Shown here: positions 1 through 64,000 of the stretch, in pieces
Layout of the letters: each line of letters starts with the position of its first letter
How positions within the stretch are numbered: the first letter of the stretch is position 1
DNA from: a virus
Taxonomy: Duplodnaviria; Caudoviricetes
Direction: 5' to 3' (one strand)
Virus record (IMG/VR): IMGVR_UViG_3300044695_005922
Coordinates: 41 to 64,040 of that record
Length of the DNA: 64,000 nt
Notes under the pieces: model-generated
Databases searched by the model: none
What the model was told of the DNA's origin: nothing
What the model saw: the letters and a program-made list of their open reading frames with translations, nothing else
Position numbers and translations under genes: made by a program

Positions 1-228
1 GAAGGAAGCGCACCAATTACATTTGTAAGTGCAACGGAAGGATTCAGAATGTTGGATGTACAGCATACAAGAAAAGATGCACCTGGTATGTATACATCTA
101 ATATAGAAACTGTGGAGTCGAAAACAGGACAGTTAGTATTATTTCCAAGTTGGGTTCAACACTACGTTCCACCAAATAAAACCAATATGAGAATTACGTT
201 AAGTTTCAATACACAATATAACTTATGA
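1..228 (+). CDS. Partial 2OG-Fe(II) oxygenase (TIGR02466-like), 5' end outside window
   Basis: Frame +1 read by hand: ...GQLVLFPSWVQHYVPPNKTNMRITLSFN, the typical C-terminal H...RxxxSFN motif; its stop overlaps the next ATG (ATGA). Confidence 0.75.
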   Translation, partial: EGSAPITFVSATEGFRMLDVQHTRKDAPGMYTSNIETVESKTGQLVLFPSWVQHYVPPNKTNMRITLSFNTQYNL

Positions 229-611
229 GTCGTAAGAAAAAAGAAACTAAGTGTACAAGTAATAAAATTGAGCAAACTGTTTCTACAATATTAACGAGAC
301 TTAATCTTCCTTTTGAAGAACAAGTTTCAGTGGATAGATACACCGTTGATTTTTTGGTAAATAAAAAATATATCGTGGAATGTTATGGTGACTTTTGGCA
401 CTGTAACCCACAGCAATACACTTCTTCCTATTTTAATAAAGGTAAGAAAAAGACAGCCGAAGAAATTTGGCAACGTGATAATGAACGAAAGAAAAAATTT
501 GAGCAGATGGGATTTAAATTTTTATGTTTGTGGGAAAACGACATTAGAAATAATCCGAAAATTGTTCAATCAAAAATAAAGAAACATATTAAATTGGATG
601 AGGGGTCATGA
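225..611 (+). CDS. Vsr/DUF559-like endonuclease
   Basis: YTVDFL..IVECYGDFWH..RDNER..GFKFLCLWE motifs. Confidence 0.75.
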   Translation: MSRKKKETKCTSNKIEQTVSTILTRLNLPFEEQVSVDRYTVDFLVNKKYIVECYGDFWHCNPQQYTSSYFNKGKKKTAEEIWQRDNERKKKFEQMGFKFLCLWENDIRNNPKIVQSKIKKHIKLDEGS

Positions 612-1045
612 GAATTTTACTATTTGGTTTACCTGGTTCTGGGAAAACTACATTAGCACAAGAGTTGGTTAAGTTACTTCCAAACGCGGGTCATTTAAAC
701 GCAGATGCAGTACGGAAAGCATTTGATGATTGGGATTTCAGTCCTGCGGGTCGTGCACGACAAGCTCTCCGTATGAGAACAATGGCCGATGATTTACTAA
801 CAAATGAAAATATTAAATATGTTATTGCGGATTTCGTAGCCCCAACCGCAGAACTTCGTGCTATCTACGAACCACATTTTGCAGTCTGGATGGATACTAT
901 TGAAGAAGGTCGGTTTGAAGATACCAATAAAGCGTGGCGAGTACCTACTGACAACGAATATAACGATCGTATTACACAATTTAATCCCGTAGAGGAAGAG
1001 GCACAGAGAATATGCAATTTAATTCTAAAGCATCAACAGTGTTAA
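608..1045 (+). CDS. cysC: Adenylylsulfate (APS) kinase-like P-loop kinase
   Basis: GLPGSGKTT, LNADAVR, DWDFSPAGRARQ, ADFVAP motifs. Confidence 0.75.
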   Translation: MRILLFGLPGSGKTTLAQELVKLLPNAGHLNADAVRKAFDDWDFSPAGRARQALRMRTMADDLLTNENIKYVIADFVAPTAELRAIYEPHFAVWMDTIEEGRFEDTNKAWRVPTDNEYNDRITQFNPVEEEAQRICNLILKHQQC

Positions 1046-1120
1046 TGATTTTTTGTAAAAATCGGTGTTTTTGAGAGGCTTAATGATAAGTATAAGTATA
1101 TGGTATTTTTGGAGATACAC

Positions 1121-1783
1121 ATGGCTTATACTTATTTATTAACTCACATACCCACTGGAAAACGATACTATGGTGTAAAATACGGTAAAAACTCACATCC
1201 AGAAAATTTATGGATTACTTATTTTTCAAGTTCTAAAATAGTAAAAGATTTAATAAAATCATATGGTAAGGATAGTTTTATAGCAGAGGTTAGAAAACTA
1301 TTTGATACCCCAGAAGAAGCATTTGCGTGGGAACAAAAATTAATAAAGAAATGTAATTTAATACATAACACAAATTGGCTGAATGAAGGGTGTTTTGGAA
1401 CTGGTAATCTAACATATGCTATGAAATACAAAACAAAAGAGCATATTGAAAAAGTGACTAAAAGTAGATTGAGTAAAAATTACAAACATTCACTGGAAAC
1501 TCGTGAAAAAATAAAAGAAGCAAATTTACGAAGAACCGAAGATTGGAAAAATAAAATATCTGATAGTTTAACTGGAAAAAAACAGAGTGATGAAACCATA
1601 CAAAAACGATCAGAAAAAATTAAAGAATTTTGGAGCAATCCAAAAAATAAAGAAATGATGCGAAAAAAACAAAAAGATGCATGGAAAAGTGGGCAACGAA
1701 AAACAAAACATGTATCGGAAGAAACGAAAAGAAAAATTAGTGAAACCTTAAAGAAAAAACACAGAGGTGAACATGCAGTTTAA
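1121..1783 (+). CDS. Free-standing GIY-YIG (Seg-like) homing endonuclease with NUMOD3 repeats
   Basis: YTYLLT..GKRYYGVK and YFSSS; repeats HSLETREKIKE, QSDETIQKRSE, VSEETKRKISE; GGAG before ATG 1121. Confidence 0.8.
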   Translation: MAYTYLLTHIPTGKRYYGVKYGKNSHPENLWITYFSSSKIVKDLIKSYGKDSFIAEVRKLFDTPEEAFAWEQKLIKKCNLIHNTNWLNEGCFGTGNLTYAMKYKTKEHIEKVTKSRLSKNYKHSLETREKIKEANLRRTEDWKNKISDSLTGKKQSDETIQKRSEKIKEFWSNPKNKEMMRKKQKDAWKSGQRKTKHVSEETKRKISETLKKKHRGEHAV

Positions 1784-2129
1784 CCCCAAAGCACCCACTG
1801 GACTTATGGTGGGAAGATATCAACCCTGGCACAAAGGTCATCGTGCTCTATTTGAAAAGATTTTATCTATTGCAGGACAAGTATGTATCGGTATTCGTGA
1901 TACTCACGGAACAACCGAAAAAGATCCATTGCCAATCGAAGATGTTATTTCTAGAATTCACGACGATTTAGGACAAGATTACGCAGGTAAGTATACTATT
2001 TGGCAATTACCAAATATTTCTGGTGTATATTATGGTCGTGATGTTGGGTATAAAGTCGAACAAATTAAGTTGGATGATGAAATTGAATCAATTAGTGCAA
2101 CTCAAATTCGTAAGGAACTAGGAATATGA
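1773..2129 (+). CDS. HxGH nucleotidyltransferase (cytidylyltransferase-like), partner of the APS kinase domain
   Basis: GRYQPWHKGH, YGRDVGY, ISATQIR; GAGG before ATG 1773. Confidence 0.75.
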   Translation: MQFNPKAPTGLMVGRYQPWHKGHRALFEKILSIAGQVCIGIRDTHGTTEKDPLPIEDVISRIHDDLGQDYAGKYTIWQLPNISGVYYGRDVGYKVEQIKLDDEIESISATQIRKELGI

Positions 2130-2788
2130 TTATAAATGATACTAGTGGTAATCAATGGTGTTATGTAAAAATACCACGAACAGGTACGAAAGCATATAAC
2201 AGTTTATTTGATGAATCATTTGCAAGTGAATTAAAAAATAATAAATTCTATCCAATTGGGCACGCACCATACAGTACATTATCAACAATCAATGATAGTT
2301 CTGTTAAGTACTTCGCAGTAGTTAGAAATCCTGTTGATAGATTTATTTCTTCTTTGCGTTATATGTTTGAACGCAGAGCAACAGATCGTAGAATTTCTTT
2401 TATAATTCCAAATGATACTATTCATAATATGGTTACGTTTTTCTATGAAAATTTCAATAGAAATTGTCAACCAAAAGGAAACACATTAGGTGAAATATTT
2501 AATGTACAATCCGAATGGTTTATTGGTTCATTTTTTAAAACACAAAAGTACTGGGCAAGCAGTTCGGAAATCACTGTGTTTAAATATGAAAACATATCTG
2601 AATTTAATAACTGGATAACAAATAATTTTACATACGACATCAGTAAACTTGAAGCATTAGACTTGATAGAAACTGATCCTTTGAATCACCTAGACTTTAC
2701 TGATCCTGAATTTATTGAGTTGGTGGAGCATTTGTTCCACGAAGATTTTATTACATTTAATTACCCATTAAATTATTTAACTGATTAA
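2126..2788 (+). CDS. Sulfotransferase family 2 protein
   Basis: 5'-PSB-like YVKIPRTGTKA and 3'-PB-like FAVVRNPVDRFIS. Confidence 0.75.
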   Translation: MIINDTSGNQWCYVKIPRTGTKAYNSLFDESFASELKNNKFYPIGHAPYSTLSTINDSSVKYFAVVRNPVDRFISSLRYMFERRATDRRISFIIPNDTIHNMVTFFYENFNRNCQPKGNTLGEIFNVQSEWFIGSFFKTQKYWASSSEITVFKYENISEFNNWITNNFTYDISKLEALDLIETDPLNHLDFTDPEFIELVEHLFHEDFITFNYPLNYLTD

Positions 2789-2790
2789 TT

Positions 2791-3006
2791 ATGGTTCATG
2801 TAAAGAGACACGTTGCAAAAACAATAAGTTATAGAATTCTTAGTACTACTATTGGATTTTTTACTATATGGGTTGTTAGTGGATCTATAAAAGTTGGTGC
2901 TGCATTTGGTATAGCAGAATTATTGTGGAAACCAATACAATATTATATTCACGAAAGAGTTTGGTATAGATGGATAAAATTCGGAGTTGACAAAGACGCC
3001 GACTAA
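2791..3006 (+). CDS. DUF2061-like small membrane protein
   Basis: RHVAKTISYRI...YYIHERVW pattern, two hydrophobic helices. Confidence 0.7.
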   Translation: MVHVKRHVAKTISYRILSTTIGFFTIWVVSGSIKVGAAFGIAELLWKPIQYYIHERVWYRWIKFGVDKDAD

Positions 3007-3015
3007 GGATATATT
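2987..3015 (+). promoter_or_regulatory. sigma70-like promoter for the DNA polymerase gene
   Basis: TTGACA-N17-TATATT. Confidence 0.7.
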
Positions 3016-3043
3016 AAGAGAGACTATCAAGGAGAACTCGTTA

Positions 3044-5566
3044 ATGTATCAGAATATTTTTATTGAAGATGGTGAAGGTCGTGGTATAGTACATCTCTGG
3101 GATGACCAGGAAGGCTATACCACGTTGCCGTTTTCACAGTTTGATTATGCATATAAGGCTGACCGTAATGGGTCTAAGTTGAGTATGACAGGTGTTCGTG
3201 TTAGTAAAACCAAGATGTATAAGTGGGATGACCCAACCTTATTTGAAAGTGATATTCCCCGTGAAACGCGTGTAATCACAGATTTATATTTGGATAGTGA
3301 CGAACCATCAAAGGGTCACAAAGTTATTTTCTTTGACATTGAGGTGTCAATGGAAAATGGTATTCCGAATATTGAAAACCCGAACAATGAAGTTACCGCC
3401 GTTACCCTTTATGATAATGTCACGAAGGAATATACGGTATTGGTACTAGACAAAACAGGGTCTAGACAAAATTATAAGAAGGGTGATATTGACACGTACT
3501 TCTTTGATAACGAACTAGACTTACTTTACAAGTTCATTGATGTATATGAAGCTATCGGTCCCACTATTATTACGGGATGGAATAGTGATTATTTTGACGT
3601 ACCCTATCTTTACAATCGGTTAAAGCAACAGTGTGGAAACGGTATTGCAAACCGACTGTCCCCTATTGGAAAGTTGAAGTATTCCAAGTTTCGTAAGAAG
3701 TGGATGATTGCCGGTGTGACATCACTGGATTATCTTGACCTTTATAAGAAGTTCACCTACGGACAACAGCAAAACTATCGTCTGGATACGATTGGTCGTA
3801 TTGAAGTTGGTATGGGTAAGGTAGAATACGAAGGGTCACTTGATGACCTGTTTGAAAATGACCTTGATAAGTTTATTGATTATAACGTGCAAGACGTACG
3901 TATCATTGTGGAAATTGACAAGAAAATGAAGTTGATTGAGTTGGTTCGTGGTATTTGTCACGTTGGTCATGTACAATACGAAGATTATTGTTACAGCTCT
4001 AAGTTCCTCGAAGGAACAATCATTACCTATCTACACCGTAAGGGATTAGTGGTAAGCAACAAGCCTGCCGATGGTCGGCAGTTGATGAATGACCGTGTAG
4101 AGAATAATGACGAAGGATTCTCTGGTGCATACGTGAAACCTCCTGTACCAGGTTTGTACGATTGGATTTATTCACTCGACTTGCAATCACTGTACCCAAG
4201 TATCATTATGAGTCTCAATATTAGTCCAGAGACTAAACGAGGGTTTGTGACGAATTGGGACGTTGAGAAGCATCGTAAGGGTGAAATTGATATCTATCTG
4301 GTACGTGATAAGGACACGGACGCGATTACTCGTTTGCCTCGTGAAAACTTTATTAAGTTTATGAACACGGCAAATATGTACATCAGTTCTAATGGTGTAT
4401 TGTATGATGCTAACAAGACGGGTATTATTCCAGAAGTACTTGACCGTTGGTTCGCAGAACGAGTAGAATATAAGAATTTGATGAAGAAGTATAAGAACGA
4501 AGGTAACGCAGAGTTGGCAGACTATTACGATCGTCGTCAACACATTCAGAAGATTTTCTTGAATTCCTTGTATGGTGTTCTTGGACTTCCTATCTTCCGT
4601 TTCTTTGACATTGACAACGCATTGGCCGTTACAGCAACGGGACAAGATGTTATTAAGAATAGTGCAGAGTTTGCAAATAATTTGTATAACGACAGACTGA
4701 AAGACGATAAGGATTATTGTATCTATATTGATACCGACTCGCTATACTTTTCATCCAAAGCACTACTACCAGAAAACGCAGAACCAAAGGACTTTACTAT
4801 TAAATTGGCTCGTGCGGTGGAAAACAAGTTGAACGACTACTATAACGTAATGTCGAAGGAATTGTTTTTCTGCGATAAGCACAGGTTCTATATTAAGGGT
4901 GAGTCTGTCGCCAGTAAGGGTGTGTGGATTGCTAAGAAGCGATACGCTATGAACGCGGTGTATGATTTGGAATCTAACCTAGATATTGATAATAAAATCA
5001 AGATTAAGGGATTGGATGTAGTACGGTCAACATTTCCGCCGGCATTCCGTACGTTTATGAATGGGGTATTAAAGGACGTACTAGGTGGTATCACCAAGGG
5101 TGATATGGATAAAAAAGTATTAGATTTTCGTGTCGCGTTGGATAATGAGAACTATATCAACGTTGCTAGAAACACATCAGTTAAAAACATCTCAGAATAC
5201 GAAAAGGGTGCCGGTAAACAGTTGGGTGAGTTTAAGAAGGGAACTCCCGCACACGTAAAGGCGTGTATTACATACAATCGAATGTTGCGTCATTTTAACA
5301 TACAAAACAAGTATGAAAAAATTTCAGACGGTGAAAAGATTAAGTATGTGTATCTCAAAACAAATCCGTGGAATCTAGAAACCATTGCCGTAAAGGGATA
5401 CAATGACCCGAAGGAAATTACGGATATCGCTTCGCAGTATATTGATTACGAGGCATTGTTCGTGAACGAGTTAAAAACAAAACTAGAAGATTTTTACAGT
5501 GCATTGGGATGGGGACTTCTTCCTACTGATGTCAATCAAAAAGCAGATGAATTCTTTTCATTCTAA
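3044..5566 (+). CDS. Family B DNA polymerase (T4 gp43-like)
   Basis: ExoI DIE, ExoII GWNSDYFD, ExoIII YNVQD, DLQSLYPS, KIFLNSLYG, YIDTDS; AAGGAG before ATG 3044. Confidence 0.97.
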   Translation: MYQNIFIEDGEGRGIVHLWDDQEGYTTLPFSQFDYAYKADRNGSKLSMTGVRVSKTKMYKWDDPTLFESDIPRETRVITDLYLDSDEPSKGHKVIFFDIEVSMENGIPNIENPNNEVTAVTLYDNVTKEYTVLVLDKTGSRQNYKKGDIDTYFFDNELDLLYKFIDVYEAIGPTIITGWNSDYFDVPYLYNRLKQQCGNGIANRLSPIGKLKYSKFRKKWMIAGVTSLDYLDLYKKFTYGQQQNYRLDTIGRIEVGMGKVEYEGSLDDLFENDLDKFIDYNVQDVRIIVEIDKKMKLIELVRGICHVGHVQYEDYCYSSKFLEGTIITYLHRKGLVVSNKPADGRQLMNDRVENNDEGFSGAYVKPPVPGLYDWIYSLDLQSLYPSIIMSLNISPETKRGFVTNWDVEKHRKGEIDIYLVRDKDTDAITRLPRENFIKFMNTANMYISSNGVLYDANKTGIIPEVLDRWFAERVEYKNLMKKYKNEGNAELADYYDRRQHIQKIFLNSLYGVLGLPIFRFFDIDNALAVTATGQDVIKNSAEFANNLYNDRLKDDKDYCIYIDTDSLYFSSKALLPENAEPKDFTIKLARAVENKLNDYYNVMSKELFFCDKHRFYIKGESVASKGVWIAKKRYAMNAVYDLESNLDIDNKIKIKGLDVVRSTFPPAFRTFMNGVLKDVLGGITKGDMDKKVLDFRVALDNENYINVARNTSVKNISEYEKGAGKQLGEFKKGTPAHVKACITYNRMLRHFNIQNKYEKISDGEKIKYVYLKTNPWNLETIAVKGYNDPKEITDIASQYIDYEALFVNELKTKLEDFYSALGWGLLPTDVNQKADEFFSF

Positions 5567-5575
5567 GAGGTTATT

Positions 5576-6838
5576 ATGGAACGACCAAACAAGATTACGT
5601 TTTATAGAAATCAAAGAAATAAGTTAATCCCTGGGTGGAACGTTCGTTCTGCATCACCAAAAAGAACGTGGATGGACGAGTATAAGCATATGTACCGATG
5701 CCTTCCAATGACTATCGCAAATCAAAACGGATGGGTTATTGAATGTCCGTGTGACATCAGTGCTGTTTGGTTTGGTGGGCAAGACAAACGTTCTATGCAC
5801 TTTTGGTTGGACCCAGAATATAACGTACCAAATCAGTGGGTGAAGTGTCATTTTGTTGGCGGAGTTATTACGTTTGAATTTGATTTCTTAGTTAAAACAA
5901 ACGAAAAAGTTAATATGTTGGTTCGTGGTGCACCAAACTTCTTTATTGATGGGGCACATCCGTTGGAGGGGGTAGTTGAAACAGATTGGTTAAACTACAC
6001 ATTTACAATGAACTGGCGTGTTACAGAAATAAATAAAATTGTAAAGTTTAAAAAAGGTGACCCCATCTGTTTCATTCAACCAATTCCACACAATTATGCG
6101 GAAACGTTTGATTTTGAAATTAAACACTTGGATGAAAATCCTGAGTTGTATGAAAAATTTCATACGTATAATAATTCACGTATGCAATTCAGTGCAGATA
6201 AAAAAGCTGGAAAGCATAACAAGGATTGGCAACGGCATTATTTTAATGGAATGGAAGTAGGAAATAATACGGAAATAGGTGAGGACAGACACGCTATCAA
6301 ATTAAACTTGGTTGATCCCAAAGATCAAAAATTGGTGTCCAACACGGTTATCGTCACGAACACCCAGTATAATCACAATCACACCGATACGTTTGTCAAT
6401 GTAAATGAAGTGAAAAAGACAGCATACGAGTATGTACGAGACTGTATCAAAACCGATACATCACCAAGTCCGATTCATGGTATCGGAACGTTTGCTCTCC
6501 GTGATATTAAAAAAGGTGAAGAAGTATTTCCAAAATGGATGGGTGAAAGTGGTACATATGGTATAACCCCAAACGAATTTAATGCATTACCAACATACGT
6601 GCAGAATATTATTCTGAAATCGTATGAAAATACCAAAGAAAATTTCTATTGGTTCAAGTTACATAAAGACGGTTGTTTTAACTTAGCTAATCCCTATGTG
6701 TATATGAACACCGCAGAAGAAAATGGTAACGTGGATTCCAACACAGGAAAAGCATTAAAAGATATTAGTTCGGGTGAAGAAATTTTGGGTACTTATAAAT
6801 TAGAAAATACTAAACCTAAGTTAGAAGTTCTTAAATAG
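5576..6838 (+). CDS. DUF6065-like domain fused to a C-terminal SET-like domain
   Basis: N-term RTWMD..YRCLPMTIANQNGW..LEGVVETDW..FTMNW; C-term SPIHGIGTFALRDIKKGEEV..ALKDISSGEEILGTY. Confidence 0.7.
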   Translation: MERPNKITFYRNQRNKLIPGWNVRSASPKRTWMDEYKHMYRCLPMTIANQNGWVIECPCDISAVWFGGQDKRSMHFWLDPEYNVPNQWVKCHFVGGVITFEFDFLVKTNEKVNMLVRGAPNFFIDGAHPLEGVVETDWLNYTFTMNWRVTEINKIVKFKKGDPICFIQPIPHNYAETFDFEIKHLDENPELYEKFHTYNNSRMQFSADKKAGKHNKDWQRHYFNGMEVGNNTEIGEDRHAIKLNLVDPKDQKLVSNTVIVTNTQYNHNHTDTFVNVNEVKKTAYEYVRDCIKTDTSPSPIHGIGTFALRDIKKGEEVFPKWMGESGTYGITPNEFNALPTYVQNIILKSYENTKENFYWFKLHKDGCFNLANPYVYMNTAEENGNVDSNTGKALKDISSGEEILGTYKLENTKPKLEVLK

Positions 6839-6853
6839 TATTTAATAAAGGAC

Positions 6854-6882
6854 TTGACATTTTGTGGGATGTGGGATATATT
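6854..6882 (+). promoter_or_regulatory. sigma70-like promoter
   Basis: TTGACA-N17-TATATT; GGGATGT/ACATCCC inverted repeat flanks the -10 box. Confidence 0.75.
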
Positions 6883-6912
6883 TCATACATCCCCTATTCC
6901 TTGGAGATTAAC

Positions 6913-7035
6913 ATGCTATTCAAAACCAGTGTTATCATTGTGGGATTGTTCGCAATTTTTGTGTTGATTAGTGCAATATATGCCCATATCAGTTATGCTA
7001 TTATGAAGATGGATTCGGAGAGGGATATTTCATGA
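6913..7035 (+). CDS. 40-aa membrane peptide (not in ORF track)
   Basis: GGAG RBS; MLFKTSVIIVGLFAIFVLISAIYAHISYAIMKMDSERDIS. Confidence 0.5.
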   Translation: MLFKTSVIIVGLFAIFVLISAIYAHISYAIMKMDSERDIS

Positions 7036-7115
7036 CATGGGACTGGTTATTCGGTGCAAAGTTGTTTCTGATTTCTTTAATCATTATGTTCATCCTCGAC
7101 AGGGTTATCAAATGA
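7032..7115 (+). CDS. 27-aa hydrophobic peptide (not in ORF track)
   Basis: ATGA overlaps at both ends; MTWDWLFGAKLFLISLIIMFILDRVIK. Confidence 0.45.
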   Translation: MTWDWLFGAKLFLISLIIMFILDRVIK

Positions 7116-8212
7116 AAATCGTCAAGTCAAGTGAATGGTTGATTTCCGAAAACAAGAATGGTGGTGAAAAGTTCTGGCGGTTGCACATCGTCAAGGACGG
7201 TGCAAACTATTACACGCAGACTGAATGGTACCAGATTAGTAAGACTGGTCGTGAAACGAAACGTCAGACCTCTGAACCATACTTTGCTGCTCCCACGAAC
7301 GTTGGTCGTGCAAATGAACGAAATTCCCAAGAGCAGGCAGACTTTGAGTATGACGCCGTTATTAAGAAGCAACGTGATAAGGGATTCCGTGCAAAGGGTG
7401 AACGGAAAGATGTTCGTCCAATGCCGATGCTCGCCCATAAGTTCTCTGACCACAAGGGAAAGGTGGAGTTTCCTGTTTACGTTCAGCCCAAGTTGAACGG
7501 GATGCGAATGCTGTTCGATGGTGAGAACGGCTGGAGTCGGGGTAATAAAGAAGTTATTCCAGAAGTCATTCAGCACTTGAAGTTTGATGCAGGTGGGTTT
7601 ATTCTTGATGGTGAGTTGATGTTGCCGAACAACGTACTGTTGCAGGAGAGTATGACGGCAATCAAGAAATATCGTCCAGAATTGTCACCAAATCTTTTAT
7701 ATCACGTATATGATATTGTGGATAGTGAACTTCCTTATGCGAAACGTCAGCAGATTATTCACGATATTCTCCACGATGCTCCCCCCAACGTTGTTCGTGT
7801 TCCTACGTGGGAAGCGTTCAATGAGGCGGATGTGTTGGTCTGGCACAAGTCATTCACTCGTGATGGGTTTGAGGGAACAATGATTCGAAATCCAGATATG
7901 CAGTATGAAATTGGAAAACGGTCATATTCACTACTTAAATTAAAGGATTTTATTGATGATGAATATCGTATTGTTGATATTATTGACGGTGATGGAAGCG
8001 ATAAGAATCTCGCCATATTTATTCTCGAAACCGATGATGGACAGCATTTTAATTGCCGTCCGGAGGGATCACAAGAAAATCGTAGAGAACTTTACAAGAA
8101 CCGCTCTAAACTGATTGGTCTATATGTGACTGTGAGGTATCAAGAATTATCCAGAGATGGTATACCCATCTTCCCAGTGGGAGTCGGTATTAGAGAATTG
8201 GGAGACTTTTAA
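7112..8212 (+). CDS. lig: ATP-dependent DNA ligase
   Basis: Motif I QPKLNGMR, LDGEL, YHVYDI, FEGTMIR, LLKLK; OB-fold end VTVRYQELSRDGIPIFPV; likely start 7112. Confidence 0.92.
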   Translation: MKIVKSSEWLISENKNGGEKFWRLHIVKDGANYYTQTEWYQISKTGRETKRQTSEPYFAAPTNVGRANERNSQEQADFEYDAVIKKQRDKGFRAKGERKDVRPMPMLAHKFSDHKGKVEFPVYVQPKLNGMRMLFDGENGWSRGNKEVIPEVIQHLKFDAGGFILDGELMLPNNVLLQESMTAIKKYRPELSPNLLYHVYDIVDSELPYAKRQQIIHDILHDAPPNVVRVPTWEAFNEADVLVWHKSFTRDGFEGTMIRNPDMQYEIGKRSYSLLKLKDFIDDEYRIVDIIDGDGSDKNLAIFILETDDGQHFNCRPEGSQENRRELYKNRSKLIGLYVTVRYQELSRDGIPIFPVGVGIRELGDF

Positions 8213-8218
8213 AATACA

Positions 8219-8335
8219 GGCGGTGCAGTCGGTCGGGACGACGGTAGTAAATTGGGCTCGCTACTCGTTATATCATTTACTACGCTAGCCAAGGACTTAG
8301 GGAAACCTATGTGGGGTTCGAATCCCCCACCGCCA
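8219..8335 (+). ncRNA. tRNA-like structured RNA with non-canonical anticodon and variable regions
   Basis: Acceptor stem GGCGGTG/CACCGCC+A, D-like stem GTCG/CGAC, T arm GGGG-TTCGAAT-CCCC, 9-bp stem GTAGTAAAT/ATTTACTAC, TAGG-GAAA-CCTA hairpin. Confidence 0.65.
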
Positions 8336-8348
8336 CTGTGAGGTGATT

Positions 8349-8933
8349 ATGGCATTAGAAAACTATTTTGTAGAGCATATCAGTTTTTCGGAAACAGTTA
8401 GAAATTTTCTTCGTCGCTGGCATTATTCGGATTATGTGAATATACAAGAAAAAGAAACATTTGGATTATTTCGTGAAGGAGTATTCCTACCAGAATTGGT
8501 GGGTGTTTGCGTTTATACCCGTCCAGCAGGTGCTTCCGCGGCACAAAAATATTATCCCGCCGATCCTGACAAATGTTTGGAACTTCGTAGATTGTGTTTA
8601 ATTGATGACACACCAAAAAACGCTGAGAGTTTTTTCGTAGGTAGAACATTAAAATGGTTACGAAAAAATAGTGAGTGGAAATTCGTAGTCAGCTATGCAG
8701 ACGAACAGCAAGGACACAAAGGTATTATTTATAAAGCAGCGAACTTTAAATACGAAGGTATGACTGCACCAGGGACTACATTGATGGTAGACGGAAAATC
8801 GTTCCACGTTCGCACACTTACTATGGTGGATAGACCATACGGGGTTGAAATCAATAACAGATACAAACGTGGTGACCCAGGCGTACAGGTAATAAAAACC
8901 AAACCAAAACACATCTATACCTACGCATTATGA
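8349..8933 (+). CDS. Mom-like GNAT DNA-modification protein
   Basis: WHYS, LELRRLC, NAESFFVG, VVSYADEQQGHKGIIYKAANF, KHIY. Confidence 0.8.
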   Translation: MALENYFVEHISFSETVRNFLRRWHYSDYVNIQEKETFGLFREGVFLPELVGVCVYTRPAGASAAQKYYPADPDKCLELRRLCLIDDTPKNAESFFVGRTLKWLRKNSEWKFVVSYADEQQGHKGIIYKAANFKYEGMTAPGTTLMVDGKSFHVRTLTMVDRPYGVEINNRYKRGDPGVQVIKTKPKHIYTYAL

Positions 8934-9304
8934 ACGATGATGAAAATAAAAATCCAAACGCATTAACGTATGGAATCACGCCTAACGCACCAGCAACAAT
9001 TCATCCAGTTGATGTTGATACTTGGAAAGCAGAAGTGTCTCCCACGTTTAAACATTATTTTAAAGAACGGTATGATGTTGTTGTGCAGGATTATGAAAAG
9101 TTGGTACGAGAATATTCTATCAATAAAATGTTGTATGAAAGTTCAATAAGTTTTAAGCCGAATATTGGGGATACTTACTATCTATATAAGAAGCAAAATG
9201 GATCTGCTTTTATATCACTGGTAAATCCTGCTCAAGCGTTCTGGGGTGGATATGTCGGTACTTTTAAATTAAACGCCCAGTATGCATGGGAAGAGGTTTT
9301 ATGA
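8930..9304 (+). CDS. DUF2452-like protein
   Basis: FKPNIGDTYYLY..ISLVNP..GTFKL..W pattern. Confidence 0.6.
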   Translation: MNDDENKNPNALTYGITPNAPATIHPVDVDTWKAEVSPTFKHYFKERYDVVVQDYEKLVREYSINKMLYESSISFKPNIGDTYYLYKKQNGSAFISLVNPAQAFWGGYVGTFKLNAQYAWEEVL

Positions 9305-10155
9305 CGATAGATTATAGTAGGGTTATCCAAGCACAACCCGATGGTTATGATGTAGAGGTGTTTAAACAAATTAAGTTGCAAAAGGGATTTGTTAAAAAAG
9401 AATTTCCATACAAGAAAGTTTCTGGTATGTATGTTCATTCTTTTAATCCATCTACATTACCCACCTCATTTGCCAATAACGATTCTCGCTTAAACACATT
9501 GGCACAAATTGCTCCACGAGCAGTACCTACTATATGGAATACCATAACAAATTTAGTGGATGTATTCACTCCAATCGAACTCGCAGCCGATAGGAACGAA
9601 TTCTCATGCCAGTTGGCGGCAGTTGAATATCCAAATTCTTGGATTGTTATGGCTCCTCTTCCTGGTGATACAGTGGTTACGGTTCGAAATATGTATCACG
9701 AAATGATTCATTGGAAATTTACAGCACTAGGATTTGGAAAGGGATGTACACCAGAAGTATTCGATATGTTACATCACAATAATGAATTTGTCTTAAATCC
9801 AGTTGAAGAACTACATCACTCTATTGTGAATAGTTATGATGACACAGCACAAGCTGCTGTTGGACACAAAGCATCAGGCCGTCCCATTAGTGCGTCACTT
9901 CATGCATATGCCTCATTCTTGGGTGAAGCTGAAGTATCTCTACGTTTCGTACAACACGATTTTAAAGCACATTACCATTGGTTGGGTTACGCGAAGAAGT
10001 GGGGAGATAGATTGAACGAATCCTTGGAGGCTTTGATGTTAAAGGCACATACCACGGAAAAGGGAGCACAATTACTTCTTGGATTGTACCGATGGACTCG
10101 TGATTATCAAGAAGAATATAAAGACACACTTAAAACATTATCTAAATTGATGTAA
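9301..10155 (+). CDS. aKG-HExxH-like putative peptide beta-hydroxylase, copy 1
   Basis: HEMIHWK plus downstream RPISASLHAYASF; paralog of 61598..62437; start 9301 by ATGA overlap and paralog alignment. Confidence 0.6.
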   Translation: MTIDYSRVIQAQPDGYDVEVFKQIKLQKGFVKKEFPYKKVSGMYVHSFNPSTLPTSFANNDSRLNTLAQIAPRAVPTIWNTITNLVDVFTPIELAADRNEFSCQLAAVEYPNSWIVMAPLPGDTVVTVRNMYHEMIHWKFTALGFGKGCTPEVFDMLHHNNEFVLNPVEELHHSIVNSYDDTAQAAVGHKASGRPISASLHAYASFLGEAEVSLRFVQHDFKAHYHWLGYAKKWGDRLNESLEALMLKAHTTEKGAQLLLGLYRWTRDYQEEYKDTLKTLSKLM

Positions 10156-10760
10156 TGTATTCGTTGACCGCATCTCTTCCGTATCACTTATATGGTCAAG
10201 TTCGTCGTGAATTTATTACCAATGGAACGGACACTGGACTAGATAATTGTATTATTCATGCAGTCTCAGTTAGACCCACCCAAGCGTTGACATTTTCTGT
10301 GTTATTGGAAAATGGTGCACAATATCGTGGTGTACCTATTCACGGACTTGTTATTGGACAAGATACCACCAAACAAATACCTCCTGCAAAAAATTTGCAT
10401 ACTCATCAAGTGTGGGGATGTTTCGGTACAGAATTTGGTATTATAGATATGAAGTTTTCCAAAGGATTAAGTGCTGAGTGGGTGGATTCACACGGTAACA
10501 AATTTTCCGGCCGTGGATTAGGATGGGCAATAGAATTTTATGACGATGGTTATTCCAATGCACCACAACAAGATAAAAGTTTTAATATGTTGGTGTCGGA
10601 AGAAGGGTATCTCGCAGCCATGCCAAACAATCGGGTACGCTGGTGGGAAGATAGCTTTACTAATTGGAAATTACCAATAAAATTAAAAGTGAATCACAAA
10701 ATATATTATGTAGAAAGTATAGGAATTAATCCAGAAGAAACTGCTTTTGTAAAGGAGTAG
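10155..10760 (+). CDS. Hypothetical phage protein
   Basis: Intact 201-aa ORF coupled to the upstream gene (TAATG). Confidence 0.6.
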   Translation: MYSLTASLPYHLYGQVRREFITNGTDTGLDNCIIHAVSVRPTQALTFSVLLENGAQYRGVPIHGLVIGQDTTKQIPPAKNLHTHQVWGCFGTEFGIIDMKFSKGLSAEWVDSHGNKFSGRGLGWAIEFYDDGYSNAPQQDKSFNMLVSEEGYLAAMPNNRVRWWEDSFTNWKLPIKLKVNHKIYYVESIGINPEETAFVKE

Positions 10761-10763
10761 CAT

Positions 10764-11129
10764 ATGGGACTGTTTGATGAAATACGAGTGGAACAGATAT
10801 TACCTGGTGAATACGAAATTACGGATACATGGTATCAAACAAAATCATTTGACTGTGTAATGGCCAACTATGTTATTACTGCTAGAGGTGAATTATATGA
10901 AGAAAAGTGGGATTGGGAATGGATAGGTGATGAAACTGCATTTTTGGGTGGACACATAGAAAAAATAAAAGATAGTTATCGTCGTGAGTACTTGACAGAC
11001 TTCCACGGGGATATTATATTTTATGGAAGTAAACCAAAGGAAGGTACGAATCGTGTATGGCGTGATTACTATGCAAGATTTACTAACGGTAGATTATCAA
11101 GAATTTGGTATAAAGATAAACAATATTAA
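10764..11129 (+). CDS. Hypothetical phage protein
   Basis: AAGGAG RBS; MGLFD..WYQTKSFDC. Confidence 0.6.
   Translation: MGLFDEIRVEQILPGEYEITDTWYQTKSFDCVMANYVITARGELYEEKWDWEWIGDETAFLGGHIEKIKDSYRREYLTDFHGDIIFYGSKPKEGTNRVWRDYYARFTNGRLSRIWYKDKQY
10992..11020 (+). promoter_or_regulatory. Intragenic sigma70-like promoter upstream of the clamp cluster
   Basis: TTGACA-N17-TATATT. Confidence 0.6.
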
Positions 11130-11183
11130 AGAGGTTAACGGTTATGGTAAACTTGACAGATTGTGGATGCGGGAATGGGATAG

Positions 11184-11852
11184 ATGGTAAACGATGTAGT
11201 TTTTGAAAAAATTATTGAAGATAAAGAACGTACATTTGTTCTTACCAATTCTTGTACACCCAAATCTATATTTACGTGGAGTAATGTAGAAAGTTATATA
11301 AATGATAATTACCACAATTCTGATATTGTTATTATTGGTGATAATAAATCAAAAATAGAAACGTACAGAAGTACAGAAACAAGTAGTACGCCTACTAAAA
11401 CTATAGCTTCTGAAATTTATGATGGTAAATCATTTATATTAAATGCAATGGAACGGTATACCAAAGGACTATTCTACGCATCAAATATATTTTCACAGAT
11501 ACAAAATAGATATGTCAGTACAAATATTTACGGTGGATTGAAAAATACTTCCAAGTCATTCCACGCACACGCAGATTCCCAATATGTGTTAATATTACAA
11601 TTAGATGGAATTTCCGATTGGACAGTATACGCAGAAACTTGGAACGGAAATCCAAATGAAGTTATTTGTTTAAATGATGATTTATTAAAAAAAGATTTGG
11701 TGTACACTTTACATCCTGGGGATGTGTTGTATATTCCATACAGAAGGTATCATAAGTGTATTCCAAGAAGTAAAAGATTGTCAGCAAGTATAAGTGCAGA
11801 TTTTGGTACGGTACGCCCATCACATTACGGTGATTGGTTCGGTTTTAATTAA
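11184..11852 (+). CDS. JmjC/cupin_4 2OG-Fe(II) oxygenase
   Basis: NIY..SFHAHAD..LILQLDG..W..LHPGDVLYIP..YH..RLSAS. Confidence 0.8.
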   Translation: MVNDVVFEKIIEDKERTFVLTNSCTPKSIFTWSNVESYINDNYHNSDIVIIGDNKSKIETYRSTETSSTPTKTIASEIYDGKSFILNAMERYTKGLFYASNIFSQIQNRYVSTNIYGGLKNTSKSFHAHADSQYVLILQLDGISDWTVYAETWNGNPNEVICLNDDLLKKDLVYTLHPGDVLYIPYRRYHKCIPRSKRLSASISADFGTVRPSHYGDWFGFN

Positions 11853-11872
11853 ACAACAGAGGTTAAACGGTT

Positions 11873-12592
11873 ATGGAAAAGACAAAGTTGGAAAAGTTCA
11901 TTAGTAAGTATTCTCTTGGTGGTTCTTGTGAAAGTGTGTTGTGGAAGTCGGACGGTAATGATATCACGGTAAAGTGTATTTCCGACGACAAGAATGTACT
12001 TGGTATTGTTACAGTCAAGGACGCCAAGCTGGACGAAGGTGACTATGGTATCTTTGATACTAAGCAGTTGTCATCAATGTTATCGGTTCTTGGTGAAGCA
12101 GTTACGATTACCACCAAGAAGGTCGGTGACAGAGTTTCTGCCGTCCATCTCACTGATAATAACGTAAAGGTTGATTACGTATTGGCGGATTCCGCAGTTA
12201 TCCCCGCTGCACCTGAGTTGAAGCAGCTCCCCGCATTTGATATTGAAATCACGCTAGATCAGAAGGTAATGAATACTTTCTTGAAGGCAAAGGGTGCATT
12301 GTCCGATGTAGAAACTTTTACCGTTCTGAGTGATGGTGATTCTGCACAGATTGTTCTTGGATATTCCGATATGAATACTAATCGTATCACTCTTGATGTA
12401 GAAACTACAAAGAATGCAAAAATTACTCCCATCAATTTCTCTGCACGATACTTCAAGGAAATCATCGCTGCAAATAAGGAAGCAGCTAGTGGTGTCTTGA
12501 AGGTTAGTAGTAAGGGATTGGCATATGTCAAGTTTGGTGTCACTGATTACAACACCGACTACTACCTCGTCCAGATTCAAACAGCTTCCTAA
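11873..12592 (+). CDS. DNA polymerase sliding clamp (gp45-like)
   Basis: 239 aa, GIFDTKQL, LKVSSKGL..F..DYYLV; next to clamp loader genes. Confidence 0.75.
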   Translation: MEKTKLEKFISKYSLGGSCESVLWKSDGNDITVKCISDDKNVLGIVTVKDAKLDEGDYGIFDTKQLSSMLSVLGEAVTITTKKVGDRVSAVHLTDNNVKVDYVLADSAVIPAAPELKQLPAFDIEITLDQKVMNTFLKAKGALSDVETFTVLSDGDSAQIVLGYSDMNTNRITLDVETTKNAKITPINFSARYFKEIIAANKEAASGVLKVSSKGLAYVKFGVTDYNTDYYLVQIQTAS

Positions 12593-14028
12593 TGTCATTC
12601 TTTGAGTTCAACGATACTCCAAAGCAAGCACAGTATACACCCCCTTCTGCGAAGAAACCGCCGAAGGGTGGTGTTGTCTTGAATACCAGTGCCACTGATT
12701 TTTTCAGTGGTGAAGGTACATCGTTTGATTTTGATATAGAAAAAAATAAGTTTGTTCAACATATGGGTATGTTGAAAAATCAATCGGTGCAAGAAAATAC
12801 GTTGTATAAGAAGTGGAAAGAACTAACAACGGATTTTAATAATACAAAAGATATTCAGCTTGCACAAATTGTTGAAGCCAAGATATGGCGGCCAACAGAT
12901 ATTACGAATAAGAATTTAACTGTCCACGAGATCAACGCGATTGATCCAGAAATTATTATTGTAGAACCGGAAGATATACAATATTTCAATGATTGGAAAT
13001 ACATTAGAGTATTTTGTCATACAATGGAATTTACCGCAAATGTTGGTCGTTTGATTCGTGTACTCATTCGTGATCGTTCGTCTGGAAAATATGTTGGGGC
13101 TGCCTCACTTGGTTCCGATGTAGCCTCCATCAATGTCCGTGATCAGTGGATTGGGTGGTCAAAAGAAAATAAATTTACGCATGGGTTGTTAAATTCTACT
13201 GCAATTTGTACAACTATCATTCCAACACAACCATTCGGATATAATTTCTTGGGTGGTAAGATGATAGCTTCATTACTCACTACAAAAGTGATTCGTGATG
13301 AATGGAAAAGAAAGTTTGGTAACGTATTGGTTGGGGTGACTACAACCTCACTATACGGTTCGCATAGTATGTATCAACGTATCCCGTTTTGGAAAGAATT
13401 GGGAGTTACTGCTGGAAAGATTTCTCTTAAACCAGACGATGATGTATTTGAAAAGTGGGCAAACTATCTAAAAGTTAATCACTCAGAAGGATTTGATAAA
13501 TGTACAATTCCATATTTTGGTGATATTACACAAGAGGGTCAGTCATGGATATGCACTGATGGCACAACCAAAATAACAGCCTCGTCGCGTGATGAGTTAG
13601 TGTCCATATTGGAAAACGATAACTACTCTGTACATAGTACTGGTGAAGTATACGATAAGAAGTGTCGATGTGGGTCACCACCGACAGGACCAAAGTTACA
13701 GCAGATGTTACTTTTATATAAAATATTAGGTATTAAACCCAGTGACTACGAACATGGATTTCAACGTGGAGTTTATTTCGCTCCAATGTATGAAAATACA
13801 CGTGAGTTTCTTCGTGGAGAAATCAACGAAGATAAACTAATATTATCACAGAAGTTGACAAATGATGTTGAGAGTGTTATGTTATGGTGGAGAGATAAAG
13901 CAATCAAAAGATATTTGAATCTATTTGATAATAACCGTTTAAATGGTGAAACGTTATATTATCGTAAAATGATTCAGATGACTTGGGAAGAATCCAAGAA
14001 CACTTATCTGGGTGAGGTTGGACGATGA
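12592..14028 (+). CDS. DUF4338 (DruA-like) GNAT-related protein
   Basis: GRLIRVLIRD..GKYVG..SLGSD..RDQWIGW, IIPTQPFGYNFLGGKMIA, TTTSLYG..MYQR. Confidence 0.75.
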   Translation: MSFFEFNDTPKQAQYTPPSAKKPPKGGVVLNTSATDFFSGEGTSFDFDIEKNKFVQHMGMLKNQSVQENTLYKKWKELTTDFNNTKDIQLAQIVEAKIWRPTDITNKNLTVHEINAIDPEIIIVEPEDIQYFNDWKYIRVFCHTMEFTANVGRLIRVLIRDRSSGKYVGAASLGSDVASINVRDQWIGWSKENKFTHGLLNSTAICTTIIPTQPFGYNFLGGKMIASLLTTKVIRDEWKRKFGNVLVGVTTTSLYGSHSMYQRIPFWKELGVTAGKISLKPDDDVFEKWANYLKVNHSEGFDKCTIPYFGDITQEGQSWICTDGTTKITASSRDELVSILENDNYSVHSTGEVYDKKCRCGSPPTGPKLQQMLLLYKILGIKPSDYEHGFQRGVYFAPMYENTREFLRGEINEDKLILSQKLTNDVESVMLWWRDKAIKRYLNLFDNNRLNGETLYYRKMIQMTWEESKNTYLGEVGR

Positions 14029-14744
14029 GGCATATTGGTAAAACAATAACGAACATGTCAGGCATGCTTCCAAAGAAAAGAGTTCGTGGATCACGACCTG
14101 ATCAACAATTGTTAGCTGTTCGTACGCATAGTCCAAAAGTAATATGCCACCTCACAGGTGATTCACCCAGAGAATATTTGTTTAAATATGGAACAACCTA
14201 TTCATTACAACAAGACCATATAATTCAGTATAAGTTTGTTCCAAAATGGGAACTAGATGGTGTAACAATATTATCACCAAATGGGCACCAGCACATGACA
14301 AATTTAGAATACAATAAAACAGAACTTAAATTTGATGATACCGAAATCTGTGAAATTTGTAAGATGAATAATTACGATTATTATCGCAGAACAAAATTGG
14401 TAGTTACATTTCATACACATCATGTGGATGGAAACCGAAAAAATAATGATGTGAATAACAAACAACGGTTGTGTCCAAACTGTCACTACGCAACTGATAG
14501 TCATTCGGTAAATAAAAATAAAAATCCGTTTAGAAATAAATGGTCTAAGTTTTTGGAATATTTACACGACAGACGAAGTGTTGGATTTATGACAAGAAAG
14601 TTAAATACTAATAAAAGTAATTTACAGTGGAATTTTTACAAAATTGGATTAGATTTACATTTTGGTAGAGATATCTTGGAACCACCGAAGATCATACGAC
14701 ACTTGTTTGAAAACGAAGAAGCATCTAAATTCTTTAATATTTAA
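14025..14744 (+). CDS. HNH endonuclease
   Basis: CEIC...HTHHVDGNRKNN..NN..LCPNCH. Confidence 0.8.
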   Translation: MRHIGKTITNMSGMLPKKRVRGSRPDQQLLAVRTHSPKVICHLTGDSPREYLFKYGTTYSLQQDHIIQYKFVPKWELDGVTILSPNGHQHMTNLEYNKTELKFDDTEICEICKMNNYDYYRRTKLVVTFHTHHVDGNRKNNDVNNKQRLCPNCHYATDSHSVNKNKNPFRNKWSKFLEYLHDRRSVGFMTRKLNTNKSNLQWNFYKIGLDLHFGRDILEPPKIIRHLFENEEASKFFNI

Positions 14745-14752
14745 GAGGTTAT

Positions 14753-15667
14753 ATGGTAGAAAATACCTTGTGGGTGGAAAAGTATCGTCCCAATGCATTA
14801 GAAAATTATATTGGTAATGAACATATAAAGACTAAACTCACACAATTTATTCAAGAACAGGATATTCCACATCTATTGTTCTGTGGAACTGCCGGTACCG
14901 GTAAGACTACCGCAGCGAAGATTCTGGTCAAGAATATTGATTGTGATTATTTGTTTATCAACGCATCGGATGAAAACTCCGTAGATACGATTCGTACTAA
15001 GATTAAGAACTTCGCAGCAACAATGAGTTTTAAACCCTTGAAGATTATCGTACTCGACGAGGCGGATTATATTACCCCACAGGCACAGGCAGCACTTCGT
15101 AATTTGATGGAAGTGTTTAGCAAGAATACTCGTTTCATCTTGACCTGTAATTATGTGGAACGCATCATTGACCCCTTGATTAGTCGGTCGCACGTGTTTA
15201 AATTAACACCACCATCTAAAAAAGAAGTAGCAGTTCACTTAATGAAAATTTTGGAGAAGGAACATGTCGAATTTAATAAATCTGTTATCGCAACCTTGGT
15301 TAACGCATATTACCCAGACATTCGCCGGATTATTAATACTTCGCAAAATCAAACAAGTGGCGGTAGACTGGAACTCAACGTTGAGGAAGTAATCGCCGGA
15401 GATTACAAGTTGAAGGTGTTGGATGTCTTGATGAGTAATCTTCCATTGAAAGATAAGATTAATGAAACAAGACAGATTGTGGCAGATAGTAATGTAAAAG
15501 ATTTTACTGAACTGTATAGATTACTCTTTGATAAGGTAACTGATTACGCACCGACAAAGGTACCACACAGTATTCGAGAAATCGCAAAAGGACAGTATCG
15601 TGATAATTTTGTAGCAGATAAGGAAATTACTTTTGTAGCAACGTTGTATAACATTTTAAATGATTGA
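14753..15667 (+). CDS. Clamp loader large subunit (gp44/RFC-like)
   Basis: LWVEKYRP, GTAGTGKTT, INASD, LDEAD, FILTCNY, PDIRR. Confidence 0.95.
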   Translation: MVENTLWVEKYRPNALENYIGNEHIKTKLTQFIQEQDIPHLLFCGTAGTGKTTAAKILVKNIDCDYLFINASDENSVDTIRTKIKNFAATMSFKPLKIIVLDEADYITPQAQAALRNLMEVFSKNTRFILTCNYVERIIDPLISRSHVFKLTPPSKKEVAVHLMKILEKEHVEFNKSVIATLVNAYYPDIRRIINTSQNQTSGGRLELNVEEVIAGDYKLKVLDVLMSNLPLKDKINETRQIVADSNVKDFTELYRLLFDKVTDYAPTKVPHSIREIAKGQYRDNFVADKEITFVATLYNILND

Positions 15668-15673
15668 GGAATT

Positions 15674-15991
15674 ATGTCAAAGAATAACCGATTTGGTGGA
15701 CCACCACCGCAACAGCCGCAGTTGAATGTGGATTTGTCAAAGGCAGACGATGTTTCCTGCGAACGTTGTGGTAATTACACCTTTGAACAAGTGATGTTGA
15801 TGAAGCGGATGTCTGCACTTATTTCACCAACTGGTAAGGAAGCAATTGTACCTATTCCTACCTTTTCGTGTAATGCATGTGGTCATATTAATAAGGCGTT
15901 TCTTCCTGTAATTCCCAAGGGAATGGAAGAGGAAGCAGCAACCGAAGTGGAAAAGGCTCCGAGCAAGCCTTCACTCATTTTAGAGAAGTAA
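15674..15991 (+). CDS. Zinc-ribbon protein
   Basis: CERCGN...CNACGH. Confidence 0.6.
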   Translation: MSKNNRFGGPPPQQPQLNVDLSKADDVSCERCGNYTFEQVMLMKRMSALISPTGKEAIVPIPTFSCNACGHINKAFLPVIPKGMEEEAATEVEKAPSKPSLILEK

Positions 15992-15992
15992 T

Positions 15993-16580
15993 ATGTCAAA
16001 AACTACTAACGCAGCAGCACCAATCGTATCGGTACCAGCAGCACCAGTAACAACTATGCGAGATGCTGGAATTTATTACTTGTGTGATGAGTTTAATACC
16101 AATGTAGCAAAAGATGTCGTTACGTGGATACTAGATTCAAACATTCAGAAAAGTAAGAAGCATGACCATCTTACATTGATGATCACCAGTTATGGTGGTG
16201 ACTTGTCAGCTGCATTCGCTATTATTGACGTAATGCGAGGTAGTGCAATTCCTGTTCGTACAATTGGTCTTGGATGTATCGCATCGGCTGGATTGTTAAC
16301 ATTCATTTCTGGTGAGAAGGGACATCGTATCATTACACCGAATACGAGTATCCTCTCACATCAGTGGTCGTGGGGACAGGTAGGTAAGGAGCATGAACTC
16401 ATCGCAACGATGCGTGAGTTTGAGTTGACTACGATTCGTATGATTAATCATTACAAGAAGTGTACTGGATTGGCCGAAAAGGTTGTTCGTGAACGACTTC
16501 TTCCACCGCAGGATGTGTGGTTATCTCCGCAGGAAGCGTTGAAATATAAAATCTGCGATAAGGTACAGGATATCAAGTAA
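15993..16580 (+). CDS. clpP: ClpP-like protease subunit
   Basis: ITSYGG, GCIASAG (catalytic Ser), SHQ (His), DVWLSPQEALKYKICD. Confidence 0.85.
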   Translation: MSKTTNAAAPIVSVPAAPVTTMRDAGIYYLCDEFNTNVAKDVVTWILDSNIQKSKKHDHLTLMITSYGGDLSAAFAIIDVMRGSAIPVRTIGLGCIASAGLLTFISGEKGHRIITPNTSILSHQWSWGQVGKEHELIATMREFELTTIRMINHYKKCTGLAEKVVRERLLPPQDVWLSPQEALKYKICDKVQDIK

Positions 16581-16583
16581 TAT

Positions 16584-17411
16584 ATGGAACAAACGTTTGT
16601 TGATACGTCCCGTGTCTCAGTTAGAGAAATTAGTAAAGCTGTGGCACGGGATTTTATCGAAAAGCACCATTACACACATAAGTTCAGTTCCACACGATAT
16701 GCCCTAGGGATTTTTTATCGTGAGGAAACTGAACATATGTTCTTTGCCGGTGAAAACGAACAGTTGATTGGTTGTATGACTTATGGGCATCCTGTAAGTA
16801 ATAGAACGGTTGATAGTATCGTAGATGGATTGGAATTAGACGAAGTATTAGAACTCACCAGATTGGTTATTCTTGATGGATATGGAAAGAATATTGAGAG
16901 TTATTCTATTGCACAATCCTTCCACTGGATGAGAGATAATGATTCACGAGTAAAAGTATTGGTTAGTTACGCAGACCCAGAACAGTCACACACGGGTGGT
17001 ATTTACCGAGCAACTAATTGGATATATCAGGGATGTGGATATTCCAAGTTGATGCCTGATTTCTCACTTCTCTTAGAGGAAGGTGGATTGTGGATGCATT
17101 CACGAACAGTGGGGGCAAAGTTTGGCAATAAATCTGTGGAGAACCTAGCAAAACGAATTGGTCGTACGTTTTGGAGAAAAGAAGAAACTGCTAAACATCG
17201 GTATATTTATTTTCTCTGTGACAAGAAGGAAAAGAAACGTATGATGAAAAACTTAAAGATTCCAATCATACCATATAACGATATTAAAGAATACGTACAG
17301 TTGATTCAAAAGGTCACTGTCACCGATGGAGTTGTAGAAAACATCGAAGTTATTCAAGGTGTAGATAATGGGTGGAAACCTCAGAAAGTACAATTGAAGG
17401 AGAATGTATGA
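16584..17411 (+). CDS. Mom-like GNAT DNA-modification protein, second copy
   Basis: HHYT, VLELTRL, NIESYSI, VSYADPEQSHTGGIYRATNWIYQG, KHRYIY. Confidence 0.8.
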   Translation: MEQTFVDTSRVSVREISKAVARDFIEKHHYTHKFSSTRYALGIFYREETEHMFFAGENEQLIGCMTYGHPVSNRTVDSIVDGLELDEVLELTRLVILDGYGKNIESYSIAQSFHWMRDNDSRVKVLVSYADPEQSHTGGIYRATNWIYQGCGYSKLMPDFSLLLEEGGLWMHSRTVGAKFGNKSVENLAKRIGRTFWRKEETAKHRYIYFLCDKKEKKRMMKNLKIPIIPYNDIKEYVQLIQKVTVTDGVVENIEVIQGVDNGWKPQKVQLKENV

Positions 17412-18154
17412 GAGTAGCTATTGTTTCGACCCCACGTACATGTTCAAGTATGCTGGGAACACTTTTCTCTACAAAGTTTAATTTAACAGATTATTCGGAA
17501 TTGTTTTCCGAAGGTCCGATTGTAAAATCCGTAGAAGAAAAATTAGACATGATGACGAACACAGATGATTTTTCTGTTAAGATTACCAGTACCACCTTGA
17601 CAAGTTATAAAAATATATTGGATTACCAGACATTTCCGTGGCACGCATTTGATAGAATTGTTTTGGCCGAAAGATTGGATATCACACAACAAGCTGCAAG
17701 TTGGTTACTATTGTCGTATGCACAGGAAAATGGTAATGGTGAATACGCAGCACTGGTAGAATTTTTAACAGAGCAATTGAAAACACCTGAAAATATTCCA
17801 CTCGACAGAAGTTTGTTGAAGTATATTTTGGAAACTATTTTATATTATTACGATGTAATTAAACCACATTTATTAAAGTCTGGATTGCATGTTAGTATGG
17901 TTGACCACGAAATGATGCAGAAACCATCTACGGAATATCTACCCGAGTTAAATGAACGTTTGGGAATTGAATTTACACAAGAAGATGTTGACAAAATTTC
18001 AAATCCAACGTATATTGATTATACACCCTTCATCGAAGCCCACAAACTTCGTGATGTAATAGAAGAAATTAAACAAGAGTTAACTAATGCCACCAAAGAA
18101 GAAACAAGCACAGACGAAGGAAACGAATCAATCGAAAACGAAGGGACTGTTTGA
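17408..18154 (+). CDS. Sulfotransferase-like protein
   Basis: IVSTPRTCSS..SELF..LAER.D..QQAASW (Stf0-like). Confidence 0.55.
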   Translation: MRVAIVSTPRTCSSMLGTLFSTKFNLTDYSELFSEGPIVKSVEEKLDMMTNTDDFSVKITSTTLTSYKNILDYQTFPWHAFDRIVLAERLDITQQAASWLLLSYAQENGNGEYAALVEFLTEQLKTPENIPLDRSLLKYILETILYYYDVIKPHLLKSGLHVSMVDHEMMQKPSTEYLPELNERLGIEFTQEDVDKISNPTYIDYTPFIEAHKLRDVIEEIKQELTNATKEETSTDEGNESIENEGTV

Positions 18155-18566
18155 CCACATAGAGCAAATTTATGTTGGACAAAATCCAAACTATTTTGAT
18201 ACATTGTCCGATGCTGAGAAGAAATCATACAGTGTGTATATGGTCAATAAATTTCTGAGTATGAATCCACATCAATCTCCGTTCGTAGACGAGATGCAGA
18301 AATACACATTACCAAATGATATACATTACGCCTTCTTCAGCCGAATTATTCCGAAAGGGCGACAGTTTAATAAGTACATTAAGAGTAAAAAGGAGTCAGC
18401 ATATGAGTCGTGGATGGTTGACTTGGTTAGGAAACATTATGAAATTAGCGCAGCAGAAGCTACAGACTACCTCGAAATCTACTACAAGCACAACAAAGAA
18501 GAATTACGAAAGTTGTGTCAGATGTACGGAACAGAAGAAAAAGTAATCAAGAAGGCTAAACTATGA
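18087..18566 (+). CDS. Clamp loader small subunit (gp62-like)
   Basis: LFDHI..YMVNKFLSM..IPKGRQFNKYIK..YEIS..EA..Y pattern. Confidence 0.7.
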   Translation: MPPKKKQAQTKETNQSKTKGLFDHIEQIYVGQNPNYFDTLSDAEKKSYSVYMVNKFLSMNPHQSPFVDEMQKYTLPNDIHYAFFSRIIPKGRQFNKYIKSKKESAYESWMVDLVRKHYEISAAEATDYLEIYYKHNKEELRKLCQMYGTEEKVIKKAKL

Positions 18567-18590
18567 AAAACGACAGAGGAAATTATAAAA

Positions 18591-19046
18591 ATGGTTAACC
18601 TGAGTTGGGCCAGATATTTTCGTGGAATTGCTGGGCATGTAAAACAAAAGTCAAAAGACAAGTATACACAAATCGGTGCGGTGATTGTTGGTAAAGATAA
18701 TGAAATTGTTTCTACTGGATACAATTCGTTTCCTCGTGGTATTAACGATGATGTTCTTGAACGGCAAGAACGTCCTGAGAAGTATTTTTGGTTTGAACAC
18801 GCAGAACGAAATGCGATATACAACGCAGCACGAATTGGTGTATCTACAACAGGTTGTACAATGTATCTTACGTGTGGAATGCCGTGTGCAGATTGTGCAC
18901 GTGGAATTATAAACGCCGGCATTAAGAAAATTTATATTGAGCATTTTAGTCAAGATGGAGCAAAGGGCCCAATATGGGAAGAAAGTATTAAACGAAGTAT
19001 GATTATGTTCAGTGAAGCAGGTGTAGAGGTACTTTATTATGAGTAA
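18591..19046 (+). CDS. dCMP deaminase
   Basis: SKD..QIGAVIV, TGYN, HAERNAI, PCADCARGII. Confidence 0.92.
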   Translation: MVNLSWARYFRGIAGHVKQKSKDKYTQIGAVIVGKDNEIVSTGYNSFPRGINDDVLERQERPEKYFWFEHAERNAIYNAARIGVSTTGCTMYLTCGMPCADCARGIINAGIKKIYIEHFSQDGAKGPIWEESIKRSMIMFSEAGVEVLYYE

Positions 19047-19347
19047 TGGAAAAGGTGACTCCCCAAGACCATTAAGTGTAGATCAAAAAACATTTGCAAA
19101 TAACTGGGAACGTGCCTTCGGTACACCCATCTGTGAGTATAGTGGACTCCCACACACAGCAAGTTATGATGATGTTGATAAAGAATACACAGAACTACTT
19201 GCCTCTGGATTATTCTGGGAATTGTTTCCTGGGTTAACTGGTAATTGGCAACAAGACCAAGCAAGATGGAAACTGGCCATACTTAGCAAAGAATCACAAT
19301 TAACGGGATTATATGACACATTACGGGAAGAAAAAGGGAACGACTAA
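19039..19347 (+). CDS. Hypothetical protein
   Basis: GAGG RBS; GKGDSPRP..NWERAFG. Confidence 0.55.
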   Translation: MSNGKGDSPRPLSVDQKTFANNWERAFGTPICEYSGLPHTASYDDVDKEYTELLASGLFWELFPGLTGNWQQDQARWKLAILSKESQLTGLYDTLREEKGND

Positions 19348-19540
19348 CACTGGATGTTGGTATTCCATACTTCAAGAAAATAATATGTTTCACATAAGTG
19401 TTGGTAAAGGTGATTTCGTAATATACGAAGGTTTTGAAAATCCACCAAGCATAGAATTTTTAGATAATAATATATTATTATTGGAACAAGAGTTATATAA
19501 TAGATTTCCAGTAGGTTCAAAAATAGATATTATTGCATAA
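19313..19540 (+). CDS. Hypothetical protein
   Basis: Fills the gap before the terminator. Confidence 0.4.
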   Translation: MTHYGKKKGTTNTGCWYSILQENNMFHISVGKGDFVIYEGFENPPSIEFLDNNILLLEQELYNRFPVGSKIDIIA

Positions 19541-19574
19541 CCCACTTGACTTTGAGTGGGTTTTTTGTTATATT
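19539..19574 (+). terminator. Composite intrinsic terminator and sigma70-like promoter
   Basis: AACCCACT/AGTGGGTT stem plus T-run; TTGACT (19546) N17 TATATT (19569). Confidence 0.7.
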
Positions 19575-19601
19575 TTAAATGTATCTACCCACGAGGAAAC
19601 T

Positions 19602-19955
19602 ATGTCATTTGTGAAATATAAAGGATATACCAGAGAAGATGCACTTGCAAGTGTTGGTGCTGGGTGGGCTGGTCTAATTAATCGTGTATACGATGTACTG
19701 GAATCCATGAGAGGTGAAGTCAAGGTTGTACAGGTCAAGGAAAAATTCGCAGGACTTCGTATCTACACCGATTATGGTAACGATGAACTTGATCAAGTAA
19801 TTCGTGAAGTGGGATATGAAAGTGTTAAAATTTGTGAAACCTGCGGCAAACCTGGTGAAGTACGAGGTAAAGGTTGGTATTATACATCGTGTGGTGAACA
19901 CGCAAAACCTGGTGACCTTACACACGGAAATGACGATGCCGAAGAAGAAAACTAG
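19602..19955 (+). CDS. Conserved phage protein with C-terminal CxxC
   Basis: GWAGLI..QVKEKFAGLRIY..ICETCGKPG; GAGG before ATG 19602. Confidence 0.65.
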   Translation: MSFVKYKGYTREDALASVGAGWAGLINRVYDVLESMRGEVKVVQVKEKFAGLRIYTDYGNDELDQVIREVGYESVKICETCGKPGEVRGKGWYYTSCGEHAKPGDLTHGNDDAEEEN

Positions 19956-20172
19956 ATCAGAAAAAGAACTTAACTTGAAGTTCACAGGTAAAATGAGTAT
20001 CCTTATTGAGTTGGAAGGACATGGACCACTTGAATTTCGAGTAAATGATTTACAAGTGGTAAAGGATGCTGTACAAGTTATACTAGACCACACAAATAAT
20101 AAAACGCCCGTAAACTCTTACGATAAACGTGAACAGAAAACGATGCAGAAACTCTTGGATGGTATCGAATAA
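19935..20172 (+). CDS. Hypothetical protein (likely start MPKKK)
   Basis: 3' part of ORF 19804..20172; start uncertain. Confidence 0.4.
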
Positions 20173-20186
20173 AAGTTAATTATCAT

Positions 20187-20196
20187 ACTATTTATA
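20187..20196 (+). promoter_or_regulatory. Recurrent ACTATTTATA motif (candidate late promoter)
   Basis: Same motif at 29370, 49587, 53390 and, with one mismatch, 58227. Confidence 0.55.
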
Positions 20197-20306
20197 TATG
20201 TGAGGATTGTTCACGGCTCTCTTCACATATATAACAAAATTACCCCTACGAGTAAGCCCCATGCACCGTGAATGCGTGGGTATCTGAAAGTAGGGGTTTT
20301 GTTTTT
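20192..20306 (+). ncRNA. Structured leader RNA with a 7-bp kissing-loop interaction
   Basis: 15-bp hairpin whose loop contains TTCACGG; second domain with terminal loop CCGTGAA (exact complement); AGTA/GAA internal loop. Confidence 0.6.
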
Positions 20307-20317
20307 GGAGAAGTAGT

Positions 20318-20968
20318 ATGGAAAATAGATTTTATGTATACGCACATTACATTCCGGGTGAGGACAAACCATTTTATATTGGAAAAGGAACCGGTAGAAG
20401 AGCATATCATTTATATGACAGGAGTAAATTTTGGAAATCCGTAGTAAAAAAACATGGATATGAAATAAAAATATTATATGAAAATCTTACTCACGATGAA
20501 GCATTTGTTAAAGAAACAGAATTGATAACATTGTATGGAAGAAGGGATTTGAAAACTGGTTGTTTAGTTAATCAAACAAACGGTGGTGATGGTGTTCGTG
20601 GGCATTCTTTGGAAACCCGTGAGAAAATAGGAAAAATGTTTATTGGTAAACATTTAAGTGAAGGACATAAGAAAAAAATAAGTAATGCAAACAGAGGAAG
20701 AATCGTGTCTGACGAAGCCCGTGAAAAAATAAGAAATGCTTTTATAGGTAAATCACGACCACCCGAAGTAATTGATAAGATGAAAAAGTCCTTGACAGGA
20801 AGGGGTGGGAAGATTATATTACAATATGATTTACAAGATAACTTTATAAAAGAATATAATACAATAAAACAGGCGGCTATAGAAAATGGATTCTGTTACA
20901 GAACTATCAGACGAGTCCTCAAAGGACAACTACGACAAACCCGTGGATACATCTTCAAATACAAATAA
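20318..20968 (+). CDS. GIY-YIG homing endonuclease with NUMOD3/NUMOD1 domains
   Basis: FYVYAH..PFYIGKG..R, LVNQTNGGDG, HSLETREKI, ILQYDL..FIKEY..GYIFKY. Confidence 0.85.
   Translation: MENRFYVYAHYIPGEDKPFYIGKGTGRRAYHLYDRSKFWKSVVKKHGYEIKILYENLTHDEAFVKETELITLYGRRDLKTGCLVNQTNGGDGVRGHSLETREKIGKMFIGKHLSEGHKKKISNANRGRIVSDEAREKIRNAFIGKSRPPEVIDKMKKSLTGRGGKIILQYDLQDNFIKEYNTIKQAAIENGFCYRTIRRVLKGQLRQTRGYIFKYK
20792..20820 (+). promoter_or_regulatory. sigma70-like promoter inside the endonuclease gene
   Basis: TTGACA-N17-TATATT, about 65 nt before ATG 20886. Confidence 0.6.
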
Positions 20969-21872
20969 GCGTATATCGTATTCACAATATTCTGTGTGGG
21001 CGACTTGTGGGTGGAAATGGAAACTTCAATATGTAGATAAAATTAAATTTGATGATAATACAATAAATCTCATTTTTGGAACTGCCATGCACGAAGTAAT
21101 CCAAGAGTGGCTGGAACAATATCATTACGCGGGTAAGGACAATCTTGCAAAGAGTGTGGACCTCAGTGAACCTCTCAAAACAAAGTTCATTACATTGTTC
21201 CAAGAAAACACTACGGTTGATGCAAACGGGAATAAAGTATTCTTGTGTGATAAGAAAACCCTAATGGAGTTTTACAATCAAGGGTGTGAGATTCTGTCGT
21301 ATGTACAACAACATCGTAATAAGATTTTCCCGTCAAAAGACACCGTACTTGCGGGTATTGAATATCCTATTGAAACGGAAGTTCGTCCTGGTGTGACCTT
21401 TATTGGGTATGTGGATATCATTACCAAGAATGAAAAGACGGGCAAGGTTACAATTATTGATTTGAAAACCTCACGGTCTGGATGGACGCAGGCACAGAAG
21501 AGTGACCATATTAAACTGAATCAGATTTTGTTGTACAAGAAGTTCATCTCTGAGAAGTTTAATACTCCGTTGGAAATGATTGGGACGGAATTTATTATCT
21601 TGAAGCGGACGATTAGTGAGAACAGTCCATATCCCATTCCTCGTGTGAGTACCTTCGAACCGTCTAACGGAAAACCTTCGGTTAACCGTGCATGGGGACA
21701 TATTGAAAAGTTCTTGAATGAGTGTTTTGATGGTGAAGGAAACTATCGTACGGATTTGATTACCGCGACACCAAGTAAAGATAGTTGTAAGTATTGTGTG
21801 TATAACGATAAGGAAACGTATTGTTCTGAATCATTTTACAAAATCAAAAAGGTGAAGGTTGTCAATGGCTGA
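20886..21872 (+). CDS. PD-(D/E)XK RecB/Cas4-like exonuclease
   Basis: ISYSQ..C, FGTAMHE, GYVD..IIDLKT, QILLY, CKYC..C. Confidence 0.85.
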   Translation: MDSVTELSDESSKDNYDKPVDTSSNTNKRISYSQYSVWATCGWKWKLQYVDKIKFDDNTINLIFGTAMHEVIQEWLEQYHYAGKDNLAKSVDLSEPLKTKFITLFQENTTVDANGNKVFLCDKKTLMEFYNQGCEILSYVQQHRNKIFPSKDTVLAGIEYPIETEVRPGVTFIGYVDIITKNEKTGKVTIIDLKTSRSGWTQAQKSDHIKLNQILLYKKFISEKFNTPLEMIGTEFIILKRTISENSPYPIPRVSTFEPSNGKPSVNRAWGHIEKFLNECFDGEGNYRTDLITATPSKDSCKYCVYNDKETYCSESFYKIKKVKVVNG

Positions 21873-22173
21873 AAACCCGTGGAAGGACAAGTATCTCGCT
21901 GAAGCCGCGAAGCACGACGAGACGGTGCGGAAACTTGCAGCACTGACTTCACACCTGAACCAAGTGCATGAGGAACTAGGCGGCACCGACACTGTTCTGA
22001 CGCTGGAAGCCGCGCAGCTCGTCATGGCCCGCCTCGCCGCATGTGAGCGGGTGGTGGAGGCGGCGAAAGCGTGGAAGGCCGATCAGCGTGGATGGCTCAA
22101 ACCGCTAGACGAAGCGTTGTGCCAAGCCGTTGACGACTACCGCGCCGCCGTCACCGCCGAGACACAGGAGTAA
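21865..22173 (+). CDS. Hypothetical protein, GC-rich
   Basis: Intact ORF, markedly higher GC than its flanks. Confidence 0.6.
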   Translation: MAENPWKDKYLAEAAKHDETVRKLAALTSHLNQVHEELGGTDTVLTLEAAQLVMARLAACERVVEAAKAWKADQRGWLKPLDEALCQAVDDYRAAVTAETQE

Positions 22174-22175
22174 GT

Positions 22176-22808
22176 ATGGAAAACCCAATGGTGAATTATT
22201 CTAAAATCATCGCTGAAACAAATAGTAAAATGTATAATGTTCGGGATGAATATAAGAATAATAGTGTTGAAGAAAACATTGCCATTTGCAATAAGGAACA
22301 CTTGAAGTTCTCTGTGGGTTGTATTAACATTACAGGAGAACTCAACATTGGGATGATGATTCGGTCAGCGTGTCTTTTGGGGGCAGAAAACTTCTATATT
22401 TTCGGTCGTCGGAAATTTGATTCTAGGTCCACAGTTGGAGCGGAAAACTATATTAATATTGTCCAGTATGTGTTTGATGACCCGATACACGCCGACATGC
22501 AAATCTATTCAAAAATTAAAGAGTTGTATGTAGAGAAGCACACAATTGTATTGTGTGAACATGGTGGATATGAATTGGGGTCGGCGGAATGGAAAAACAG
22601 ATTGCCTCTAATAACAAAAACATCTTATAATAGTTATACTCCGCTGTTTTTGTTTGGTAGCGAATCGTTTGGCATCCCAGATATTATTTCTGAAAACTCT
22701 GCATTTTTTAAAGTCAGTATTCCCCAACGTGGTGTACTTCGTTCATTTAATGTCAGCGCGGCAATGGCAATAGTCTGCTGGGACTACCTACGAGAAATGT
22801 TCTATTAA
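22176..22808 (+). CDS. SpoU/TrmH family RNA 2'-O-methyltransferase
   Basis: NIGMMIRSA, FLFGSESFGI, IPQRGVLRSFNVSAA. Confidence 0.9.
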   Translation: MENPMVNYSKIIAETNSKMYNVRDEYKNNSVEENIAICNKEHLKFSVGCINITGELNIGMMIRSACLLGAENFYIFGRRKFDSRSTVGAENYINIVQYVFDDPIHADMQIYSKIKELYVEKHTIVLCEHGGYELGSAEWKNRLPLITKTSYNSYTPLFLFGSESFGIPDIISENSAFFKVSIPQRGVLRSFNVSAAMAIVCWDYLREMFY

Positions 22809-22820
22809 ATCCTATATAAT

Positions 22821-22856
22821 ACCCCACTTGACAACGGTGGGGTTTTGTATTATATT
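22821..22856 (+). terminator. Composite intrinsic terminator and sigma70-like promoter
   Basis: ACCCCAC-TTGACAACG-GTGGGGT then T-run; TTGACA N17 TATATT. Confidence 0.72.
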
Positions 22857-22881
22857 TAGGTATACTTAACAAGGACAGAAC

Positions 22882-23097
22882 ATGACGCTTGAACAACTTG
22901 CCGAAATCATTGATAGACTCAAAATGCGCCGTTCGTGGGATGACTATAAAGACCTTAAGGTAGTGGTTGTTACTGATGAACCTTCTGTGGGGCCTGTATC
23001 GGCATCTACTGTGAGTAATGCACATGTTGGTAGCGATTGGGAACGGAACAGATTTCTTATTTGGTGCGACGATAAACTTACCAAGAAGGTAGACTAA
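22882..23097 (+). CDS. Hypothetical early protein
   Basis: AAGGA RBS after the promoter. Confidence 0.6.
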   Translation: MTLEQLAEIIDRLKMRRSWDDYKDLKVVVVTDEPSVGPVSASTVSNAHVGSDWERNRFLIWCDDKLTKKVD

Positions 23098-23098
23098 T

Positions 23099-23497
23099 AT
23101 GCTCATTATCATTCGTGGATTGCCCGGCAGTGGAAAGAGCACGTTGGCAGAACATTTGGAAGCCAGTTTCAATAGCACAAACGGCGTAGTTGCCCGTGTG
23201 TTTGAGGCCGACCAGTTCTTTCATACACTTGAAGGATATAAGTTTGATGGTACCAAGTTGCGGGAAGCACATCTTGACTGTCAGGCACGTACCAGAGCAT
23301 GGTTGAAAAAGGGTAACATCGCCATCGTATCCAATACCTTTACTCAGCGTTGGGAATACGAGCCGTATCTGGACATGGCTACACAGTATAATTTTCCGGT
23401 TCAAGTAATTGAAGTACATGGTGATTTCCAGAACATTCACGGCGTTCCTCCCGATAAGATTGAGAGTATGCGTGAACGTTGGGAATCACATCTATGA
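23099..23497 (+). CDS. AAA_33 P-loop kinase (polynucleotide kinase-like)
   Basis: IRGLPGSGKSTLA, EADQFF, VSNTF, HGVP. Confidence 0.8.
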   Translation: MLIIIRGLPGSGKSTLAEHLEASFNSTNGVVARVFEADQFFHTLEGYKFDGTKLREAHLDCQARTRAWLKKGNIAIVSNTFTQRWEYEPYLDMATQYNFPVQVIEVHGDFQNIHGVPPDKIESMRERWESHL

Positions 23498-23754
23498 ACT
23501 ATGAACAAGAAACCATATTAAAAGAATTTGAAGTAGGGAGACATCCAGATATAACACATGATGCACACGCAATGGCTGATGAAATTATTAAACTCCGACA
23601 GCAAACTTCTGTGTTGCGTGAGTTGTTAATTGAATTAACTGATGTGGATGACTGCCAATATGACCATCATGGGTATTGCCAAGCACATTCTTTACACACT
23701 GCTCCGTGTCCACATAGTCGTAGCAAAACATTTATTAAGGAAATGTATCTATGA
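23494..23754 (+). CDS. Hypothetical protein with Cys/His motif
   Basis: CQYDHHGYCQAH..PCPH; ATGA overlap. Confidence 0.6.
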   Translation: MNYEQETILKEFEVGRHPDITHDAHAMADEIIKLRQQTSVLRELLIELTDVDDCQYDHHGYCQAHSLHTAPCPHSRSKTFIKEMYL

Positions 23755-23894
23755 CACCAGAACTTAAAGAAGCATTAATCAAGGCATACACATCTTCTCT
23801 TGAAGCACACAATCGTCGTTGGGAATATTTGACCTTACCATTGGATGAACGATTTAAACTTATGCAGGATTATATTAAGGAGATGCATCTATGA
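23751..23894 (+). CDS. 47-aa hypothetical protein (not in ORF track)
   Basis: AAGGA RBS, ATGA overlaps at both ends; MTPELKEA...IKEMHL. Confidence 0.6.
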   Translation: MTPELKEALIKAYTSSLEAHNRRWEYLTLPLDERFKLMQDYIKEMHL

Positions 23895-24046
23895 CAGAAT
23901 GTGAAGCAGTGGCATACGCATACTGTTTAGAATATGCACAACATACTCCGCCACACAAATGGAATCTTAGTCCAGAAATGAAAGAATGGGTATGCAAACT
24001 AATAATTCATGTAGATGAGATAAAGGAGCAGGAGAAGCATCTATGA
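23891..24046 (+). CDS. 51-aa hypothetical protein (not in ORF track)
   Basis: AAGGAG RBS, ATGA overlaps; MTECEAVA...QEKHL. Confidence 0.6.
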   Translation: MTECEAVAYAYCLEYAQHTPPHKWNLSPEMKEWVCKLIIHVDEIKEQEKHL

Positions 24047-24264
24047 TGAAAATCATTATGCGCCACCTGAAACGCAAGCACGATGCGCTCTATGTGCAAT
24101 TAGTGTGGATGGAACCATTTGGTCATCCTACGTGGTGTGTATGGATTGTTCCGTCCAAAGGAATTCCGAACAGAATTGAACCACTGCAACGTGAATTGGC
24201 ACGTTCATCATATAAATGGGTAGCCTTATTTACCGCACTAAAAGCAGAGGTACGAGAACAATGA
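24043..24264 (+). CDS. Hypothetical protein
   Basis: GGAG RBS, coupled ORF. Confidence 0.55.
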   Translation: MMKIIMRHLKRKHDALYVQLVWMEPFGHPTWCVWIVPSKGIPNRIEPLQRELARSSYKWVALFTALKAEVREQ

Positions 24265-24572
24265 ATAGTTTGTCATGGATTGAACGAGAAGCACGAGCAT
24301 TAAATAACTTTACGGAACTTACATCTAAACTTTCAGAGGAACCGATGTTTACGACTACGACTACAAATGCCCAAGTTGCCACCCTTGAAGAAATTGAAAT
24401 TGCCATCTATCGTGCCAATCAGATTATCAAGGATACGACTTATTCACACAAGACGTATCCTTCCCACGAATATATGGCACAGATGTTCCGTAGCATTTTT
24501 CCCCATGTGTTGAATGCAGTGATGACGTATGAATATGAAGAGGTTGAGGAAGAGGAGAATGAAGATGCCTAA
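24261..24572 (+). CDS. Hypothetical protein
   Basis: ATGA overlap at 24261; acidic tail. Confidence 0.5.
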   Translation: MNSLSWIEREARALNNFTELTSKLSEEPMFTTTTTNAQVATLEEIEIAIYRANQIIKDTTYSHKTYPSHEYMAQMFRSIFPHVLNAVMTYEYEEVEEEENEDA

Positions 24573-25023
24573 GCTACGACAATACAAGGGCGTGACATGG
24601 AACCAACTGCATTGGGAAACGGCGGAAGGGCGTGGGTACGACAGAGCAGCTTCTCTGATTGCCGCTTATCCGCGAAAGTTTACCGACGACGACCACGCCG
24701 CACTGATGGATTTGAAGAATAATCCATATGAACCAATCCAGACATTGGAAGATGTGGTGAATGAATGGAATGTATCTGCTGAATGGGTGCGACGAAGTGA
24801 AAGTAAATATGCTTTGCAAGAATTGTGTACATATATCCGAGAAGCATTTCCAGACATTGACAAGCCGTTTAGTGACACGCTTGGAGAAAAGACGATGGTT
24901 GCCGAGTATAATACGGTACAGGACCACGTTGATGCTTTGGTGAGAATGGGTGCAAAGTATTATTCTGGTGAACATCCGTTTATGGAAGGATACCCACGAT
25001 TGGTTCTACCGAAGGTGAAGTGA
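24565..25023 (+). CDS. Hypothetical protein
   Basis: GGAG before MPKLRQ. Confidence 0.55.
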   Translation: MPKLRQYKGVTWNQLHWETAEGRGYDRAASLIAAYPRKFTDDDHAALMDLKNNPYEPIQTLEDVVNEWNVSAEWVRRSESKYALQELCTYIREAFPDIDKPFSDTLGEKTMVAEYNTVQDHVDALVRMGAKYYSGEHPFMEGYPRLVLPKVK

Positions 25024-25024
25024 T

Positions 25025-25309
25025 ATGGATATTATATTAAAGAAAGCCGAAATGTTTGATATGTTGGCAGAATCATTGGAAGGCGTAGAACATCTACTTC
25101 TCACTACCGGTCACCCTGAATTCGGTATTGAATGTACCATTACCATTGGTGATGATTATGTCACGGTGATTAATCAGCCTGACGAAATCACGGCTATCAT
25201 TGCTGCCCGTCGTGAATTGGATTATCAAAAGATTGTGGACGATGGGTTGAAAAAGATTGGTGAGTATAACAGTCAATTCTTTAAGAAAGATGACGAGGGG
25301 GATGAATGA
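25025..25309 (+). CDS. Hypothetical protein
   Basis: Tandem + strand ORF with RBS. Confidence 0.55.
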   Translation: MDIILKKAEMFDMLAESLEGVEHLLLTTGHPEFGIECTITIGDDYVTVINQPDEITAIIAARRELDYQKIVDDGLKKIGEYNSQFFKKDDEGDE

Positions 25310-25803
25310 GAACACGAAATGATGTTATACAAGAAGCCTACGACAAGATTGGGTCAGACCTTGTTGATAAACTAGCTGACCGTATTCTGGAACTAGAAGA
25401 AAAGCTAGAACAGTATGAGTTGGCTAGAATGGCTGATGAAGACGCCGAATCACTTGGCGAGTTCCTAAATGAAGTCGGGTTTACTCCACTCAAAGATGCT
25501 GTTGAACGTTATGAGCGTGACAAGAAGGATTGGCAACGTGAAGAAACGATGAATCGCAAATACGAAAATTGTATGATGCTCAAACCATTCTTGGACGATG
25601 TGCAGAAATATCAAAAAGAAGTGTACTGTGATGGGCACGGGCATATTGCGTCACACAACATAGCATCTGGCGTTCATGTGAAACTGTTCAATAAGAAAAC
25701 TGGTGAATATACTTACGGTGATGTGCAGTGGATTGAACCGTCACGATTGATGGGGTGTGGATGTTGGGATGGGATTTATATTATCGCGGAGACTGATGAA
25801 TGA
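25306..25803 (+). CDS. Hypothetical protein
   Basis: ATGA overlap. Confidence 0.55.
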   Translation: MRTRNDVIQEAYDKIGSDLVDKLADRILELEEKLEQYELARMADEDAESLGEFLNEVGFTPLKDAVERYERDKKDWQREETMNRKYENCMMLKPFLDDVQKYQKEVYCDGHGHIASHNIASGVHVKLFNKKTGEYTYGDVQWIEPSRLMGCGCWDGIYIIAETDE

Positions 25804-26006
25804 AATGGAAATCTGATAACCACCGTGATAGACGAATTATCAAACGATTTGCTTGGTTTCCCATACGATGTAATGATGGATATACATATTGGCTGGAACA
25901 TTACTGGTCAGGTGAAACGTATTTCCGAGATGAGACGGGGACGTACTGGTGTACGGATTTTGCCAGTAAAGATTATCAACAAGTATTGAATTGGATGGCA
26001 CCATGA
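25800..26006 (+). CDS. Hypothetical protein
   Basis: ATGA overlap; KRFAWFPI..WLE. Confidence 0.55.
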   Translation: MKWKSDNHRDRRIIKRFAWFPIRCNDGYTYWLEHYWSGETYFRDETGTYWCTDFASKDYQQVLNWMAP

Positions 26007-26332
26007 ATATTGATATATACCTAGATGAAGATGGATATCCCAACGACTTTGCGTTAGAAAAGATTACTAAATGGGAATGGAATCAGACCGATAAACTTTT
26101 TGAGTTTATGCGGGAACTCTGGAAATATGATTATTGGGAAGTGGTAGATGATGGTGAGAAAATTACCTATAACATCAGTACCATAGGATGGAGCGGTAAT
26201 GAAAGTATTATTAGTGCCCTAAAAGAAAATTATATTATCTGGCATTTTACATGGGTACAGAGCCGCCGTGGTGGACATTATATCTTTGAATTGCCATATA
26301 AGAGACAGCCATCTTTGGTCGGGAAAGAATAG
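26003..26332 (+). CDS. Hypothetical phage protein
   Basis: DEDGYP..STIGWSGNE..SRRGGHYIF. Confidence 0.6.
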   Translation: MNIDIYLDEDGYPNDFALEKITKWEWNQTDKLFEFMRELWKYDYWEVVDDGEKITYNISTIGWSGNESIISALKENYIIWHFTWVQSRRGGHYIFELPYKRQPSLVGKE

Positions 26333-26337
26333 GAGAC

Positions 26338-26366
26338 TTGACTTTTCTCACCAATTGTAGTATATT
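26338..26366 (+). promoter_or_regulatory. sigma70-like promoter
   Basis: TTGACT-N17-TATATT followed by GGAGG RBS. Confidence 0.72.
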
Positions 26367-26383
26367 TCTAATATGGAGGCATT

Positions 26384-26605
26384 ATGACATCTCACTGGCT
26401 ACAAAGTAAAGAATTATTCAACTTGAAATATGCAGGACATTGTAAGTTAACCGTTGATGACGATAACAACGATGTGATGGTGTTTGAAAAAACAAACCAT
26501 ACTATACCATTGATACAGTTGTTTTTATTGATGTATGCACATAATTTACCATTGAATGAACTTATTACATTATTCAATGGTCCACGTAAGGATGAGATTG
26601 TATAA
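26384..26605 (+). CDS. Hypothetical protein
   Basis: GGAGG RBS. Confidence 0.55.
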   Translation: MTSHWLQSKELFNLKYAGHCKLTVDDDNNDVMVFEKTNHTIPLIQLFLLMYAHNLPLNELITLFNGPRKDEIV

Positions 26606-26895
26606 TGAAAGAACATGCAATTATCACCAAGCTTCGTCGCCCCTTGGAAAACTTTACGTCCAATGACCTTGCCGACCTAATCGACGCATATGATGAATTG
26701 ATGCTCACCGTTAAAGCCTGTCGTGGAACGCAGATGGATGATGCGGGAATTCATAGTGTACAGGAAATGAGTGCGGTAGTAAATGCGGCAATCAAGTGGT
26801 GGTGGGCACAAGAAAAGTCTGATACAGAATACTGGACTGCCGAACAGGAATTGTCCAACACCGTTGGGAAATATTGTGTGAGGAATAAACTATGA
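26605..26895 (+). CDS. Hypothetical protein
   Basis: TAATG overlap. Confidence 0.55.
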   Translation: MKEHAIITKLRRPLENFTSNDLADLIDAYDELMLTVKACRGTQMDDAGIHSVQEMSAVVNAAIKWWWAQEKSDTEYWTAEQELSNTVGKYCVRNKL

Positions 26896-27338
26896 AAAAC
26901 TATAAACTGTGTTACATTGAAAAGAATTTCGCATACTTCACCACCCAAGAGCTTGAGAAGCAAACTGGTGATGATTGGGATGATGCACCCTATGAACATA
27001 ATGCGGGAATTCCATATGAACCACATCGTTTCTATTCCTATATGAAGGATGGTCAGTGGGCACGAGGTTCCGATTATAATGAAGATGGTACTCCGAAGTG
27101 GGAAATCTATAAGGTCGCCTACGAAGGTCCGTGGGATATGCAAACACCCGCTGACATCGCAGGGTGTAATAGTCGGTATTCCGTAGACATGATTAATGCC
27201 AAGCTCACTCCGTGGTTGACCAAGTTTCCCGACAAGGCATTGTTTGCTGGTGCAAGTGTTGAGGAGTTTATTACTTTCATTGAAGAGTGTGGTGGTACCG
27301 TATATCTTCCCAAGGAGAAGAATAATGCAAAAGCGTGA
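26892..27338 (+). CDS. Hypothetical phage protein
   Basis: KLCY..AYFT..QTGDDWDDAPYEHNAG.PY. Confidence 0.6.
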   Translation: MKNYKLCYIEKNFAYFTTQELEKQTGDDWDDAPYEHNAGIPYEPHRFYSYMKDGQWARGSDYNEDGTPKWEIYKVAYEGPWDMQTPADIAGCNSRYSVDMINAKLTPWLTKFPDKALFAGASVEEFITFIEECGGTVYLPKEKNNAKA

Positions 27339-27567
27339 TAGATTTATGTTGGAAGAGTTGATTATACAGTGCTGGCATGTCACGGATGATATTGGAACGG
27401 TGCTCAGTTATATGGAAAAAGCAAACATTCCAGCAGAGCATATGGATGTCTTGATGAATATGTTGCATGGTATGCAAGCAATCTACCATCAGCGGTTCAG
27501 TGATATGTCGAACCTATTTGGTGAGATGATTCAGAACGGACACATTAAGGGGAAAAATGTATACTAA
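27325..27567 (+). CDS. Hypothetical protein
   Basis: AAGGAG before MQKRDRF..LEE.I..CWHVTDD. Confidence 0.55.
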   Translation: MQKRDRFMLEELIIQCWHVTDDIGTVLSYMEKANIPAEHMDVLMNMLHGMQAIYHQRFSDMSNLFGEMIQNGHIKGKNVY

Positions 27568-27763
27568 ATATAAGTTCAATGAACTGACATTGACTGCATC
27601 AAGTTACAATCGAAAAATCAGTGTTGAAATTCCTATGGATAGTACTTCCAATGAAGTGTTCGAGGCATTTAAAACCTTGATGGTGGGACTGACATTTCAC
27701 GAAGATGCATTTAATGATGCAGTAGTAAATTACTTTTATGAACACGGCTTGGCCAAGGAATGA
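27557..27763 (+). CDS. Hypothetical protein
   Basis: Tandem ORF. Confidence 0.5.
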   Translation: MYTKYKFNELTLTASSYNRKISVEIPMDSTSNEVFEAFKTLMVGLTFHEDAFNDAVVNYFYEHGLAKE

Positions 27764-27766
27764 TAT

Positions 27767-28102
27767 ATGGAACGTAGAAAATTTTTTAGTTTAGCACCGC
27801 TTGGGTTGGTGGGTATTGCTGCACTTGCCAAGGGTGAGACACCAACAGAAGCAACGAAGTCGGTCACGAAGAAGGCAATGTCGTTGACTATCGTGGGTCC
27901 AGACGGAGAGGAATATCATCCGCTGGTAGTTGAGAAGGATGATTCTACTTACGAAGAGGTACAGATGCCGAAGATGGTTACTACATACGAGTTTTCTAAT
28001 GAGAGATTTCGTGTAAGTAGTAATGGTTTGGGTGTCGGTACATCTGCTCCCGCAACTGAGGTAAAGTTTTTTACCCATGCTGTTGAAAAATTTCGTTTAT
28101 GA
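27767..28102 (+). CDS. Small protein with twin-arginine (Tat)-like signal peptide
   Basis: MERRKFFSLAPLGLVGIAALAKG. Confidence 0.5.
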   Translation: MERRKFFSLAPLGLVGIAALAKGETPTEATKSVTKKAMSLTIVGPDGEEYHPLVVEKDDSTYEEVQMPKMVTTYEFSNERFRVSSNGLGVGTSAPATEVKFFTHAVEKFRL

Positions 28103-28341
28103 ACAAAAAGTATGTGACATTGGCTGATATATTCAATCTCAGTCGTGGAAATAAACTCTTGACAATTGTGAACGCTATCCTTACTATTCTAGGTGGATAT
28201 AGGATGGCGTCACTTATTGTGGCTCCTACGTGGTGGGAGCAGTTTATTTGGCAACTAGTAATTGTTATTTCAGGTACATATAGTATTTATTATTTTGCAG
28301 AACGTAGAGTACATAAGCAATGGGAAAAATATGGACGTTAA
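28099..28341 (+). CDS. Two-TM membrane protein
   Basis: Two hydrophobic segments. Confidence 0.5.
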   Translation: MNKKYVTLADIFNLSRGNKLLTIVNAILTILGGYRMASLIVAPTWWEQFIWQLVIVISGTYSIYYFAERRVHKQWEKYGR

Positions 28342-28687
28342 AATTGTAGAGAAGCCGTGGGGGTCCGAAACGATTTGGGCACATACGGAACATTATGTAG
28401 GAAAAATTTTAAATATTCGCGGTGGTGAATCTTTGAGTATTCAATATCATCACTACAAAGACGAAACTATGCATGTGTTGTCTGGCAAAGGTATTGTTAA
28501 ATTTTATACAATGGAAGAAAACGTACCCGTGTTGACAGCAGTATATGTTATGAATCCAGGATATTCAATTCATATTCCACCCACACAAGTTCATTCCGTT
28601 GAAGCGTTTGAAGATATGCGAGTATTAGAAGCATCTACAAATCATTTGGATGATTTGGTACGAATAAAAGACAGATACGGACGGTAA
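28331..28687 (+). CDS. Cupin (mannose-6-phosphate isomerase type II C-terminal-like)
   Basis: VEKPWG..LSIQYH..KDET..HIPP..H..LEAST..DLVRI.DRYGR. Confidence 0.8.
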   Translation: MDVKIVEKPWGSETIWAHTEHYVGKILNIRGGESLSIQYHHYKDETMHVLSGKGIVKFYTMEENVPVLTAVYVMNPGYSIHIPPTQVHSVEAFEDMRVLEASTNHLDDLVRIKDRYGR

Positions 28688-28689
28688 TT

Positions 28690-29367
28690 ATGATTTTACT
28701 ATTAGGTGATATTCACGGTGATTATAAAGTATTAGAGCGTGCGGCTAAATTGGCAGAAGAGGTTGGTGCTGCGGCTGTGATACAAGTCGGTGATTTTGGA
28801 TTGTTCCGTGGATATGGAATGTCCAATGAAATTCCATTTGTGAAAGTCGCAAAGGAAAGTGCGGTACCAATTTATTTCATCGACGGAAATCATGACGATT
28901 GTGACCGATGGTTGGAGTACACAGAAGTTACAGAAGTACTCACCGGGGCCAATCTATTCTATGTTCCCCGTGGTACTGTAATGGAACTTGATGGACGAAC
29001 TATTGCGTTCATGGGTGGTGCTGCCTCGATTGATAAAGCATGGAGATTGCAGAGTGGTGCTCACTGGACAGAAAAAGAAAACATCAGCCCACAGGAAATC
29101 TTGAAGGTATTGGATAATGCACAAGGTAAAACAATTGATTTGTTCATCACACATTGTCCCCCACACTCGGTCATTGAGGAAAACTTTGACCCACGAAATA
29201 AACTGTGGTTTGAAGTTGGTTTGGATTGGACCGACCCCAACCAATTAGTTATTGAAGAACTGTGGCATAAGTTGGGTACTCCTATGGTGTATTCCGGACA
29301 CATGCACCGTCGTGTACAGGGAATGACGTATAGAATTTTAGATATAAATGAACTTTTGGCCGTTTGA
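28690..29367 (+). CDS. Calcineurin-like metallophosphoesterase
   Basis: GDIHG, VGDFG, DGNHD, THCPP, GHMH. Confidence 0.9.
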   Translation: MILLLGDIHGDYKVLERAAKLAEEVGAAAVIQVGDFGLFRGYGMSNEIPFVKVAKESAVPIYFIDGNHDDCDRWLEYTEVTEVLTGANLFYVPRGTVMELDGRTIAFMGGAASIDKAWRLQSGAHWTEKENISPQEILKVLDNAQGKTIDLFITHCPPHSVIEENFDPRNKLWFEVGLDWTDPNQLVIEELWHKLGTPMVYSGHMHRRVQGMTYRILDINELLAV

Positions 29368-29369
29368 CC

Positions 29370-29379
29370 ACTATTTATA
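29370..29379 (+). promoter_or_regulatory. ACTATTTATA motif (candidate late promoter)
   Basis: Exact copy about 24 nt before ATG 29403. Confidence 0.55.
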
Positions 29380-29402
29380 GAAGGTTATAGAAAAGGTCAA
29401 AC

Positions 29403-29567
29403 ATGAGAAAAGATAAATATTCATATACTACCGTGCAAATTACGAAAGAAATAAATCAACACATTCGTGAGTTTTGTAAACTCAACGGGTTTGTTGCAAG
29501 CACCATTACAGAAAAGTTATGGTCTAATTTTATTTCTTCTAGTATGTCCGGTAGTATTACTTTATAA
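29403..29567 (+). CDS. 54-aa ribbon-helix-helix-like protein (not in ORF track)
   Basis: YTTVQITKEINQHIREFCKLNG..TITEKL. Confidence 0.5.
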   Translation: MRKDKYSYTTVQITKEINQHIREFCKLNGFVASTITEKLWSNFISSSMSGSITL

Positions 29568-29576
29568 GAGAATTAT

Positions 29577-30659
29577 ATGGCTATACCAACAAAACAAGAT
29601 ATATATTTTGCGGCTGGAGCCGGGGATGTAGCCGAATTTAATTCTGGCAAATACAGCCGTATAGTAATTACACCAGAACGTGCAGAGGAAACTCGTAAAT
29701 TAAATAATTTACCAGCCAACGTATTAAGTACCGCCACAACTTCGGGTGGTTGGGTGTTCATTAATCCAGACTATGTTGATGCAGAGGAACTATTCAATGC
29801 ATACAGAAGTGGATTTTTCACTGGTGATTATGATGAAATTGCTCCAGGTGGTGTATACCTACGATTGTTGCCTGACAAGGGTATTGGTGCCAATTTCTAT
29901 CCACCACAATCGTTTACACCTGCACAAGAAATACCACAACCCGTAACGGATAATACTCCGGTAACGGTTACACCACCACAAACACCTACGTTAACACAGG
30001 CAACGAGTCAAGTATTCAGAACGAATAATGAATTGAATGATATGATTGAAACGCATTTAAATGCGAAATTCGTTCCACAAGCACAACGTACCCGTGAAGA
30101 TTCTACGGCAAAAAAAGGTAACAGAATATTTGCAGAAGATGTCGGTACACCAATTTATGAATATCTTGATGGTCCGTATTGGCGTAGAATTGTAGCGTAC
30201 GTAGAATCACAAGTTGCTCCTGTACGTGCATTAGCACAACAAGCCCTTGCAACGGCTCAAGCTGCAGCGGCTTCCGCAGCTGGAGCGGCACAATTAGCAC
30301 AAGCAGCATTGGATAGGGCTATGACCCCAGGTCCACCAGGTCCACCAGGACCTGCCGGTGCAGCAGGGGCGCCTGGTGCTGACGGAGCAGCGGGACATTC
30401 GGATACAGTTGTCATTGAACATGCAGATATCACACACAACGACATAACGCACACAGATACACCACACAACGATACTGTGCATAATGACACATCGGTACAA
30501 CATGCAGATACACCAGTTCACAATGACACATATGTACCGCACTCAGACATTCCGCATTCCGATACGGAAATACTCCCACACACAGATACCTACATACAAC
30601 ACGGAGATAGTGGTGGTGGCGGTGGAGGTGGTGGTGGCAGTGAAATTATAGCATTTTAA
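29577..30659 (+). CDS. Collagen-containing protein with C-terminal His-Xaa-Asp repeats and poly-Gly tail
   Basis: Ala-rich coiled coil, 7 GXY triplets, 12 HxD units, G9 tail. Confidence 0.8.
   Translation: MAIPTKQDIYFAAGAGDVAEFNSGKYSRIVITPERAEETRKLNNLPANVLSTATTSGGWVFINPDYVDAEELFNAYRSGFFTGDYDEIAPGGVYLRLLPDKGIGANFYPPQSFTPAQEIPQPVTDNTPVTVTPPQTPTLTQATSQVFRTNNELNDMIETHLNAKFVPQAQRTREDSTAKKGNRIFAEDVGTPIYEYLDGPYWRRIVAYVESQVAPVRALAQQALATAQAAAASAAGAAQLAQAALDRAMTPGPPGPPGPAGAAGAPGADGAAGHSDTVVIEHADITHNDITHTDTPHNDTVHNDTSVQHADTPVHNDTYVPHSDIPHSDTEILPHTDTYIQHGDSGGGGGGGGGSEIIAF
30396..30608 (+). repeat. 12 His-Xaa-Asp peptide repeats
   Basis: HSD,HAD,HND,HTD,HND,HND,HAD,HND,HSD,HSD,HTD,HGD with 2-5 residue spacers. 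Confidence 0.9.
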
Positions 30660-30683
30660 AATAAAAATATTATAGGAGTTTAG

Positions 30684-32084
30684 ATGAAACACGGTTATAT
30701 TCCAAAAGAACAACGTAAGAAGATTTTATTCCTCTCAGACGATATGCGAGTAACATCAGGTGTTGGTGTTATGTCTCGTGAAATAATTGAGGGAACTTCG
30801 CATAGATTTAATTGGGTACAGGTAGGTGCAGCGGTTTCTCATCCTGAGGCCGGTAAAATGATTGATATGTCCGACGCAATTAATAATGAAGTCGGATTGA
30901 CTGACGCTAGTGTTAAGATTGTTCCCTACAATGGATACGGTGACAGTAGATTGATTCGTCAGTTAATAGAATTAGAAACGCCAGATGCTATTCTCCATTT
31001 CACAGACCCAAGATATTGGATTTGGTTATATCAGATTGAGCATGAGATTCGTCAAAAGATTCCTATGTTCTTCTACGCTATTTGGGATGACCTTCCGTAT
31101 CCATTCTATAATGAAAATTATTATCGTTCCGATGATTGGATTGGATGTATTAGTAAACAAACCTACAATATCGTAAAGCACGTATCAAGAAAGGAACCAC
31201 GTGCTCCGTGGTCACTATCCTACATTCCACATGGAATTGATACAAAGAAGTTCCATCCACTACCAGAAGATGACAAAGAACTCTTGGAAGTTCGTGAACG
31301 ATTGTTTAACGGTCAAGACGTTAAATATGTAGTGTTCTACAATAGTAGAAATATTCGTAGAAAGATGACATCGGATATTCTGTTGGCATTTAACACGTTT
31401 ATGAAAAAGCTACCAGAAGAAGAACGTTCAAAGTGCCGTCTTGTATTACACACACAACCCGTTGATGAACACGGTACTGACTTACCTGTGGTGATTCGTG
31501 ACGTAATGCCAGAATTAGAAAAGTATGTTATTTTCTCAAACGAACGCATTGAATCGAAGCATATCAACATTCTGTATAACATCGCAGACGTTACCATTAA
31601 TATGTCTAGTAATGAAGGTTTTGGTTTGGGTACGTGTGAAAGTCTAGTTGCTGGTACACCAATCATTGTTAATGTCACGGGTGGATTGCAAGACCAGTGT
31701 GGATTCACAAATGATGAAGGTGAATACCTTGACCCTGAACGTGATTTCAATTATGATTGGGGTAGTAATCACGATGGACGTTTCAAGAATCACGGTGAAT
31801 GGGCATTCCCATTATTTCCAGTAAGTCGTTCTTTACAAGGTTCTCCGTTGACCCCGTACATTTTTGATGACCGTTGTTCGTGGGAAGAAGCAGCGGAGAA
31901 GATAATGGAAGTGTATAAGATGTCGCGTGAGGAACGTAAACGCCGTGGTGAGTTGGGTCGTCAATACGCACTTGGAGCTGGACAATTTACGGCAGAACGT
32001 ATGTGTGAATTATTTATCGAACATATGGAAAATGCGTGGGATAATTGGACCCCACGGGAACGTTTTACTTTGGTGAAGGCATAA
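30684..32084 (+). CDS. GT-B (GT4-like) glycosyltransferase
   Basis: YIPHGID, NSRNIRRK, LYNIADV..SSNEGFGL..ESL..GTPII. Confidence 0.88.
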   Translation: MKHGYIPKEQRKKILFLSDDMRVTSGVGVMSREIIEGTSHRFNWVQVGAAVSHPEAGKMIDMSDAINNEVGLTDASVKIVPYNGYGDSRLIRQLIELETPDAILHFTDPRYWIWLYQIEHEIRQKIPMFFYAIWDDLPYPFYNENYYRSDDWIGCISKQTYNIVKHVSRKEPRAPWSLSYIPHGIDTKKFHPLPEDDKELLEVRERLFNGQDVKYVVFYNSRNIRRKMTSDILLAFNTFMKKLPEEERSKCRLVLHTQPVDEHGTDLPVVIRDVMPELEKYVIFSNERIESKHINILYNIADVTINMSSNEGFGLGTCESLVAGTPIIVNVTGGLQDQCGFTNDEGEYLDPERDFNYDWGSNHDGRFKNHGEWAFPLFPVSRSLQGSPLTPYIFDDRCSWEEAAEKIMEVYKMSREERKRRGELGRQYALGAGQFTAERMCELFIEHMENAWDNWTPRERFTLVKA

Positions 32085-32085
32085 T

Positions 32086-33393
32086 ATGACAGGCAAACCG
32101 TTATGTATAGTTAGAGCACCATGCCAGACTCGTTCTGGTTATGGTGATATGAGTAGAGACATTATCCGTCACATCATTGAATGGGATAAGTTTGATGTGA
32201 AGGTGCATAGTGTACCGTGGGGTGATACTCCTATGAATGCACTGGATGAAACTAATCCAAAGGACAAAATGATTTTGGATAGAATCATTCGTGGTGGACA
32301 ATTACCACAACCGTCATTGTATGTTACCATTACGATTCCAACAGAATTTGAACCGTTAGGAAAGTACAATATCGGTATAACCGCCGGCATTGAAACCACC
32401 GTGGCTTCTGCTGAATGGATACAAGCATGTAATAAAATGGATTTAGTACTAACTATTTCCGAACACTCAAAGAATGTTTTTCATTTCTCAAAGTACTCAC
32501 AGCAAGATCAACAAGGTAATATCATTGGTGAACTAGCAGTCACCAAACCAATTGAAGTATTACACAATTGTATTGATAATAACATATTTAAGAAAATTGA
32601 ATATGATTTTAATTTAGAGCCAAAAATACGAGAAACATTGGATAGCATTCCAGAGAAATTCTGTTATCTTTTCGTTGGTCACTGGCTCCGTGGTGAATTT
32701 GGAGAGGACCGTAAGAATGTTGCACTGTTGGTGAAAATATTCCTTGAAACATTCCGACAAGTTCCAGAAAAAGAAAAGCCTGCGCTTATTTTAAAAACTA
32801 GTAGTGCTGGATTTTCTATCTTGGACAGAGAAGATATATTAAAGAAAATCGAACAAATCAAGAAATCTGTTACTTTGAACGCTGGACAGAGCATGCCGAA
32901 TATTTATTTATTGCATGGTGAGTTAACAGACAAAGAAATGAATTCGTTATATAACCACTCAAAGGTAAAAGCACACGTAAGCTTAACCAAGGGTGAAGGA
33001 TTTGGTAGACCATTACTCGAAGCATCAATTAGTGGTAAACCCGTAATCGCATCTGGATGGAGTGGTCAACTTGATTTCTTGGATAAAGACAATTCATTAC
33101 TAATTGGTGGTGAACTCAAACCTATCCACGAAAGTTCTGTGTGGGACGGTGTATTGATTCGGGAGTCTACGTGGTTCGCTCCTGATATGAACCAGTCAGC
33201 AAACGCAATGTACGCCGTATTTAAGAATTACAGTAATTTTAAAAAGAAGGCACAGTTGTTAGCAAAACAAAATGTTAAGAAGTTCTCGTATCAAACTATT
33301 TTTAACAGAACAGTTGAGTTGTTAGACAAATATGTTCCACAATTTTCCGTTGAAACTAAATTGGTTCTTCCAACATTAAAGAAAATTAACTAA
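32086..33393 (+). CDS. GT-B (GT4-like) glycosyltransferase
   Basis: SGYG, RKNV, TKGEGFGRPLLEA..GKPVIASGWSG. Confidence 0.88.
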   Translation: MTGKPLCIVRAPCQTRSGYGDMSRDIIRHIIEWDKFDVKVHSVPWGDTPMNALDETNPKDKMILDRIIRGGQLPQPSLYVTITIPTEFEPLGKYNIGITAGIETTVASAEWIQACNKMDLVLTISEHSKNVFHFSKYSQQDQQGNIIGELAVTKPIEVLHNCIDNNIFKKIEYDFNLEPKIRETLDSIPEKFCYLFVGHWLRGEFGEDRKNVALLVKIFLETFRQVPEKEKPALILKTSSAGFSILDREDILKKIEQIKKSVTLNAGQSMPNIYLLHGELTDKEMNSLYNHSKVKAHVSLTKGEGFGRPLLEASISGKPVIASGWSGQLDFLDKDNSLLIGGELKPIHESSVWDGVLIRESTWFAPDMNQSANAMYAVFKNYSNFKKKAQLLAKQNVKKFSYQTIFNRTVELLDKYVPQFSVETKLVLPTLKKIN

Positions 33394-33776
33394 TGGCAAT
33401 AGAAGGGTATAAAGGTACATTAGGTGTTCGTACTTTCGTTTCTCGAAAAGATTTGACTACTGGCAAAGTGGTGCAGTTTACCTATGATAATGAGCAGAAA
33501 TATGCACTCGTACTCAATCCCAATTGGGAAGGTAAAATGCACGCTTTGTCACTGGGTTCTTTAACACCAGAAAAACTTGGTCAAATATTTAAATTGATTG
33601 GTGATGAAACTGATACTCAGGTAATTTACGACCGTTTCAAAAACTCAAATTTCGTTGGTGACAGACCCTATCGAACCTATTTATTAACGAAGATATCTAC
33701 GTTACGTGAAGTATTCATTAAGAAAACTGTGTTAAAGACAGAAGAAAACGTAACGGAGAATATGTATGGGGAATAA
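33393..33776 (+). CDS. Hypothetical protein
   Basis: TAATG overlap, 127 aa. Confidence 0.55.
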   Translation: MAIEGYKGTLGVRTFVSRKDLTTGKVVQFTYDNEQKYALVLNPNWEGKMHALSLGSLTPEKLGQIFKLIGDETDTQVIYDRFKNSNFVGDRPYRTYLLTKISTLREVFIKKTVLKTEENVTENMYGE

Positions 33777-33936
33777 TGTTATAACAGAACACCCATTAAC
33801 CGAATTGAAACACGATAGAATAAACTTAAAAAGATATATACCAGAAAAAGAATGGTGGACTGTTTGGTACTACATCTGTACTGGTAAACACGTAGCAGTA
33901 GCAAAAGAATAAAACTAATACAATAGGAAGGGTTAC

Positions 33937-34956
33937 ATGACAGAAGAAGGTAACGTTAGTAAAAAACCACTGAGCACAGCGGATAAAGTCGCTGTGGTAC
34001 TCGGTGGTTGTGGTTTTATAGGCCACCACCTCGCACGACGATTACAGAAGGAAGGTTACTGGGTTCGTGTGGCAGATATTAAACTTCCAGAACATTGTGA
34101 TGTAAACACATTTGCAGACGATGTTGTACACGGAGATTTATCGGATTATCAAACATGCTTGAACGCATTAAGTTTGGGTCGTACCGATGTCGAAGTATAT
34201 CAATTAGCTGCTGATATGGGTGGGGCATCATACATCTTTACTGGTGAGCATGACGCAAATGTAATGACCAACTCGGCGTTAATCAATTTAAATACATTGA
34301 AAGCAATGGTGACGTTGGGATTAAAACGAGTATTCTATTCGTCATCGGCGTGTATCTATCCAGAGCATAACCAGTTAGACCCAGATAATCCAAACTGTGA
34401 AGAAAGTTCAGCATATCCAGCAAACCCAGATAGTGAATATGGATGGGAAAAATTATTCAGTGAACGATTGTACATGTCGTACAAGCGTAACTTCGGCATA
34501 GAACCACGCATTGCTCGTTTCCATAATGTATATGGTGTAGAAGGGACATGGGAAGGTGGTCGTGAAAAGGCACCTGCTGCGATGTGCAGAAAGATTGCTC
34601 AGACACCAGAAGGTGGTTCAATTGATATGTTTGGTGACGGAAAGCAAACCCGTTCATTCCTTTATGTAGATGAATGTGTCGAAGGTATCTTACGGCTAAC
34701 CCATTCAGATTTTACTGGTCCTGTTAATATCGGTTCGGAAGAAATGATTTCAATTAACGATTTTGCTTATATGATTATGGGCATCGCTGGTAAGAAGTTA
34801 ACTATTAATCACGTTCCAGGTCCGTTAGGGGTTCGTGGACGTTCCTCCGACAATCGGTTGATTCGTCAACACCTCAATTGGGAGCCAAATTCTCCATTGG
34901 TTGACGGCATTACCAAAACATATCACTGGATTAACGAACAGGTTACCTCTATATGA
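33937..34956 (+). CDS. GDP-mannose 3,5-epimerase-like SDR
   Basis: GGCGFIG, QLAADMGG, YSSSACIYP, YGWEK, RFHNVYG.EGTWEGGREKAPAAMCRK. Confidence 0.88.
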   Translation: MTEEGNVSKKPLSTADKVAVVLGGCGFIGHHLARRLQKEGYWVRVADIKLPEHCDVNTFADDVVHGDLSDYQTCLNALSLGRTDVEVYQLAADMGGASYIFTGEHDANVMTNSALINLNTLKAMVTLGLKRVFYSSSACIYPEHNQLDPDNPNCEESSAYPANPDSEYGWEKLFSERLYMSYKRNFGIEPRIARFHNVYGVEGTWEGGREKAPAAMCRKIAQTPEGGSIDMFGDGKQTRSFLYVDECVEGILRLTHSDFTGPVNIGSEEMISINDFAYMIMGIAGKKLTINHVPGPLGVRGRSSDNRLIRQHLNWEPNSPLVDGITKTYHWINEQVTSI

Positions 34957-35789
34957 TTACGCATGTCGGTATAGGAAACTCTGGGAGATTTGGTAACCAA
35001 ATGTTTCAAATGGCTGCACTCATTGGTATCGCAGAAAAGAACGGATATGATGTAAAAATTCCAATAGAAAATACTGGTGATAACTTCGTATTTTATGATT
35101 TAGCAAAGCAGCAAGCAGAACCAACTGGTATGGAACTTCGTAGACCATTTCTTATTCCCGACAGTTACTTTGCACCAATGGCAGAAATTTCAGATGTTGT
35201 CAAGCAACGATACCAAGAACAATTCTTTCATTTTAATGGTGCAGCATTAGATATTCCAGACAATATTGATATTGCTGGGTTCTTTCAAAGTGAAAAGTAT
35301 TTCAAACATGCAGAACAAAAAGTCCGTGAAGTATTTACCTTCCGTCCAGAAATTCGACAGCAAGCTGAATTAGAACTGGCAAAGGTAAAGGATGATGCAC
35401 CACGAGTATCTATCCACGTTCGTCGTGGAGATTACGTGGCAAACTCTGCAAACCATACGGTCACTGGAATGGAATACTATGCGGAGGCTATCAACAAGTT
35501 CTTCTCGAAAGAACCTTATCGGTTTGTAGTATTCTCCGATGATCCAGAATGGTGTAAGGAAATGTTCGAAGGTGGGTATATTGTAGATATCAATAACTCA
35601 TATGTAGAAATGTGTATGATGAGTATGTGTGACCATCACATCATTGCAAATAGTTCGTTTAGTTGGTGGGGAGCATGGTTAAATCCAAACCCCAAGAAGA
35701 TTGTAACCGCACCGTCACAGTGGTTCGGACCAAACCTTCGTCATAACAGTATTATAGACCTTCTACCAAGTGAGTGGTTTTGGATATGA
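34953..35789 (+). CDS. GT11 alpha-1,2-fucosyltransferase-like protein
   Basis: GRFGNQMFQ, GFFQSEKYF, HVRRGDY, VFSDD, IIANSSFSWWGAWL. Confidence 0.92.
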   Translation: MITHVGIGNSGRFGNQMFQMAALIGIAEKNGYDVKIPIENTGDNFVFYDLAKQQAEPTGMELRRPFLIPDSYFAPMAEISDVVKQRYQEQFFHFNGAALDIPDNIDIAGFFQSEKYFKHAEQKVREVFTFRPEIRQQAELELAKVKDDAPRVSIHVRRGDYVANSANHTVTGMEYYAEAINKFFSKEPYRFVVFSDDPEWCKEMFEGGYIVDINNSYVEMCMMSMCDHHIIANSSFSWWGAWLNPNPKKIVTAPSQWFGPNLRHNSIIDLLPSEWFWI

Positions 35790-36385
35790 GATTAAAAGAA
35801 TTTTACTACCAGATGGAAGATATTCCTGACATTGGTTTGTCTGACAAAGGAGATAGACATCCATTACATAAGCATTTTTATATTGATGCTTATGATGCAT
35901 TATTCTCTGCATGGAAAGATGAACCTGTTCAATTGATGGAATTGGGTATTGCATCTGGTGCAAGTCTGTTGATGTGGTCGCAGTATTTTACAAAGGGTAT
36001 AATTACCGGACTTGATATTGTAGAACCTGTACGAAAGGATTATCTTTCAACGTTACCTAATGTTAATATGATATTTGGTGACGCATATGATGAAGATAAT
36101 GGTAACTATCTAGTACAGAACTTACCGAAGCAAGATGTGTTTATTGAAGATGGTGCACATGATATTGATAACCAAGTCAAAGCAATATTAAAATACCACG
36201 CACTTGTAAAACCAGGTGGATATTATATCTGTGAGGATATGTACTTACCAAATCTATTTGATTATTTAACTCGTGGTGTATATATGATACCCGACCGTAA
36301 CTATGCAGTAACCATACTAGATCAACACATGCGTCCGAACGGACTCGCAGATGATGTGATGATTATAATACAGTTCTTTAATTAA
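35786..36385 (+). CDS. Class I SAM-dependent (sugar O-)methyltransferase
   Basis: SDK..H.Y..Y, LMELGIASGAS, GLDI, IEDGAH, GGYYICED. Confidence 0.8.
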   Translation: MRLKEFYYQMEDIPDIGLSDKGDRHPLHKHFYIDAYDALFSAWKDEPVQLMELGIASGASLLMWSQYFTKGIITGLDIVEPVRKDYLSTLPNVNMIFGDAYDEDNGNYLVQNLPKQDVFIEDGAHDIDNQVKAILKYHALVKPGGYYICEDMYLPNLFDYLTRGVYMIPDRNYAVTILDQHMRPNGLADDVMIIIQFFN

Positions 36386-36386
36386 T

Positions 36387-37157
36387 ATGAAAATAGCACT
36401 TTGTTTATCTGGCCAACCTCGTGGATTGCCTTTGTCATTAAAAATGTTAAAGGCAAACCTCGTTGGTATAGAAGATATGGATATCTTCTTACACGCATGG
36501 TTTGACCCAAATACTATTGGTCAACCATACGATAGTGCGCAAGCACATCAACAAGGTAGAGTAGGATTGGTTCATCCACAAACGGAAGAGATGTTACTCA
36601 GTCTTAATCCAAAAGATTATATCTTTGAACCACAGAAGGAATTTCCATTCGCACGTAGGTTCACATCACCACCAGAAGCAAATCAAGAACGTATGGCTAG
36701 TATCTTCTATTCAATCTATACAGCGAATATGTTGAAGAAGCGATACGAACTGTTAAATGGATTTGAATATGATTTGGTGATTCGTGCAAGATATGATTTG
36801 TGGTACGAGAATCCTATCAATGTAATGGATTATTTGGAACAATCACGAACACATATCGTCACCGCAGATAAGTTTCAGGGGATTCGTAATGACCCAAACT
36901 TTCATCAAGGTGGATATACGATGACGGATATATTCGCATTCTCCACATCAAAGAATATGGATGTGTTCTGTGACACCTATCCACACTTTTCCTTTATCCA
37001 TTCACAGATTCAGATTCCCTATGGTGAAAACTATATCGGATATCGTGTACGAGTAATGGGTGGAATCGAAGCATACTGTGCTCCGTTCAACTACGAAATC
37101 ATGCATCGTGTAGTAAATATCAACAATATAGAAGAATTGGAAAAGCAGTACGCATGA
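36387..37157 (+). CDS. Putative glycosyltransferase (KIALCLSGQPR type)
   Basis: KIALCLSGQPR, DIFLHAW, YDLVIRARYD. Confidence 0.65.
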   Translation: MKIALCLSGQPRGLPLSLKMLKANLVGIEDMDIFLHAWFDPNTIGQPYDSAQAHQQGRVGLVHPQTEEMLLSLNPKDYIFEPQKEFPFARRFTSPPEANQERMASIFYSIYTANMLKKRYELLNGFEYDLVIRARYDLWYENPINVMDYLEQSRTHIVTADKFQGIRNDPNFHQGGYTMTDIFAFSTSKNMDVFCDTYPHFSFIHSQIQIPYGENYIGYRVRVMGGIEAYCAPFNYEIMHRVVNINNIEELEKQYA

Positions 37158-37936
37158 AGATAGGAGTATGTTTATCTGGACATTATAGAAATTTTGATTA
37201 TAATTACGATTCTTGGGATAAATTATTATTCTCAAAACACGATTGTGATGTATTTTTACATACGTGGGATGTGATGGGAAATCGTAAAAAATCAGATGAT
37301 GTACACGTTGTAGAGAACCTAGACAAATTAATACATACAGAAACAGAGTTAAAACAAAAATATAATCTTACCGATGTAGTAATACAACCTTACGAAGAAC
37401 CACTACAAGAATTTTTAGATAAAAGTAAGAGAGTTAGAAAACTACGAAACGAGGCAGGTGTATCACAAAACAGTATAGATTGGACAACTCGACGAGTAAC
37501 TCATCTATACTCTATGTGGTACAAAGCATTAAAGTGTTTTGAGTTATTAGAGTCACACAGTACAGATTATGATTTGGTAATAAAATGTAGACCAGATATT
37601 AAATTAAAAGACAGTTTTAATTTAGACGATATAGATTTGGAATGTATTAATTGGCCGTGGTATAACTCAACAAAAGAACACTACTCAGAACCACACGATT
37701 ACTATGCTGTGGGTAATTTTGATAATATGAAAGTATACAATAACTTGTATAATCATATAGAAGAGATGGAATCTGTATTAGAACTAGAAAAACCAACACG
37801 TTCAGCAGGGAATAACGTAGAGATACCAGGTGTAGATAGGTTTTTGAATCCACATACATTATTATTTTTTTACGTAAAACATATGGGACTACCATACAAT
37901 ACAGTAATAAATCATTTAGAATTGACGCGAGGATAG
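37154..37936 (+). CDS. Putative glycosyltransferase, paralog of the previous gene
   Basis: KIGVCLSGHYR, DVFLHTW, YDLVIKCRPD. Confidence 0.65.
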   Translation: MKIGVCLSGHYRNFDYNYDSWDKLLFSKHDCDVFLHTWDVMGNRKKSDDVHVVENLDKLIHTETELKQKYNLTDVVIQPYEEPLQEFLDKSKRVRKLRNEAGVSQNSIDWTTRRVTHLYSMWYKALKCFELLESHSTDYDLVIKCRPDIKLKDSFNLDDIDLECINWPWYNSTKEHYSEPHDYYAVGNFDNMKVYNNLYNHIEEMESVLELEKPTRSAGNNVEIPGVDRFLNPHTLLFFYVKHMGLPYNTVINHLELTRG

Positions 37937-37937
37937 G

Positions 37938-38807
37938 ATGAGAACAGATTTTACACCAGATAACGTTGAACTTTGGATTTCCAACTGGCGCCGAAAGGAA
38001 TTGATGGATGGATTCGCACGTGAATGGTTAAATACATTTGATTTCGAACGAGTTAACATCATCACCAATCATTCATCAGTCACCATTGATGACTTCGCAG
38101 ATGATATTAAACCTCGTGTTAAGATTTGGAATAATGTGATGAGACACGATTACGCAATCGGTCCTATGGTTGAAAACTACAATCAAGCATATGTTCACAC
38201 TTTTCTTTCCGGTAAAAAATATTGTATAACTGCTCACGACAATATGATTATTAAGGATGGGTGGGTTGACATTATCAAGCAAACCGATTATGATTTATAT
38301 ATGGCCCCACAAGGTGACCAAGTTACCTTAATGACATTGGAAGGATTACGATTTTTCGGATGGTGGGATGAACGGTACGCTACAAACGGAAACCACGAAT
38401 TGGATTTCAGTACACGAGCGTTACGTAGAGATTTGGGACACAACAGAGCATCGTTGATTGATTATCACGCATGGCATAACTGGCCCGAACAAATAAACGT
38501 AGAGGGTCAGATAGTTAGTCCAATATGTAGAAAGGGACATTTAGAATATGGAGATGGATTCCCATATCTTAGGTGGAATGATGTAGGGTTGGATAAATAC
38601 TGGACACGAGCAAGTAAGCATGTAGTTCCACAATGCGGAGCAAAAACACAAAAGTTTGAGAAGCTGACTTGGAATGATAGAAAGTGGCGAGGACAGTCAC
38701 CAAACACGTTTGAAAACTTCGTAAACGGGCCGACCGAAGAAGAAATTGATTGGTATCCGTGGTTAGACATAAATTCATTAGACTTCGACATTTGTAAAAT
38801 CGTATAA
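37938..38807 (+). CDS. GT-A fold glycosyltransferase-like protein
   Basis: AHDN, GWWDERY..ELDF. Confidence 0.55.
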   Translation: MRTDFTPDNVELWISNWRRKELMDGFAREWLNTFDFERVNIITNHSSVTIDDFADDIKPRVKIWNNVMRHDYAIGPMVENYNQAYVHTFLSGKKYCITAHDNMIIKDGWVDIIKQTDYDLYMAPQGDQVTLMTLEGLRFFGWWDERYATNGNHELDFSTRALRRDLGHNRASLIDYHAWHNWPEQINVEGQIVSPICRKGHLEYGDGFPYLRWNDVGLDKYWTRASKHVVPQCGAKTQKFEKLTWNDRKWRGQSPNTFENFVNGPTEEEIDWYPWLDINSLDFDICKIV

Positions 38808-38819
38808 GGGGAAAGGTAA

Positions 38820-39455
38820 ATGTTATCAGAAAAAATTAAAATAGTACTGGAAGATATCCGTAACGGTAAACCAATCATCGTCGTAGATAGTTACGATAGA
38901 GAAAATGAAGGTGATTTGATGATTGCCGCCGAAAAAGCAACACCAGAAACACTGGCTTTTATTGCACGCGAAGCCCGTGGAATTATGTGTATTCCTACAC
39001 CAAAGTTTATGTTAGACCGTTTGGAAATTCCAATGAGTCCATCTAACAATAACGATAAGTTCTCGACTCCATTCACCGTCAGTATTGACGCACGTGATGG
39101 TGTCACTACGGGTGTAAGTGTGGAAGATCGTATGGTCACGATTGGATTGGTATTAGATGAAAACACCAAACCAGAACAACTCGCATACCCAGGTCACTTG
39201 TTCCCACTTCGCCCTCGTCCTGGTTTGTTGAAGGAACGGCAAGGTCATACCGAAGCATCTGTTCAACTTGCTATGATGGCTGGAACGAAACCAGTTGCAA
39301 TCATTTGTGAGATTATGAATAATGATGGTAGTATGGCACGAGTTCCAGACCTCGTTCCTTACGCAGAACGATGGGCATTGAATACGATTTCTATTGATGA
39401 AGTCATCGAATACTGTAATGAAATTGGTTGGGAACCACCAATTCAAGTTGGATGA
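38820..39455 (+). CDS. ribB: 3,4-dihydroxy-2-butanone 4-phosphate synthase
   Basis: DRENEGDL, FTVSIDA..TTGVS..DR, PGHLFPL, RQGHTEASV, ICEIMN.DGSMAR. Confidence 0.95.
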   Translation: MLSEKIKIVLEDIRNGKPIIVVDSYDRENEGDLMIAAEKATPETLAFIAREARGIMCIPTPKFMLDRLEIPMSPSNNNDKFSTPFTVSIDARDGVTTGVSVEDRMVTIGLVLDENTKPEQLAYPGHLFPLRPRPGLLKERQGHTEASVQLAMMAGTKPVAIICEIMNNDGSMARVPDLVPYAERWALNTISIDEVIEYCNEIGWEPPIQVG

Positions 39456-39458
39456 TTT

Positions 39459-40445
39459 ATGGAAAAGTTGGTCACACGAGCATACAATAGATTTGAAATA
39501 GATGAAACGCGAGGGGTTGTTCGGAAATTAAGTTCCACCGAACGACTTCGTGATGAGATATTATATTATGTAAAATTACAAAAGTATCATCCATCACAAG
39601 CAGTATTTTTTCCAAGATTACTCGATCACGTAGAACCGTTGATAGCAGACTTTTGGATGGATTTAGAATTGTATAGTTATCCAAACGTTGGTAATTATTT
39701 GTTTGGTGACAAAATTATGCCGTCGTGGTCTGAATTTTTCCTTAATTTACGAAACATCCTTGTGTCGTGGTCTAATATTAGTCCACGAGTTAAGTGGACC
39801 GACGAAGAAATTCGTGACGCGGCGTACGATATGTACATCACAAAAACAGAACGTGAGTATGGTAATTTTTATTCTGGATGGCACGATAAGTTTGATTCGT
39901 TATTTATTGACCAAGTTCGCACACATTCAGTATACATTAACAATAAACAATACTCCATGTTCGAAGTAATCTGGCCACAAATTAAGAATTACATCGAACA
40001 AAATATGTTAACTTTTACTCCATCACTTATACACGGTGATTGTTGTTTCAGTAACATTTTATATGGTGAGGATAAAAATATTATTCGTTTCATAGATCCT
40101 CGTGGTTCATTTGGTAAACTTGGAAATTACGGTGATATTCGATACGATATAGCCAAACTGTATCATTCATTAGACGGAACGTATGAAGCATTCATTACTG
40201 ATAAGTTTAAGGTTACAGCGAATGGGAATGCCTATCAATTGGACATTAAGGATGACGGTGAACTTGATTGGGCATTGAATGAGTTTGAATATATTTTCTT
40301 TCCAATGTTTAATAAGAAGGAAATAAAAATTATCCAAGGATGTATCTTTATTGGAATGTGTGCTCGTCATTATGATAGTCTGGAAAGACAACGAGCAATG
40401 TACCTCACAGGTATAAGATTATTAAACGAGGCATTGGAATTATGA
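39459..40445 (+). CDS. APH/choline-kinase-fold phosphotransferase of capsule loci
   Basis: TRAYN, IHGDCCFSNIL, FIDPRG, GDIRYDIAKLYHS. Confidence 0.8.
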   Translation: MEKLVTRAYNRFEIDETRGVVRKLSSTERLRDEILYYVKLQKYHPSQAVFFPRLLDHVEPLIADFWMDLELYSYPNVGNYLFGDKIMPSWSEFFLNLRNILVSWSNISPRVKWTDEEIRDAAYDMYITKTEREYGNFYSGWHDKFDSLFIDQVRTHSVYINNKQYSMFEVIWPQIKNYIEQNMLTFTPSLIHGDCCFSNILYGEDKNIIRFIDPRGSFGKLGNYGDIRYDIAKLYHSLDGTYEAFITDKFKVTANGNAYQLDIKDDGELDWALNEFEYIFFPMFNKKEIKIIQGCIFIGMCARHYDSLERQRAMYLTGIRLLNEALEL

Positions 40446-41212
40446 ACGTCTTAGTGTTAATGGCTGGTAGGGGTCAGCGTTTTGTAAACGAAGGATACAA
40501 AGACCCAAAACCATTAATTCAAATAAATGGTAAGACAATCTTACAATGGACAACAGAATCATGTCCATATATTCGTCACGATGGAAAGGGACAGTCGAGT
40601 AACATTCATTTATATTTTGCAGTCTTGCAAGAACATTTGGATGCTGGGTTGGATAAATTTTTATATTCCATTTACGGTCGTAACATAGAAATCATTCCGT
40701 TTAAAGAAATTACTTCGGGAAGTTTGGACACCGCAAGACAAGCAGCATCTCGTATGTGGCACAAAACTGATGACTTATTGGTTCTTGATTCCGATAACAA
40801 ATATAATCATAATGGTGTTGATGATTTTATTCGTGGTATTAAATTTAAGAGTAATGCAGTCGCGGTAGCATGTTTCGATAATCCAGACAAATCATTACCC
40901 AATAAATGGTCAAACGTTATAATTGAAGATGGAAAGGCTGTGGGTATTCGTGAAAAGGATGATTCGTGGGTTCACCACCCAACAATGATTGGAATATTTT
41001 ATTTCAGTCAAACACAATTCTTCACGGAATATGCAAAGTTTATTATGGAATTTAACAAACCAGTTGAATTTAATGGTAACGCAGAGTATTATATGAGTAT
41101 GGTGGCCTCGTATAATGTGAGTGTCGGAGTTCCAGTATACGTACATACCGTTACTGATGTGGTACCTCTTGGTACACCAGCGGACGTAAAAGCCTTTGAG
41201 GGTACATTATGA
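40442..41212 (+). CDS. Sugar-phosphate nucleotidyltransferase
   Basis: LMAGRGQRF..GY..PKPLI, EK, EYY, LGTP. Confidence 0.85.
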   Translation: MNVLVLMAGRGQRFVNEGYKDPKPLIQINGKTILQWTTESCPYIRHDGKGQSSNIHLYFAVLQEHLDAGLDKFLYSIYGRNIEIIPFKEITSGSLDTARQAASRMWHKTDDLLVLDSDNKYNHNGVDDFIRGIKFKSNAVAVACFDNPDKSLPNKWSNVIIEDGKAVGIREKDDSWVHHPTMIGIFYFSQTQFFTEYAKFIMEFNKPVEFNGNAEYYMSMVASYNVSVGVPVYVHTVTDVVPLGTPADVKAFEGTL

Positions 41213-41589
41213 TATTTGCATTTGACCTGGACAATACTATCTGTGAAAATAAAACGGGTGACATGACATACGCAGATGTCAAACCATTTCCAGAAGCATT
41301 AGAAACATTACGATGGTTGAGAGAAGAAGGGCACACCATTATTCTTCATACCGCACGACATATGAAAACTGGTGGTGGTAATCAAGGAAAAGTATTAAAG
41401 TTACAAGGTAAAGTATTATTTGATTGGTTGGAAAAGTGGGATATACCATACGATGAATTGTGGTGGAGTAAACCTCACGCCGATTTAATAATAGATGATG
41501 CAGTACATAGACATACAGATTGGGAAACCTCAATCTTAGCAATAAAAGATAGAATAAACAAAGGACCAAGAACCGTGGAGAATCCATAA
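41209..41589 (+). CDS. HAD phosphatase, EcbF/BcbF capsule-biosynthesis type
   Basis: FDLDNTI..YADVKP..HTAR.M..WL..IPYDEL..KP..IDD. Confidence 0.85.
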   Translation: MIFAFDLDNTICENKTGDMTYADVKPFPEALETLRWLREEGHTIILHTARHMKTGGGNQGKVLKLQGKVLFDWLEKWDIPYDELWWSKPHADLIIDDAVHRHTDWETSILAIKDRINKGPRTVENP

Positions 41590-42470
41590 TGTCACAACCA
41601 ACATTCTTTTTTGACACAGCAGACACCGACTATATCCGTAAGATTTGGGACAAGTTGGGTAAATATATTGACGGTAGTTCCGTCATCGGAATCACTACCA
41701 ATCCAAACGCATTGGCAAAGGTCAACTGCGATACATTGGATAAGTTTGAAACACTTGTTCCACAAATGACCTCACTTGTTAAGGAACTTCGTGGTGATGG
41801 TCCGGACGGATTGGTATACGTCCAAGTCCCAAATTCAGTTATGGAAGAAGAAGATATTATTCGGTGGGCACAATACGTTGACCAGTTCAACGGTAATGGT
41901 GCAGCTATGGCATTGAAGATTCCACATTTCAGTTATGTACTTCGAATCACCGACGCACCAGAACTCCGTAAGTTATATCTAAATGTAACAGGTGTTTCTG
42001 ATGCAAATACCATCATTAAATCGTTGAGTTATCAAAGTGTATTCTTCGCTAGTATCATTCCAGGACGTATGGAAGAAGTTGGCATTGATGCAGATGCACA
42101 TTTGGAATATTTGGCAAACCAACAAATCCAACGTCATCAAAATATCATCGCTGGTAGTATGAGAACAATTGATGGATTAAAGAAATCTATTTACTATCAC
42201 ACCGTACCAACAATCGGTAGTCGTGTTTGGGATTTAATTGATGCAGAAAATCGTTGGGAGGAATTTGCTTCATACTGGAATTATACATATTCGGTGGTTG
42301 ACTTCCCACAAGCAGATTATACTCCATTGGTAACTGACAAGAATCTTGATTTGAGTAAGCAGTTCTTCAATCAAATGGACCAGTTGGGTCAATCACTACA
42401 CGAAGAATTCATGAGTACCAAGTCGGCAGAATCATTGGGTGATTTTGCAAAGATACAATTTACTACTTAA
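41589..42470 (+). CDS. Transaldolase/fructose-6-phosphate aldolase family protein
   Basis: FFDTAD, GITTNP, LKIP (Schiff-base Lys), NVT, PGRM, AGSMR. Confidence 0.75.
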   Translation: MSQPTFFFDTADTDYIRKIWDKLGKYIDGSSVIGITTNPNALAKVNCDTLDKFETLVPQMTSLVKELRGDGPDGLVYVQVPNSVMEEEDIIRWAQYVDQFNGNGAAMALKIPHFSYVLRITDAPELRKLYLNVTGVSDANTIIKSLSYQSVFFASIIPGRMEEVGIDADAHLEYLANQQIQRHQNIIAGSMRTIDGLKKSIYYHTVPTIGSRVWDLIDAENRWEEFASYWNYTYSVVDFPQADYTPLVTDKNLDLSKQFFNQMDQLGQSLHEEFMSTKSAESLGDFAKIQFTT

Positions 42471-42486
42471 ACAGTTGCTTGATTAA

Positions 42487-43218
42487 ATGAATATTATTAT
42501 TCCAATGGCTGGTGAGGGGACTCGTGTAAAAAGCACGGTCCCCAAACCACTAGTAGAAGTATTACCAGGTAAAGTTATGATTGAAATGGCATTGGAATCG
42601 TTGAACATAGATGGCCATTATTGTTTTATTGTTCGTAGATACAACAATCAAGATTGGAATGTGGCTCTTCGTGATGCGATTCGTAAAACCGTTGGTCAGG
42701 CTGTTGTAGTAGAAATTGATTACCTTACCGATGGTCCAGCCATTTCAGCGTTACATGCTCCACAATTATTTTTTGGAGAAACTGATTTATTAGTTACCAA
42801 CTGTGACCAAATCATGCATTGGGACGCCGATAAGTTTATTGAGTTTACCAAAACCACCGATGCTGTTGGTGCAGTGGTGACCTACGAAACTAACACGCCT
42901 AAAAATAGTTACGCGTTGGTGGCTAGTGTAGAACACAAATATCCAAAATTCACAATGGTAAAGGAAAAGGAAGTGATTAGTAACTATTCACTGAATGGTA
43001 TTCACTGGTGGAAGTATGGCAAAGATTTCGCATCTTCGGTACATACTATGAAACAAGTGAAAGACACTGTTAATGGTGAATATTATATTGGTCCCTCATA
43101 CAACTATCTGGACGGAACTAAACGAGTATACGATATAACTCCGTCCGAACACTATGCAGTAGGAACCTTGGAAGATATTGAACGATACAGAGCATTATAT
43201 GGAAATAAAAAGAATTGA
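42487..43218 (+). CDS. Sugar-phosphate nucleotidyltransferase, second copy
   Basis: IIPMAGEGTR..PKPL, TDGPA, NCDQ, KEK, NGEYYIGPSYN, VGT. Confidence 0.85.
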   Translation: MNIIIPMAGEGTRVKSTVPKPLVEVLPGKVMIEMALESLNIDGHYCFIVRRYNNQDWNVALRDAIRKTVGQAVVVEIDYLTDGPAISALHAPQLFFGETDLLVTNCDQIMHWDADKFIEFTKTTDAVGAVVTYETNTPKNSYALVASVEHKYPKFTMVKEKEVISNYSLNGIHWWKYGKDFASSVHTMKQVKDTVNGEYYIGPSYNYLDGTKRVYDITPSEHYAVGTLEDIERYRALYGNKKN

Positions 43219-43531
43219 AGATATGACTCGTGGATGGTTTATTGGAAACTTTACGCCATCCGTATTGATGACCAGTGATTTTGAAGTCGGATATCTTCGT
43301 CATAAAAAAGGTGAAATCTGGGGTAAGCATTATCACAAGAGGGCTATAGAAATTAATTATTTAATTCGTGGCAAGATGCGAATACAAGGACAGCTATTGA
43401 CAACAGGAGATATATTTACTATATTTCCGTATGAAATAGCAGACCCAGAATTTTTAGAAGATTGTGAATTAATTGTTGTTAAATTACCGTCCGTCATAGG
43501 CGACAAATACGAGGTCACAGACAAACAATGA
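43199..43531 (+). CDS. Cupin
   Basis: RGWFIGNF.P..HYHK..E..G..VVKLPS..DKY. Confidence 0.75.
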   Translation: MEIKRIEDMTRGWFIGNFTPSVLMTSDFEVGYLRHKKGEIWGKHYHKRAIEINYLIRGKMRIQGQLLTTGDIFTIFPYEIADPEFLEDCELIVVKLPSVIGDKYEVTDKQ

Positions 43532-44757
43532 GCGTAAATATTTTTACAAGAGATATTGATTTATCCAAATATTTTATAGTTAAGTACTTCCTTGCAGGGA
43601 AAACTTCACTACGAGATGCCGCGTGGAATTTGGCAATTGGTCAAAGCATCGGTAATCCGAACAATCGTAGTGTATGGGAAACTGACCAGATGTTTCGTGA
43701 CCATAGTTGTTTTGTTCTCGCTGATGAAAATGAATTGAAGTCGAAGTTTTCCGGTGAAGTTGATATCGCATTCCCACTAGAAAATCTAGACTTGGAAGAA
43801 GATGGTATCTCACAAATCCTCTGCCACATCGCCGGTGGCCAAGTTGATATTCTGGAAATTGAACAGTGTCATGTGTTGGATATAACACTACCTGCACATA
43901 TTGAACAACAGTTTACATTGAAACCAGCATATGGTATTGATGGATTCCGTAAGTTTAATGGTGTCGAAGGTAAACCATTCTTCGGTGGTATTATCAAACC
44001 CAAGGTTGGAATGAGTCCAGAAGTATTGTTAGAAGCTGTGAAGGAAATGGTGTATGGTGGTGTAAACTTTATTAAAGAAGATGAACTCCTTGGTAGTCCG
44101 GCACATTGTCCGTTGACAAAGAGAGTTCCACTGATTACCAACTGGTTGGCGAATAACGCCCCGAATGTAATGTACACATTCTGTATTAATGGTGACAGTC
44201 CGTACGCACTACAACGAGCACAATTCGTTTCAGATGAAGGTGGATTGGGTGTTCATATTAACGTGTGGAGTGGATTGGGTGCATATCGTGCAATCCGTAA
44301 ACAGAATCCTAATCTGTGGATTCACTTCCAGAAGTCTGGGGATAAATTCTTCACTGACCGTCGTGCTCCGAATCATATCTACTGGCCCGTTATCTGTAAG
44401 ATTGCTGGATGGTCGGGGTCTGATTCTATTCACGCGGGGATGATTGGTGGATATATGAATCAAGATGACACAGAACTACAAGATGCCTTGAAGGTGTTGT
44501 GGAACTACAATGTTATCCCCGCACTCAGTTGTGGAATGCATCCTGGATTAGTCCAACATATTAACGGATTACTTGATAGTCATAACTGGATGGCAAACGT
44601 GGGTGGTGCAATGCATGGACATCCGATGGGTACACTCGCCGGTGGATTGGCAATGCGTCAAGCAATTGATGGTAACCACGGAGCAGAATATGACGCAGCT
44701 GTTAAGAAGTGGGGATACAAAGCAGTCAACGCTGATTTACAATACAGAATTTTCTAA
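43528..44757 (+). CDS. RuBisCO-like protein (form IV)
   Basis: LAIGQSIG, GIIKPKVG, FIKEDE, IHFQKSG, HAGMIGGY, SCGMHPG, VGGAMHGHPMG. Confidence 0.9.
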   Translation: MSVNIFTRDIDLSKYFIVKYFLAGKTSLRDAAWNLAIGQSIGNPNNRSVWETDQMFRDHSCFVLADENELKSKFSGEVDIAFPLENLDLEEDGISQILCHIAGGQVDILEIEQCHVLDITLPAHIEQQFTLKPAYGIDGFRKFNGVEGKPFFGGIIKPKVGMSPEVLLEAVKEMVYGGVNFIKEDELLGSPAHCPLTKRVPLITNWLANNAPNVMYTFCINGDSPYALQRAQFVSDEGGLGVHINVWSGLGAYRAIRKQNPNLWIHFQKSGDKFFTDRRAPNHIYWPVICKIAGWSGSDSIHAGMIGGYMNQDDTELQDALKVLWNYNVIPALSCGMHPGLVQHINGLLDSHNWMANVGGAMHGHPMGTLAGGLAMRQAIDGNHGAEYDAAVKKWGYKAVNADLQYRIF

Positions 44758-44766
44758 GAGAATACT

Positions 44767-45426
44767 ATGAATTTACTTGACAGAACGAATGATATTTTAT
44801 CAAAGGTAACCAAGTTACCCACCGATATTTATGGACTAAAATATCTTCCCTCATTGGAACCTAGCATTTCCAATGATACCGATTGGTTAGGTGACTTTGA
44901 TGCTTCACCCAATGTACATTTTTCGTCACTCAATCATGAAGCATTAAAATATGCATTTAATAAATTACCCCACCAACCTAAATTAATAGTTGAAATTGGT
45001 GTAGATGAATGTGGTGGTGTTTCCTCCACGAACACATTACTCGGTATCAAACCAACAGACTGCATGTATGTTGGAATGGATCTTAAACCCAAAACATATT
45101 TGAATAGTATAGAAAATAATATATTTACAATTCAAGGTGATTCCGCCAACTATGAAAGCTTGTATCAATTGATGGAATGGTACGGTCATGAACAAATTGA
45201 CTTTATGTTCGTGGATGGATGGCATTCTGTCAATCAAGTAATCAAAGAATGGAAGTATTGGGAAAAGATGATTCCAAACGGAGTGATGGCATTCCACGAT
45301 ACAAACTACCACCCAGGTCCAGTGGCATTGTTAGAGGCAATTGATACAGATATTTTCTCAGTTGAATGGTTTGGTCGTGGTGAAGCTGATTGGGGAGTCG
45401 GCGTGGTTCAGAGAATAACGGTATGA
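44767..45426 (+). CDS. Class I SAM methyltransferase (Methyltransf_24-like)
   Basis: VEIGV, IQGDS, IDFMFVDGWHS, GVMAFHD. Confidence 0.8.
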   Translation: MNLLDRTNDILSKVTKLPTDIYGLKYLPSLEPSISNDTDWLGDFDASPNVHFSSLNHEALKYAFNKLPHQPKLIVEIGVDECGGVSSTNTLLGIKPTDCMYVGMDLKPKTYLNSIENNIFTIQGDSANYESLYQLMEWYGHEQIDFMFVDGWHSVNQVIKEWKYWEKMIPNGVMAFHDTNYHPGPVALLEAIDTDIFSVEWFGRGEADWGVGVVQRITV

Positions 45427-46337
45427 CCAAAGGTTTAATTTCTATTTTTGTATTACCACACGAAATTGATAATTTACACCTAACTTTATATAATCTTCGT
45501 CGTAACGCAGAACTTGTTATGAAAGATGTGGAATATAAATTTGATATTACACTCTGTTTAAGTGACGAGATGGTTGATTGGTCGCAATCAAAACTTCCCC
45601 GTGAATATTTCGAAGATAAGTTTGATGATATTGTTTCCACTCTGTGGAAGTGGGCCGACCCAAAAAGTATTGCTAGAGTAGAATACGGAAATAAAATATT
45701 AGGGTGTGTATCGCAACGCCGACACACATTACAATATGTTGATGAATCTGACTTTACTCTGTGGTTGGATAATGATTTATTCTTCGGTGACAGATTTCTT
45801 GGATACCTTGGTAATGCAGTAAAAGCCATAAAAAATAGTGGAGTGGATTACTATATAGTAACTCCACAGATAACACGACAGTGGGACACTACGTGGGATG
45901 TGTTGGTACATGACGATTTATTGTCCAGAGAATTAAATGATAATCTAACAGCAAATGTGTTTGATTTGGGATTACGAGATACTGGGGTTGCGGTTCGACC
46001 AATCAATACATTTAAAGCTGCTGGTGGGTGGGGAACCGTTATCAGTAATAAACTGTTGAAAGTAACAGGAATACCCGAATCATTCGGTCACTACGGATTG
46101 GAAGATACCTATGTATTAACTTGTGCACAAATGTTACGAGAATCCAAAAAACTTCCTGTGCAGCAGTATGTATTAGACGGTATATTAGTTTGTGAGAATC
46201 ATCAACAAAACAACAAATACCTAAATGATTTAGTGTCCAGTATTGATCGTAAAGATGAGTTTAGACAAATTGCAACACAACACTTTCCAAAAGAATTAGA
46301 ACGGTTTTATAATGAAAATATTTTACAGAATAAGTGA
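45423..46337 (+). CDS. Putative GT-A glycosyltransferase
   Basis: WLDND (DxD), FGHYGLEDT. Confidence 0.6.
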   Translation: MTKGLISIFVLPHEIDNLHLTLYNLRRNAELVMKDVEYKFDITLCLSDEMVDWSQSKLPREYFEDKFDDIVSTLWKWADPKSIARVEYGNKILGCVSQRRHTLQYVDESDFTLWLDNDLFFGDRFLGYLGNAVKAIKNSGVDYYIVTPQITRQWDTTWDVLVHDDLLSRELNDNLTANVFDLGLRDTGVAVRPINTFKAAGGWGTVISNKLLKVTGIPESFGHYGLEDTYVLTCAQMLRESKKLPVQQYVLDGILVCENHQQNNKYLNDLVSSIDRKDEFRQIATQHFPKELERFYNENILQNK

Positions 46338-47058
46338 GTCCAGTAATTCACAACATGCAGCACAACGCACATGGCAAGTTAAGTTACCAAACGCCACGAA
46401 ACAACGGTGTTTGTTGAATACATTGAATTGTTTTCCCACGGCAGACATTACGATATTCGTGGATTCCATCACCGATGAAACGTGGAAATGGTTAAATGAA
46501 TTATCGGATGCAACGGAACGAGTTAATCTCGTCAAGATACAGGCTGGGTCCGATGCTAAGTCTATGCGAGTATTGTTGGACGAAGTGCAAAAGATTACAA
46601 ATGATGAAGAAATTGTTTTGTTTCAAGAAGATGATTATTTATATCTTCCTGGTTCCGAACATAAAATTATTGAGGCATTGAATTATGCACACTACGCAAC
46701 TGGGTACTTACATCCTGATAAGTTTTGGGATCCTTCTCGCGGTGGGAATCCGTATACTCCTATGGAAAATGTATCGGAACCTACGCAAGTTATTAAAACG
46801 AAAGACCATTTTTGGATGATAACAAATTCCACAACCAATACGTTCGCAACAACTGTTGGCACCATAAAGAATGATATGGATGTGTGGATGTGGGGAACGG
46901 AAGATTTAATTAATACAAAAGACTTTGCCATCTTTCTTAAGCTTCGTGAAAAAGGTCGTGCATTAGTACAACCACTACCATCTTTAGCAACACATTGTTT
47001 AAAAGGATTTGAAGCACCTACTGTTGGTCTTTCAATTGACTCGTGGGAAGATATTTGA
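46312..47058 (+). CDS. Putative GT-A glycosyltransferase
   Basis: FQEDDYL, YLHPDK, STTNTFA, PSLATH. Confidence 0.65.
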   Translation: MKIFYRISESSNSQHAAQRTWQVKLPNATKQRCLLNTLNCFPTADITIFVDSITDETWKWLNELSDATERVNLVKIQAGSDAKSMRVLLDEVQKITNDEEIVLFQEDDYLYLPGSEHKIIEALNYAHYATGYLHPDKFWDPSRGGNPYTPMENVSEPTQVIKTKDHFWMITNSTTNTFATTVGTIKNDMDVWMWGTEDLINTKDFAIFLKLREKGRALVQPLPSLATHCLKGFEAPTVGLSIDSWEDI

Positions 47059-47061
47059 TAC

Positions 47062-47090
47062 TTGACGTAGAGCAGTCACGATGTTATACT
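47062..47090 (+). promoter_or_regulatory. sigma70-like promoter
   Basis: TTGACG-N17-TATACT. Confidence 0.6.
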
Positions 47091-47120
47091 TATTAATGAA
47101 CCTTTAACAATTACTTTACA

Positions 47121-48164
47121 ATGAAACAAACTGTATTAATCACTGGTGTTGCTGGACTTCTGGGATCACGATTGGCTGATTGGATTATCGAAAACCAACC
47201 CGATGTAGACGTTATTGGTATTGACGATTTTAGTGGTGGGTATAAAGAAAATATTAATCCAAAGGTAAAGTTTTATAATATTGATTTGGGTACGCAGAAC
47301 TGTGGATACGTTTTCGATTCCTATCAAATTGATATTGTGTATCACTTTGCAGCGTACGCAGCGGAAGCGTTGTCCCCATTCATCAGACAATATAATTACA
47401 CCAATAATCTTCTCGCAACTGCGGGAGTTATCAATCAGTGTATTAAGCACAGTGTAAAGAGATTGGTATTCACTTCTTCGATGGGCGTGTATGGATTTGG
47501 TGCTGGTGAGCCACCATTCCACGAAGATATGGCACGTGTACCGATTGATTCGTATGGTATTGCGAAGGCAGCGTGTGAAATGGATATTGAAACCGCCGGT
47601 GTTCAACATGGATTGGACTGGTGTATTATCCGACCACACAACGTATTCGGTGCGAACCAGAATATTTGGGACAGCTATCGTAATGTGTTAGGTATCTGGA
47701 TGTATAAGAAGTTAACCAATCAACCATTAACTATCTTCGGTGATGGTAATCAGGTTCGTGCATTTAGCTGTATTGATGATTCTCTTGAACCTTTGTGGAG
47801 AGCGGGAACCGACCCAAAGGCATCCAAGCAAATTATTAACTTGGGTGGCATCAAGGAATATAGTATCAACGAAGCAGCAGACACATTGATTGATGTGATG
47901 GGTGGTGGTGAAATCAAACATCTTCCACCACGACATGAAGTGAAGTATGCATATCCTACTTGGCAGAAGTCTGTTGATATTCTTGGGTTTGAACACAAGA
48001 CAGACTTGTATGAAGGATTAAAGAAGATGTGGGAATGGGCACGAGTACAACCAGAACGTCCACGACAGGTGTGGAGTAAGTATGAAGTTGAACAAGGTAT
48101 TTATCCCTTCTGGAAAACCGATGTACTAGTACAGGAAGCCAAGACCGCTAAACTTAAAAACTAA
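47121..48164 (+). CDS. NAD-dependent nucleotide-sugar epimerase/dehydratase
   Basis: TGVAGLLG, HFAAYAAE, TSS, YGIAK, RPHNV. Confidence 0.9.
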   Translation: MKQTVLITGVAGLLGSRLADWIIENQPDVDVIGIDDFSGGYKENINPKVKFYNIDLGTQNCGYVFDSYQIDIVYHFAAYAAEALSPFIRQYNYTNNLLATAGVINQCIKHSVKRLVFTSSMGVYGFGAGEPPFHEDMARVPIDSYGIAKAACEMDIETAGVQHGLDWCIIRPHNVFGANQNIWDSYRNVLGIWMYKKLTNQPLTIFGDGNQVRAFSCIDDSLEPLWRAGTDPKASKQIINLGGIKEYSINEAADTLIDVMGGGEIKHLPPRHEVKYAYPTWQKSVDILGFEHKTDLYEGLKKMWEWARVQPERPRQVWSKYEVEQGIYPFWKTDVLVQEAKTAKLKN

Positions 48165-48165
48165 T

Positions 48166-48966
48166 ATGATTTCGGTTATTATTCCCTCGTATCGTAATCC
48201 AAAGTATTTGGACTTGTGTTTAAAGTCATTGGTTACTGGTCAATCCAACAAAAATCAAATTATTGTTATACTAGATGGATATGCCGAAGAAAGTTTGTCT
48301 GTGGTTGCTAAATACAAAGATATCGAAGTATTGGATTTAGAATCCAATCGTGGTATGCAAACCGCTATTAATATGGGTGTGTGGAGTGCAAACAATGAAA
48401 AGATATTCATCATTAATGATGACAATGTATTTGCACCAAGTTGGGATAGGAAATTGGAGTCGCAGTATAATCCAAATGAAATCGTAACAGTCAATCAAAT
48501 AGAACCCACTGGTCCTGGAATGTTTAACTTTCCCGTAATGGATTGTGGTCAGACTGTTGAAACATTTGATATGGAAAAATTTATTGACGAAGAACGTAAA
48601 CTTTCTTCCAACAAGAAAACACCAGATGGAAATATATTTCCATTCTTGATAAACAAGAAATGGTATATGGCCGTTGGTGGATTTGACACCTTCTACAATT
48701 CTCCAAATCTTTGTGATTGGGATTTCTTCGCAAAGTTAGAATTAATACCTGGTCTTACCAGATCACGTACACATTTCTTACATTCGTATCATTTTGGTTC
48801 TGTATCAACAAAGAAGAATTCGGAAGCACAGAAGTTCAGAGAAAGAGAACAATTTGCAATGCAACAATATTACTATAAGTGGGGTGTCCCTCCACACAAT
48901 GGCCTTAACAATACAAAATTCCCAAACGGGGATTCGTCTACTATAAGAGGATTACATGCAAATTGA
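48166..48966 (+). CDS. GT2 glycosyltransferase
   Basis: ISVIIPSY, INDD, VGGFD, DWDF. Confidence 0.88.
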   Translation: MISVIIPSYRNPKYLDLCLKSLVTGQSNKNQIIVILDGYAEESLSVVAKYKDIEVLDLESNRGMQTAINMGVWSANNEKIFIINDDNVFAPSWDRKLESQYNPNEIVTVNQIEPTGPGMFNFPVMDCGQTVETFDMEKFIDEERKLSSNKKTPDGNIFPFLINKKWYMAVGGFDTFYNSPNLCDWDFFAKLELIPGLTRSRTHFLHSYHFGSVSTKKNSEAQKFREREQFAMQQYYYKWGVPPHNGLNNTKFPNGDSSTIRGLHAN

Positions 48967-49339
48967 GTCACGTATCACAGGCAACTTAACAGTGTATAAA
49001 AAACCCGATATAGTTGCACAGATTGAACGAGAATATCCAGAGATGACCAAAGAATACTGGAATATTATGATGGAGCAATACGAAACGTTTTGTGTCAAAC
49101 AGTCCAACTATGGACCAAGTAATATTTCTGTTGGAACTTCGTTATCAACACCCGACGATGTTCAGTTGTCGTTGACTGGTTTGTGGTTCCGTATGAATGA
49201 TAAGATTCAACGGTTGAAGCAGTTGGTCGTATTAGGTAAGCAGGACAATGTAGGAGAGGCGATAGACGACACCTTTCAAGACCTATCGGTTTACGGGATT
49301 ATCTGTCAGTTGGTCAAGCGTGGTAAGTGGGCAAAATAA
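48956..49339 (+). CDS. DUF1599 / nucleotide-modification-associated domain protein
   Basis: KQSNYG..NI, RMNDKIQRL, E.IDDT..DLSVYGII. Confidence 0.75.
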   Translation: MQIESRITGNLTVYKKPDIVAQIEREYPEMTKEYWNIMMEQYETFCVKQSNYGPSNISVGTSLSTPDDVQLSLTGLWFRMNDKIQRLKQLVVLGKQDNVGEAIDDTFQDLSVYGIICQLVKRGKWAK

Positions 49340-49365
49340 CTTTATAATATTTAGGAGATTGTACG

Positions 49366-49572
49366 ATGCCAAAGTGGCAAGGTGATGTTGTGTTTGATGA
49401 CGATGATGAATTCTATGATGACGAACTTGACTATTATGAAGAAGAGTTCGGGTTGCAAGATAACTACGAAGGGTTTGAGAAAATCCGTCACCCCAGACGT
49501 TCGGAAGAAGAACACAAGGGTGGAAAAAAGAAGAACAGTTTGAAGCATCAGAAACGCCCAGATAAGGAATAA
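49366..49572 (+). CDS. Small acidic/basic protein
   Basis: AGGAG RBS. Confidence 0.55.
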   Translation: MPKWQGDVVFDDDDEFYDDELDYYEEEFGLQDNYEGFEKIRHPRRSEEEHKGGKKKNSLKHQKRPDKE

Positions 49573-49586
49573 CTTCGTACCTATCA

Positions 49587-49596
49587 ACTATTTATA
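49587..49596 (+). promoter_or_regulatory. ACTATTTATA motif
   Basis: Exact copy about 23 nt before ATG 49619. Confidence 0.55.
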
Positions 49597-49618
49597 GTAG
49601 TACCTCAATTGGATTAGT

Positions 49619-51676
49619 ATGAACGAATTGGCTAATGAACTTATAAACGAAATACTGTTACTTGGAGAAGTAGGTAAAAAACCTGCTGCCAAAAAGAGAG
49701 CATTGAAACCAGGTGAGTCAGTAAAACATCCAGGATATTATCACCGTGGTGCTGGCTATTATTCAAAGGTCAGTAAGGATGGCCCCGTTACCCACAAAAC
49801 AGATGACACGGGTAAAATGGTCCCTCTTTCTGCAAAGGAAAAGGCAGCGAAAAATAAGGGTGTACAACAACCGAAAAAACCAGAAAGAACAGGTTCACGT
49901 ACTGGACAATACCTGGGATTGGACAAGGGAACATCGGCTGCAAGAGCACAACGTTCGAAACCAGCAAAGCAACAAGCACCCACGGACACAGGTATAGACC
50001 TAAGAAGTTTTGAAAAGAAAATTTCCACCACACGCGATGTAACAAAGAAACAAAGTTTGTTGCGACTGTTAAAAGCTATACAATCCAATAATCCTTCCAC
50101 TTTACAATCTGTAATCACTGATTTAAAACTTGTAATAAGTCCAGAAGGAAAATTAAAAGCCAAGATATATTCGGGTGATGGGCAAAAAATTGCGGGTGAC
50201 GACAGAGATTTTGCTAGACAAATATATGATTCAACCAAGCAACTTGGAGTTGAAATTCCAGGCGCAATTTCTCGTGAAGATACAGAGCAAGAACCACCAT
50301 CGAAAGTCAGTGAACAATTCAAACCAAGTGCGTTATTCAAAAATGAAAACTTGAATAACTTGGATTTGGAAACAACTGATGCCGGTGTGGTAATTGAAGG
50401 CACGGAACTAACTATTATTTCCGAAGAAGATATTTCCAAAGCAGAAAATTATTGGGTAGAACGTGCCAAACAATACAAAACTTCTAGTGGTGAAGAATTT
50501 ACACCCGAGTATGAGAGTAATGTTCGACGATATGTTCGTGGTGTGTATTCCAAAGCAAACCACAACATCCGATACATGCTCGCACTAGCAGAAAGTAAAC
50601 AAGAATTGGGAACGTATGAATTCCGTGGTGATGAAGGAAAAAATGTAATTGTAAAAAATTTAACCGCAGCAATTACACAAAATGTTCCCGATAAAGAACA
50701 ACGTGCAGCAATATTATCCGCATTGGAAAAGATGAAAACTGCAAGGAACATACCAGAATTTAATTCAGCATATGAAGAATTTTCCAAGGCATTACAAGGC
50801 ACACCAATTGAAGGTAGTAAAAAATACATTGTAGAAAGTTTGACTGCTATAAGAACCATTGCAACTGGTGGTATCGCCATTATCCCGAACTCCGATGCAT
50901 TTAAATTGGCGGATGTTGTTAGCATACGACAAAATCCGTTTACCGGTGATTTGACTATCAATCAATTTATTGTTGATGTGGACGAAGAACAAACGATAAG
51001 TGCGGCTGGGTCTGTAAAACAAGGGAAGGGTAACGCCAGTAGTAATGAATCAAAAATTGAAAACTCCGAATTTGATACTGGTGAAGTTGATGGTGTAGAT
51101 TGCTCAAATATACAAACAGATTTATTATCTCTGTGCCGTATGCGAAACGAAATATTCCAACCGAATGACGGAAATGTACCAGCCGAGGCAAAACAAAAAC
51201 TGTTAAGTACAATAAAACAATATGGTTCAATAATAAAAGCATATTACGGATTGGACTCTGGTATGGGTGATGATGAGATTTATGAATTTTTATCGTATGG
51301 TAGAGAATTGGTATGTTTTGATGGAAAGCCAATGCCTACTGTACCAGATAAAAAAACTGGTGAGATGCGTCCCTACAATCAAGGATTGTCCCCAAATGGT
51401 GAGCAGTGGCGAGCTTGGAGTGTTTTGGGTAAAATAACAGATGCAATGCATAATAGAACAGTTCGTTATCAATTCTACGATACAATTAGATACAACGGTA
51501 AAATAACTACCGCTGATGGTATTCGTAGATTGTCAAAGATGGAAGCACAACATTTAAAAAATAAAGCTGGCGTGAAGGGTAAACCAGGATTTACCAAACC
51601 TGATCAAGAATTAAACGCTTTTACAAAACCAGCAACAGTAACAGAAACACGAAATGGAAACCCTTGTACTCAATAA
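49619..51676 (+). CDS. Large hypothetical protein (possible virion protein)
   Basis: 685-aa ORF after the candidate late motif; Lys-rich N-terminus. Confidence 0.6.
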   Translation: MNELANELINEILLLGEVGKKPAAKKRALKPGESVKHPGYYHRGAGYYSKVSKDGPVTHKTDDTGKMVPLSAKEKAAKNKGVQQPKKPERTGSRTGQYLGLDKGTSAARAQRSKPAKQQAPTDTGIDLRSFEKKISTTRDVTKKQSLLRLLKAIQSNNPSTLQSVITDLKLVISPEGKLKAKIYSGDGQKIAGDDRDFARQIYDSTKQLGVEIPGAISREDTEQEPPSKVSEQFKPSALFKNENLNNLDLETTDAGVVIEGTELTIISEEDISKAENYWVERAKQYKTSSGEEFTPEYESNVRRYVRGVYSKANHNIRYMLALAESKQELGTYEFRGDEGKNVIVKNLTAAITQNVPDKEQRAAILSALEKMKTARNIPEFNSAYEEFSKALQGTPIEGSKKYIVESLTAIRTIATGGIAIIPNSDAFKLADVVSIRQNPFTGDLTINQFIVDVDEEQTISAAGSVKQGKGNASSNESKIENSEFDTGEVDGVDCSNIQTDLLSLCRMRNEIFQPNDGNVPAEAKQKLLSTIKQYGSIIKAYYGLDSGMGDDEIYEFLSYGRELVCFDGKPMPTVPDKKTGEMRPYNQGLSPNGEQWRAWSVLGKITDAMHNRTVRYQFYDTIRYNGKITTADGIRRLSKMEAQHLKNKAGVKGKPGFTKPDQELNAFTKPATVTETRNGNPCTQ

Positions 51677-51679
51677 GTT

Positions 51680-51916
51680 ATGGAAATTAAACAACCTATA
51701 TTAAAAAGATTTCCACCTGGTGATCGGTGGGTAGAAATTGATAGTGATGGAAGGACGGTATATCCAACGTTAACCGCAGCACTGGAATATATGTTCCAAA
51801 AGACCAGATGTAAACAATACTTCCTTGACGCCGGTGAAGGAAGGGTGTATATTATAAAGCAGGAAGCAGACCCCGAACCAGAAATTCCAACATTTAGCAT
51901 TTACGGTGATCATTAA
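51680..51916 (+). CDS. Hypothetical protein
   Basis: RFPPGDRW; tandem ORF. Confidence 0.55.
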   Translation: MEIKQPILKRFPPGDRWVEIDSDGRTVYPTLTAALEYMFQKTRCKQYFLDAGEGRVYIIKQEADPEPEIPTFSIYGDH

Positions 51917-52578
51917 TGAAAGTCAAATTGGTTTCGTACACAACTCCGTGTGTCGAAGAGTTAGGTCCAGACAGTGACCTTACTGATTTAATAGCATTTT
52001 GTGCTCGTGTAAGTAATCCGAGCAACCAAACAAATACCGACACAACAGATAAACTTATTAGTTATCTGATTAAACATAAACATTGGTCACCATTTGAGAT
52101 GGCCAATCTTACACTTGAAATTGAAACCACCCGTGACATTGCCCGACAGATTCTCAGGCATCGTAGTTTCACCTTCCAAGAATTCAGTCAACGATATGCC
52201 GACCCTGTTAAAGAATTAACGTTTGAGAAGCGTGAAGCACGGTTACAAGACCAGAAGAATCGCCAGAATAGTATTGAAGTTGACGACGAACTGCTTCAAG
52301 CTAAATGGAACTCTATGCAAGAACTTGTATTAATTAACGCACGAAACGCATACAATTGGGCAATCGAAAACGGAATCGCCAAAGAAGTTGCCCGTGCAGT
52401 TCTTCCAGAAGGATTAACGACATCACGAATGTACGTAAACGGAACTTTAAGAAGCTGGATTCATTATATTGATATCAGAAGTGATGAAGCAACGCAGAAA
52501 GAACATCGGGAAATTGCTATCGCATGTGCAGAAGCCATTGGTAAATTATTTCCATTGATTACTAATTTTGCACACTAA
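51916..52578 (+). CDS. thyX: Flavin-dependent thymidylate synthase
   Basis: HWSPFE, RQILRHRSFTFQEFSQRY, EVARAVLP, TQKEHR. Confidence 0.96.
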   Translation: MKVKLVSYTTPCVEELGPDSDLTDLIAFCARVSNPSNQTNTDTTDKLISYLIKHKHWSPFEMANLTLEIETTRDIARQILRHRSFTFQEFSQRYADPVKELTFEKREARLQDQKNRQNSIEVDDELLQAKWNSMQELVLINARNAYNWAIENGIAKEVARAVLPEGLTTSRMYVNGTLRSWIHYIDIRSDEATQKEHREIAIACAEAIGKLFPLITNFAH

Positions 52579-52699
52579 TGCTCATCTTACTCTTTAATAT
52601 TTTCGGTTGGTCTTTACTTACATTCATTGCCATATCTGTGTTAATGATATGTGTCACCGCAATTATATTAGTAAAAATTTTTGGGTTTATATATAAATT

Positions 52700-53371
52700 A
52701 TGGCGAAAAAACAGGTAGGCAGTTCCAACACGGGTAGAAAGTCTATACCCTTATTGAAATCTGAAATAGAAGAGGCACAACGAAACACCAACAGTAACCG
52801 ACAAGCTGCGAAATGGTTAGGTGTCAGTGAACCTCGTTACCGACGTTACGCCAAAATATATAATTTGTATGACCAGCATTCAAATCCTCTTGGGTTGGGT
52901 ACCACCAAAGGATTTGCAAAGAATCCGAAAAGTATTCCACTACGAGACATATTTGCCAATAAGCATACGGATTATAGTATGATACGATTAAAATATCGTA
53001 TGGTAGCTCGTCATATGTTAAATGAACAATGTGGTCTGTGTGGATTTAATGAGAAACGATTGTCAGATGGTAAATCCCCATTGATGTTAACTTTCAAAGA
53101 CAAGATGGGAGATTTTTCAAGAGATAACCTACATCTGTTATGTTATAATTGTATGTTTTTGACTACCGGCGCACCGTGGGTGGCCCACCAAAAGTATGTG
53201 GAAACTAGTTTAACGGACCCGGAACACGCCAAGAAACAAAAGGATGAAGGACCAAAGCCAACAGATTCAATGGATCCTGTGGAAGATGCTGAAATAGAGG
53301 AAACGGTCAACCAACATCAGTCCGACATCCGTAATCTTCAAGACGAAATATTACGTGAATTGGGGAGATGA
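52700..53371 (+). CDS. HTH plus degenerate HNH-type protein
   Basis: SNRQAAKWLGVS; CGLCGF...DNLHLLCYNC. Confidence 0.6.
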   Translation: MAKKQVGSSNTGRKSIPLLKSEIEEAQRNTNSNRQAAKWLGVSEPRYRRYAKIYNLYDQHSNPLGLGTTKGFAKNPKSIPLRDIFANKHTDYSMIRLKYRMVARHMLNEQCGLCGFNEKRLSDGKSPLMLTFKDKMGDFSRDNLHLLCYNCMFLTTGAPWVAHQKYVETSLTDPEHAKKQKDEGPKPTDSMDPVEDAEIEETVNQHQSDIRNLQDEILRELGR

Positions 53372-53389
53372 ATTTTAAAATTTTATTTT

Positions 53390-53399
53390 ACTATTTATA
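53390..53399 (+). promoter_or_regulatory. ACTATTTATA motif
   Basis: Exact copy before GGAG and ATG 53433. Confidence 0.55.
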
Positions 53400-53432
53400 A
53401 TACCCTTTCACAATTACACTTGGAGAAACACG

Positions 53433-53603
53433 ATGTCCGAAAACGAAATGTTACGGGAATTCGTGCAAGAATCAACTCCTCGTCAAGTTTCTCATCGGGA
53501 CTCTACACGGCATGACCTCCGTGAATGGAATGTCCAGATGTATTATGAGGCGATGGGAATGGATTTCGGGCACGACGACGACTATGTAGAAGAAAAACAA
53601 TAA
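53433..53603 (+). CDS. 56-aa peptide (not in ORF track)
   Basis: GGAG RBS; MSENEMLREF...SHRDSTRHD...GHDDDYVEEKQ. Confidence 0.55.
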   Translation: MSENEMLREFVQESTPRQVSHRDSTRHDLREWNVQMYYEAMGMDFGHDDDYVEEKQ

Positions 53604-53611
53604 AGGTATCT

Positions 53612-54631
53612 ATGGCAAGTTACACAATATATCATCCCGCACATAAAGGACATACTCCAAATCCAGTTGACATTAACACATATGTCACTGAACTTCTGGC
53701 GTATGAATTAAAAACTGTACTGTTTGATATGGGACATCAAGCAAACATTACCTATATTAATTTGTGTGCAGATAATAGGGTGTTATATATTCCAGAAGTG
53801 GATATTAATGTAAGCTCAGATGGACCGTATATACCTGACTCCCTATGGTTTATAATAGTTAACGACGAAACAAAAAATTTTGTTGTTGTAGATTTACAAG
53901 ACGCTCCATCTGTAACGCGGTATCTACAAACACTTCCAGGTTATGTCATGTCGTTACTTGGCCAGTATTCACTGGAACGGTATCATCACGAGAATCCGTG
54001 GTTAGATTTTACGAAATTACTACCATTTGTTTATTTCCCATATTATCCAAATGTTGTTGAATCTATGATTGAAGAAATTCAAGATATTAGAAATTCATCT
54101 CATCTGGATGATAGAGTATTTTTCTTTGGAAATAATCGTGACGATTATTTACACGATGGAGTTAAAATTAGAGAAGTAATATCCGCACTAGAATACAAAT
54201 ATCCCGATGAGGTTTGTGTTGGTAGTACGGAGAAAAAACTTCCAATGCAAGACTTTTTTAGAAAAGCAGCGACGCATACAATTAATCTAGGATTACCAGG
54301 ACACCAATGGTGTTCCCGTGAACATGAATTGTGGACATTGGGACTTCCCGTTATGTTATACGAACACACACATCATCTGGCTGTTGACTTAATACCCAAC
54401 TATCATTATATTGCCGTACCTGTTGGTCCGCGGTTGTCTATTGGCATGGCCACCAATCCAACGAAAGCCGCCGACCAGATAATTAAAGCACACAGAGAAT
54501 GGATTAAACCTAGTAATAAATGGCGACTAAATAATATTGCTTATAATGGACAACGTAGAATATTAGAACAAGCATCGCCAAAGACAGTTATTCCGAAATT
54601 AATAGACCTTATACAGTTGGGTAATTGGTAA
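53612..54631 (+). CDS. Putative GT-B glycosyltransferase
   Basis: VFFFGN..R, LGLPG..CSRE.E..LGLPV, LIPNYHYI, IAYNG. Confidence 0.55.
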   Translation: MASYTIYHPAHKGHTPNPVDINTYVTELLAYELKTVLFDMGHQANITYINLCADNRVLYIPEVDINVSSDGPYIPDSLWFIIVNDETKNFVVVDLQDAPSVTRYLQTLPGYVMSLLGQYSLERYHHENPWLDFTKLLPFVYFPYYPNVVESMIEEIQDIRNSSHLDDRVFFFGNNRDDYLHDGVKIREVISALEYKYPDEVCVGSTEKKLPMQDFFRKAATHTINLGLPGHQWCSREHELWTLGLPVMLYEHTHHLAVDLIPNYHYIAVPVGPRLSIGMATNPTKAADQIIKAHREWIKPSNKWRLNNIAYNGQRRILEQASPKTVIPKLIDLIQLGNW

Positions 54632-54633
54632 TT

Positions 54634-55539
54634 ATGCAGATTATAAAAACAAACATTGAACGTCCAAACTTTACTAATATTTCTTTTAAACAAGAATATG
54701 AAAAAGACGCGGATAAATACAGAAAATTAATGTCTAATATCGTTGAGGTATTCAATCGTATTGAATATCTTTCGGTAATTGAAGGAACTCGTGACGCACA
54801 TTTATTATTTATTCGACCCGCCGATGTTGAACACAAACGTGCAGAATTTCGTAAATATGGATTGGAGATTGTTTTACTAAACAAAGAAGCAGATAATATG
54901 AGTGGTAACTACGGTAATCACTCACTTCCGTGGGATGGACAGGCACAATTTGTATGGCGTTCTATTGTAACCAAACCAGAATTAGTTTCCAAGTGGAATG
55001 ACATCTGGAAAACTCGTGAACGTGATGTATTTATGGGAGAATATCTCATTGGTCGTGGATTGGGATATCCACATTGTTGTTCAGAGCATTTTACGGAAGT
55101 ATGGATGCGGCGAGGTGGTATTGATACAACGTGGCAACAAGCAGCCTGTACAATTACCAATACATCTGATTATGTTGAAGCAGAAAACATTCTTGGTGAA
55201 TATAATGCTATCGAATTACCTGAAACAACACCAATCTGGGCTAGTAATCTTCTTCGATGGGCTGGGTTAAAGTTAGTTACACATTTACCGTGTTCATTTA
55301 ATTGTACCGAATCTAAACGAATTGCATTAGAAAATCTTGGTATTGCAACGAAATATGGATATGGATACGAATATAATATGTTATGTAAGATGTTGGATTG
55401 GGAAATAACGTGGACCGCGGAATATGGTGTAGCCACAATTGATACACCAGTATTTACCATACATACGTTAACTGATGTAACGGCAACACCTTACAAGGTA
55501 ATTAAAAAAGGTAATAAACAATGTATATTTGTTAAATAG
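54634..55539 (+). CDS. DUF483-like Cys-rich protein
   Basis: IGRGLGYPHCC..F, DTTWQQA, NLLRWAG..HLPCSFNC. Confidence 0.55.
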   Translation: MQIIKTNIERPNFTNISFKQEYEKDADKYRKLMSNIVEVFNRIEYLSVIEGTRDAHLLFIRPADVEHKRAEFRKYGLEIVLLNKEADNMSGNYGNHSLPWDGQAQFVWRSIVTKPELVSKWNDIWKTRERDVFMGEYLIGRGLGYPHCCSEHFTEVWMRRGGIDTTWQQAACTITNTSDYVEAENILGEYNAIELPETTPIWASNLLRWAGLKLVTHLPCSFNCTESKRIALENLGIATKYGYGYEYNMLCKMLDWEITWTAEYGVATIDTPVFTIHTLTDVTATPYKVIKKGNKQCIFVK

Positions 55540-55573
55540 TATTTATTACAATATTAATCAAAACGTAATGATG

Positions 55574-55608
55574 TCCCCCTTTCCTTTTCGGTGAGGGGGA
55601 TATATCTT
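55574..55608 (+). promoter_or_regulatory. Hairpin overlapping a degenerate promoter
   Basis: TCCCCCT/AGGGGGA stem; TTTCCT N17 TATCTT. Confidence 0.4.
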
Positions 55609-55636
55609 TATAGTATACCCTAAACGAAAGGTGATT

Positions 55637-57889
55637 ATGTCAAGATACTACGACACATATGAACAAGAAACTCTGTGGACACTTAACACGCGGACAGGTG
55701 TTAAGAAGAAGCAGGCTACTAATTACAGTTCGTATTGGATGGATTTTGATGATGATGAGTACACCACATCTACAATCAAAGATGACTCTGTAAATCCAGA
55801 GCGTATTGTCAAGCTTGCCTCTGTTCGTCGAGCTATTGCTAATTTTGTTCGTATTCTCACCAACGATGAAACGATTGAAGTGGCTTTTTCTTCCGGCAAG
55901 GATTCGTATACCGATGGTAAGCGTGTTGTAATTGCTGCTGAAGATGATTCGAAACATTTCGATTCTATGGTGGGTCTTGCACTACACGAGGGATCACATT
56001 GTCTCCTTTCGGATTTCAATATGTTGGAGCATTTGATTACTGAGAAGAATTGGGAGCAGTGCTACATTGCGTTGAGTACTGAACTCCGTGGTCTGCTTCA
56101 TCCCGATTATCAGATTGATTATAATCGTAACGATATCGGCCTCAACAAAATTCGTTCGCAGGTGCTGGCGATGCAGAAGATGTTGGGTATTATTATGAAT
56201 GTAATCGAAGATCGTCGTATTGATTCGTATGTGTATAAGAACGCATCGGGGTATCGTCCTTATTACGATGCGATGTATACCAAGTATTTCTTTAATACCG
56301 AAGTTACCAAAAACTTGAAGCACAACCCAGCGTGGCGTACTCCTACGTTTCAGAATTACACGAACTGGTTGATTAATATTTTTCATCCGAACTTTGACCG
56401 CAATGCACTGCCTGGGCTGTCTAAGATGGTCGGTATGATTGATTTGAAGAATGTCCGCCGATTTGATATTACTAAGCGGATGCCAGAACGTTTTGCTGAG
56501 TGGAGTTTTTCGTTCACCAATTCTCCTTGGCAAAACTGGTATATCAATGTTGGTAGTAAATCATATTCGGGCGGCCCTTCGTATGTTACGTTGTTGGATT
56601 ACGAAACCCTCCCACCGTTGTGGACTGTTGCCAATGATGTGCTGTATGAAATTATGAAGCATATTGGCGATTATGAACAGCAGATGCAAAAGGCTAACTC
56701 GGATACATCCACACAAACTGTACAGATTCAGATGGATGGTGTGCAGTTTGATATGAATTTGGATGGTTTGGAAAATCTTGATATTGGCAACACGCAGTCA
56801 TCGGTTGTTCCTGGTAAGTTCAATGAGAAGAAGGCGTTAGATGCGATGAAGAAGATGGAGCAGGTAATGCGTGGTCAGAATCGTCGTAAGAAGTTGAAGG
56901 CGAAGGAACGGGCTGACATCCAGCATCTCGAATCCGCAGATGCGAAGATTGTTGAGGCTGGTGATAAGATTGTCGGCATGTTCCCGTGTCTTGTTACACG
57001 TAAAATTAATAAACAAATTATGTTGTCGGAGTTCTTCCCATTTTCGCATGTTACGCATCATAAGGGTGAGAGGGTTCTGTACTCTACTGAACGTAACAAG
57101 AATGCAGTGGTATCTGGTGTTCGTATGGGTCAGATTCTTGTGCATAGGTTGCAGGTTCGCAACGATCCTGTTGTAACGACATTTACCCGTCAGGATCACG
57201 GTCGTATTGACCGCCGTATCCTCGCTCAGCTGGGTATGGATATTGAGAGTGTGTTCAAGCGAACCACGGTTGAAAACTTTAAGCCTGCGATGCTCCATCT
57301 GTCTCTGGACGCGTCTGGTTCTATGAGTGGTAGGAAGTGGGAACAGTGTATTACCGTGGCTACTGCATTGTCCTATGTCGCTAGTAAAATTCGTAATATT
57401 GAAGTTGTTGTTACGATTCGTGGTGATAGTGAAATTCCTATGGTCGCTGTGGTGCATGACAGTCGAGTTGATAATTTCCAAAAAGTTCGTAACCTCTTTC
57501 CTTCCCTGTGTCCGACAGGTTCTACTCCTGAGGGATTGTGCTTCAACGCAACGCTAGACCTTATCACGGAATGCTCTGGTGAATACGATACGTACTTCAT
57601 TAACTTTTCGGATGGTGAACCTGGTACATCTGTTCGTCGTGGTGGTGAATATCGTAATTATGGTGGTGAGGAAGCATTCAATCATACACGGCGACAGGTA
57701 CAAGCGATGCGTGATGCTGGTGTCAAGGTTATGTCGTATTTCATTTCTGAGTACACAACGATTAAACCCCACAGCTATTCGCATACCGCTTTCAAAAAGA
57801 TGTACGGTGAAAGCGCTGTGTTTGTGAATGTGCAGAATGTAACTGAGGTACTTCGTACTATGAATAACCTTCTACTCAAAAAGTCCTAA
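55637..57889 (+). CDS. CobT-like zincin plus VWA domain protein
   Basis: SYTDG, LALHEGSH, NVIEDRRID; MIDAS LDASGSM, TPEG, NFSDGEP. Confidence 0.85.
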   Translation: MSRYYDTYEQETLWTLNTRTGVKKKQATNYSSYWMDFDDDEYTTSTIKDDSVNPERIVKLASVRRAIANFVRILTNDETIEVAFSSGKDSYTDGKRVVIAAEDDSKHFDSMVGLALHEGSHCLLSDFNMLEHLITEKNWEQCYIALSTELRGLLHPDYQIDYNRNDIGLNKIRSQVLAMQKMLGIIMNVIEDRRIDSYVYKNASGYRPYYDAMYTKYFFNTEVTKNLKHNPAWRTPTFQNYTNWLINIFHPNFDRNALPGLSKMVGMIDLKNVRRFDITKRMPERFAEWSFSFTNSPWQNWYINVGSKSYSGGPSYVTLLDYETLPPLWTVANDVLYEIMKHIGDYEQQMQKANSDTSTQTVQIQMDGVQFDMNLDGLENLDIGNTQSSVVPGKFNEKKALDAMKKMEQVMRGQNRRKKLKAKERADIQHLESADAKIVEAGDKIVGMFPCLVTRKINKQIMLSEFFPFSHVTHHKGERVLYSTERNKNAVVSGVRMGQILVHRLQVRNDPVVTTFTRQDHGRIDRRILAQLGMDIESVFKRTTVENFKPAMLHLSLDASGSMSGRKWEQCITVATALSYVASKIRNIEVVVTIRGDSEIPMVAVVHDSRVDNFQKVRNLFPSLCPTGSTPEGLCFNATLDLITECSGEYDTYFINFSDGEPGTSVRRGGEYRNYGGEEAFNHTRRQVQAMRDAGVKVMSYFISEYTTIKPHSYSHTAFKKMYGESAVFVNVQNVTEVLRTMNNLLLKKS

Positions 57890-58182
57890 TGACATATATC
57901 AATTGGCCACACGGTAATGAGACATTAGCGGAGCACCTAAATCGTTTCTCGAAATATTTGTATCGAAAACGGAAACACGATTCAGGGAATTTGGGTGCAA
58001 TGATGTATGGGTTGTATTTACATTACAACACACAAACTGGTGAAGTCAGTGAGTTATATGCTGATTTGAATAAACCGTGGAAAGTTCGAAAGAATAATTA
58101 CTGTATTGGTGAACTGGAACAACTCGCCAAAGGATTGATTGACAGAGTACAAAATAGTTTAAATATAACGGCAGAAAAATAA
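57889..58182 (+). CDS. Hypothetical protein
   Basis: TAATG overlap. Confidence 0.55.
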   Translation: MTYINWPHGNETLAEHLNRFSKYLYRKRKHDSGNLGAMMYGLYLHYNTQTGEVSELYADLNKPWKVRKNNYCIGELEQLAKGLIDRVQNSLNITAEK

Positions 58183-58218
58183 AAAATCCCCCGTCAGAGT
58201 TGGCGGGGGATTTTCTTT
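58183..58218 (+). terminator. Intrinsic terminator (possibly bidirectional)
   Basis: AAAATCCCCCGTCA-GAGT-TGGCGGGGGATTTT. Confidence 0.85.
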
Positions 58219-58226
58219 ACATTTGT

Positions 58227-58236
58227 ACTATTTATC
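58227..58236 (+). promoter_or_regulatory. ACTATTTAT motif
   Basis: About 26 nt before ATG 58262. Confidence 0.5.
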
Positions 58237-58261
58237 TATTGGACTCTTTTCAGGAACCATT

Positions 58262-59629
58262 ATGACAATACAGTACAAAATAGACCAAATGCCATCATTA
58301 CTACCAGATGCATTGAATAATATGAATGAGCATGGTAGAGGTGGGTGGGAATTAATACACTTATACAATAATTTGGGTGTATTCAAATCTGGATTGGGAG
58401 GAACTATCACCAGTGGTTCGACTAATGTATCCGTGGATGCATTCGGGCGTCAACGAGTGGCAGACACATTCACTCTTGGTGATTACAAACATTTATATTC
58501 AATTGATTATAATTTCCTAAATTATTTTGTTAGTGGTGGTAGTTTAACCCACAACGCCAACCAAGCACTCGTTGTATTACAAACTAGCGCAAGTGCTGCA
58601 AGTAGGACAATTCATCAAACGAAAATGTATCACAATTACATGCCTGGCAAAAGTCAATTGGTGTTGTCTAGTTTTAATTTTAAAGCAGCACAACCTGGTG
58701 TTATCAAACGTACTGGATACTTTGATGATTATAATGGTATCTTTTTTGAACAAGATGCCACGGGAAGTTTAAATTGGGTAATTCGTTCTGCAACCAACGG
58801 CACGGGTTCTATTCAAGAAAATAGAATTCGTCAAGAAAATTGGAATGTTAATACGGCAAATGCTCCTGAGTTTACCTTGGATATAACCAAAACACAATTA
58901 ATATGGATTGATTTCCAATGGTTGGCGGTTGGTCGTGTTCGTGTAGGATTTGTTCACCAAGGGTCATTCGTTTTATGTCATATGTTTGACCACAGTAATT
59001 ATACAGACAAACCATATATGTCCAACCCAAACCTCCCAGTTCGTTGTGAAATACGTAACACCACAACCGCAACAGGAAGTTTTGACCAGATTTGTTCTAG
59101 TGTGATGAGTGAAGGTGGATTCGTAGAATCGGGGACAACCTGGGGAATCACAAGCCCAAACTTACGAACTATCACCAGTGCATCATCTGTACCAATAATA
59201 TCCATCAGATTAAAGAATAGTTATAACAATCTCCAAAATCGTGCATTCGTTCGTATTGATAATATGAGTGTATTCACCAAAGATCAAACAGTGAAATATA
59301 GAATGGTCAAACTACCAAGCTCTGCATCACTCACTGGTGGTAGTTGGGTATCGGTGAATGCTGACTCAACCGTGGAATACAACGCAACCGCAACCGCAAT
59401 CTCTGGTAGTGGACAAGAACTTCTTAATGGATTCGTGTTCGCCGGCGGCATTGGTGTTGGTAATGCAATCGCTGGTCAAGGGCAAGTCACTGGTGTTGCT
59501 ACAAAAAATAATTATATCGCACAAAATTACGATAGTAACGATAGTGAAATTTACTCATTGGTGGTTACCAATATGACTGCAACCTCAACTGATGTAGGTG
59601 GGGCTACAACTTGGAGAGAGGTAACATAA
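58262..59629 (+). CDS. Putative virion structural protein, beta-rich, DUF4177-like N-terminus
   Basis: QYK..LNN..GRGGWELI; DAFGRQRV; YMPGKS; DFQWLAVGRVRVGF; C-terminal WREV. Confidence 0.6.
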   Translation: MTIQYKIDQMPSLLPDALNNMNEHGRGGWELIHLYNNLGVFKSGLGGTITSGSTNVSVDAFGRQRVADTFTLGDYKHLYSIDYNFLNYFVSGGSLTHNANQALVVLQTSASAASRTIHQTKMYHNYMPGKSQLVLSSFNFKAAQPGVIKRTGYFDDYNGIFFEQDATGSLNWVIRSATNGTGSIQENRIRQENWNVNTANAPEFTLDITKTQLIWIDFQWLAVGRVRVGFVHQGSFVLCHMFDHSNYTDKPYMSNPNLPVRCEIRNTTTATGSFDQICSSVMSEGGFVESGTTWGITSPNLRTITSASSVPIISIRLKNSYNNLQNRAFVRIDNMSVFTKDQTVKYRMVKLPSSASLTGGSWVSVNADSTVEYNATATAISGSGQELLNGFVFAGGIGVGNAIAGQGQVTGVATKNNYIAQNYDSNDSEIYSLVVTNMTATSTDVGGATTWREVT

Positions 59630-59687
59630 TATATTTATTTTAATAAATACTATTTAATACAATTGTAACATTAATGGAATCCTAATG

Positions 59688-59726
59688 TACGGGGACTTGT
59701 CTTATGATGAGTCCCCGTATTATATT
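59688..59726 (+). promoter_or_regulatory. Hairpin overlapping a sigma70-like promoter
   Basis: TACGGGGACT/AGTCCCCGTA 10-bp stem; TTGTCT N18 TATATT. Confidence 0.6.
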
Positions 59727-59769
59727 ACAGAGTATGAAGTTCACGACCAACTACACTCTCTGAGGAATT

Positions 59770-60918
59770 ATGACCACTCTTGTAAAGGTTCTGGATAATC
59801 TGACGGCGGTTGACCAGCATGGTAATGACATGACTGTTGATATTCCGCTCCACGCCCGAAAGCGAGCCAACGCAAACGGTACTGCACTCCGTATGTTGAA
59901 CACCAAGACTGGTCGTACGCAGTGGCGTGATACTGATATGGCAGACTACGATGCTCTCCGCAAGACTGCGGTTCCCTCCAAGAAGGTAGAGAATGTGAAA
60001 AATGAACTGGAAAGTGATGTGGTAGAGTTTTTGAAGAACTGTGAAACTCTCAAGCCCTCGCATCTGATTATGGATTCGTTGAAGTGGCGATATTTGATGC
60101 GTTCGGTACTTCGTGGTAAGAACATTATGATGACTGGTCCTTCTGGTTGTGGTAAGACCCTCGCCGCACAGACTATCGCAAACGTGCTGGATGGCCGGCG
60201 GTTCTATTACTTCAATCTCGGTGCTACACAGGATCCCCGTTCCACGCTTATCGGTAATACCCATTTCAGCAAGGACAAGGGTACGTTCGTGGCTGAGGCT
60301 CTGTTCGTCAAGGCAATTCAGGATGACAACGCCATCATTCTTCTTGACGAGTTGACGCGTGGACACGCTGACGCCTGGAACATTCTGATGACGGTTCTTG
60401 ATGAGAACCAGCGTTACCTTCGCATTGATGAGATGCCAGACACACCGACGATTAAGGTGGCGAGGGGTGTAACGTTTATCGCTACGGCAAACATCGGTAG
60501 TGAGTACACCGCAACTCGTGTCCTTGACCGAGCGATGATGGACCGATTTGCTTCGGTGGTCGAGATGGAACCGCTTAACAGGGAAGATGAGCTTTCTCTT
60601 CTCACGATGACGTATCCAGAGGTTAATCCCGCTGCACTTCGTGCAATCGCAGAGATTGCAGACCACACTCGTACGCAGGTTCGTAGCGAAGATCCAAAGG
60701 TTACTACTTCTATCTCGTCCCGTATGACGGTTGAGATGGCTGGTCTGTTGAATGATGGGTTCACTCTCGCAGAGGCTGCTGAGGCGTGTGTCTATCCCTT
60801 CTTCTCTCCCGCTGGTGGTAATGATTCGGAACGCACGTACATGCGGCAGGTGGTGCAGAAGTACTTTGTGGACCCCACCATTACCGCTAACGTACCGTGG
60901 GAGCAAGCTCCCTTCTAA
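59770..60918 (+). CDS. MoxR-type AAA+ ATPase (CobS/CbbQ/NorQ-like)
   Basis: GPSGCGKT, LLDELTR, FIATANIG.EY..LDRAMMDRF, ISSR. Confidence 0.9.
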   Translation: MTTLVKVLDNLTAVDQHGNDMTVDIPLHARKRANANGTALRMLNTKTGRTQWRDTDMADYDALRKTAVPSKKVENVKNELESDVVEFLKNCETLKPSHLIMDSLKWRYLMRSVLRGKNIMMTGPSGCGKTLAAQTIANVLDGRRFYYFNLGATQDPRSTLIGNTHFSKDKGTFVAEALFVKAIQDDNAIILLDELTRGHADAWNILMTVLDENQRYLRIDEMPDTPTIKVARGVTFIATANIGSEYTATRVLDRAMMDRFASVVEMEPLNREDELSLLTMTYPEVNPAALRAIAEIADHTRTQVRSEDPKVTTSISSRMTVEMAGLLNDGFTLAEAAEACVYPFFSPAGGNDSERTYMRQVVQKYFVDPTITANVPWEQAPF

Positions 60919-60943
60919 CATTTAAGGGAAACGTGATAGTGGG

Positions 60944-60979
60944 TACGCCTGTTACTACGGTAACGGGCGTATTTCCGTT
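60944..60979 (+). terminator. Intrinsic terminator with UNCG loop
   Basis: TACGCCTGTTAC-TACG-GTAACGGGCGTA then TTTCCGTT. Confidence 0.7.
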
Positions 60980-61021
60980 CGTTTGAGTATATGTATTGAA
61001 GTACAATGTAATGAGGTTATT

Positions 61022-61597
61022 ATGAATCCAAAGTATAATGTCACCATTCCTACCTTTATAAAAAATAAAATCCTAGATTTTGCACTACACTCTGGATTGG
61101 AATATTTTAAATATAACATGGACCCCCGAGCGGATGCTGCCAAGTGTAGCAGACGCTTTTGTATGCTTACCAATCATCCAGAACTGGAACTGTCACAAAT
61201 AGTATCTGCGTATAGAGAAATTGTATACGAGCAAATCGGTGTCTCTAATATTTTACCCGAACCACAGTTTGGAAATTTTATCGGTGTCAACTTAACAGGT
61301 GGTAGTGTGCATGAACACCAAGACAGTCGTGACAGTAATGGGAATATCCATTTACGATTTAATTTCATGATACAGAAACCAGATATCGGTGGTAATCCAA
61401 TTATTGATGGAAAAGAATATTGGGTTGATGAAGGTGAATGTTGGATGAACTACGCATCGGAATGGTTGCACGGTTCTACCCCTGTTGTTGGTAACCGACC
61501 CAGGGTGGTATTAAGTTTAGGCGCATGTGTGCCGGAACATGTTGTTAAAGAAAAAATTTCAAAGAAAATTGGATGGATGCATCCGGAGGGTAGATAA
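61022..61597 (+). CDS. 2OG-Fe(II) oxygenase
   Basis: VHEHQD..RFN..GG..WLHGSTPV...RVVLS (HxD..H..RxxxS); GAGG before ATG 61022. Confidence 0.8.
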   Translation: MNPKYNVTIPTFIKNKILDFALHSGLEYFKYNMDPRADAAKCSRRFCMLTNHPELELSQIVSAYREIVYEQIGVSNILPEPQFGNFIGVNLTGGSVHEHQDSRDSNGNIHLRFNFMIQKPDIGGNPIIDGKEYWVDEGECWMNYASEWLHGSTPVVGNRPRVVLSLGACVPEHVVKEKISKKIGWMHPEGR

Positions 61598-62437
61598 ATG
61601 TTATTTCACGATATTGATTACAGTCGTATCTTACAACCACAAGAAGATGGTTACGACATAGATGTATTCACGAAGATTAAAAAGAACAATGGATATGTTC
61701 CTGTTGAGTATCCGTCGTCTATGACAAAGTTTCATGGAAAGGTTGCAATCGTTCCTCGTTCTGAACAAGATTATCGGACGATTAAAACCTTAGACTTTGA
61801 ATCGTTCGCTAACATTTATCAGCAAGTGTGGCCGTTGGGATATAATAATGTCCGTGGATTGGTAGATGTAATGGTTCCTAATCTTGAAGTAGGTCAGAAT
61901 TATAGTGGTCAACACGATGGTAATGAATTTGGTCATCCTGGGGCATGGGCAATTATGACTTCAATTGACCAGTACAATCCCGTTGCTGCGTTAGCTAATC
62001 TTGTGCACGAACTGATGCACTGGAAGTTGGTTGCGTTGGGATTTGGTACAGGAGCAAACACATTCTTTCCCACCACAGAAGAGTTTATTCTTAATCACGA
62101 AAGTGAATTGTGTTGGTCTATTGTAAACAGTTACGCCAACACGGCACAACCTGCGGTGGGTAACAAACCTACCAATCGTCCTGTGTCTGCCTCACTACAC
62201 GCCTACTTGTCATTTCTCGGGGTGGCACATACACATATTCATAATCTAAAATATGAACCAGACAACGGTGAGTCACGATACAAGGCTCAACTATGGGGGT
62301 CACGATTCGATAAGTGTCTTGATGAATTGTGGAAGGTGGGTAAGTTTACCCCGCAGGGTCAACGATTAATGTTGGGTGTGAGTAAGTGGACTGCTGATTT
62401 CTTTTATGATGCAAAACAAATAAAGCATTTATTCTGA
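61598..62437 (+). CDS. aKG-HExxH-like putative peptide beta-hydroxylase, copy 2
   Basis: NLVHELMHWKL, RPVSASLHAYLSF. Confidence 0.62.
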   Translation: MLFHDIDYSRILQPQEDGYDIDVFTKIKKNNGYVPVEYPSSMTKFHGKVAIVPRSEQDYRTIKTLDFESFANIYQQVWPLGYNNVRGLVDVMVPNLEVGQNYSGQHDGNEFGHPGAWAIMTSIDQYNPVAALANLVHELMHWKLVALGFGTGANTFFPTTEEFILNHESELCWSIVNSYANTAQPAVGNKPTNRPVSASLHAYLSFLGVAHTHIHNLKYEPDNGESRYKAQLWGSRFDKCLDELWKVGKFTPQGQRLMLGVSKWTADFFYDAKQIKHLF

Positions 62438-62438
62438 T

Positions 62439-62681
62439 ATGACAACCGTACTAATTATCACCACCGCTGCCGTATATGTTTTCCTTATCGGATATATTAT
62501 TCGTGACGCTGAAATTCAAAAATACAAATATACAACGGCCATACGTAATTTCGAACGTTGTGTATCTTGTAATACAATAATAGCTATTAATAAATCAACA
62601 CCAATAAAAGAACGATTGTATTATGTACAGGGGTCTGGTCAACTATGTAGAGATTGTCACGAAGAAGTATATCCTAAATAA
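62439..62681 (+). CDS. Membrane-anchored zinc-finger protein
   Basis: N-terminal TM; CVSC...GQLCRDC. Confidence 0.55.
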   Translation: MTTVLIITTAAVYVFLIGYIIRDAEIQKYKYTTAIRNFERCVSCNTIIAINKSTPIKERLYYVQGSGQLCRDCHEEVYPK

Positions 62682-62699
62682 ATCATATTTAATGTTCTC

Positions 62700-62728
62700 T
62701 TGACAAAGACTTAACAATGTAGTATATT
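62700..62728 (+). promoter_or_regulatory. sigma70-like promoter
   Basis: TTGACA-N17-TATATT, AAGGAG downstream. Confidence 0.75.
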
Positions 62729-62758
62729 TCAAGTAACCCTAACCGTAAGGAGAAACAA

Positions 62759-62965
62759 ATGCCCAAGGCGCCAGTGTTTAACCGTGGTGAGCAGGTTATT
62801 ATTAGTGAACCCGTGGATGATTTCTATGAGGGTAAGACAGGGGTAATCACTGAGGATGAGTATCGTGATTATATTGGTCAGTATGTATACTATGTTCGAT
62901 TGGATAACGATGGGTATGAAATGGAATTTACCGCTGACGAACTTATACTCGACGAGGATAATTAA
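62759..62965 (+). CDS. Small SH3/KOW-like early protein
   Basis: FNRGEQVII..GKTGVI..YYVRLD..FTADEL. Confidence 0.55.
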   Translation: MPKAPVFNRGEQVIISEPVDDFYEGKTGVITEDEYRDYIGQYVYYVRLDNDGYEMEFTADELILDEDN

Positions 62966-63374
62966 GTGAACGATGACAATATGGACGAACTGTGGGGACT
63001 GTTTGTATTTGGGTTTGGTCTGTTACTGATGGGTATTGGTAAGTGGTTTAAACGCCGTCACAAGGATTAATTATGGGTAAAACGTGGAAAGATAAAAACA
63101 AGTGGTCAAAGAAGCAAAACGATAAATCTGATAAGAAAGGTCAGAAAGATTACAAAGAATTGTATACCCACAAGAAGCCAAAGATTACCAAGTTTGAATG
63201 GTACGATGTAGATGGAAATCTATGAATATAATCATAGAGGTCGGTGATACATATAAACACACCTATTAATAGAGAATGTTATGTGGGCAATTGCTTGGTT
63301 AGTATCAATAGGAATTGGTTATTGGTTAGTATACTATCAATACCAACTCTGTAAGAAAGCGGAGCAAAAAGAGA

Positions 63375-63851
63375 ATGGACAAACAATATCGTGAAATGAT
63401 TAATACCCGACGATTGTATAAGTTCGAGGGTGAGTTCTTTTACCAACCGCAATATAAACCATTTACTAAACAATTACCTATTAGTACATTACGTACCTTG
63501 GGTCAAACTATCTGGGATAATGAGTCAAATGGAAAGTATTTAATTCCTGAAATACGATTTGGTAAAGGCATATATCATACACAAGCACGTGGGAAAAACT
63601 TTTATTATTCCTGGTGTGATCGGCAAACCATAGAGCTCGCGCCTACCCAACGAGATATGATAACCCTTATACATGAAATGGTCCACGCATTAGGATATGA
63701 TTATCATGATAGTAGATTCGTGGGGAAGTACATCTATCTCTTAAAGAAATATGCAGGCATATCTAAAAAAGAACTTATATTAGGTATGAAAGAATATAGT
63801 GTGGCATTACCCGTAAAGTATAGGAAGAGCTATCGGTCACACCAACAATAA
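63375..63851 (+). CDS. SprT-like zinc metalloprotein
   Basis: TLIHEMVHALG..H...F. Confidence 0.65.
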   Translation: MDKQYREMINTRRLYKFEGEFFYQPQYKPFTKQLPISTLRTLGQTIWDNESNGKYLIPEIRFGKGIYHTQARGKNFYYSWCDRQTIELAPTQRDMITLIHEMVHALGYDYHDSRFVGKYIYLLKKYAGISKKELILGMKEYSVALPVKYRKSYRSHQQ

Positions 63852-64000
63852 ATAATATAGATACAAGAGAGGTATAGACAAGCATCATGATAATAGTCAT
63901 GATGTTTTTGTCTTTATACCCTCTATTATACCAGAAAATACCTCATATCGTACCCTATATAGAGTAGGTCCGTTTTATCATTTTCTACAATCGTTTTATC

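What the first reader, a model, noticed from the sequence alone, without database searches (positions are those of the whole stretch)
8219..8335. tRNA-mimic RNA without a normal anticodon arm
Seen: a perfect 7-bp acceptor stem plus discriminator A, a 4-bp D-like stem and a canonical TTCGAAT T-loop, but only a 4-bp T stem. The anticodon arm is replaced by a 9-bp stem with a 22-nt loop, followed by a long variable region containing a GAAA-tetraloop hairpin. No CCA is encoded, and it lacks the G3:U70 pair and tag ORF of tmRNA. Inference: a tRNA-shaped decoy (for anticodon nucleases or synthetases), a processing signal, or an intron-containing tRNA.
Basis: seen in the sequence. Interest (0 to 1): 0.7.

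Follow-up and report, generated by a model that had tools for sequence, protein, structure and literature searches.

The report
Anticodon-less tRNA look-alike beside phage Mom
A lake-water phage carries a conserved small RNA that is shaped like a tRNA but has no anticodon, usually directly in front of a gene for Mom, an enzyme type known to take an amino acid from charged tRNA to disguise DNA, so it may be that enzyme's private carrier.

Summary
Window 8219-8335 (+) folds as described: 7-bp acceptor stem, discriminator A, 4-bp D stem, 4-bp T stem with a TTCGAAT loop, a 9-bp arm with a 22-nt loop instead of an anticodon arm, a GAAA-capped extra hairpin, and no CCA. ARAGORN and Rfam call no tRNA or tmRNA.

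It is a real RNA family. Across 31 distinct homologues from viral and lake metagenome contigs, 95.6% of cells pair, 21 of 30 pairs show two-sided changes, and 0 of 500 shuffles reach this.

It is not an intron-containing tRNA, because the long stem itself covaries.

The next gene (8349-8933) is a Mom-family gene. Mu Mom transfers glycine from Gly-tRNA to DNA adenine (PMC13219725). A Mom-family gene starts within 2 kb downstream in 24 of 31 contexts with enough sequence.

Best reading (about 0.35): a non-decoding tRNA-like carrier serving Mom-type DNA modification. Against this, it lacks the glycine acceptor identity, persists where the adjacent Mom gene is absent, and occurs in a second phage lineage where no Mom was found.

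The scan has noted Mom genes with private tRNA-Gly look-alikes on other DNA, but no note of this RNA family on another genome was returned.

The parts
8219..8225 (+). acceptor stem, 5' strand (GGCGGTG)
   Evidence: Pairs with 8328-8334. In this helix 6 of 7 pairs show two-sided changes across 31 sequences and 98.6% of cells pair.
8228..8242 (+). D-like arm: 4-bp stem GTCG/CGAC with 7-nt loop GTCGGGA containing GG
   Evidence: 100% of cells pair. Pair 12:22 occurs as U-A 21 times, C-G 9 times and G-C once. The loop was fixed in my patterns but is also present in the loci found through the protein.
8244..8252 (+). long arm, 5' strand (GTAGTAAAT), in place of the anticodon stem
   Evidence: Pairs with 8275-8283. 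8 of 9 pairs show two-sided changes. The stem sequences differ widely between homologues.
8253..8274 (+). apical 22 nt of the long arm: candidate small hairpin TGGG-CTCGCTA-CTCG (8253-8267) followed by the conserved GTTAYA
   Evidence: The consensus GGG(Y0-2)CGCTAC ... GTTAYA holds in 31 of the 33 distinct sequences; L106 and L082 differ in GTTAYA. The small hairpin is read by eye and was not tested by pair counts.
8275..8283 (+). long arm, 3' strand (ATTTACTAC)
8284..8295 (+). conserved unpaired joining stretch GCTAGCCAAGGA
   Evidence: GCTA(N0-1)GCCAAGGA in all 33 distinct sequences, partly by construction of the patterns. It shares the 7-mer GCCAAGG with the anticodon arm of E. coli glyV.
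8296..8311 (+). optional extra hairpin with GAAA loop
   Evidence: Present in 15 of the 31 aligned sequences. 3 of its 6 pairs show two-sided changes. It is absent in the 102-107 nt forms.
8313..8327 (+). T arm: 4-bp stem GGGG/CCCC with loop TTCGAAT
   Evidence: 100% of cells pair and 3 of 4 pairs show two-sided changes. This is the only part that any Rfam model matches.
8328..8335 (+). acceptor stem, 3' strand (CACCGCC), and discriminator A; no CCA encoded
   Evidence: The discriminator is A in 27 of the 31 aligned sequences and is T, T, G or C in the other four.
8349..8933 (+). Mom-family gene (Mom1), whose start lies 14 nt after the RNA
   Evidence: Pfam PF25680 at E 2.2e-36. PHROG 'Mom-like DNA modification protein' at E 1.2e-46. 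Mu Mom structure 8bv8 at E 9.6e-11. The Arg and Ser that I equate with the paper's essential R111 and S124 are invariant columns.
8930..9304 (+). DUF2452 gene, the usual partner of Mom1 in these phages
   Evidence: Pfam PF10504. It lies beside Mom1 in either order. No function was found.
16584..17411 (+). second Mom-family gene (Mom2)
   Evidence: PF25680 at E 1.4e-46. Present in 7 of the 9 records of this lineage that were searched.
12592..13700 (+). DruA-like gene downstream of the clamp gene
   Evidence: Pfam PF14236 at E 4.4e-21. Syntenic in most loci.
7037..8212 (+). ATP-dependent DNA ligase gene, ending 6 nt before the RNA
   Evidence: Pfam PF01068 and PF14743.

Best explanation
The element is a separate, non-decoding tRNA-like RNA gene of a family not in Rfam.

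Shown: a covarying cloverleaf that keeps the acceptor helix, a GG-containing D loop and a canonical T loop, but replaces the anticodon arm by an 8-10 bp arm with a conserved apical motif.

Inferred: it is transcribed with its neighbours. It is cut out like a tRNA, by RNase P at G1 and by a 3' end-maker after the discriminator. The host adds CCA. It is then loaded with an amino acid or other acyl group and serves as a private donor for the phage's Mom-family DNA-modifying enzymes, first of all the Mom gene that starts 14 nt downstream. Lacking an anticodon, and having an acceptor/T helix one pair short, it would stay out of translation. Which enzyme loads it and with what is unknown. The conserved apical loop and joining stretch would be the marks that enzyme or Mom reads.
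For: 1. Real structure.

2. It is a separate gene rather than a leader of one particular gene. The downstream gene is Mom1, DUF2452, an amidase, an HExxH-type gene, a homing-endonuclease-like gene, or a gene on the other strand.

3. Mom link. A Mom-family gene starts within 2 kb downstream in 24 of the 31 distinct contexts that have at least 2 kb downstream. Counting also shorter loci in which Mom was seen, 27 of 38 start within 400 nt. The link survives rearrangements: RNA-Mom-DUF2452, RNA-DUF2452-Mom, RNA-X-DUF2452-Mom, RNA-small ORF-Mom and RNA-amidase-c12-Mom.

4. Mu Mom uses Gly-tRNAGly as donor, needs the terminal A, and seems to read mainly the acceptor end (PMC13219725, sections read).

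5. Both window Mom proteins keep the Arg and Ser I equate with R111 and S124.

6. Mom genes with a tRNA of their own recur elsewhere. I examined 58 of the 80 loci returned around Mu-Mom relatives (L197-L254; I left out the 22 closest to Mu). ARAGORN's default settings find 4 tRNAs there, 3 of them tRNA-Gly starting 30-64 nt after the Mom match. At 90% threshold, at least 11 loci have a GCG...CGC-T-CCA glycine-like RNA next to Mom.

7. Related records hold 21-31 ordinary tRNAs in a cluster. In the one record where I placed both, the cluster is at about 15-26 kb and this RNA at about 139 kb in the DNA-modification island. So it is not part of the decoding set.

8. 28 of 29 tRNAs in that cluster also lack an encoded CCA, so the host must add CCA anyway.
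Against: 1. The glycine identity set listed in PMC9976931 (G1-C72, C2-G71, G3-C70, U73, C35, C36) is not met. The element has G2-C71 in 31 of 31 sequences, C3-G70 in 30 of 31, mostly A73, and no anticodon loop.

2. The discriminator is not fixed (A in 27 of 31), which is odd for a single charging enzyme.

3. 7 of 31 contexts have no Mom within 2 kb: L002, L025, L042, L035, L130, L123 and L089.

4. In the second lineage (L034, L035, L043, L044, L040) no Mom-family match was found in 5 of 5 records, though these are only 3-24% complete. The neighbours there are nucleases and a phosphoesterase.

5. Mom1 relatives at about 50% identity (L016-L024) have no such RNA and no tRNA nearby.

6. A related record has an odd tRNA-Gly(TCC), the only one of 29 with an encoded CCA, which could be the Mom donor instead.

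7. The apical hairpin motif also occurs in T4 RNAD, and as far as I recall T4 has no Mom.

8. There are no expression data for the element. The contexts are related phages, not independent events.
Confidence: 0.35

Rival explanations
1. It is a general phage tRNA mimic with a function independent of Mom, of the kind of T4's stable RNAs C and D. Once cut out by the tRNA-processing enzymes, it would bind or titrate a host or phage factor that recognises the tRNA elbow plus the conserved apical hairpin. That factor could be a tRNA-targeting defence nuclease, a modification enzyme, a synthetase or the ribosome. The position beside Mom would be inherited synteny in a variable island.
For: The RNA is present without an adjacent Mom in 7 of 31 contexts. 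In a second phage lineage it lies among nucleases and near tRNA genes, with no Mom found. T4 RNAC has a T arm, an acceptor-like end and long arms, and some records annotate it as a tRNA. T4 RNAD's 5' hairpin CCGG-GTCGCTA-CCGG has the same loop motif as the element's apical hairpin and is invariant in T4, RB69 and AlbertHofmann while the middle of RNAD diverges. The motif GGG(Y0-2)CGCTAC occurs once in the 10-kb T4 locus, inside rnaD, against a background of 1.9e-5 per base. The strongly conserved apical loop and joining stretch point to a specific partner.
Against: There is no homology to RNAC or RNAD beyond the short motif: the best model scores on the T4 locus are 14.6 bits or less, and those fall on real tRNAs or on the wrong strand. 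The T4 resemblance was noticed after the fact. No target is known. The loop does not resemble an anticodon loop, so a decoy for anticodon nucleases is unlikely. The roles of RNAC and RNAD are themselves unknown (PMC3014915; PMC9697503).
Confidence: 0.3
2. It is a processing or punctuation element. The tRNA shape serves only to recruit RNase P and the 3' end-maker so that the long early transcript is cut between the ligase gene and the variable island. This would set the 5' end, stability and translation of the downstream message. The excised RNA itself would have no role.
For: No promoter-like or terminator-like site above chance lies around it: 7 promoter-like sites against 6.7 expected, and 1 terminator-like site against 1.8 expected. 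It starts 6-12 nt after the upstream stop in many loci, and the ribosome-binding site of the next gene follows within a few bases. It always sits at the head of the variable island.
Against: A cutting signal needs only the acceptor/T helix. Here the long arm, its apical motif and the 12-nt joining stretch are conserved as well. In L035 the next gene is on the other strand, and in L034 it starts 96 nt away.
Confidence: 0.15
3. It is a decoding tRNA after all, either carrying a small intron or using an unusual anticodon arm.
For: ARAGORN at 80% threshold proposes a tRNA-Ser(ACT) with a 28-nt intron. Real tRNA-Ser(ACT) genes of related phages score 23-28 bits with the element's model and have a near-identical extra arm. 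This suggests descent from a long-arm tRNA.
Against: ARAGORN with introns allowed finds nothing at its normal threshold. The proposed exon stem is not kept in the homologues, and the long stem covaries. No 7-nt loop with a conserved U33 can be placed consistently. As far as I know, no splicing system for such introns exists in bacteria.
Confidence: 0.03

Closest known systems
tRNA-Gly and deformed tRNA-Gly-like genes next to Mom-family genes in other phages (seen here; noted earlier by this scan). I found no printed description.
   Same: A small tRNA-shaped RNA directly beside a Mom-family gene on the same strand. Several have deformed D or anticodon arms that standard finders miss at default settings.
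   Different: Those RNAs are 70-76 nt and lie after mom. They keep the glycine acceptor end (GCG...CGC, T73) and an encoded CCA, and most keep an anticodon arm. This element is 102-124 nt and lies before mom. It has GGC...GCC and mostly A73, no CCA, a 4-bp T stem, and a long arm with its own conserved motif.
Phage Mu Mom with host Gly-tRNAGly (Silva et al., Nat Commun 2026, PMC13219725; PDB 8bv8)
   Same: The neighbouring gene belongs to the same Pfam family (PF25680) and keeps the two residues I equate with the essential R111 and S124.
   Different: Mu uses the host's ordinary glycine tRNAs and encodes no RNA donor. Window Mom1 is shorter (194 aa against 231) and about 30% identical to Mu Mom. 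Its donor and product are unknown.
Non-proteinogenic tRNA-Gly of Staphylococcus, used for cell-wall bridges (as summarised in PMC9976931, passage)
   Same: The concept of a tRNA set aside for a transferase and kept away from EF-Tu by changes in the T stem. Here the 49-65 pair is missing altogether.
   Different: Those are otherwise normal 75-nt glycine tRNAs with anticodons, encoded by the cell.
T4 stable RNAs C and D (species 1 and 2 RNA; AF158101 70908-71171)
   Same: Phage-encoded, non-decoding RNAs made alongside tRNAs. RNAC has a T arm, an acceptor-like end and long arms. RNAD's conserved 5' hairpin carries the same CGCTA-type loop as the element's apical hairpin.
   Different: There is no overall sequence or model similarity. 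RNAC and RNAD lie in the tRNA cluster, and their roles are unknown.
tmRNA tRNA-like domain
   Same: An acceptor stem and T arm with a long helix leaving from where the anticodon arm would be.
   Different: No G3:U70 pair, no tag reading frame and no pseudoknots. It has a true D stem. Neither ARAGORN nor Rfam calls a tmRNA.

Membership tests
canonical tRNA (Rfam RF00005 / ARAGORN) | scores above the threshold of tRNA detectors | tested here: not met
   ARAGORN finds 0 genes in the window and none with introns allowed at normal threshold. Rfam gives no match at gathering score, and no tRNA-model match at E<=10.
canonical tRNA (Rfam RF00005 / ARAGORN) | 7-bp acceptor stem, D arm with GG, and a T loop of the TTCRANT type | tested here: met
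canonical tRNA (Rfam RF00005 / ARAGORN) | 5-bp anticodon stem with a 7-nt loop, and a 5-bp T stem | tested here: not met
   An 8-10 bp stem with 18-27 nt beyond it in 29 of 33 distinct sequences (4 have a stem interrupted by an internal loop), and a 4-bp T stem, in all 33 distinct sequences.
intron-containing tRNA | removing the insert leaves a conserved anticodon stem-loop | tested here: not met
   The stem used by ARAGORN at 80% threshold is not kept in the homologues (by eye). The 'insert' is half of a covarying helix.
tmRNA | G3:U70 pair, tag reading frame, pseudoknots | tested here: not met
   Pair 3:70 is C:G in 30 of 31 sequences. ARAGORN's tmRNA mode finds nothing. The Rfam tmRNA model matches only the T hairpin, at 8.1 bits against a gathering score of 47.
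Mom-adjacent tRNA-Gly-like RNAs | glycine acceptor end (G1-C72, C2-G71, G3-C70, U73) and encoded CCA | tested here: not met
   The element has G2-C71, C3-G70, mostly A73 and no CCA. The comparison set is and the identity set in PMC9976931.
Mom-adjacent tRNA-Gly-like RNAs | lies directly beside a Mom-family gene on the same strand | tested here: met
   14 nt before Mom1 in the window. Mom lies within 2 kb downstream in 24 of 31 contexts.
T4 RNAC / RNAD | sequence or structure homology over the length of the RNA | tested here: not met
   The element's model scores 14.6 bits or less on the T4 locus, and not on rnaC or rnaD in the sense direction. Only a 10-nt hairpin motif is shared with RNAD.
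aminoacylatable tRNA-like RNA (functional class) | carries an amino acid on a 3' CCA end in vivo | not testable with these tools
   No reads over the element: the one RNA run that held part of the stretch covers 8805-8955 only.
YrlA / Y RNA-like tRNA mimics | match to the Rfam models | tested here: not met
   No such match at E<=10. That these models are part of Rfam 15 is my recollection.

The most novel reading that the evidence does not exclude
This would be a new class of phage-encoded, anticodon-less carrier RNA. It would be a tRNA remodelled so that only the acceptor/T-arm 'handle' and the elbow remain, with a new arm and joining stretch as private identity marks. It would be loaded outside the normal tRNA identity rules and would feed a Mom-type enzyme that aminoacylates DNA. 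With a second Mom paralogue and an odd CCA-bearing tRNA-Gly in related genomes, the phage would run two orthogonal donor-enzyme pairs for two different DNA hypermodifications. The shared hairpin motif might then also give a first handle on the 50-year-old question of what T4 RNAC and RNAD do.
Probability: 0.25. Interest if true: 0.88.

Novelty: new variant of a known kind. Interest (0 to 1): 0.72.

Why it matters
That Mom enzymes draw on charged tRNA to modify DNA was published only in 2026, and that paper's main text mentions no phage-encoded donor. If this RNA is such a donor, it would show three things. Phages can evolve private, translation-blind carriers for DNA hypermodification. A tRNA can be stripped of its decoding half and given new recognition parts. 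And Mom-family enzymes may use donors other than Gly-tRNAGly. An orthogonal RNA-enzyme pair of this kind would also be useful for enzymatic DNA labelling. Even if the Mom link fails, this is a well-supported new structured RNA family with a tRNA core, found in abundant lake phages.

Tried and rejected
- **GenBank phages:** a distant-mode search with window 8100-8450 gave no match.
- **Prokaryote genomes:** the three-motif pattern hit 67 stretches, mostly G+C-rich genomes, and 0 of 67 were confirmed by the model. Of the metagenome scan's 80 listed loci, 38 gave model matches and the rest were chance. L027, L041 and L045 from the viral scans were also chance matches.
- **Expression:** one RNA run held 5% of the sampled words. 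When laid, its single 151-nt contig covers 8805-8955, the Mom1/DUF2452 junction, and not the element. A second RNA run gave nothing. This says nothing about whether the RNA is made.
- **Antisense target:** the complement of the apical motif (GAGTAGCG) occurs nowhere else in the window, and there is no second copy of the motif.
- **Pairing within the RNA:** pairing between the apical loop and the joining stretch (GCTA with TAGC, GGC with GCC) is not kept across the variants, by eye. I dropped it.
- **Short reading frame:** a frame starting at the ATG in the extra hairpin is not conserved (absent in L012-type sequences).
- **DUF2452:** no PHROG match. The Atlas shows only its own family. The AlphaFold model has mean pLDDT 62.4, with residues 1-46 disordered, and Foldseek against the PDB gives nothing at E<=0.001.
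- **Helper enzymes:** no CCA-adding enzyme (PF01743) or class IIa synthetase core (PF00587) in the window's record. No PF01743 in four related records of 71-167 kb.
- **Other Mom genes here:** no tRNA-like RNA near Mom2 or the DruA-like gene in the window, nor near Mom in L017-L024 and L048-L051.
- **Not seen:** supplementary files of PMC13219725 (sequence-similarity network, contig lists) were not opened. They may hold gene-neighbourhood data that bear on the claim that no Mom-linked RNA is in print.
- **Searches behind 'not in print':**, plus term look-ups inside the paper and its preprint.
Full report
**What is there.** Window 8219-8335 lies between a DNA ligase gene (7037-8212) and a 194-aa gene (8349-8933), all on the + strand.
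- a perfect 7-bp acceptor stem and discriminator A;
- a 4-bp D-like stem with a GG-containing 7-nt loop;
- a 9-bp stem closing 22 nt where the anticodon arm should be;
- a 12-nt unpaired stretch;
- a GAAA-capped hairpin;
- a 4-bp T stem with loop TTCGAAT;
- no encoded CCA.

The minimum-energy fold is exactly this drawing, but its energy is ordinary (z = -1.28). ARAGORN finds no tRNA or tmRNA in the whole window. Rfam finds nothing at gathering score, and at E<=10 only the 15-nt T hairpin matches any model.

**It is a conserved RNA.** Relatives of the downstream protein in IMG/VR brought 18 loci. In 9 of them the same element lies upstream of the gene: directly upstream in 8, and behind a small ORF in L013. 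DNA patterns then found more in viral contigs and in metagenome contigs. A covariance model built on 13 distinct sequences scores 58 places at 86-140 bits, which make 33 distinct sequences of 102-124 nt.

Pair counts:

| Alignment | Sequences | Cells paired | Pairs with two-sided change | Shuffles reaching this |
|---|---|---|---|---|
| MAFFT | 13 | 91.7% | 18 of 30 | 0 of 500 |
| Model-fitted | 31 | 95.6% | 21 of 30 | 0 of 500 |

On the model-fitted alignment, versions with partners slid by 1-3 columns pair at only 37-56%. Two-sided changes occur in every helix: acceptor 6 of 7 pairs, D 1 of 4, long arm 8 of 9, extra hairpin 3 of 6, T stem 3 of 4. RNAalifold independently recovers the acceptor, D, long and T stems.

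Two exceptions should be told. L081 has a 5' acceptor strand that does not match its 3' strand. L047 lacks the 5' strand altogether. They may be recombinants or assembly chimeras.

The three motifs fixed in my later patterns cannot be called invariant on those hits alone. They are, however, present in all loci found through the protein.

**Anatomy across the family.**
- The T stem is always 4 bp, so the acceptor/T helix has 11 pairs instead of 12.
- The long stem has 7-11 pairs of widely differing sequence in 29 of the 33 distinct sequences. In the other four (L002, L013, L042, L046) it is interrupted by a small internal loop.
- The apical region reads GGG, 0-2 pyrimidines, CGCTAC, then a few bases, then GTTAYA. 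Two sequences (L106, L082) differ in GTTAYA. By eye, GGG pairs with the C and the two bases that follow CGCTA, giving a 3-4 bp hairpin whose loop ends in CGCTA. I did not test this by pair counts, because the alignment does not hold the GGG in register.
- After the long arm comes GCTA(N0-1)GCCAAGGA.
- The extra hairpin is present in 15 of 31 sequences and absent in the short forms.
- The discriminator is A in 27 of 31.
- The bases after it are mostly CT, never CCA.

**It is not an intron-containing tRNA.** Only at 80% of ARAGORN's threshold does a tRNA-Ser(ACT) with a 28-nt intron appear. That model pairs the first five bases of the long arm with the start of the joining stretch, a pairing not kept in L012- or L034-type sequences, whereas the long helix covaries. 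Descent from a long-arm tRNA is plausible. Real tRNA-Ser(ACT) genes of related phages score 23-28 bits with the element's model, and their extra arm is almost identical to the window's.

**Context.** The downstream gene is a Mom-family gene: PF25680 at E 2.2e-36, PHROG 'Mom-like', and Mu Mom structure 8bv8 at E 9.6e-11.

Silva et al. (PMC13219725; abstract, sections 10 and 14, and term passages read) showed the following:
- Mu Mom transfers glycine from Gly-tRNAGly to N6 of adenine in double-stranded DNA.
- It needs the terminal adenosine.
- It accepts all three glycine isoacceptors but not Gly-tRNAAla.
- It probably reads the acceptor end.
- R111 and S124 are essential.

Comparing the crystallised S124A chain with the native Mu protein places that Ser at position 114, and the Arg at 101, of the GenBank protein. 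The offset of 10 is my inference. Both are invariant columns in an alignment with window Mom1, Mom2 and three relatives.

**How tight is the link?** The RNA sits at the head of a variable island between the ligase and clamp genes.
- Of 50 distinct contexts, 31 have at least 2 kb downstream, and 24 of these have a Mom-family gene starting within 2 kb.
- Counting also shorter loci in which Mom was seen, 31 of 38 have one within 2 kb and 27 of 38 within 400 nt.
- The order varies: RNA-Mom-DUF2452, RNA-DUF2452-Mom, or with another gene in between.
- The upstream gene also varies.

Seven contexts have none: L002, L025, L042, L035, L130, L123 and L089. Records of this lineage do hold a Mom gene somewhere in 7 of 9 cases (G000, G002, G005, G010, G011, G012, G013). 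The two without one are 26-27% complete.

A second lineage (L034, L035, L043, L044, L040) carries the RNA among nuclease and phosphoesterase genes, with tRNA genes in the same loci. No Mom match was found in 5 of 5 records, all 3-24% complete. These phages are relatives, so the counts are not independent events.

**Mom genes with their own tRNA elsewhere.** Earlier notes of this scan claimed that Mom genes often carry a private tRNA-Gly look-alike. I tested this on 80 loci around Mu-Mom relatives, of which I examined the 58 that are at most 71% identical to Mu Mom.
- ARAGORN at default finds 4 tRNAs, 3 of them tRNA-Gly(TCC) starting 30-64 nt after the Mom match.
- At 90% threshold, at least 11 loci show an RNA ending GCG...CGC-T-CCA next to Mom, several with deformed arms.

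So the pairing of Mom with an RNA donor of its own is real and recurrent. I found it in no paper (searches; look-ups; supplements not seen).

The present element differs from those RNAs in almost every respect except its place. It lies before the gene. It has GGC...GCC with mostly A73 and no CCA. It has no anticodon arm and is 30-50 nt longer.

**Can it be charged?** The glycine identity set in the review PMC9976931 (passages) is not met at 2-71, 3-70 and 73, and no anticodon is present. The same review reports that E. coli tRNALeu variants lacking the anticodon and extra arms are still leucylated if A73 and the D/T-loop contacts are kept. So an anticodon-less RNA with A73 and an intact elbow is not excluded as a synthetase substrate. 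That is the most that can be said, and the leucine idea is speculation.

The joining stretch shares GCCAAGG with the anticodon arm of E. coli glyV. I cannot tell whether this is a vestige or chance.

**Other facts bearing on function.**
- Four related records of 71-167 kb each carry 21-31 ordinary tRNA genes. In G011 they lie in a cluster at about 15-26 kb, whereas I place the element there at about 139 kb. None of the RF00005 matches listed for G011 falls in that part of the record.
- Of 29 tRNAs in that cluster, 28 have no encoded CCA. The exception is an odd tRNA-Gly(TCC) with a GG-less D loop, which is a rival candidate for the Mom donor.
- No CCA-adding enzyme gene was found.
- There is no promoter- or terminator-like site above chance, so the RNA is probably made from a long transcript and cut out.

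**T4.** I compared the element with T4's RNAC and RNAD because they are the classical non-decoding phage RNAs made with tRNAs. There is no overall similarity. RNAC does have a T arm, an acceptor-like end and long arms, and some records annotate it as a tRNA. RNAD's 5' hairpin has the loop GTCGCTA closed by CCGG/CCGG, the same motif as the element's apical hairpin. It is invariant in T4, RB69 and AlbertHofmann although the middle of RNAD diverges. The motif occurs once in the 10-kb T4 locus, in rnaD, against a background of 1.9e-5 per base in other loci. I noticed this after the fact, so it is a lead and not a result. The functions of RNAC and RNAD are unknown.

**Verdict.**
- Its most likely role, at about 0.35, is a private, non-decoding carrier for Mom-type DNA modification.
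- A Mom-independent tRNA mimic (0.3) and a pure processing signal (0.15) remain open.
- A decoding tRNA is very unlikely (0.03).
- Loading with an amino acid, the identity of the loader, and use by Mom are all inferred, not shown.

Noticed in passing
L052 5054-5172 (-), T4 rnaD; also L255 and L256: The 5' hairpin of T4 RNAD (CCGG-GTCGCTA-CCGG), together with the following ~20 nt, is invariant in T4, RB69 and AlbertHofmann while the middle of RNAD diverges. Its loop motif equals that of the element's apical hairpin. T4 RNAC carries the complement (GAGTAGCG) twice.
   Followed up: partly
L324 10157-10229 (record G011, about 25.06 kb): Among 29 tRNA genes of a related phage's cluster, one tRNA-Gly(TCC) is odd. 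It is the only one with an encoded CCA, its D loop has no GG, and it has the lowest RF00005 score (41.7 bits). It resembles the GCG...CGC-T-CCA RNAs found next to Mom genes elsewhere.
   Followed up: partly
L198, L201, L203, L204, L223, L225, L247-L250, L253, L254 (just after the Mom match): Glycine-type tRNA or deformed tRNA-like genes with an encoded CCA lie 15-280 nt after (in L203 overlapping) Mom-family genes in unrelated viral contigs. Most are missed by ARAGORN at default settings.
   Followed up: partly
L043 8098-8435 (+) and L044 10382-10719 (+): ARAGORN calls a tmRNA (tag GNYNLALAA) in phage contigs of the second lineage that also carry the element.
   Followed up: no
window 8288-8294: The unpaired joining stretch contains GCCAAGG, the same 7-mer as anticodon GCC plus the following bases in E. 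coli glyV (L173 861-936).
   Followed up: partly
L081 10097-10215 (-) and L047 11648-11764 (-): Two copies are damaged. L081 has a 5' acceptor strand of one variant and a 3' strand of another (3 mismatched pairs). L047 has lost the 5' acceptor strand.
   Followed up: no
window 9286-11852: Behind Mom1 and DUF2452 come an HExxH-type gene, a gene matching a PHROG named 'ferredoxin', and two genes of unknown function. Together they form a variable island whose content changes from phage to phage, and which may be a DNA-hypermodification island.
   Followed up: partly
window 8805-8955: One freshwater metatranscriptome run holds a 151-nt contig across the Mom1/DUF2452 junction. DNA carry-over is not excluded.
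   Followed up: no

Follow-up and report, generated by a model that had tools for sequence, protein, structure and literature searches.

Free-standing homing endonucleases have to be expressed just sufficiently to spread, without harm to the carrier phage. The closest described leaders are those of T-even endonuclease genes, reviewed for I-TevI, I-TevII, I-TevIII, segB, Aeh1 mobE and seg43(25) (PMC2988022). The sections of that review drawn on here describe a late promoter lying within a hairpin that hides the ribosome-binding site (RBS), as well as terminators and promoters embedded in the open reading frame (ORF).

We analyzed a homing-endonuclease leader in a 64,000-nucleotide stretch of viral DNA, the whole of which is called the window below. 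As the same sections present them (PMC2988022), T-even leaders have a late promoter directly before a free-standing or intron-borne endonuclease ORF, hide the initiation region by pairing on upstream transcripts only, with the late promoter inside the pairing, and combine terminators that limit nuclease transcripts with downstream host-gene promoters inside the nuclease ORF. Each of these arrangements has a predicted counterpart at this locus. The window leader also shares with seg43(25) a very stable hairpin that ends just before the RBS without covering it (PMC2988022). In contrast, the T-even leaders in those sections consist of simple hairpins some tens of bases long, described without a conserved tertiary contact, whereas a 110-nt multi-helix fold with a kissing helix and a sarcin-ricin-like loop lies between the promoter box and the RBS here, and this fold is conserved over different nucleases and insertion sites. 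Read on this strand, the box itself does not match the T4 late consensus.

The whole leader RNA measures ~106-120 nt (roughly 110) across its family. Its parts in the window are as follows.

20184-20193, + strand: P0 5' strand CATACTATTT, overlapping the box and complementary to 20311-20320
20187-20196, + strand: ACTATTTATA box, a late-promoter-like motif at the 5' end of the element
20200-20226, + strand: P1 hairpin, with a core of 7 bp (20200-20206 with 20220-20226) and a loop of 13 nt
20210-20216, + strand: L1 kissing segment TTCACGG, in the loop of hairpin 1
20227-20241, + strand: J1/2, an A-rich linker joining P1 and P2
20242-20297, + strand: domain 2, comprising P2, the GAGUA/GAAA internal loop, P3 and L3
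20242-20249 with 20290-20297, + strand: P2 outer stem, ACCCCTAC with GTAGGGGT, 8 bp
20250-20254 facing 20286-20289, + strand: internal loop, GAGTA facing GAAA (GAGUA/GAAA in RNA)
20258-20265 with 20273-20280, + strand: P3 inner stem, CCCATGCA with TGCGTGGG, including one G-U pair
20266-20272, + strand: L3 terminal loop CCGTGAA, 7 nt, the exact complement of L1 TTCACGG
20298-20306, + strand: U-rich tract directly 3' of the G+C-rich P2, resembling an intrinsic-terminator tail
20307-20320, + strand: translation initiation region, with GGAG at 20307-20310, a spacer and ATG at 20318
20311-20320, + strand: P0 3' strand, including the start codon

A preliminary description of this DNA had reported a 15-bp hairpin 1 (20192-20234) with TTCACGG in its loop, a domain 2 whose stems end in the exactly complementary 7-nt loop CCGTGAA, a GAGTA/GAAA internal loop resembling loop E, and an element running from the ACTATTTATA motif to a T-rich tract before the endonuclease RBS. 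All of these are in the sequence where it placed them, and the AGUA/GAA pattern of the internal loop is invariant in 16/16 leaders. The 15 bp of hairpin 1 comprise the 7 conserved core pairs and 8 A/U pairs. The + strand RNA of the window leader folds at -53 kcal/mol compared with -30.5 +/- 3.6 kcal/mol for 200 shuffles (z -6.3), and none of the shuffles (0/200) folded as well.

Together with the window leader, the family comprises 16 distinct sequences, found on viral or metagenome contigs of lake and marine origin. In an alignment of these 16 leaders, 94.3% of pair cells hold standard pairs, compared with 79.2% in shuffles, none of which (0/500) reached 94.3%; sliding the partners by 1-3 columns reduces pairing to ~45%. 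All four helices covary. P1 is 94.1% paired with both-sided changes at 5/7 pairs, P2 is 100% paired, and P3 is 82.9% paired with both-sided changes at 7/7 pairs. The L1-L3 kissing helix is 100% paired in the 14/14 rows in which it can be aligned, and occurs as nine different complementary L1/L3 sequence pairs. The two remaining members, L043 and L065, are unalignable at this helix, yet have complementary pairs of their own, 10 and 11 nt long. The preliminary description held that its model should fall if homologs showed no compensatory changes in the loop-loop pairing; the opposite was found, with 4/7 pairs changed on both sides. Because the loop-loop pairing covaries, we conclude that the RNA of 20187-20317 is a tertiary-structured element in which two hairpins pair through their loops. 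G-U pairs (for example, in nine rows at columns 25-50 and in nine rows at columns 79-121) identify the + strand as the folded strand.

Fully complementary 7-nt loops form the loop-loop kissing complexes of ColE1 RNA I/RNA II and HIV TAR/TAR*, and the packaging RNA of phi29 uses intermolecular loop pairing. As in those complexes, all seven loop bases of the leader pair with the other loop, and the sequences drift while complementarity is kept. The leader differs in that both loops are on one transcript and in that some members extend the pairing to 9-11 bp; the 5' partner of L043 and L065 lacks a convincing hairpin, giving an H-type pseudoknot. Neither a packaging nor a copy-control context accompanies the leader.

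Database searches matched the RNA to no catalogued family. A search of the whole window against Rfam 15, a check that the preliminary description had suggested, gave no matches at the gathering score, and at E values up to 10 positions 20100-20400 gave only seven matches at noise level, with E of 2.1-9.7 and scores of 11-16.5 bits where the cut-offs are 37-106. No members were found in the genomes of 185,579 species. By blastn, phage GenBank records contained no relative of the region; a 53-nt match within the ORF was to a Yersinia phage. A literature search of openly available main texts on phage homing-endonuclease kissing loops and on GIY-YIG RNA motifs or covariation found no description of this RNA. 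The source record of the window has one leader copy. A structure-aware scan of 235 loci and the window for further divergent members returned the same 16 cores; its match in L177 is an unrelated coding match. Pattern-scan matches in L045, L217, L219, L221 and L233, unmatched by the family model R1, were set aside as chance, as were those in L048 and L236, judged by eye.

Outside the helices, invariance is narrowly placed. GAGUA/GAAA is invariant in 16/16 leaders and accounts for all nine unpaired invariant positions; both the length and the sequence of J1/2 and J3/2, the junction strands, are free to vary. In sarcin-ricin loops, GAA is the partner strand of AGUA. The leader loop likewise has AGUA 5' and GAA 3', flanked by G and A and adjoining a helix, in 16/16 leaders; unlike sarcin-ricin or loop E motifs, it has additional bases ahead of P3, 1-2 in the 5' strand and 3-5 in the 3' strand. 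The part of PMC13085918 that concerns sarcin-ricin loops describes AGUA as their typical signature, and we class GAGUA/GAAA, on its sequence, as a sarcin-ricin-like module.

This distribution of conserved positions bears on the suggestion, made in the preliminary description, that the element is a small ribozyme. A new self-cleaving ribozyme trimming the nuclease mRNA, or a riboswitch, would fit a compact pseudoknotted fold before a gene, which is typical of both classes, and P0 would create a three-way junction. In hammerhead ribozymes and purine riboswitches, loop-loop pairing fixes two arms of a three-way junction; the conserved core strands of the hammerhead connect stem I to II and stem II to III, and its cleavage site precedes stem I. 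In the leader, however, P1 lies outside P2, which does not match hammerhead topology, a variable, A-rich strand joins P1 to P2, and Rfam gave no hammerhead match. The nine invariant unpaired positions form a known structural module, with no conserved junction pocket of the kind a riboswitch would have, and no usable Rfam match appeared even at E values up to 10. We know of no small self-cleaving class with this architecture, and consider a catalytic or ligand-sensing RNA very improbable; the ribozyme suggestion is unsupported.

The leader and the gene behind it are parts of one insertion, with the following features.

~20174-20969, + strand: inserted homing-endonuclease cassette (leader and ORF), missing in close relatives
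20318-20968, + strand: free-standing homing-endonuclease gene, 216 aa, with a GIY-YIG-type N-terminal domain and NUMOD3/NUMOD1 modules
20792-20820, + strand: predicted sigma-70-like "exit promoter" (TTGACA, 17 nt, TATATT), scored 11/12
20886-21872, + strand: PD-(D/E)XK nuclease gene, the host gene adjoining the insertion

Three otherwise 97%-identical relatives (L005, L006 and L027) lack ~20174-20969, and in them the stop codon of the upstream gene overlaps the ATG of the PD-(D/E)XK nuclease gene. In the window, the original start of that gene is displaced, and its homology to the relatives runs from residue 29 (~20970). Another phage, L056, has an orthologous cassette between the same two genes, with a leader that is 75.7% identical and whose helices are compensated. 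Three DNA runs contained the stretch with the cassette, and no joint skipping the cassette was seen in them.

Pfam matches of the 216-aa protein are to NUMOD3 (E 4.7e-7), NUMOD1 and an I-HmuI NUMOD-like model (2.9e-6). The LEM-3 GIY-YIG match (0.0029) is below the Pfam cut-off, as are the matches to all Pfam GIY-YIG models, and a profile of the endonuclease matches a protein with a solved GIY-YIG domain structure (E 8e-4). The protein has the segment YVY-(10 aa)-YIGKG, and R28, E66 and N85 are invariant in 6/6 sequences. Judged from these residues and modules, the ORF has the catalytic segment and the DNA-binding tail of a GIY-YIG homing endonuclease.

A homing-endonuclease ORF lies ~20 nt downstream of the leader in 16/16 distinct members. 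Among the best 80 viral loci encoding related nucleases, 11 have the leader, as do 0 of 80 bacterial loci. Since leader and ORF form the same inserted cassette and every member precedes such an ORF, the leader travels with the nuclease gene, as the preliminary description had proposed alongside tertiary structure. Its further proposal, that the RNA is a cofactor of the nuclease, is weakened. Cassettes that share the leader occupy several insertion sites, the downstream nucleases are of at least four types that differ in unrelated N-terminal domains, and L231, whose leader is 95.6% identical to that of the window, has a different protein behind it.

HEARO and omega RNAs are also conserved structured RNAs genetically linked to mobile nuclease genes. 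Unlike them, the leader has no guide-like variable segment, its variable segments pairing with each other; it lies 5' of the ORF, and the nucleases are protein-guided homing enzymes of GIY-YIG or HNH type.

The leader may instead be an operator, in which the nuclease (through NUMOD3), a phage late protein or a host RNA-binding protein binds the internal loop or kissing complex and represses or times translation, giving autogenous control where the nuclease is the binder. Sarcin-ricin loops are common protein-binding sites, and the invariant GAGUA/GAAA loop adjoins a rigid helix at a fixed spacing from the RBS. NUMOD3 was matched in four of the seven downstream proteins scanned with Pfam (those of the window, L224, L230 and L231, the last three with N-terminal domains other than that of the window protein), but no NUMOD3 match was found in the other three (L055, L065 and L046). 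I-TevI provides a case of autorepression, exerted on DNA, according to the sections cited (PMC2988022). Against an operator, the catalytic domains differ among members while the RNA stays constant, and no RNA-binding domain was detected in the scanned proteins. We consider control by a bound protein quite unlikely.

The strict linkage also bears on whether the RNA acts in trans. A stable, stand-alone small RNA of ~106 nt, from box to U tract, may serve as a protein decoy or sponge, as an anti-defence RNA or through intermolecular L1-L3 dimers or rings; the nuclease gene may then be a companion or cargo link, translated from rare read-through only. It is difficult to reconcile this with a leader that was never found alone and whose P2 ends 20-23 nt before the ATG in 14/16 members. 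L1 and L3 have no recurring second target in the loci, and L043 has no U tract. On the other hand, a box, a flush-paired 5' end, a compact pseudoknot and a G+C stem with a U tail are the anatomy of a stable bacterial small RNA, the tertiary features are constrained more strongly than a simple attenuator needs, and covariation is blind to whether loops pair within or between molecules. On balance, a trans-acting small RNA is unlikely. The second CCGTGAA in the window, at 20719 in the nuclease ORF, was rejected as a further target for L1 or L3, since the other 13 alignable leaders have no nearby repeat of their loop sequence, and is ascribed to chance.

Regulation of the nuclease by the RNA, also raised in the preliminary description, appears to be the best-fitting reading, and we hold with about even confidence that the leader is a cis-acting expression control of the mobile endonuclease cassette. 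The ACTATTTATA box has four exact copies (20187, 29370, 49587 and 53390), each of them intergenic and on the + strand, and the three outside the leader lie 22-33 nt upstream of an ATG. The 9-nt core CTATTTATA has four matches on the + strand and none on the - strand, and a copy of the box with one mismatch precedes the virion structural gene at 58262. In 16/16 leaders, TA[TC]TTAT[ATG] is found 3-4 nt 5' of P1. This placement suggests that the box is a promoter.

The 3' end of the element has features of an intrinsic terminator. P2 has 8 bp, four or five of them G-C pairs, and at least seven T among the 10 nt after P2 in 15/16 leaders (L043 has three), so the combination of a G+C-rich stem and a U tract is present. 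The stem resembles other predicted terminators of the same phage. Intrinsic terminators usually have loops of 3-8 nt; the leader hairpin, in contrast, encloses 41-43 nt that include another helix, the structured internal loop and L3, whose partner lies outside the hairpin, and a terminator consensus scan did not call it. As in attenuators, the A-rich tract upstream (J1/2) can pair with the U tract in several members, and no alternative (antiterminator) pairing was found in the leader. The predicted exit promoter is part of the 3'-terminal coding region of the endonuclease, and 66 nt separate it from the ATG at 20886, the present start of the downstream nuclease ORF. The same arrangement is present in 6/15 cassettes, which is what a cassette carrying a terminator would need. 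Together, the U tract and P2 may terminate transcription. One lake metatranscriptome run gave three small contigs, none of them on the leader; they map to 21071-21391 of the downstream gene and have no bearing on leader transcription.

P0 is a 10-bp duplex of -11.0 kcal/mol in the window (p 0.01 against 300 shuffles) and forms part of its minimum-free-energy fold. It reaches p<0.05 in 5/16 leaders and is not significant in 11/16. Predicted box-initiated transcripts have a mostly unpaired initiation region, and a comparison of long and short transcripts gave no consistent unmasking (0.35 against 0.36 in the window). Another box in the window (29372) also lies within a hairpin whose 3' arm abuts an ATG (z -2.8). 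On upstream transcripts, P0 may mask the start codon. Conserved RBS masking in box-initiated transcripts was rejected, as the partners differ between members with no common mechanism; a conserved anti-Shine-Dalgarno role for the P1 3' arm was likewise dropped, the P1 of L230 not being pyrimidine-rich.

In the cis-acting model, the leader would insulate the nuclease gene and make its expression weak or late. Transcription of the cassette would start at the ACTATTTATA box, probably at the invariant G three or four bases after it, so that the first base of the RNA would already be paired, in P1 in most members and in the pseudoknot helix in L043 and L065. Most transcripts, whether begun at early promoters upstream or at the box itself, would end at the long hairpin of domain 2 and the U tract, and read-through RNA only would carry the endonuclease ORF. 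On transcripts derived from upstream, the 10 nt overlapping the box would pair with the spacer and AUG to form P0, whereas box-initiated transcripts, which lack the P0 5' strand, would be translatable. The kissing helix and the GAGUA/GAAA module would lock P1 and the P2-P3 arm into a compact fold; the purpose of this tertiary contact may be to make the long-range closure of P2 (and P0) fast and independent of the sequence of the landing site.

Some observations count against this model. With the box placed 5' of the proposed terminator, transcripts of the cassette itself would also be curbed by termination, and the opposite order would be expected of a simple insulator. Moreover, a plain hairpin would be enough to terminate transcripts and shield a 5' end, and neither the covarying kissing helix of 7-11 bp nor the invariant sarcin-ricin-like loop is required by the model; the most conserved features are thus the least explained. 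In a more far-reaching reading, the cassettes need or exploit a functional noncoding RNA, either a stable, nuclease-resistant one that forms dimers or rings by intermolecular L1-L3 pairing, like the packaging RNA of phi29, or one that binds RNA polymerase or a protein of host or phage through the sarcin-ricin-like loop. Such a binding RNA may, for example, promote late read-through of its own terminator or neutralize a host factor. We consider this reading quite unlikely.

The solutions known from T-even phages are simple hairpins and promoter placement, from which a portable, tertiary-structured RNA of 110 nt differs. The leader is a module common to cassettes with at least four nuclease types, shows compensatory evolution and is absent from Rfam. 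With a long covarying kissing helix beside a sarcin-ricin-like loop, the family is a clean natural case of this combination and suits structural study. Should the leader be more than a regulator, acting for instance as an antiterminator, a protein decoy or a stable RNA, protein-guided homing endonucleases would have a new class of RNA partner. As a regulator, the leader would be a compact, context-independent expression-control part carried by selfish genes, which would help to explain the self-domestication of mobile nuclease genes and may be usable as a synthetic-biology part.

The preliminary description placed a kissing-loop RNA in front of an endonuclease gene, and all of its listed features were found where it had put them. 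Together with the ORF and a putative promoter further downstream, they are:

20192–20234, + strand: hairpin 1 (P1), whose loop holds the kissing segment L1, TTCACGG (20210–20216)
20242–20249 with 20290–20297, + strand: outer stem of domain 2 (P2), seen in the sequence
20250–20254 opposite 20286–20289, + strand: internal loop, GAGTA/GAAA
20258–20265 with 20273–20280, + strand: inner stem of domain 2 (P3), seen in the sequence
20266–20272, + strand: terminal loop L3, CCGTGAA, 7 nt, exactly complementary to L1
20298–20306, + strand: T-rich tract
20307–20310, + strand: GGAG
20318, + strand: ATG
20318–20968, + strand: homing-endonuclease ORF, with NUMOD3, NUMOD1 and I-HmuI-like tail matches
20792–20820: exit promoter, sigma-70-like TTGACA-17-TATATT, inside the endonuclease ORF at its 3' end

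The + strand RNA folds at −53 kcal/mol, compared with −30.5 ± 3.6 for 200 shuffles, and the − strand fold is weaker (−42.9). A search of Rfam 15, also proposed in the preliminary description, gave nothing above noise (no match in the whole window at gathering scores; noise only in 20100–20400 up to E 10). That the leader is a ribozyme or riboswitch we regard as very improbable.

The viral record is 64,040 nt long (~30% complete by estimate). The G+C content of the window, which is nearly all of the record, is 38.7%, and of its 93 greedy ORF calls, 87 lie on the + strand. The nearest named relatives, Microcystis phage Mel-JY01 and Flavobacterium phage immuto, are distant (neighbouring nuclease, 37% identity). 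PHROG matches within 30684–48164 are to glycosyltransferases (30684–32084, 32086–33393) and nucleotide-sugar epimerases (33937–34956, 47121–48164), and this region looks like a sugar-modification module. The N-terminal domain of the window endonuclease has a YVY...YIGKG arrangement; a profile from six homologues hit a GIY-YIG domain protein of solved structure at E 8e-4, and Pfam GIY-YIG models scored below their own cut-offs on this protein.

Through the downstream PD-(D/E)XK nuclease, 39 related viral loci were gathered. Loci L005, L006 and L027 have flanks 94–97% identical to the window and lack ~20174–20969, and neither the leader nor the endonuclease ORF was matched in any of the 39; we therefore conclude that leader and endonuclease gene are a single inserted cassette. 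In these three loci and in L004, also cassette-free, the stop of the upstream gene overlaps the ATG of the nuclease gene. At 20886–20970 the insertion displaced the start that the PD-(D/E)XK nuclease gene once had, and the ORF of this gene now begins at an ATG within the endonuclease 3' end, with ~28 extra residues relative to its relatives.

The same upstream architecture, with a different yet complementary segment pair, precedes a 49%-identical endonuclease in another context (locus L001). Pattern scans keyed on P2 and the internal loop alone returned 13 loci from viral contigs (11 real, two chance) and 19 from metagenome contigs (15 real, four chance), and a second pattern returned 12 loci from viral contigs, all real. 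A scan of one genome per species (185,579 species) gave a single locus, a chance match. This pattern-matching stretch, from a Trichormus genome bin (L236) and shared by a metagenome contig (L217), has no endonuclease ORF or U tract; it was rejected as a family member, being unrelated by eye and, in L217, unmatched by the covariance model. This model, built on six leaders, has a single match in the window, as in the viral record as a whole, and matches 11 of the best 80 viral loci with related nucleases (best 80 of 435) and none of 80 bacterial or archaeal loci with related nucleases. From ~45 loci with hits, 16 distinct leaders were retained after identical copies were dropped, and were aligned to the model. 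From 5' to 3', the family consists of:

box, at the 5' end: family consensus TA[TC]TTAT[ATG]
invariant G: after three variable bases 3' of the box
P1: 7–9 bp, loop ~13 nt
P1–P2 linker: A-rich, 9–16 nt
P2: 8 bp, G+C-rich
internal loop, 5' side: invariant G-A-G-U-A and one or two further bases
P3: 5–8 bp, with pairing kept despite high variability
L3: 7 nt in most members, all bases in the kissing helix
internal loop, 3' side: 3–5 variable bases, then invariant G-A-A-A, then the P2 3' strand
U tract: seven or more T among 10 nt, in all but one of the 16 members
GGAG, then ATG: ATG 20–23 nt past P2 in 14 of 16

GAA opposite AGUA completes the sarcin-ricin signature, and the leader sequence carries both sides of this putative bulged-G loop. 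AGUA is given as part of the sarcin-ricin signature in PMC13085918. Two members, L043 and L065, lack a convincing hairpin around the 5' partner of L3, which begins at the invariant G; their fold is an H-type pseudoknot. The presumed first RNA base is paired in both structural forms.

Covariation was tested on the 16-leader alignment with the loop-loop helix entered as a pseudoknot. Standard pairs fill 94.3% of 438 pair cells, compared with 79.2 ± 1.1% after shuffling (0 of 500 shuffles equal it); sliding the partners by 1–3 columns lowers the paired share to 45–53%, and in 19 of the 29 pairs both partners have changed. Because the search patterns dictated P2 and the internal loop, part of the conservation seen there is ascertainment; even so, L065 and L056, reached by the protein route, show P2 covariation and the same internal loop. 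The model used for the alignment already includes P1 and P3. The kissing helix is absent from both the search patterns and the model, and is 100% paired in all 14 rows alignable there, its three central pairs co-varying (AU 8/CG 5/UA 1; GC 9/AU 5; CG 7/AU 5/UA 2). The loop-loop pairing first described in the window is thus upheld by compensatory changes in homologs. The two non-aligning rows, L043 and L065, have unrelated complementary segments of their own (10 and 11 nt), and nine distinct complementary loop-loop pairs occur across the family. The covariation, with G-U pairs, excludes a chance or DNA-level explanation of the fold. That the element is an independent, stable small RNA with a role in trans, in which L1 and L3 might pair between molecules, we consider unlikely.

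An ORF follows the leader in all 16 distinct members. Thirteen encode YVY-type GIY-YIG enzymes (one cut to 36 aa, on a contig of ~1x coverage), and the L230 ORF encodes a GIY-YIG enzyme of the canonical type (PF01541, E 2.1e-8). The L224 ORF has an HNH-like motif by eye and only NUMOD3 by Pfam, and that of L231 combines a Cys-rich N-terminal region with NUMOD3. The L231 leader is 95.6% identical to that of the window, while the N-terminal part of its protein is unrelated. L056 holds an orthologous cassette (nuclease 79% identical) between orthologues of the window's two flanking genes; its leader is 75.7% identical, with L1/L3, P2 and P3 compensated. Together with L057 it lies on one 50,224-nt viral contig, which carries two leader–endonuclease cassettes, of the two structural subtypes, ~11 kb apart. 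In locus L046 a second YVY-type endonuclease ORF (oriented ~12440 onward) follows ~10 nt 3' of the first, without its own leader. We conclude that the leader is a portable module of endonuclease cassettes, independent of any single enzyme. This argues against a dedicated cofactor, one of the roles initially suggested. That the leader is instead a protein operator seems to us rather improbable.

The ACTATTTATA box, at 20187–20196 in the leader, occurs in four exact copies in the window, all intergenic and on the + strand (chance expectation ~0.3 per strand, estimated from base composition), and the three non-leader copies lie 22–33 nt 5' of an ATG. No reverse-complement copy of the 9-nt core is present in the window, and copies of the box with one mismatch show no excess over chance (11 versus 10.3 expected); one of these lies 3' of a strong terminator and 5' of a virion structural gene. 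We read the box as a predicted late promoter. The reverse complement of its 8-nt core equals the T4 late-promoter consensus, but in all copies it is the + strand reading that faces the genes. In the pairing P0, 20184–20193, overlapping the box, pairs with 20311–20320, including the AUG (−11.0 kcal/mol, p 0.01); similar pairing reaches p < 0.05 in five of 16 leaders and not in the other 11. Around another ACTATTTATA box (29372), whose orthologue is retained in L005 and L008, an inverted repeat TTTGACC...GGTCAAA (29362–29405; fold z −2.8) has its 3' arm abutting an ATG, the same arrangement as in T4, where a late promoter lies inside a start-masking hairpin.

P2 and the U tract together resemble terminators predicted elsewhere in the phage, save for a 41–43-nt interior. 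The exit promoter is present in six of 15 cassettes (window, L055, L056, L229, L051, L230; chance expectation ~0.005 per locus by estimate), overlapping the last codon and stop codon in L055 and L051 and spanning the stop codon in L229 and L230. Elsewhere, terminator-like hairpins at 19539–19574 and 22821–22856 carry TTGAC(T/A) in the stem-loop, then a T run and TATATT. By sequence these are putative fusions of terminator and sigma-70-like promoter, and they resemble the "promoter-early stem-loop" cassettes known from T4-type phages. Box, P0, terminator and exit promoter match piecewise the controls of T-even endonuclease genes described in PMC2988022.

There is, in our judgement, about an even chance that the element is a leader controlling expression of the cassette in cis, with activities (promoter, termination, masking and others) that we infer. 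RNA-seq contigs from a lake metatranscriptome all lay within 21071–21391 in the downstream gene, none of them on the leader. The box would initiate late transcripts with a paired 5' end, P2 and the U tract would halt most transcription 5' of the endonuclease ORF, P0 would hide the AUG on read-through RNA from upstream, and the exit promoter would let the neighbouring gene be expressed early again. A compact, context-independent fold may be what the kissing helix and sarcin-ricin-like module provide. However, the box sits upstream of the terminator, the terminator interior is atypical, L043 has no U tract, P0 is not general, its predicted unmasking is inconsistent, and the most strongly conserved features are unneeded by the cis-control model.

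A literature search, with supplements and subscription journals outside its scope, found no description of the leader RNA. We conclude that the leader represents a genuine RNA family, conserved and pseudoknotted, which is missing from Rfam and accompanies homing-endonuclease genes in phages of lake water. Its most likely kind, the regulatory leader of a phage endonuclease gene, is known; its architecture is new.

What the first reader, a model, noticed from the sequence alone, without database searches (positions are those of the whole stretch)
29577..30659. Collagen protein with a 12x His-Xaa-Asp tail: candidate substrate of a phage RiPP-like modification system
Seen: an Ala-rich coiled coil, 7 Gly-X-Y triplets, then 12 strict HxD units with variable spacers and a poly-Gly end. 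The DNA repeats are degenerate, so selection acts on the HxD motif. The gene follows the candidate late motif and heads the glycan island. Established: aromatic-X-X triads, including His-led ones, are substrates of radical SAM cyclophane synthases and partner aKG-HExxH hydroxylases. The window also has two HExxH-like enzymes, a DUF483-like protein and three 2OG oxygenases. Inference: the phage applies RiPP chemistry (cross-linking, beta-hydroxylation, perhaps then glycosylation) to a trimeric virion fibre. A metal-binding His/Asp tail is the alternative. No radical SAM gene is in this window.
Basis: partly seen in the sequence, partly recalled or inferred. Interest (0 to 1): 0.88.

Follow-up and report, generated by a model that had tools for sequence, protein, structure and literature searches.

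The report
Collagen-stalked phage fibre with His-x-Asp array
A large phage encodes a three-stranded, collagen-like fibre protein ending in twelve His-x-Asp units, a repeat that in other phages almost always sits beside peptide-crosslinking enzymes, so this virus probably modifies the fibre chemically, although its key enzyme is not on the piece of genome we hold.

Summary
It has an N-domain, a conserved module, an Ala-rich coil, 7 GXY triplets, 12 HxD units holding all 12 His and 12 Asp of the tail, Gly9 and a short hydrophobic end. A small metagenomic family keeps the HxD columns.

HxD arrays are widespread in viral contigs. In 23 of 29 array-bearing records a radical SAM/SPASM gene is present, usually directly downstream, against 1 of 33 control records. 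A DUF483-like partner follows it, and sometimes an aKG-HExxH hydroxylase.

The window holds a true orthologue of that partner (54625-55539) and two HExxH paralogues, but no radical SAM gene. In 79 of 80 other partner loci the radical SAM gene lies within 8 kb. Here a glycosyltransferase-like gene occupies that place.

The partners closest to the window's serve collagen-plus-array proteins.

Verdict: observation confirmed, interpretation partly supported. This is a dispersed variant, without a visible radical SAM gene, of a phage HxD-maturation system. This scan has already found that system on other DNA. No chemistry has been shown.

The parts
29370..29379 (+). Promoter-like motif ACTATTTATA ahead of the small ORF and the HxD gene
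   Evidence: 4 exact copies on the + strand against 0.23 expected; 0 of 100 shuffles reach 4. Another copy heads the partner unit at 53390.
29403..29567 (+). 54-aa ORF between the motif and the HxD gene; function unknown
   Evidence: ORF list. A similar stretch ends the 247-aa ORF that precedes the HxD gene in L003, seen by eye.
29577..30659 (+). HxD fibre gene (P0001, 360 aa plus stop)
   Evidence: Five homologues at E 3e-226 to 3e-37. Conserved synteny in L001-L003.
29577..30011 (+). N-terminal domain and Pro/Thr-rich linker (residues 1-145); absent from the shorter homologues P0004-P0006
   Evidence: Alignment A1. No Pfam family. No usable Atlas hit. AF2 monomer pLDDT too low to use.
30024..30221 (+). 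Conserved module (residues 150-215, with KKGN, VG.PI..YLD and YW.RIV); also heads fibre-like proteins that have no HxD array
   Evidence: Invariant columns in A1. Profile hits P0009, P0015 and P0016 carry the module, then a coil or Ser/Thr-rich linker and other C-terminal parts.
30222..30326 (+). Ala-rich segment predicted as a three-chain coiled coil (residues 216-250)
   Evidence: Trimer prediction: ipSAE 0.72 against best control 0.00; confident contacts at residues 193-280.
30330..30395 (+). Collagen-like stretch: 7 GXY triplets plus a closing Gly (residues 252-273)
   Evidence: Read. Invariant G/P columns. 9-nt period at 30327-30349. Weak PHROG tail-fibre match on residues 230-275.
30396..30608 (+). 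Array of 12 HxD(T/I/S) units (residues 274-344)
   Evidence: HxD columns invariant in six homologues. Profile matches to HxD arrays of long phage proteins.
30612..30656 (+). Gly9 run and C-terminal SEIIAF (residues 346-360)
   Evidence: Poly-Gly and an aromatic or aliphatic end are kept in the homologues.
30684..33393 (+). Two GT4-type glycosyltransferase genes directly downstream; the order is conserved in relatives
   Evidence: PF00534 at 36.7 and 30.9 bits. Same order in L001 and L003.
53390..53399 (+). Second copy of ACTATTTATA, ahead of the glycosyltransferase-like/partner unit
53612..54631 (+). Glycosyltransferase-like gene (P0108) overlapping the partner's start by 7 nt, in the place where other phages have the radical SAM gene
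   Evidence: No Pfam hit. Atlas neighbours include a Glyco_trans_1_2 cluster at score 0.96. No CX3CX2C motif, and no match to the cassette radical SAM HMM. Found in 1 of 29 array records, its own relative only, and in 0 of 80 partner loci.
54625..55539 (+). DUF483-like partner (P0107), orthologue of the partner in phage HxD/radical SAM cassettes; short form without a methyltransferase domain
   Evidence: PF04467 at 19.4 bits. Homologues in 22 of 29 array records, next to the radical SAM gene, best at 36% identity and E 7e-42. All invariant residues kept. AF2 pLDDT 90.2.
9286..10155 (+). aKG-HExxH-like paralogue 1
   Evidence: TIGR04267 at 23.1 bits, cut-off 40. 37% identical to paralogue 2.
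61598..62437 (+). aKG-HExxH-like paralogue 2
   Evidence: TIGR04267 at 34.8 bits, cut-off 40. Full-length BLASTP match, E 1e-12, to the above-cut-off HExxH gene that lies between the array and radical SAM genes in L155.

Best explanation
P0001 is a modular, trimeric fibre-type protein of a large phage (about 210 kb; the record is rated 30% complete).

Build. A conserved N-proximal module and an Ala-rich coiled coil bring three chains together. Seven collagen triplets continue the stalk. The stalk presents three parallel arrays of 12 HxD(T/I) units, capped by poly-Gly and a short hydrophobic end.

Proposed function. The HxD array belongs to the class of phage His-x-Asp/Asn arrays that are substrates of a dedicated maturation system. 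That system is a radical SAM/SPASM enzyme of the peptide-crosslinking kind, a DUF483-like partner and, in some phages, an aKG-HExxH beta-hydroxylase.

In this phage the partner (54625-55539) and two HExxH paralogues are present but scattered. The partner unit and the fibre gene share a promoter-like motif.

Most likely the array is recognised by the partner and modified after translation. By analogy with triceptide synthases, each His would be joined through C2 to the beta-carbon of the Asp two residues on. The HExxH enzymes would then hydroxylate Asp or His.

Shown here: the sequence features, the family, the co-occurrence statistics and the orthology of the partner.

Inferred: that the protein is in the virion, that it is modified at all, which chemistry is used, and that a radical SAM enzyme exists in the unseen 70% of the genome.
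For: 1. The array is real and under selection.

2. Trimer prediction for residues 150-360: ipSAE 0.72 against best control 0.00. The runs agree in at least 44% of contacts and partner pLDDT is at least 53. The mark was reached by 20 of 30 solved homo-pairs and 1 of 23 single chains. Coiled coils and collagen may pass by likeness to solved structures.

3. A profile of the family finds 99 representatives at E<=1e-3. Of the 97 new ones, 72 carry at least 6 HxD and 40 carry at least 20.

4. Radical SAM is present in 23 of 29 array-bearing viral records (22 over cut-off) against 1 of 33 control records from the same scan.

5. The gap between the array ORF and the radical SAM gene is within about 50 nt in 20 of the 23.

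6. These radical SAM proteins best match anaerobic sulfatase maturase, DynA and the cyclophane-forming AmcB, YhhB and GrrM/OscB families.

7. Homologues of the window's P0107 lie in 22 of 29 array records, beside the radical SAM gene. P0107 keeps all 11 invariant columns of the family.

8. Of the 80 partner loci kept from IMG/VR, 79 hold the radical SAM gene and 73 hold an array.

9. Collagen-plus-array proteins occur in 10 of those 80 loci. All ten are among the 14 loci whose partners are most like P0107. A quick tree puts P0107 beside that clade.

10. An above-cut-off aKG-HExxH gene sits between the array and radical SAM genes in L155 and aligns full-length with the window's paralogue. TIGR04267 is over cut-off in 0 of 33 control records.

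11. P0001 is the only HxD-array ORF in the window.

12. ACTATTTATA precedes both the fibre unit and the partner unit.

13. Literature, read as passages. Triceptide synthases join His-C2 to the beta-carbon of residue 3 on HAA, HNR and HTK motifs (PMC11499958). An aKG-HExxH enzyme hydroxylates Asp and His after cyclophane formation, and other HExxH enzymes act without it (PMC12636437).
Against: 1. No radical SAM gene lies in the window by Pfam or by a cassette-specific HMM with filters off. None was found in the records holding the relatives L036/L001 (78 kb), L002 (36 kb) and L003 (30 kb).

2. The window is the only case I saw of a partner with no radical SAM gene nearby. The one other locus without it, L225, is a 4.2-kb contig that starts inside the partner.

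3. The array gene is 24 kb from the partner and is followed by glycosyltransferases, not by a radical SAM gene.

4. P0107 sits on a very long branch, 2.53 against a median of 0.61. Its placement has SH-aLRT 84 only, in an unfinished quick tree. It may have changed function or be decaying.

5. Both HExxH paralogues score below the family cut-off.

6. The HxD part was not placed with confidence in the trimer model; confident contacts stop near residue 280. The monomer model is unusable, pLDDT 41.8.

7. The match between the window's array and other arrays is a repeat and composition match, so it does not prove common descent.

8. The two co-occurrence sets overlap and contain near-duplicate phages, so the counts overstate the number of independent cases.

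9. No modification of any HxD array has been shown by experiment in anything I read.
Confidence: 0.5

Rival explanations
1. The HxD tail is an unmodified metal-binding needle. In the trimer, His and Asp at positions i and i+2 point to the axis. Three His plus three Asp then coordinate one metal ion per unit, as the HxH motifs of T4 gp37 coordinate iron. The partner and HExxH genes would serve other targets or be relics.
For: - A trimeric context is predicted.
- Every His and Asp of the tail sits in the i/i+2 register.
- HxH motifs in trimeric phage fibres bind iron octahedrally (passages of PMC11705849).
- Proteins with the same conserved module (P0018, P0035) carry HxH triplets, and P0018 also has HxD units.
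- No radical SAM gene is in view.
Against: - Elsewhere HxD arrays come with a radical SAM enzyme and a partner far more often than chance. This phage keeps the partner with all its invariant residues, and P0001 is the only array in the window.
- P0001 has no HxH.
- No solved structure with an HxD ladder was found by sequence.
- Metal binding and enzymatic modification do not exclude each other.
Confidence: 0.22
2. This is a variant of the system that works without a radical SAM enzyme. The DUF483-like partner here works with the overlapping glycosyltransferase-like P0108, the HExxH paralogues and perhaps the neighbouring GT4 enzymes. The array is then hydroxylated and/or glycosylated, for example on the Thr after HxD or on a new beta-hydroxyl, instead of being cross-linked.
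For: - P0108 overlaps the partner's start by 7 nt, in the slot that the radical SAM gene fills in most of the 79 other loci that hold one.
- P0108 is glycosyltransferase-like by its Atlas neighbours and is specific to this lineage: 1 of 29 and 0 of 80.
- The fibre gene is followed by two GT4 genes in all relatives.
- Thr follows 8 of the 12 HxD units.
- Stand-alone HExxH enzymes hydroxylate peptides without a cyclophane (PMC12636437).
- The long branch of P0107 fits a change of job.
Against: - P0108 has no Pfam match, and the Atlas gives only leads.
- No case of a partner acting without a radical SAM enzyme is known.
- 70% of the genome is unseen, so a radical SAM gene may simply lie elsewhere.
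- T/I/V/S after HxD is also common in arrays of radical SAM cassettes.
Confidence: 0.15
3. The array is a flexible or low-complexity spacer of a fibre or decoration protein with no special chemistry. The partner and HExxH genes are remnants of a broken cassette.
For: - The components are dispersed, no radical SAM gene is in view, and P0107 has a long branch.
- Structure predictions have low confidence over the tail.
Against: - The HxD columns are invariant across homologues of 48-94% identity while the spacers and the DNA vary.
- P0107 and both HExxH genes are intact ORFs with their conserved residues. P0107 folds with pLDDT 90.2.
Confidence: 0.08

Closest known systems
Phage 'rSAM module' (radical SAM + DUF483 protein + a protein of unknown function) of Thermus phages Cumys and phiMa (Kolesnik et al., Viruses 2024, PMC11437467; passages read)
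   Same: The radical SAM/DUF483 pairing I found beside HxD arrays in viral contigs is the same. The window's P0107 belongs to the DUF483-like partner family.
   Different: In the passages I read, the paper does not mention HxD repeats and proposes DNA modification. The window has the partner but no radical SAM gene in view, and the array gene is 24 kb away. I did not test Cumys or phiMa sequences. The paper's figures and supplements were not visible to me.
Triceptide (three-residue cyclophane) RiPPs acting on His motifs: HaaB (HAA), YhhB (HNR), HtkB (HTK) (PMC11499958; passages read)
   Same: An aromatic-X-X triad led by His. The phage cassette radical SAM enzymes have cyclophane-forming YhhB, AmcB and GrrM/OscB among their best NCBIfam matches.
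   Different: All those matches lie far below the equivalog cut-offs: 50-100 bits against 300-450. The substrate here is a 360-aa trimeric protein with 12 units, not a leader-core peptide. Asp at position 3 was not among the motifs I read about. No such enzyme is in the window.
ChlBH-type radical SAM-fused aKG-HExxH beta-hydroxylase, and stand-alone HExxH enzymes PflC, PosC and BpmH (as described in PMC12636437; passages read)
   Same: HExxH enzymes that hydroxylate Asp and His of modified peptides. One phage cassette has an above-cut-off HExxH gene between the array and radical SAM genes. The window has two paralogues of that type.
   Different: The window's paralogues score below the family cut-off, are not fused to or next to a radical SAM gene, and lie 20 and 31 kb from the array gene.
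HXS antiphage system: HxsA with five His-Xaa-Ser repeats matured by the radical SAM enzymes HxsB/HxsC (PMC13128918; abstract only)
   Same: A whole protein with His-Xaa-Yaa repeats that is matured by radical SAM enzymes.
   Different: It is a bacterial defence effector in the periplasm with HxS rather than HxD, two radical SAM enzymes and HxsD. The HxsB model matches the phage enzymes only weakly: 42 and 30 bits against a cut-off of 370.
HxH iron-binding needle of T4 gp37 and other phage fibres (as described in PMC11705849; passages read)
   Same: A trimeric phage fibre with metal-ligand residues at i and i+2, repeated along the axis.
   Different: HxD rather than HxH; P0001 has no HxH. The units are much more densely packed. 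There is a link to maturation enzymes that HxH fibres are not known to have (this last point is recalled, not tested).
Collagen-like phage and prophage fibre proteins (recalled, no call)
   Same: GXY triplets after a trimerising coiled coil. Weak PHROG tail-fibre match over residues 230-275.
   Different: Only 7 triplets, and no Pfam Collagen match at E<=1. The distal part is an HxD array, not a globular receptor-binding domain.

Membership tests
Phage HxD-array maturation system (array + radical SAM/SPASM + DUF483-like partner) | A dense array of His-x-Asp/Asn units in a protein | tested here: met
   12 HxD in 71 residues; 0 of 100,000 shuffles reach 12.
Phage HxD-array maturation system (array + radical SAM/SPASM + DUF483-like partner) | A radical SAM/SPASM gene next to the array or partner gene | tested here: not met
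   No PF04055 match in the 64,040-base record. No match to a cassette-specific HMM with filters off. The record is rated 30% complete, so absence from the phage is not shown.
Phage HxD-array maturation system (array + radical SAM/SPASM + DUF483-like partner) | A DUF483-like partner with the conserved GYPxCC and HLPCSFxC motifs | tested here: met
   P0107 keeps all invariant columns of 20 aligned partners. Best match 36% identity, E 7e-42. It lies 24 kb from the array gene.
Phage HxD-array maturation system (array + radical SAM/SPASM + DUF483-like partner) | The array gene lies directly upstream of the enzyme genes (one cassette) | tested here: not met
   The downstream genes are GT4 glycosyltransferases. 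The gene upstream of the partner is the glycosyltransferase-like P0108.
Triceptide RiPPs (three-residue cyclophanes) | An aromatic-X-X motif in the substrate | tested here: met
   12 His-X-Asp triads. His-led motifs are accepted by known synthases (PMC11499958).
Triceptide RiPPs (three-residue cyclophanes) | A cognate three-residue cyclophane-forming radical SAM/SPASM enzyme | tested here: not met
   None in the window. Cassette enzymes of other phages only resemble these families, far below cut-off.
Triceptide RiPPs (three-residue cyclophanes) | A ring-to-beta-carbon cross-link (-2 Da per motif) | not testable with these tools
   Needs mass spectrometry or NMR.
aKG-HExxH peptide beta-hydroxylase (TIGR04267) system | An enzyme that reaches the family's curated score | tested here: not met
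   34.8 and 23.1 bits against a cut-off of 40. There is, however, a full-length match at E 1e-12 to a cassette HExxH that scores 70.5 bits.
aKG-HExxH peptide beta-hydroxylase (TIGR04267) system | Beta-hydroxylated Asp or His in the substrate (+16 Da) | not testable with these tools
   Needs mass spectrometry.
Collagen-like trimeric fibre | An uninterrupted run of GXY triplets | tested here: met
   7 triplets at residues 252-272. The Pfam Collagen model gives no hit at E<=1, as can happen with so short a run.
Collagen-like trimeric fibre | Assembly as a homotrimer | tested here: inconclusive
   Prediction only: ipSAE 0.72 against control 0.00, pLDDT about 54, contacts at residues 193-280. It may pass by likeness to solved coiled coils and collagens.
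HxH iron-binding fibre needle (T4 gp37 type) | HxH motifs | tested here: not met
   0 HxH in P0001.
HXS system (HxsA-D) | His-Xaa-Ser repeats with HxsB/HxsC | tested here: not met
   The units are HxD. There is no radical SAM gene in the window.

The most novel reading that the evidence does not exclude
This phage lineage has rewired the HxD-array maturation system. The radical SAM enzyme has been replaced by a glycosyltransferase-like enzyme that is translationally coupled to the DUF483-like partner. The collagen-stalked HxD(T) array would then be beta-hydroxylated by the two HExxH paralogues and glycosylated with products of the adjacent 18-kb glycan island. The result would be a glyco-modified, RiPP-like tip on a virion fibre.
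Probability: 0.12. Interest if true: 0.88.

Novelty: new variant of a known kind. Interest (0 to 1): 0.7.

Why it matters
Enzymatic chemistry of the RiPP type is known from small peptides and, recently, from one bacterial defence effector (HxsA). My five literature searches found no paper that describes it on a virus structural protein.

HxD arrays with their radical SAM/partner genes are common in viral contigs: at least 113 partner loci in IMG/VR. A modified fibre tip would therefore bear on host recognition, particle stability and metal binding in many phages.

This window adds three things.
- The array can be mounted on a short collagen/coiled-coil trimer. That gives a small, 360-aa, easily expressed test substrate.
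- The system can be dispersed over a large genome rather than packed in one cassette.
- The partner here is coupled to a glycosyltransferase-like gene instead of a radical SAM gene. This lets one ask what the partner does on its own.

The same system was found by this scan on other DNA before, so the class is not new to the scan. The arrangement in this window is.

Tried and rejected
Searches that found nothing:
- tblastn of P0001, the HExxH paralogue, P0011 and P0019 against 50,697 deposited phage genomes: no match. No cultured relative could be named.
- Sequence search of the PDB with P0001 and P0019: only linker-type Gly-Ser matches, or none.
- Scan of genome contigs with A1: 36 pattern stretches, none a relative.
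- Scan of metagenome contigs: 4 loci, all 93-96% identical relatives.
- Walking beyond the window with P0107 and the HExxH paralogue found only the 78-kb relative. That record ends about 110 nt beyond the window's end.

Structure work:
- The AF2 monomer of P0001 has pLDDT 41.8, so it was not used for a fold search.
- The AF2 model of the partner P0107 is good (pLDDT 90.2), but Foldseek against the PDB gave no hit at E<=0.001.
- VIA-align wide gave at best Z 6.4 (rmsd 3.5, 104 residues aligned) to 2guk, a protein of unknown function. The cysteine methyltransferase NleE scored Z 3.9. No function can be drawn from these.
- The Atlas gave no usable hit for residues 1-145.

Ideas rejected:
- That P0108 is a degenerate radical SAM enzyme: no CX3CX2C motif and score -3.5 on the cassette HMM.
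- That the extra 247-aa ORF before the HxD gene in L003 corresponds to the window's N-domain: no significant match.

The trimer prediction left the HxD part unplaced. This says nothing for or against its structure.

Rows dropped or not independent:
- From the 32 loci with an array-like ORF I dropped five by eye. L026, L082 and L090 have frames that do not look like arrays. L037 is a simple HHSDW repeat. L117 carries the same protein as L036.
- I added L002 and L003, which are relatives of the window.
- G001/G005 and G006/G017 carry identical cassette ORFs, so they are not independent.
- For the control I sent 50 of the 69 non-array loci; 17 were not held, so 33 were searched.
- The 80 partner loci include near-duplicates and overlap the first set.
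- The tree is the quick one. The careful search did not finish, and I did not rerun it.

Supplements of the papers were closed. The supplement and Figure 3B of PMC11437467 may show the third gene of the rSAM module, which I could not check.
Full report
**Observation.** The ORF at 29577-30659 on the + strand is open and encodes 360 residues. Reading the translation with the positions gives this build:
- An N-terminal domain and Pro/Thr-rich linker, residues 1-145.
- A conserved module, about 150-215.
- An Ala-rich stretch, about 216-250.
- Seven GXY triplets, 252-272, with a closing Gly.
- Twelve HxD units between 274 and 344.
- One Ser, nine Gly and the end SEIIAF.

All 12 His and all 12 Asp of the 71-residue tail sit in HxD. 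None of 100,000 shuffles of the tail reaches 12 units; the largest was 8. The spacing is 5 to 8 residues. Thr follows 8 units, Ile 3 and Ser 1.

The DNA is not a clean repeat. Tandem Repeats Finder reports only a 15-nt period with 2.9 copies at 68% matches inside the array.

**The family.**
- The word-indexed protein search found five homologues at E 3e-226 to 3e-37, all metagenomic.
- They differ in the N-terminal part: three lack residues 1-145. All keep the module, the collagen stretch, 12-14 HxD units, a Gly-rich stretch (9-11 Gly in four of them, broken up in P0006) and an aromatic or aliphatic end.
- The HxD columns are invariant while the spacers vary.
- Pfam gives nothing. PHROGs gives a weak tail-fibre match over residues 230-275 only.
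- The module alone also heads other small fibre-like proteins that continue with coiled coils or Ser/Thr-rich linkers and other C-terminal parts. It looks like an exchangeable base for fibres.
- A three-copy prediction of residues 150-360 scored ipSAE 0.72 against 0.00 for the best of three controls. The runs agree in at least 44% of contacts and pLDDT is at least 53. In the tool's calibration the mark was reached by 20 of 30 solved homo-pairs and 1 of 23 single chains.
- The confident contacts run from 193 to about 280, that is the coil and the collagen. The HxD part was not placed. Such a pass may come from likeness to solved coiled coils and collagens.

**Where the window comes from.** The record is an IMG/VR virus contig of 64,040 bases, rated 30% complete. 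All large ORFs lie on one strand. One virion protein gene (58223-59629) has relatives at 36-46% identity in cyanomyoviruses.

Three viral contigs carry the gene in the same order: metallophosphoesterase, HxD gene, two GT4 glycosyltransferases, a 127-aa ORF, an epimerase and a GT11.

**HxD arrays elsewhere.**
- A profile of the family, run against 1.84 billion representatives, gave 99 hits at E<=1e-3. Of the 97 new ones, 72 have at least 6 HxD and 40 have at least 20, in proteins of up to 1,256 residues. Pfam finds at most a Laminin_G_3 domain in them.
Of those loci, 32 hold an ORF of at least 150 aa with at least 8 HxD, mostly at the C-terminal end of long proteins.

**The link to enzymes.** I searched the whole records of 27 of these loci, plus two relatives of the window, for Radical_SAM. 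The dropped rows are listed under Tried and rejected.
- 23 of 29 records have a match, 22 over the cut-off.
- Three of the six without a match are the window's own lineage.
- In the control, 1 of 33 records from the same scan without a real array has one.
- The radical SAM ORF is 386-474 aa with CX3CX2C near its start. It begins within about 50 nt of the end of the array ORF in 20 of the 23 records.
- Its best NCBIfam matches are anaerobic sulfatase maturase, DynA and the cyclophane-forming AmcB, YhhB and GrrM/OscB families, all far below their cut-offs. It is therefore a separate branch of the peptide-modifying radical SAM/SPASM enzymes.
- An aKG-HExxH hydroxylase is over the cut-off in 2 of the 29 records and in 0 of 33 controls. 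In L155 it lies between the array gene and the radical SAM gene.

**What the window holds of this system.**
They lie beside the radical SAM gene, and the best is 36% identical at E 7e-42.
- In an alignment of 20 partners, P0107 keeps every invariant residue.
- The HExxH paralogue at 61598-62437 aligns over its full length with the cassette HExxH of L155 (E 1e-12). It is 37% identical to the paralogue at 9286-10155. Both score below the TIGR04267 cut-off: 34.8 and 23.1 bits against 40.
- P0001 is the only HxD array in any frame of the window.
- The 10-nt motif ACTATTTATA occurs four times on the + strand against 0.23 expected. Two of the copies precede the fibre unit and the partner unit.

**What the window lacks.**
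- There is no radical SAM gene by Pfam or by an HMM built from 22 cassette enzymes with all filters off.
- Seen from the partner's side this is exceptional. A scan of IMG/VR with the partner alignment gave 113 relatives, of which the best 80 were kept.
- Of those 80 loci, 79 hold the radical SAM gene, 73 hold an array ORF, 8 hold an HExxH gene and none holds a relative of P0108. The single exception is a 4.2-kb contig that begins inside the partner.
- In the window, the gene that overlaps the partner's start by 7 nt is P0108. It has no Cys motif, no Pfam match and glycosyltransferase-like neighbours in the Atlas.
- The window and its 78-kb relative both end about 1.6 kb after the second HExxH gene, so the sequence beyond is unknown.

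**Tie between the window's architecture and the cassettes.** Ten of the 80 partner loci encode proteins that combine at least five GXY triplets with an array. All ten are among the 14 loci whose partners are most like P0107, at 29-33% identity. One example, P0109, has a long collagen run followed by H-x-D/N-I/T units, and it sits upstream of further array proteins, the radical SAM gene and the partner.

A quick tree puts P0107 next to this clade. The support is only SH-aLRT 84 and P0107 has a very long branch, 2.53 against a median of 0.61.

**Mechanism.** I think the most likely reading is that P0001 is a trimeric fibre whose array is a substrate of this maturation system.

From the literature passages I read:
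- Triceptide synthases join His-C2 to the beta-carbon of the third residue on HAA, HNR and HTK (PMC11499958).
- An aKG-HExxH enzyme hydroxylates Asp and His after cyclophane formation, and other HExxH enzymes act alone (PMC12636437).

By analogy each HxD would become a small ring, later hydroxylated. This is inference. No experiment on any HxD array appears in what I read, and in this phage the ring-forming enzyme is not in view.

The rivals are:
- An unmodified metal ladder like the HxH needle of T4 gp37 (PMC11705849).
- A rewired variant without a radical SAM enzyme that hydroxylates and glycosylates.
- A mere spacer.

**What is known.**
- Kolesnik et al. described a 'rSAM module' of radical SAM, DUF483 and an unknown protein in Thermus phages, and proposed DNA modification (PMC11437467).
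- The HXS defence system matures a protein with HxS repeats by radical SAM enzymes (PMC13128918, abstract only).
- Five full-text searches found no paper that links HxD arrays of phage proteins to radical SAM enzymes. The library lacks most subscription journals.
- This scan has noted the array/radical SAM/DUF483 trio on other DNA: 23 notes in at least 17 genomes. I reached the same result independently, before reading those notes.

**Verdict.** The window is a new variant: collagen-stalked, dispersed, and with a glycosyltransferase-like gene where the radical SAM gene normally sits.

Noticed in passing
L124, L125, L128-L142, L144, L146 (radical SAM ORFs next to arrays): The cassette radical SAM enzymes themselves end in a short HxD tail, often of the PHGD...HGDHTD type. 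19 of 22 full-length ORFs have at least 3 HxD in their last 60 residues. What the tails do is unknown.
   Followed up: partly
window 29403-29567; L003:9110-9853: A 54-aa ORF lies between the promoter-like motif and the fibre gene. In L003 a similar stretch forms the end of a 247-aa ORF whose middle holds repeated Lys/His-rich short motifs, reminiscent of homing-endonuclease DNA-binding repeats (recalled). That ORF sits directly before the HxD gene.
   Followed up: no
window 20187, 29370, 49587, 53390: ACTATTTATA occurs four times, all on the + strand and all before ORFs, against 0.23 expected. It is a candidate phage promoter.
   Followed up: partly
window end (64000) and the 78-kb relative (L193): The window's record and the independent 78-kb contig end within about 110 nt of each other, roughly 1.6 kb after the second HExxH gene. 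This may be a genome end or a shared assembly break.
   Followed up: no
P0018, P0035 (profile hits): Proteins with the same conserved module carry three HxH triplets (PNPH-x-H type) before the module. P0018 also has HxD units after it. HxH and HxD units thus occur in one protein.
   Followed up: no
L052, L057, L075, L079, L109, L119, L155:370-1227: A recurrent family of small array proteins, 230-400 aa. It has an N-terminal twofold repeat of the type GS-x-W-V-E...L-H-Y-I-D, then an HxD array, and ends in QP-x-Y-V-G. It always lies directly before the radical SAM gene.
   Followed up: no
window 55631-60918: A CobT/vWA-like 752-aa gene and a MoxR/CbbQ-type AAA gene flank a virion structural protein gene (phrog_1645, E 1e-95). 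They lie between the partner and the second HExxH gene.
   Followed up: no
window 63375-63851: A 158-aa ORF with an HEMVH zincin-type motif, unrelated to the two aKG-HExxH-like paralogues by eye.
   Followed up: no
window 53379-53600: The short ORF before P0108 has two HxD triplets only. I saw no sign that it is an array substrate.
   Followed up: partly
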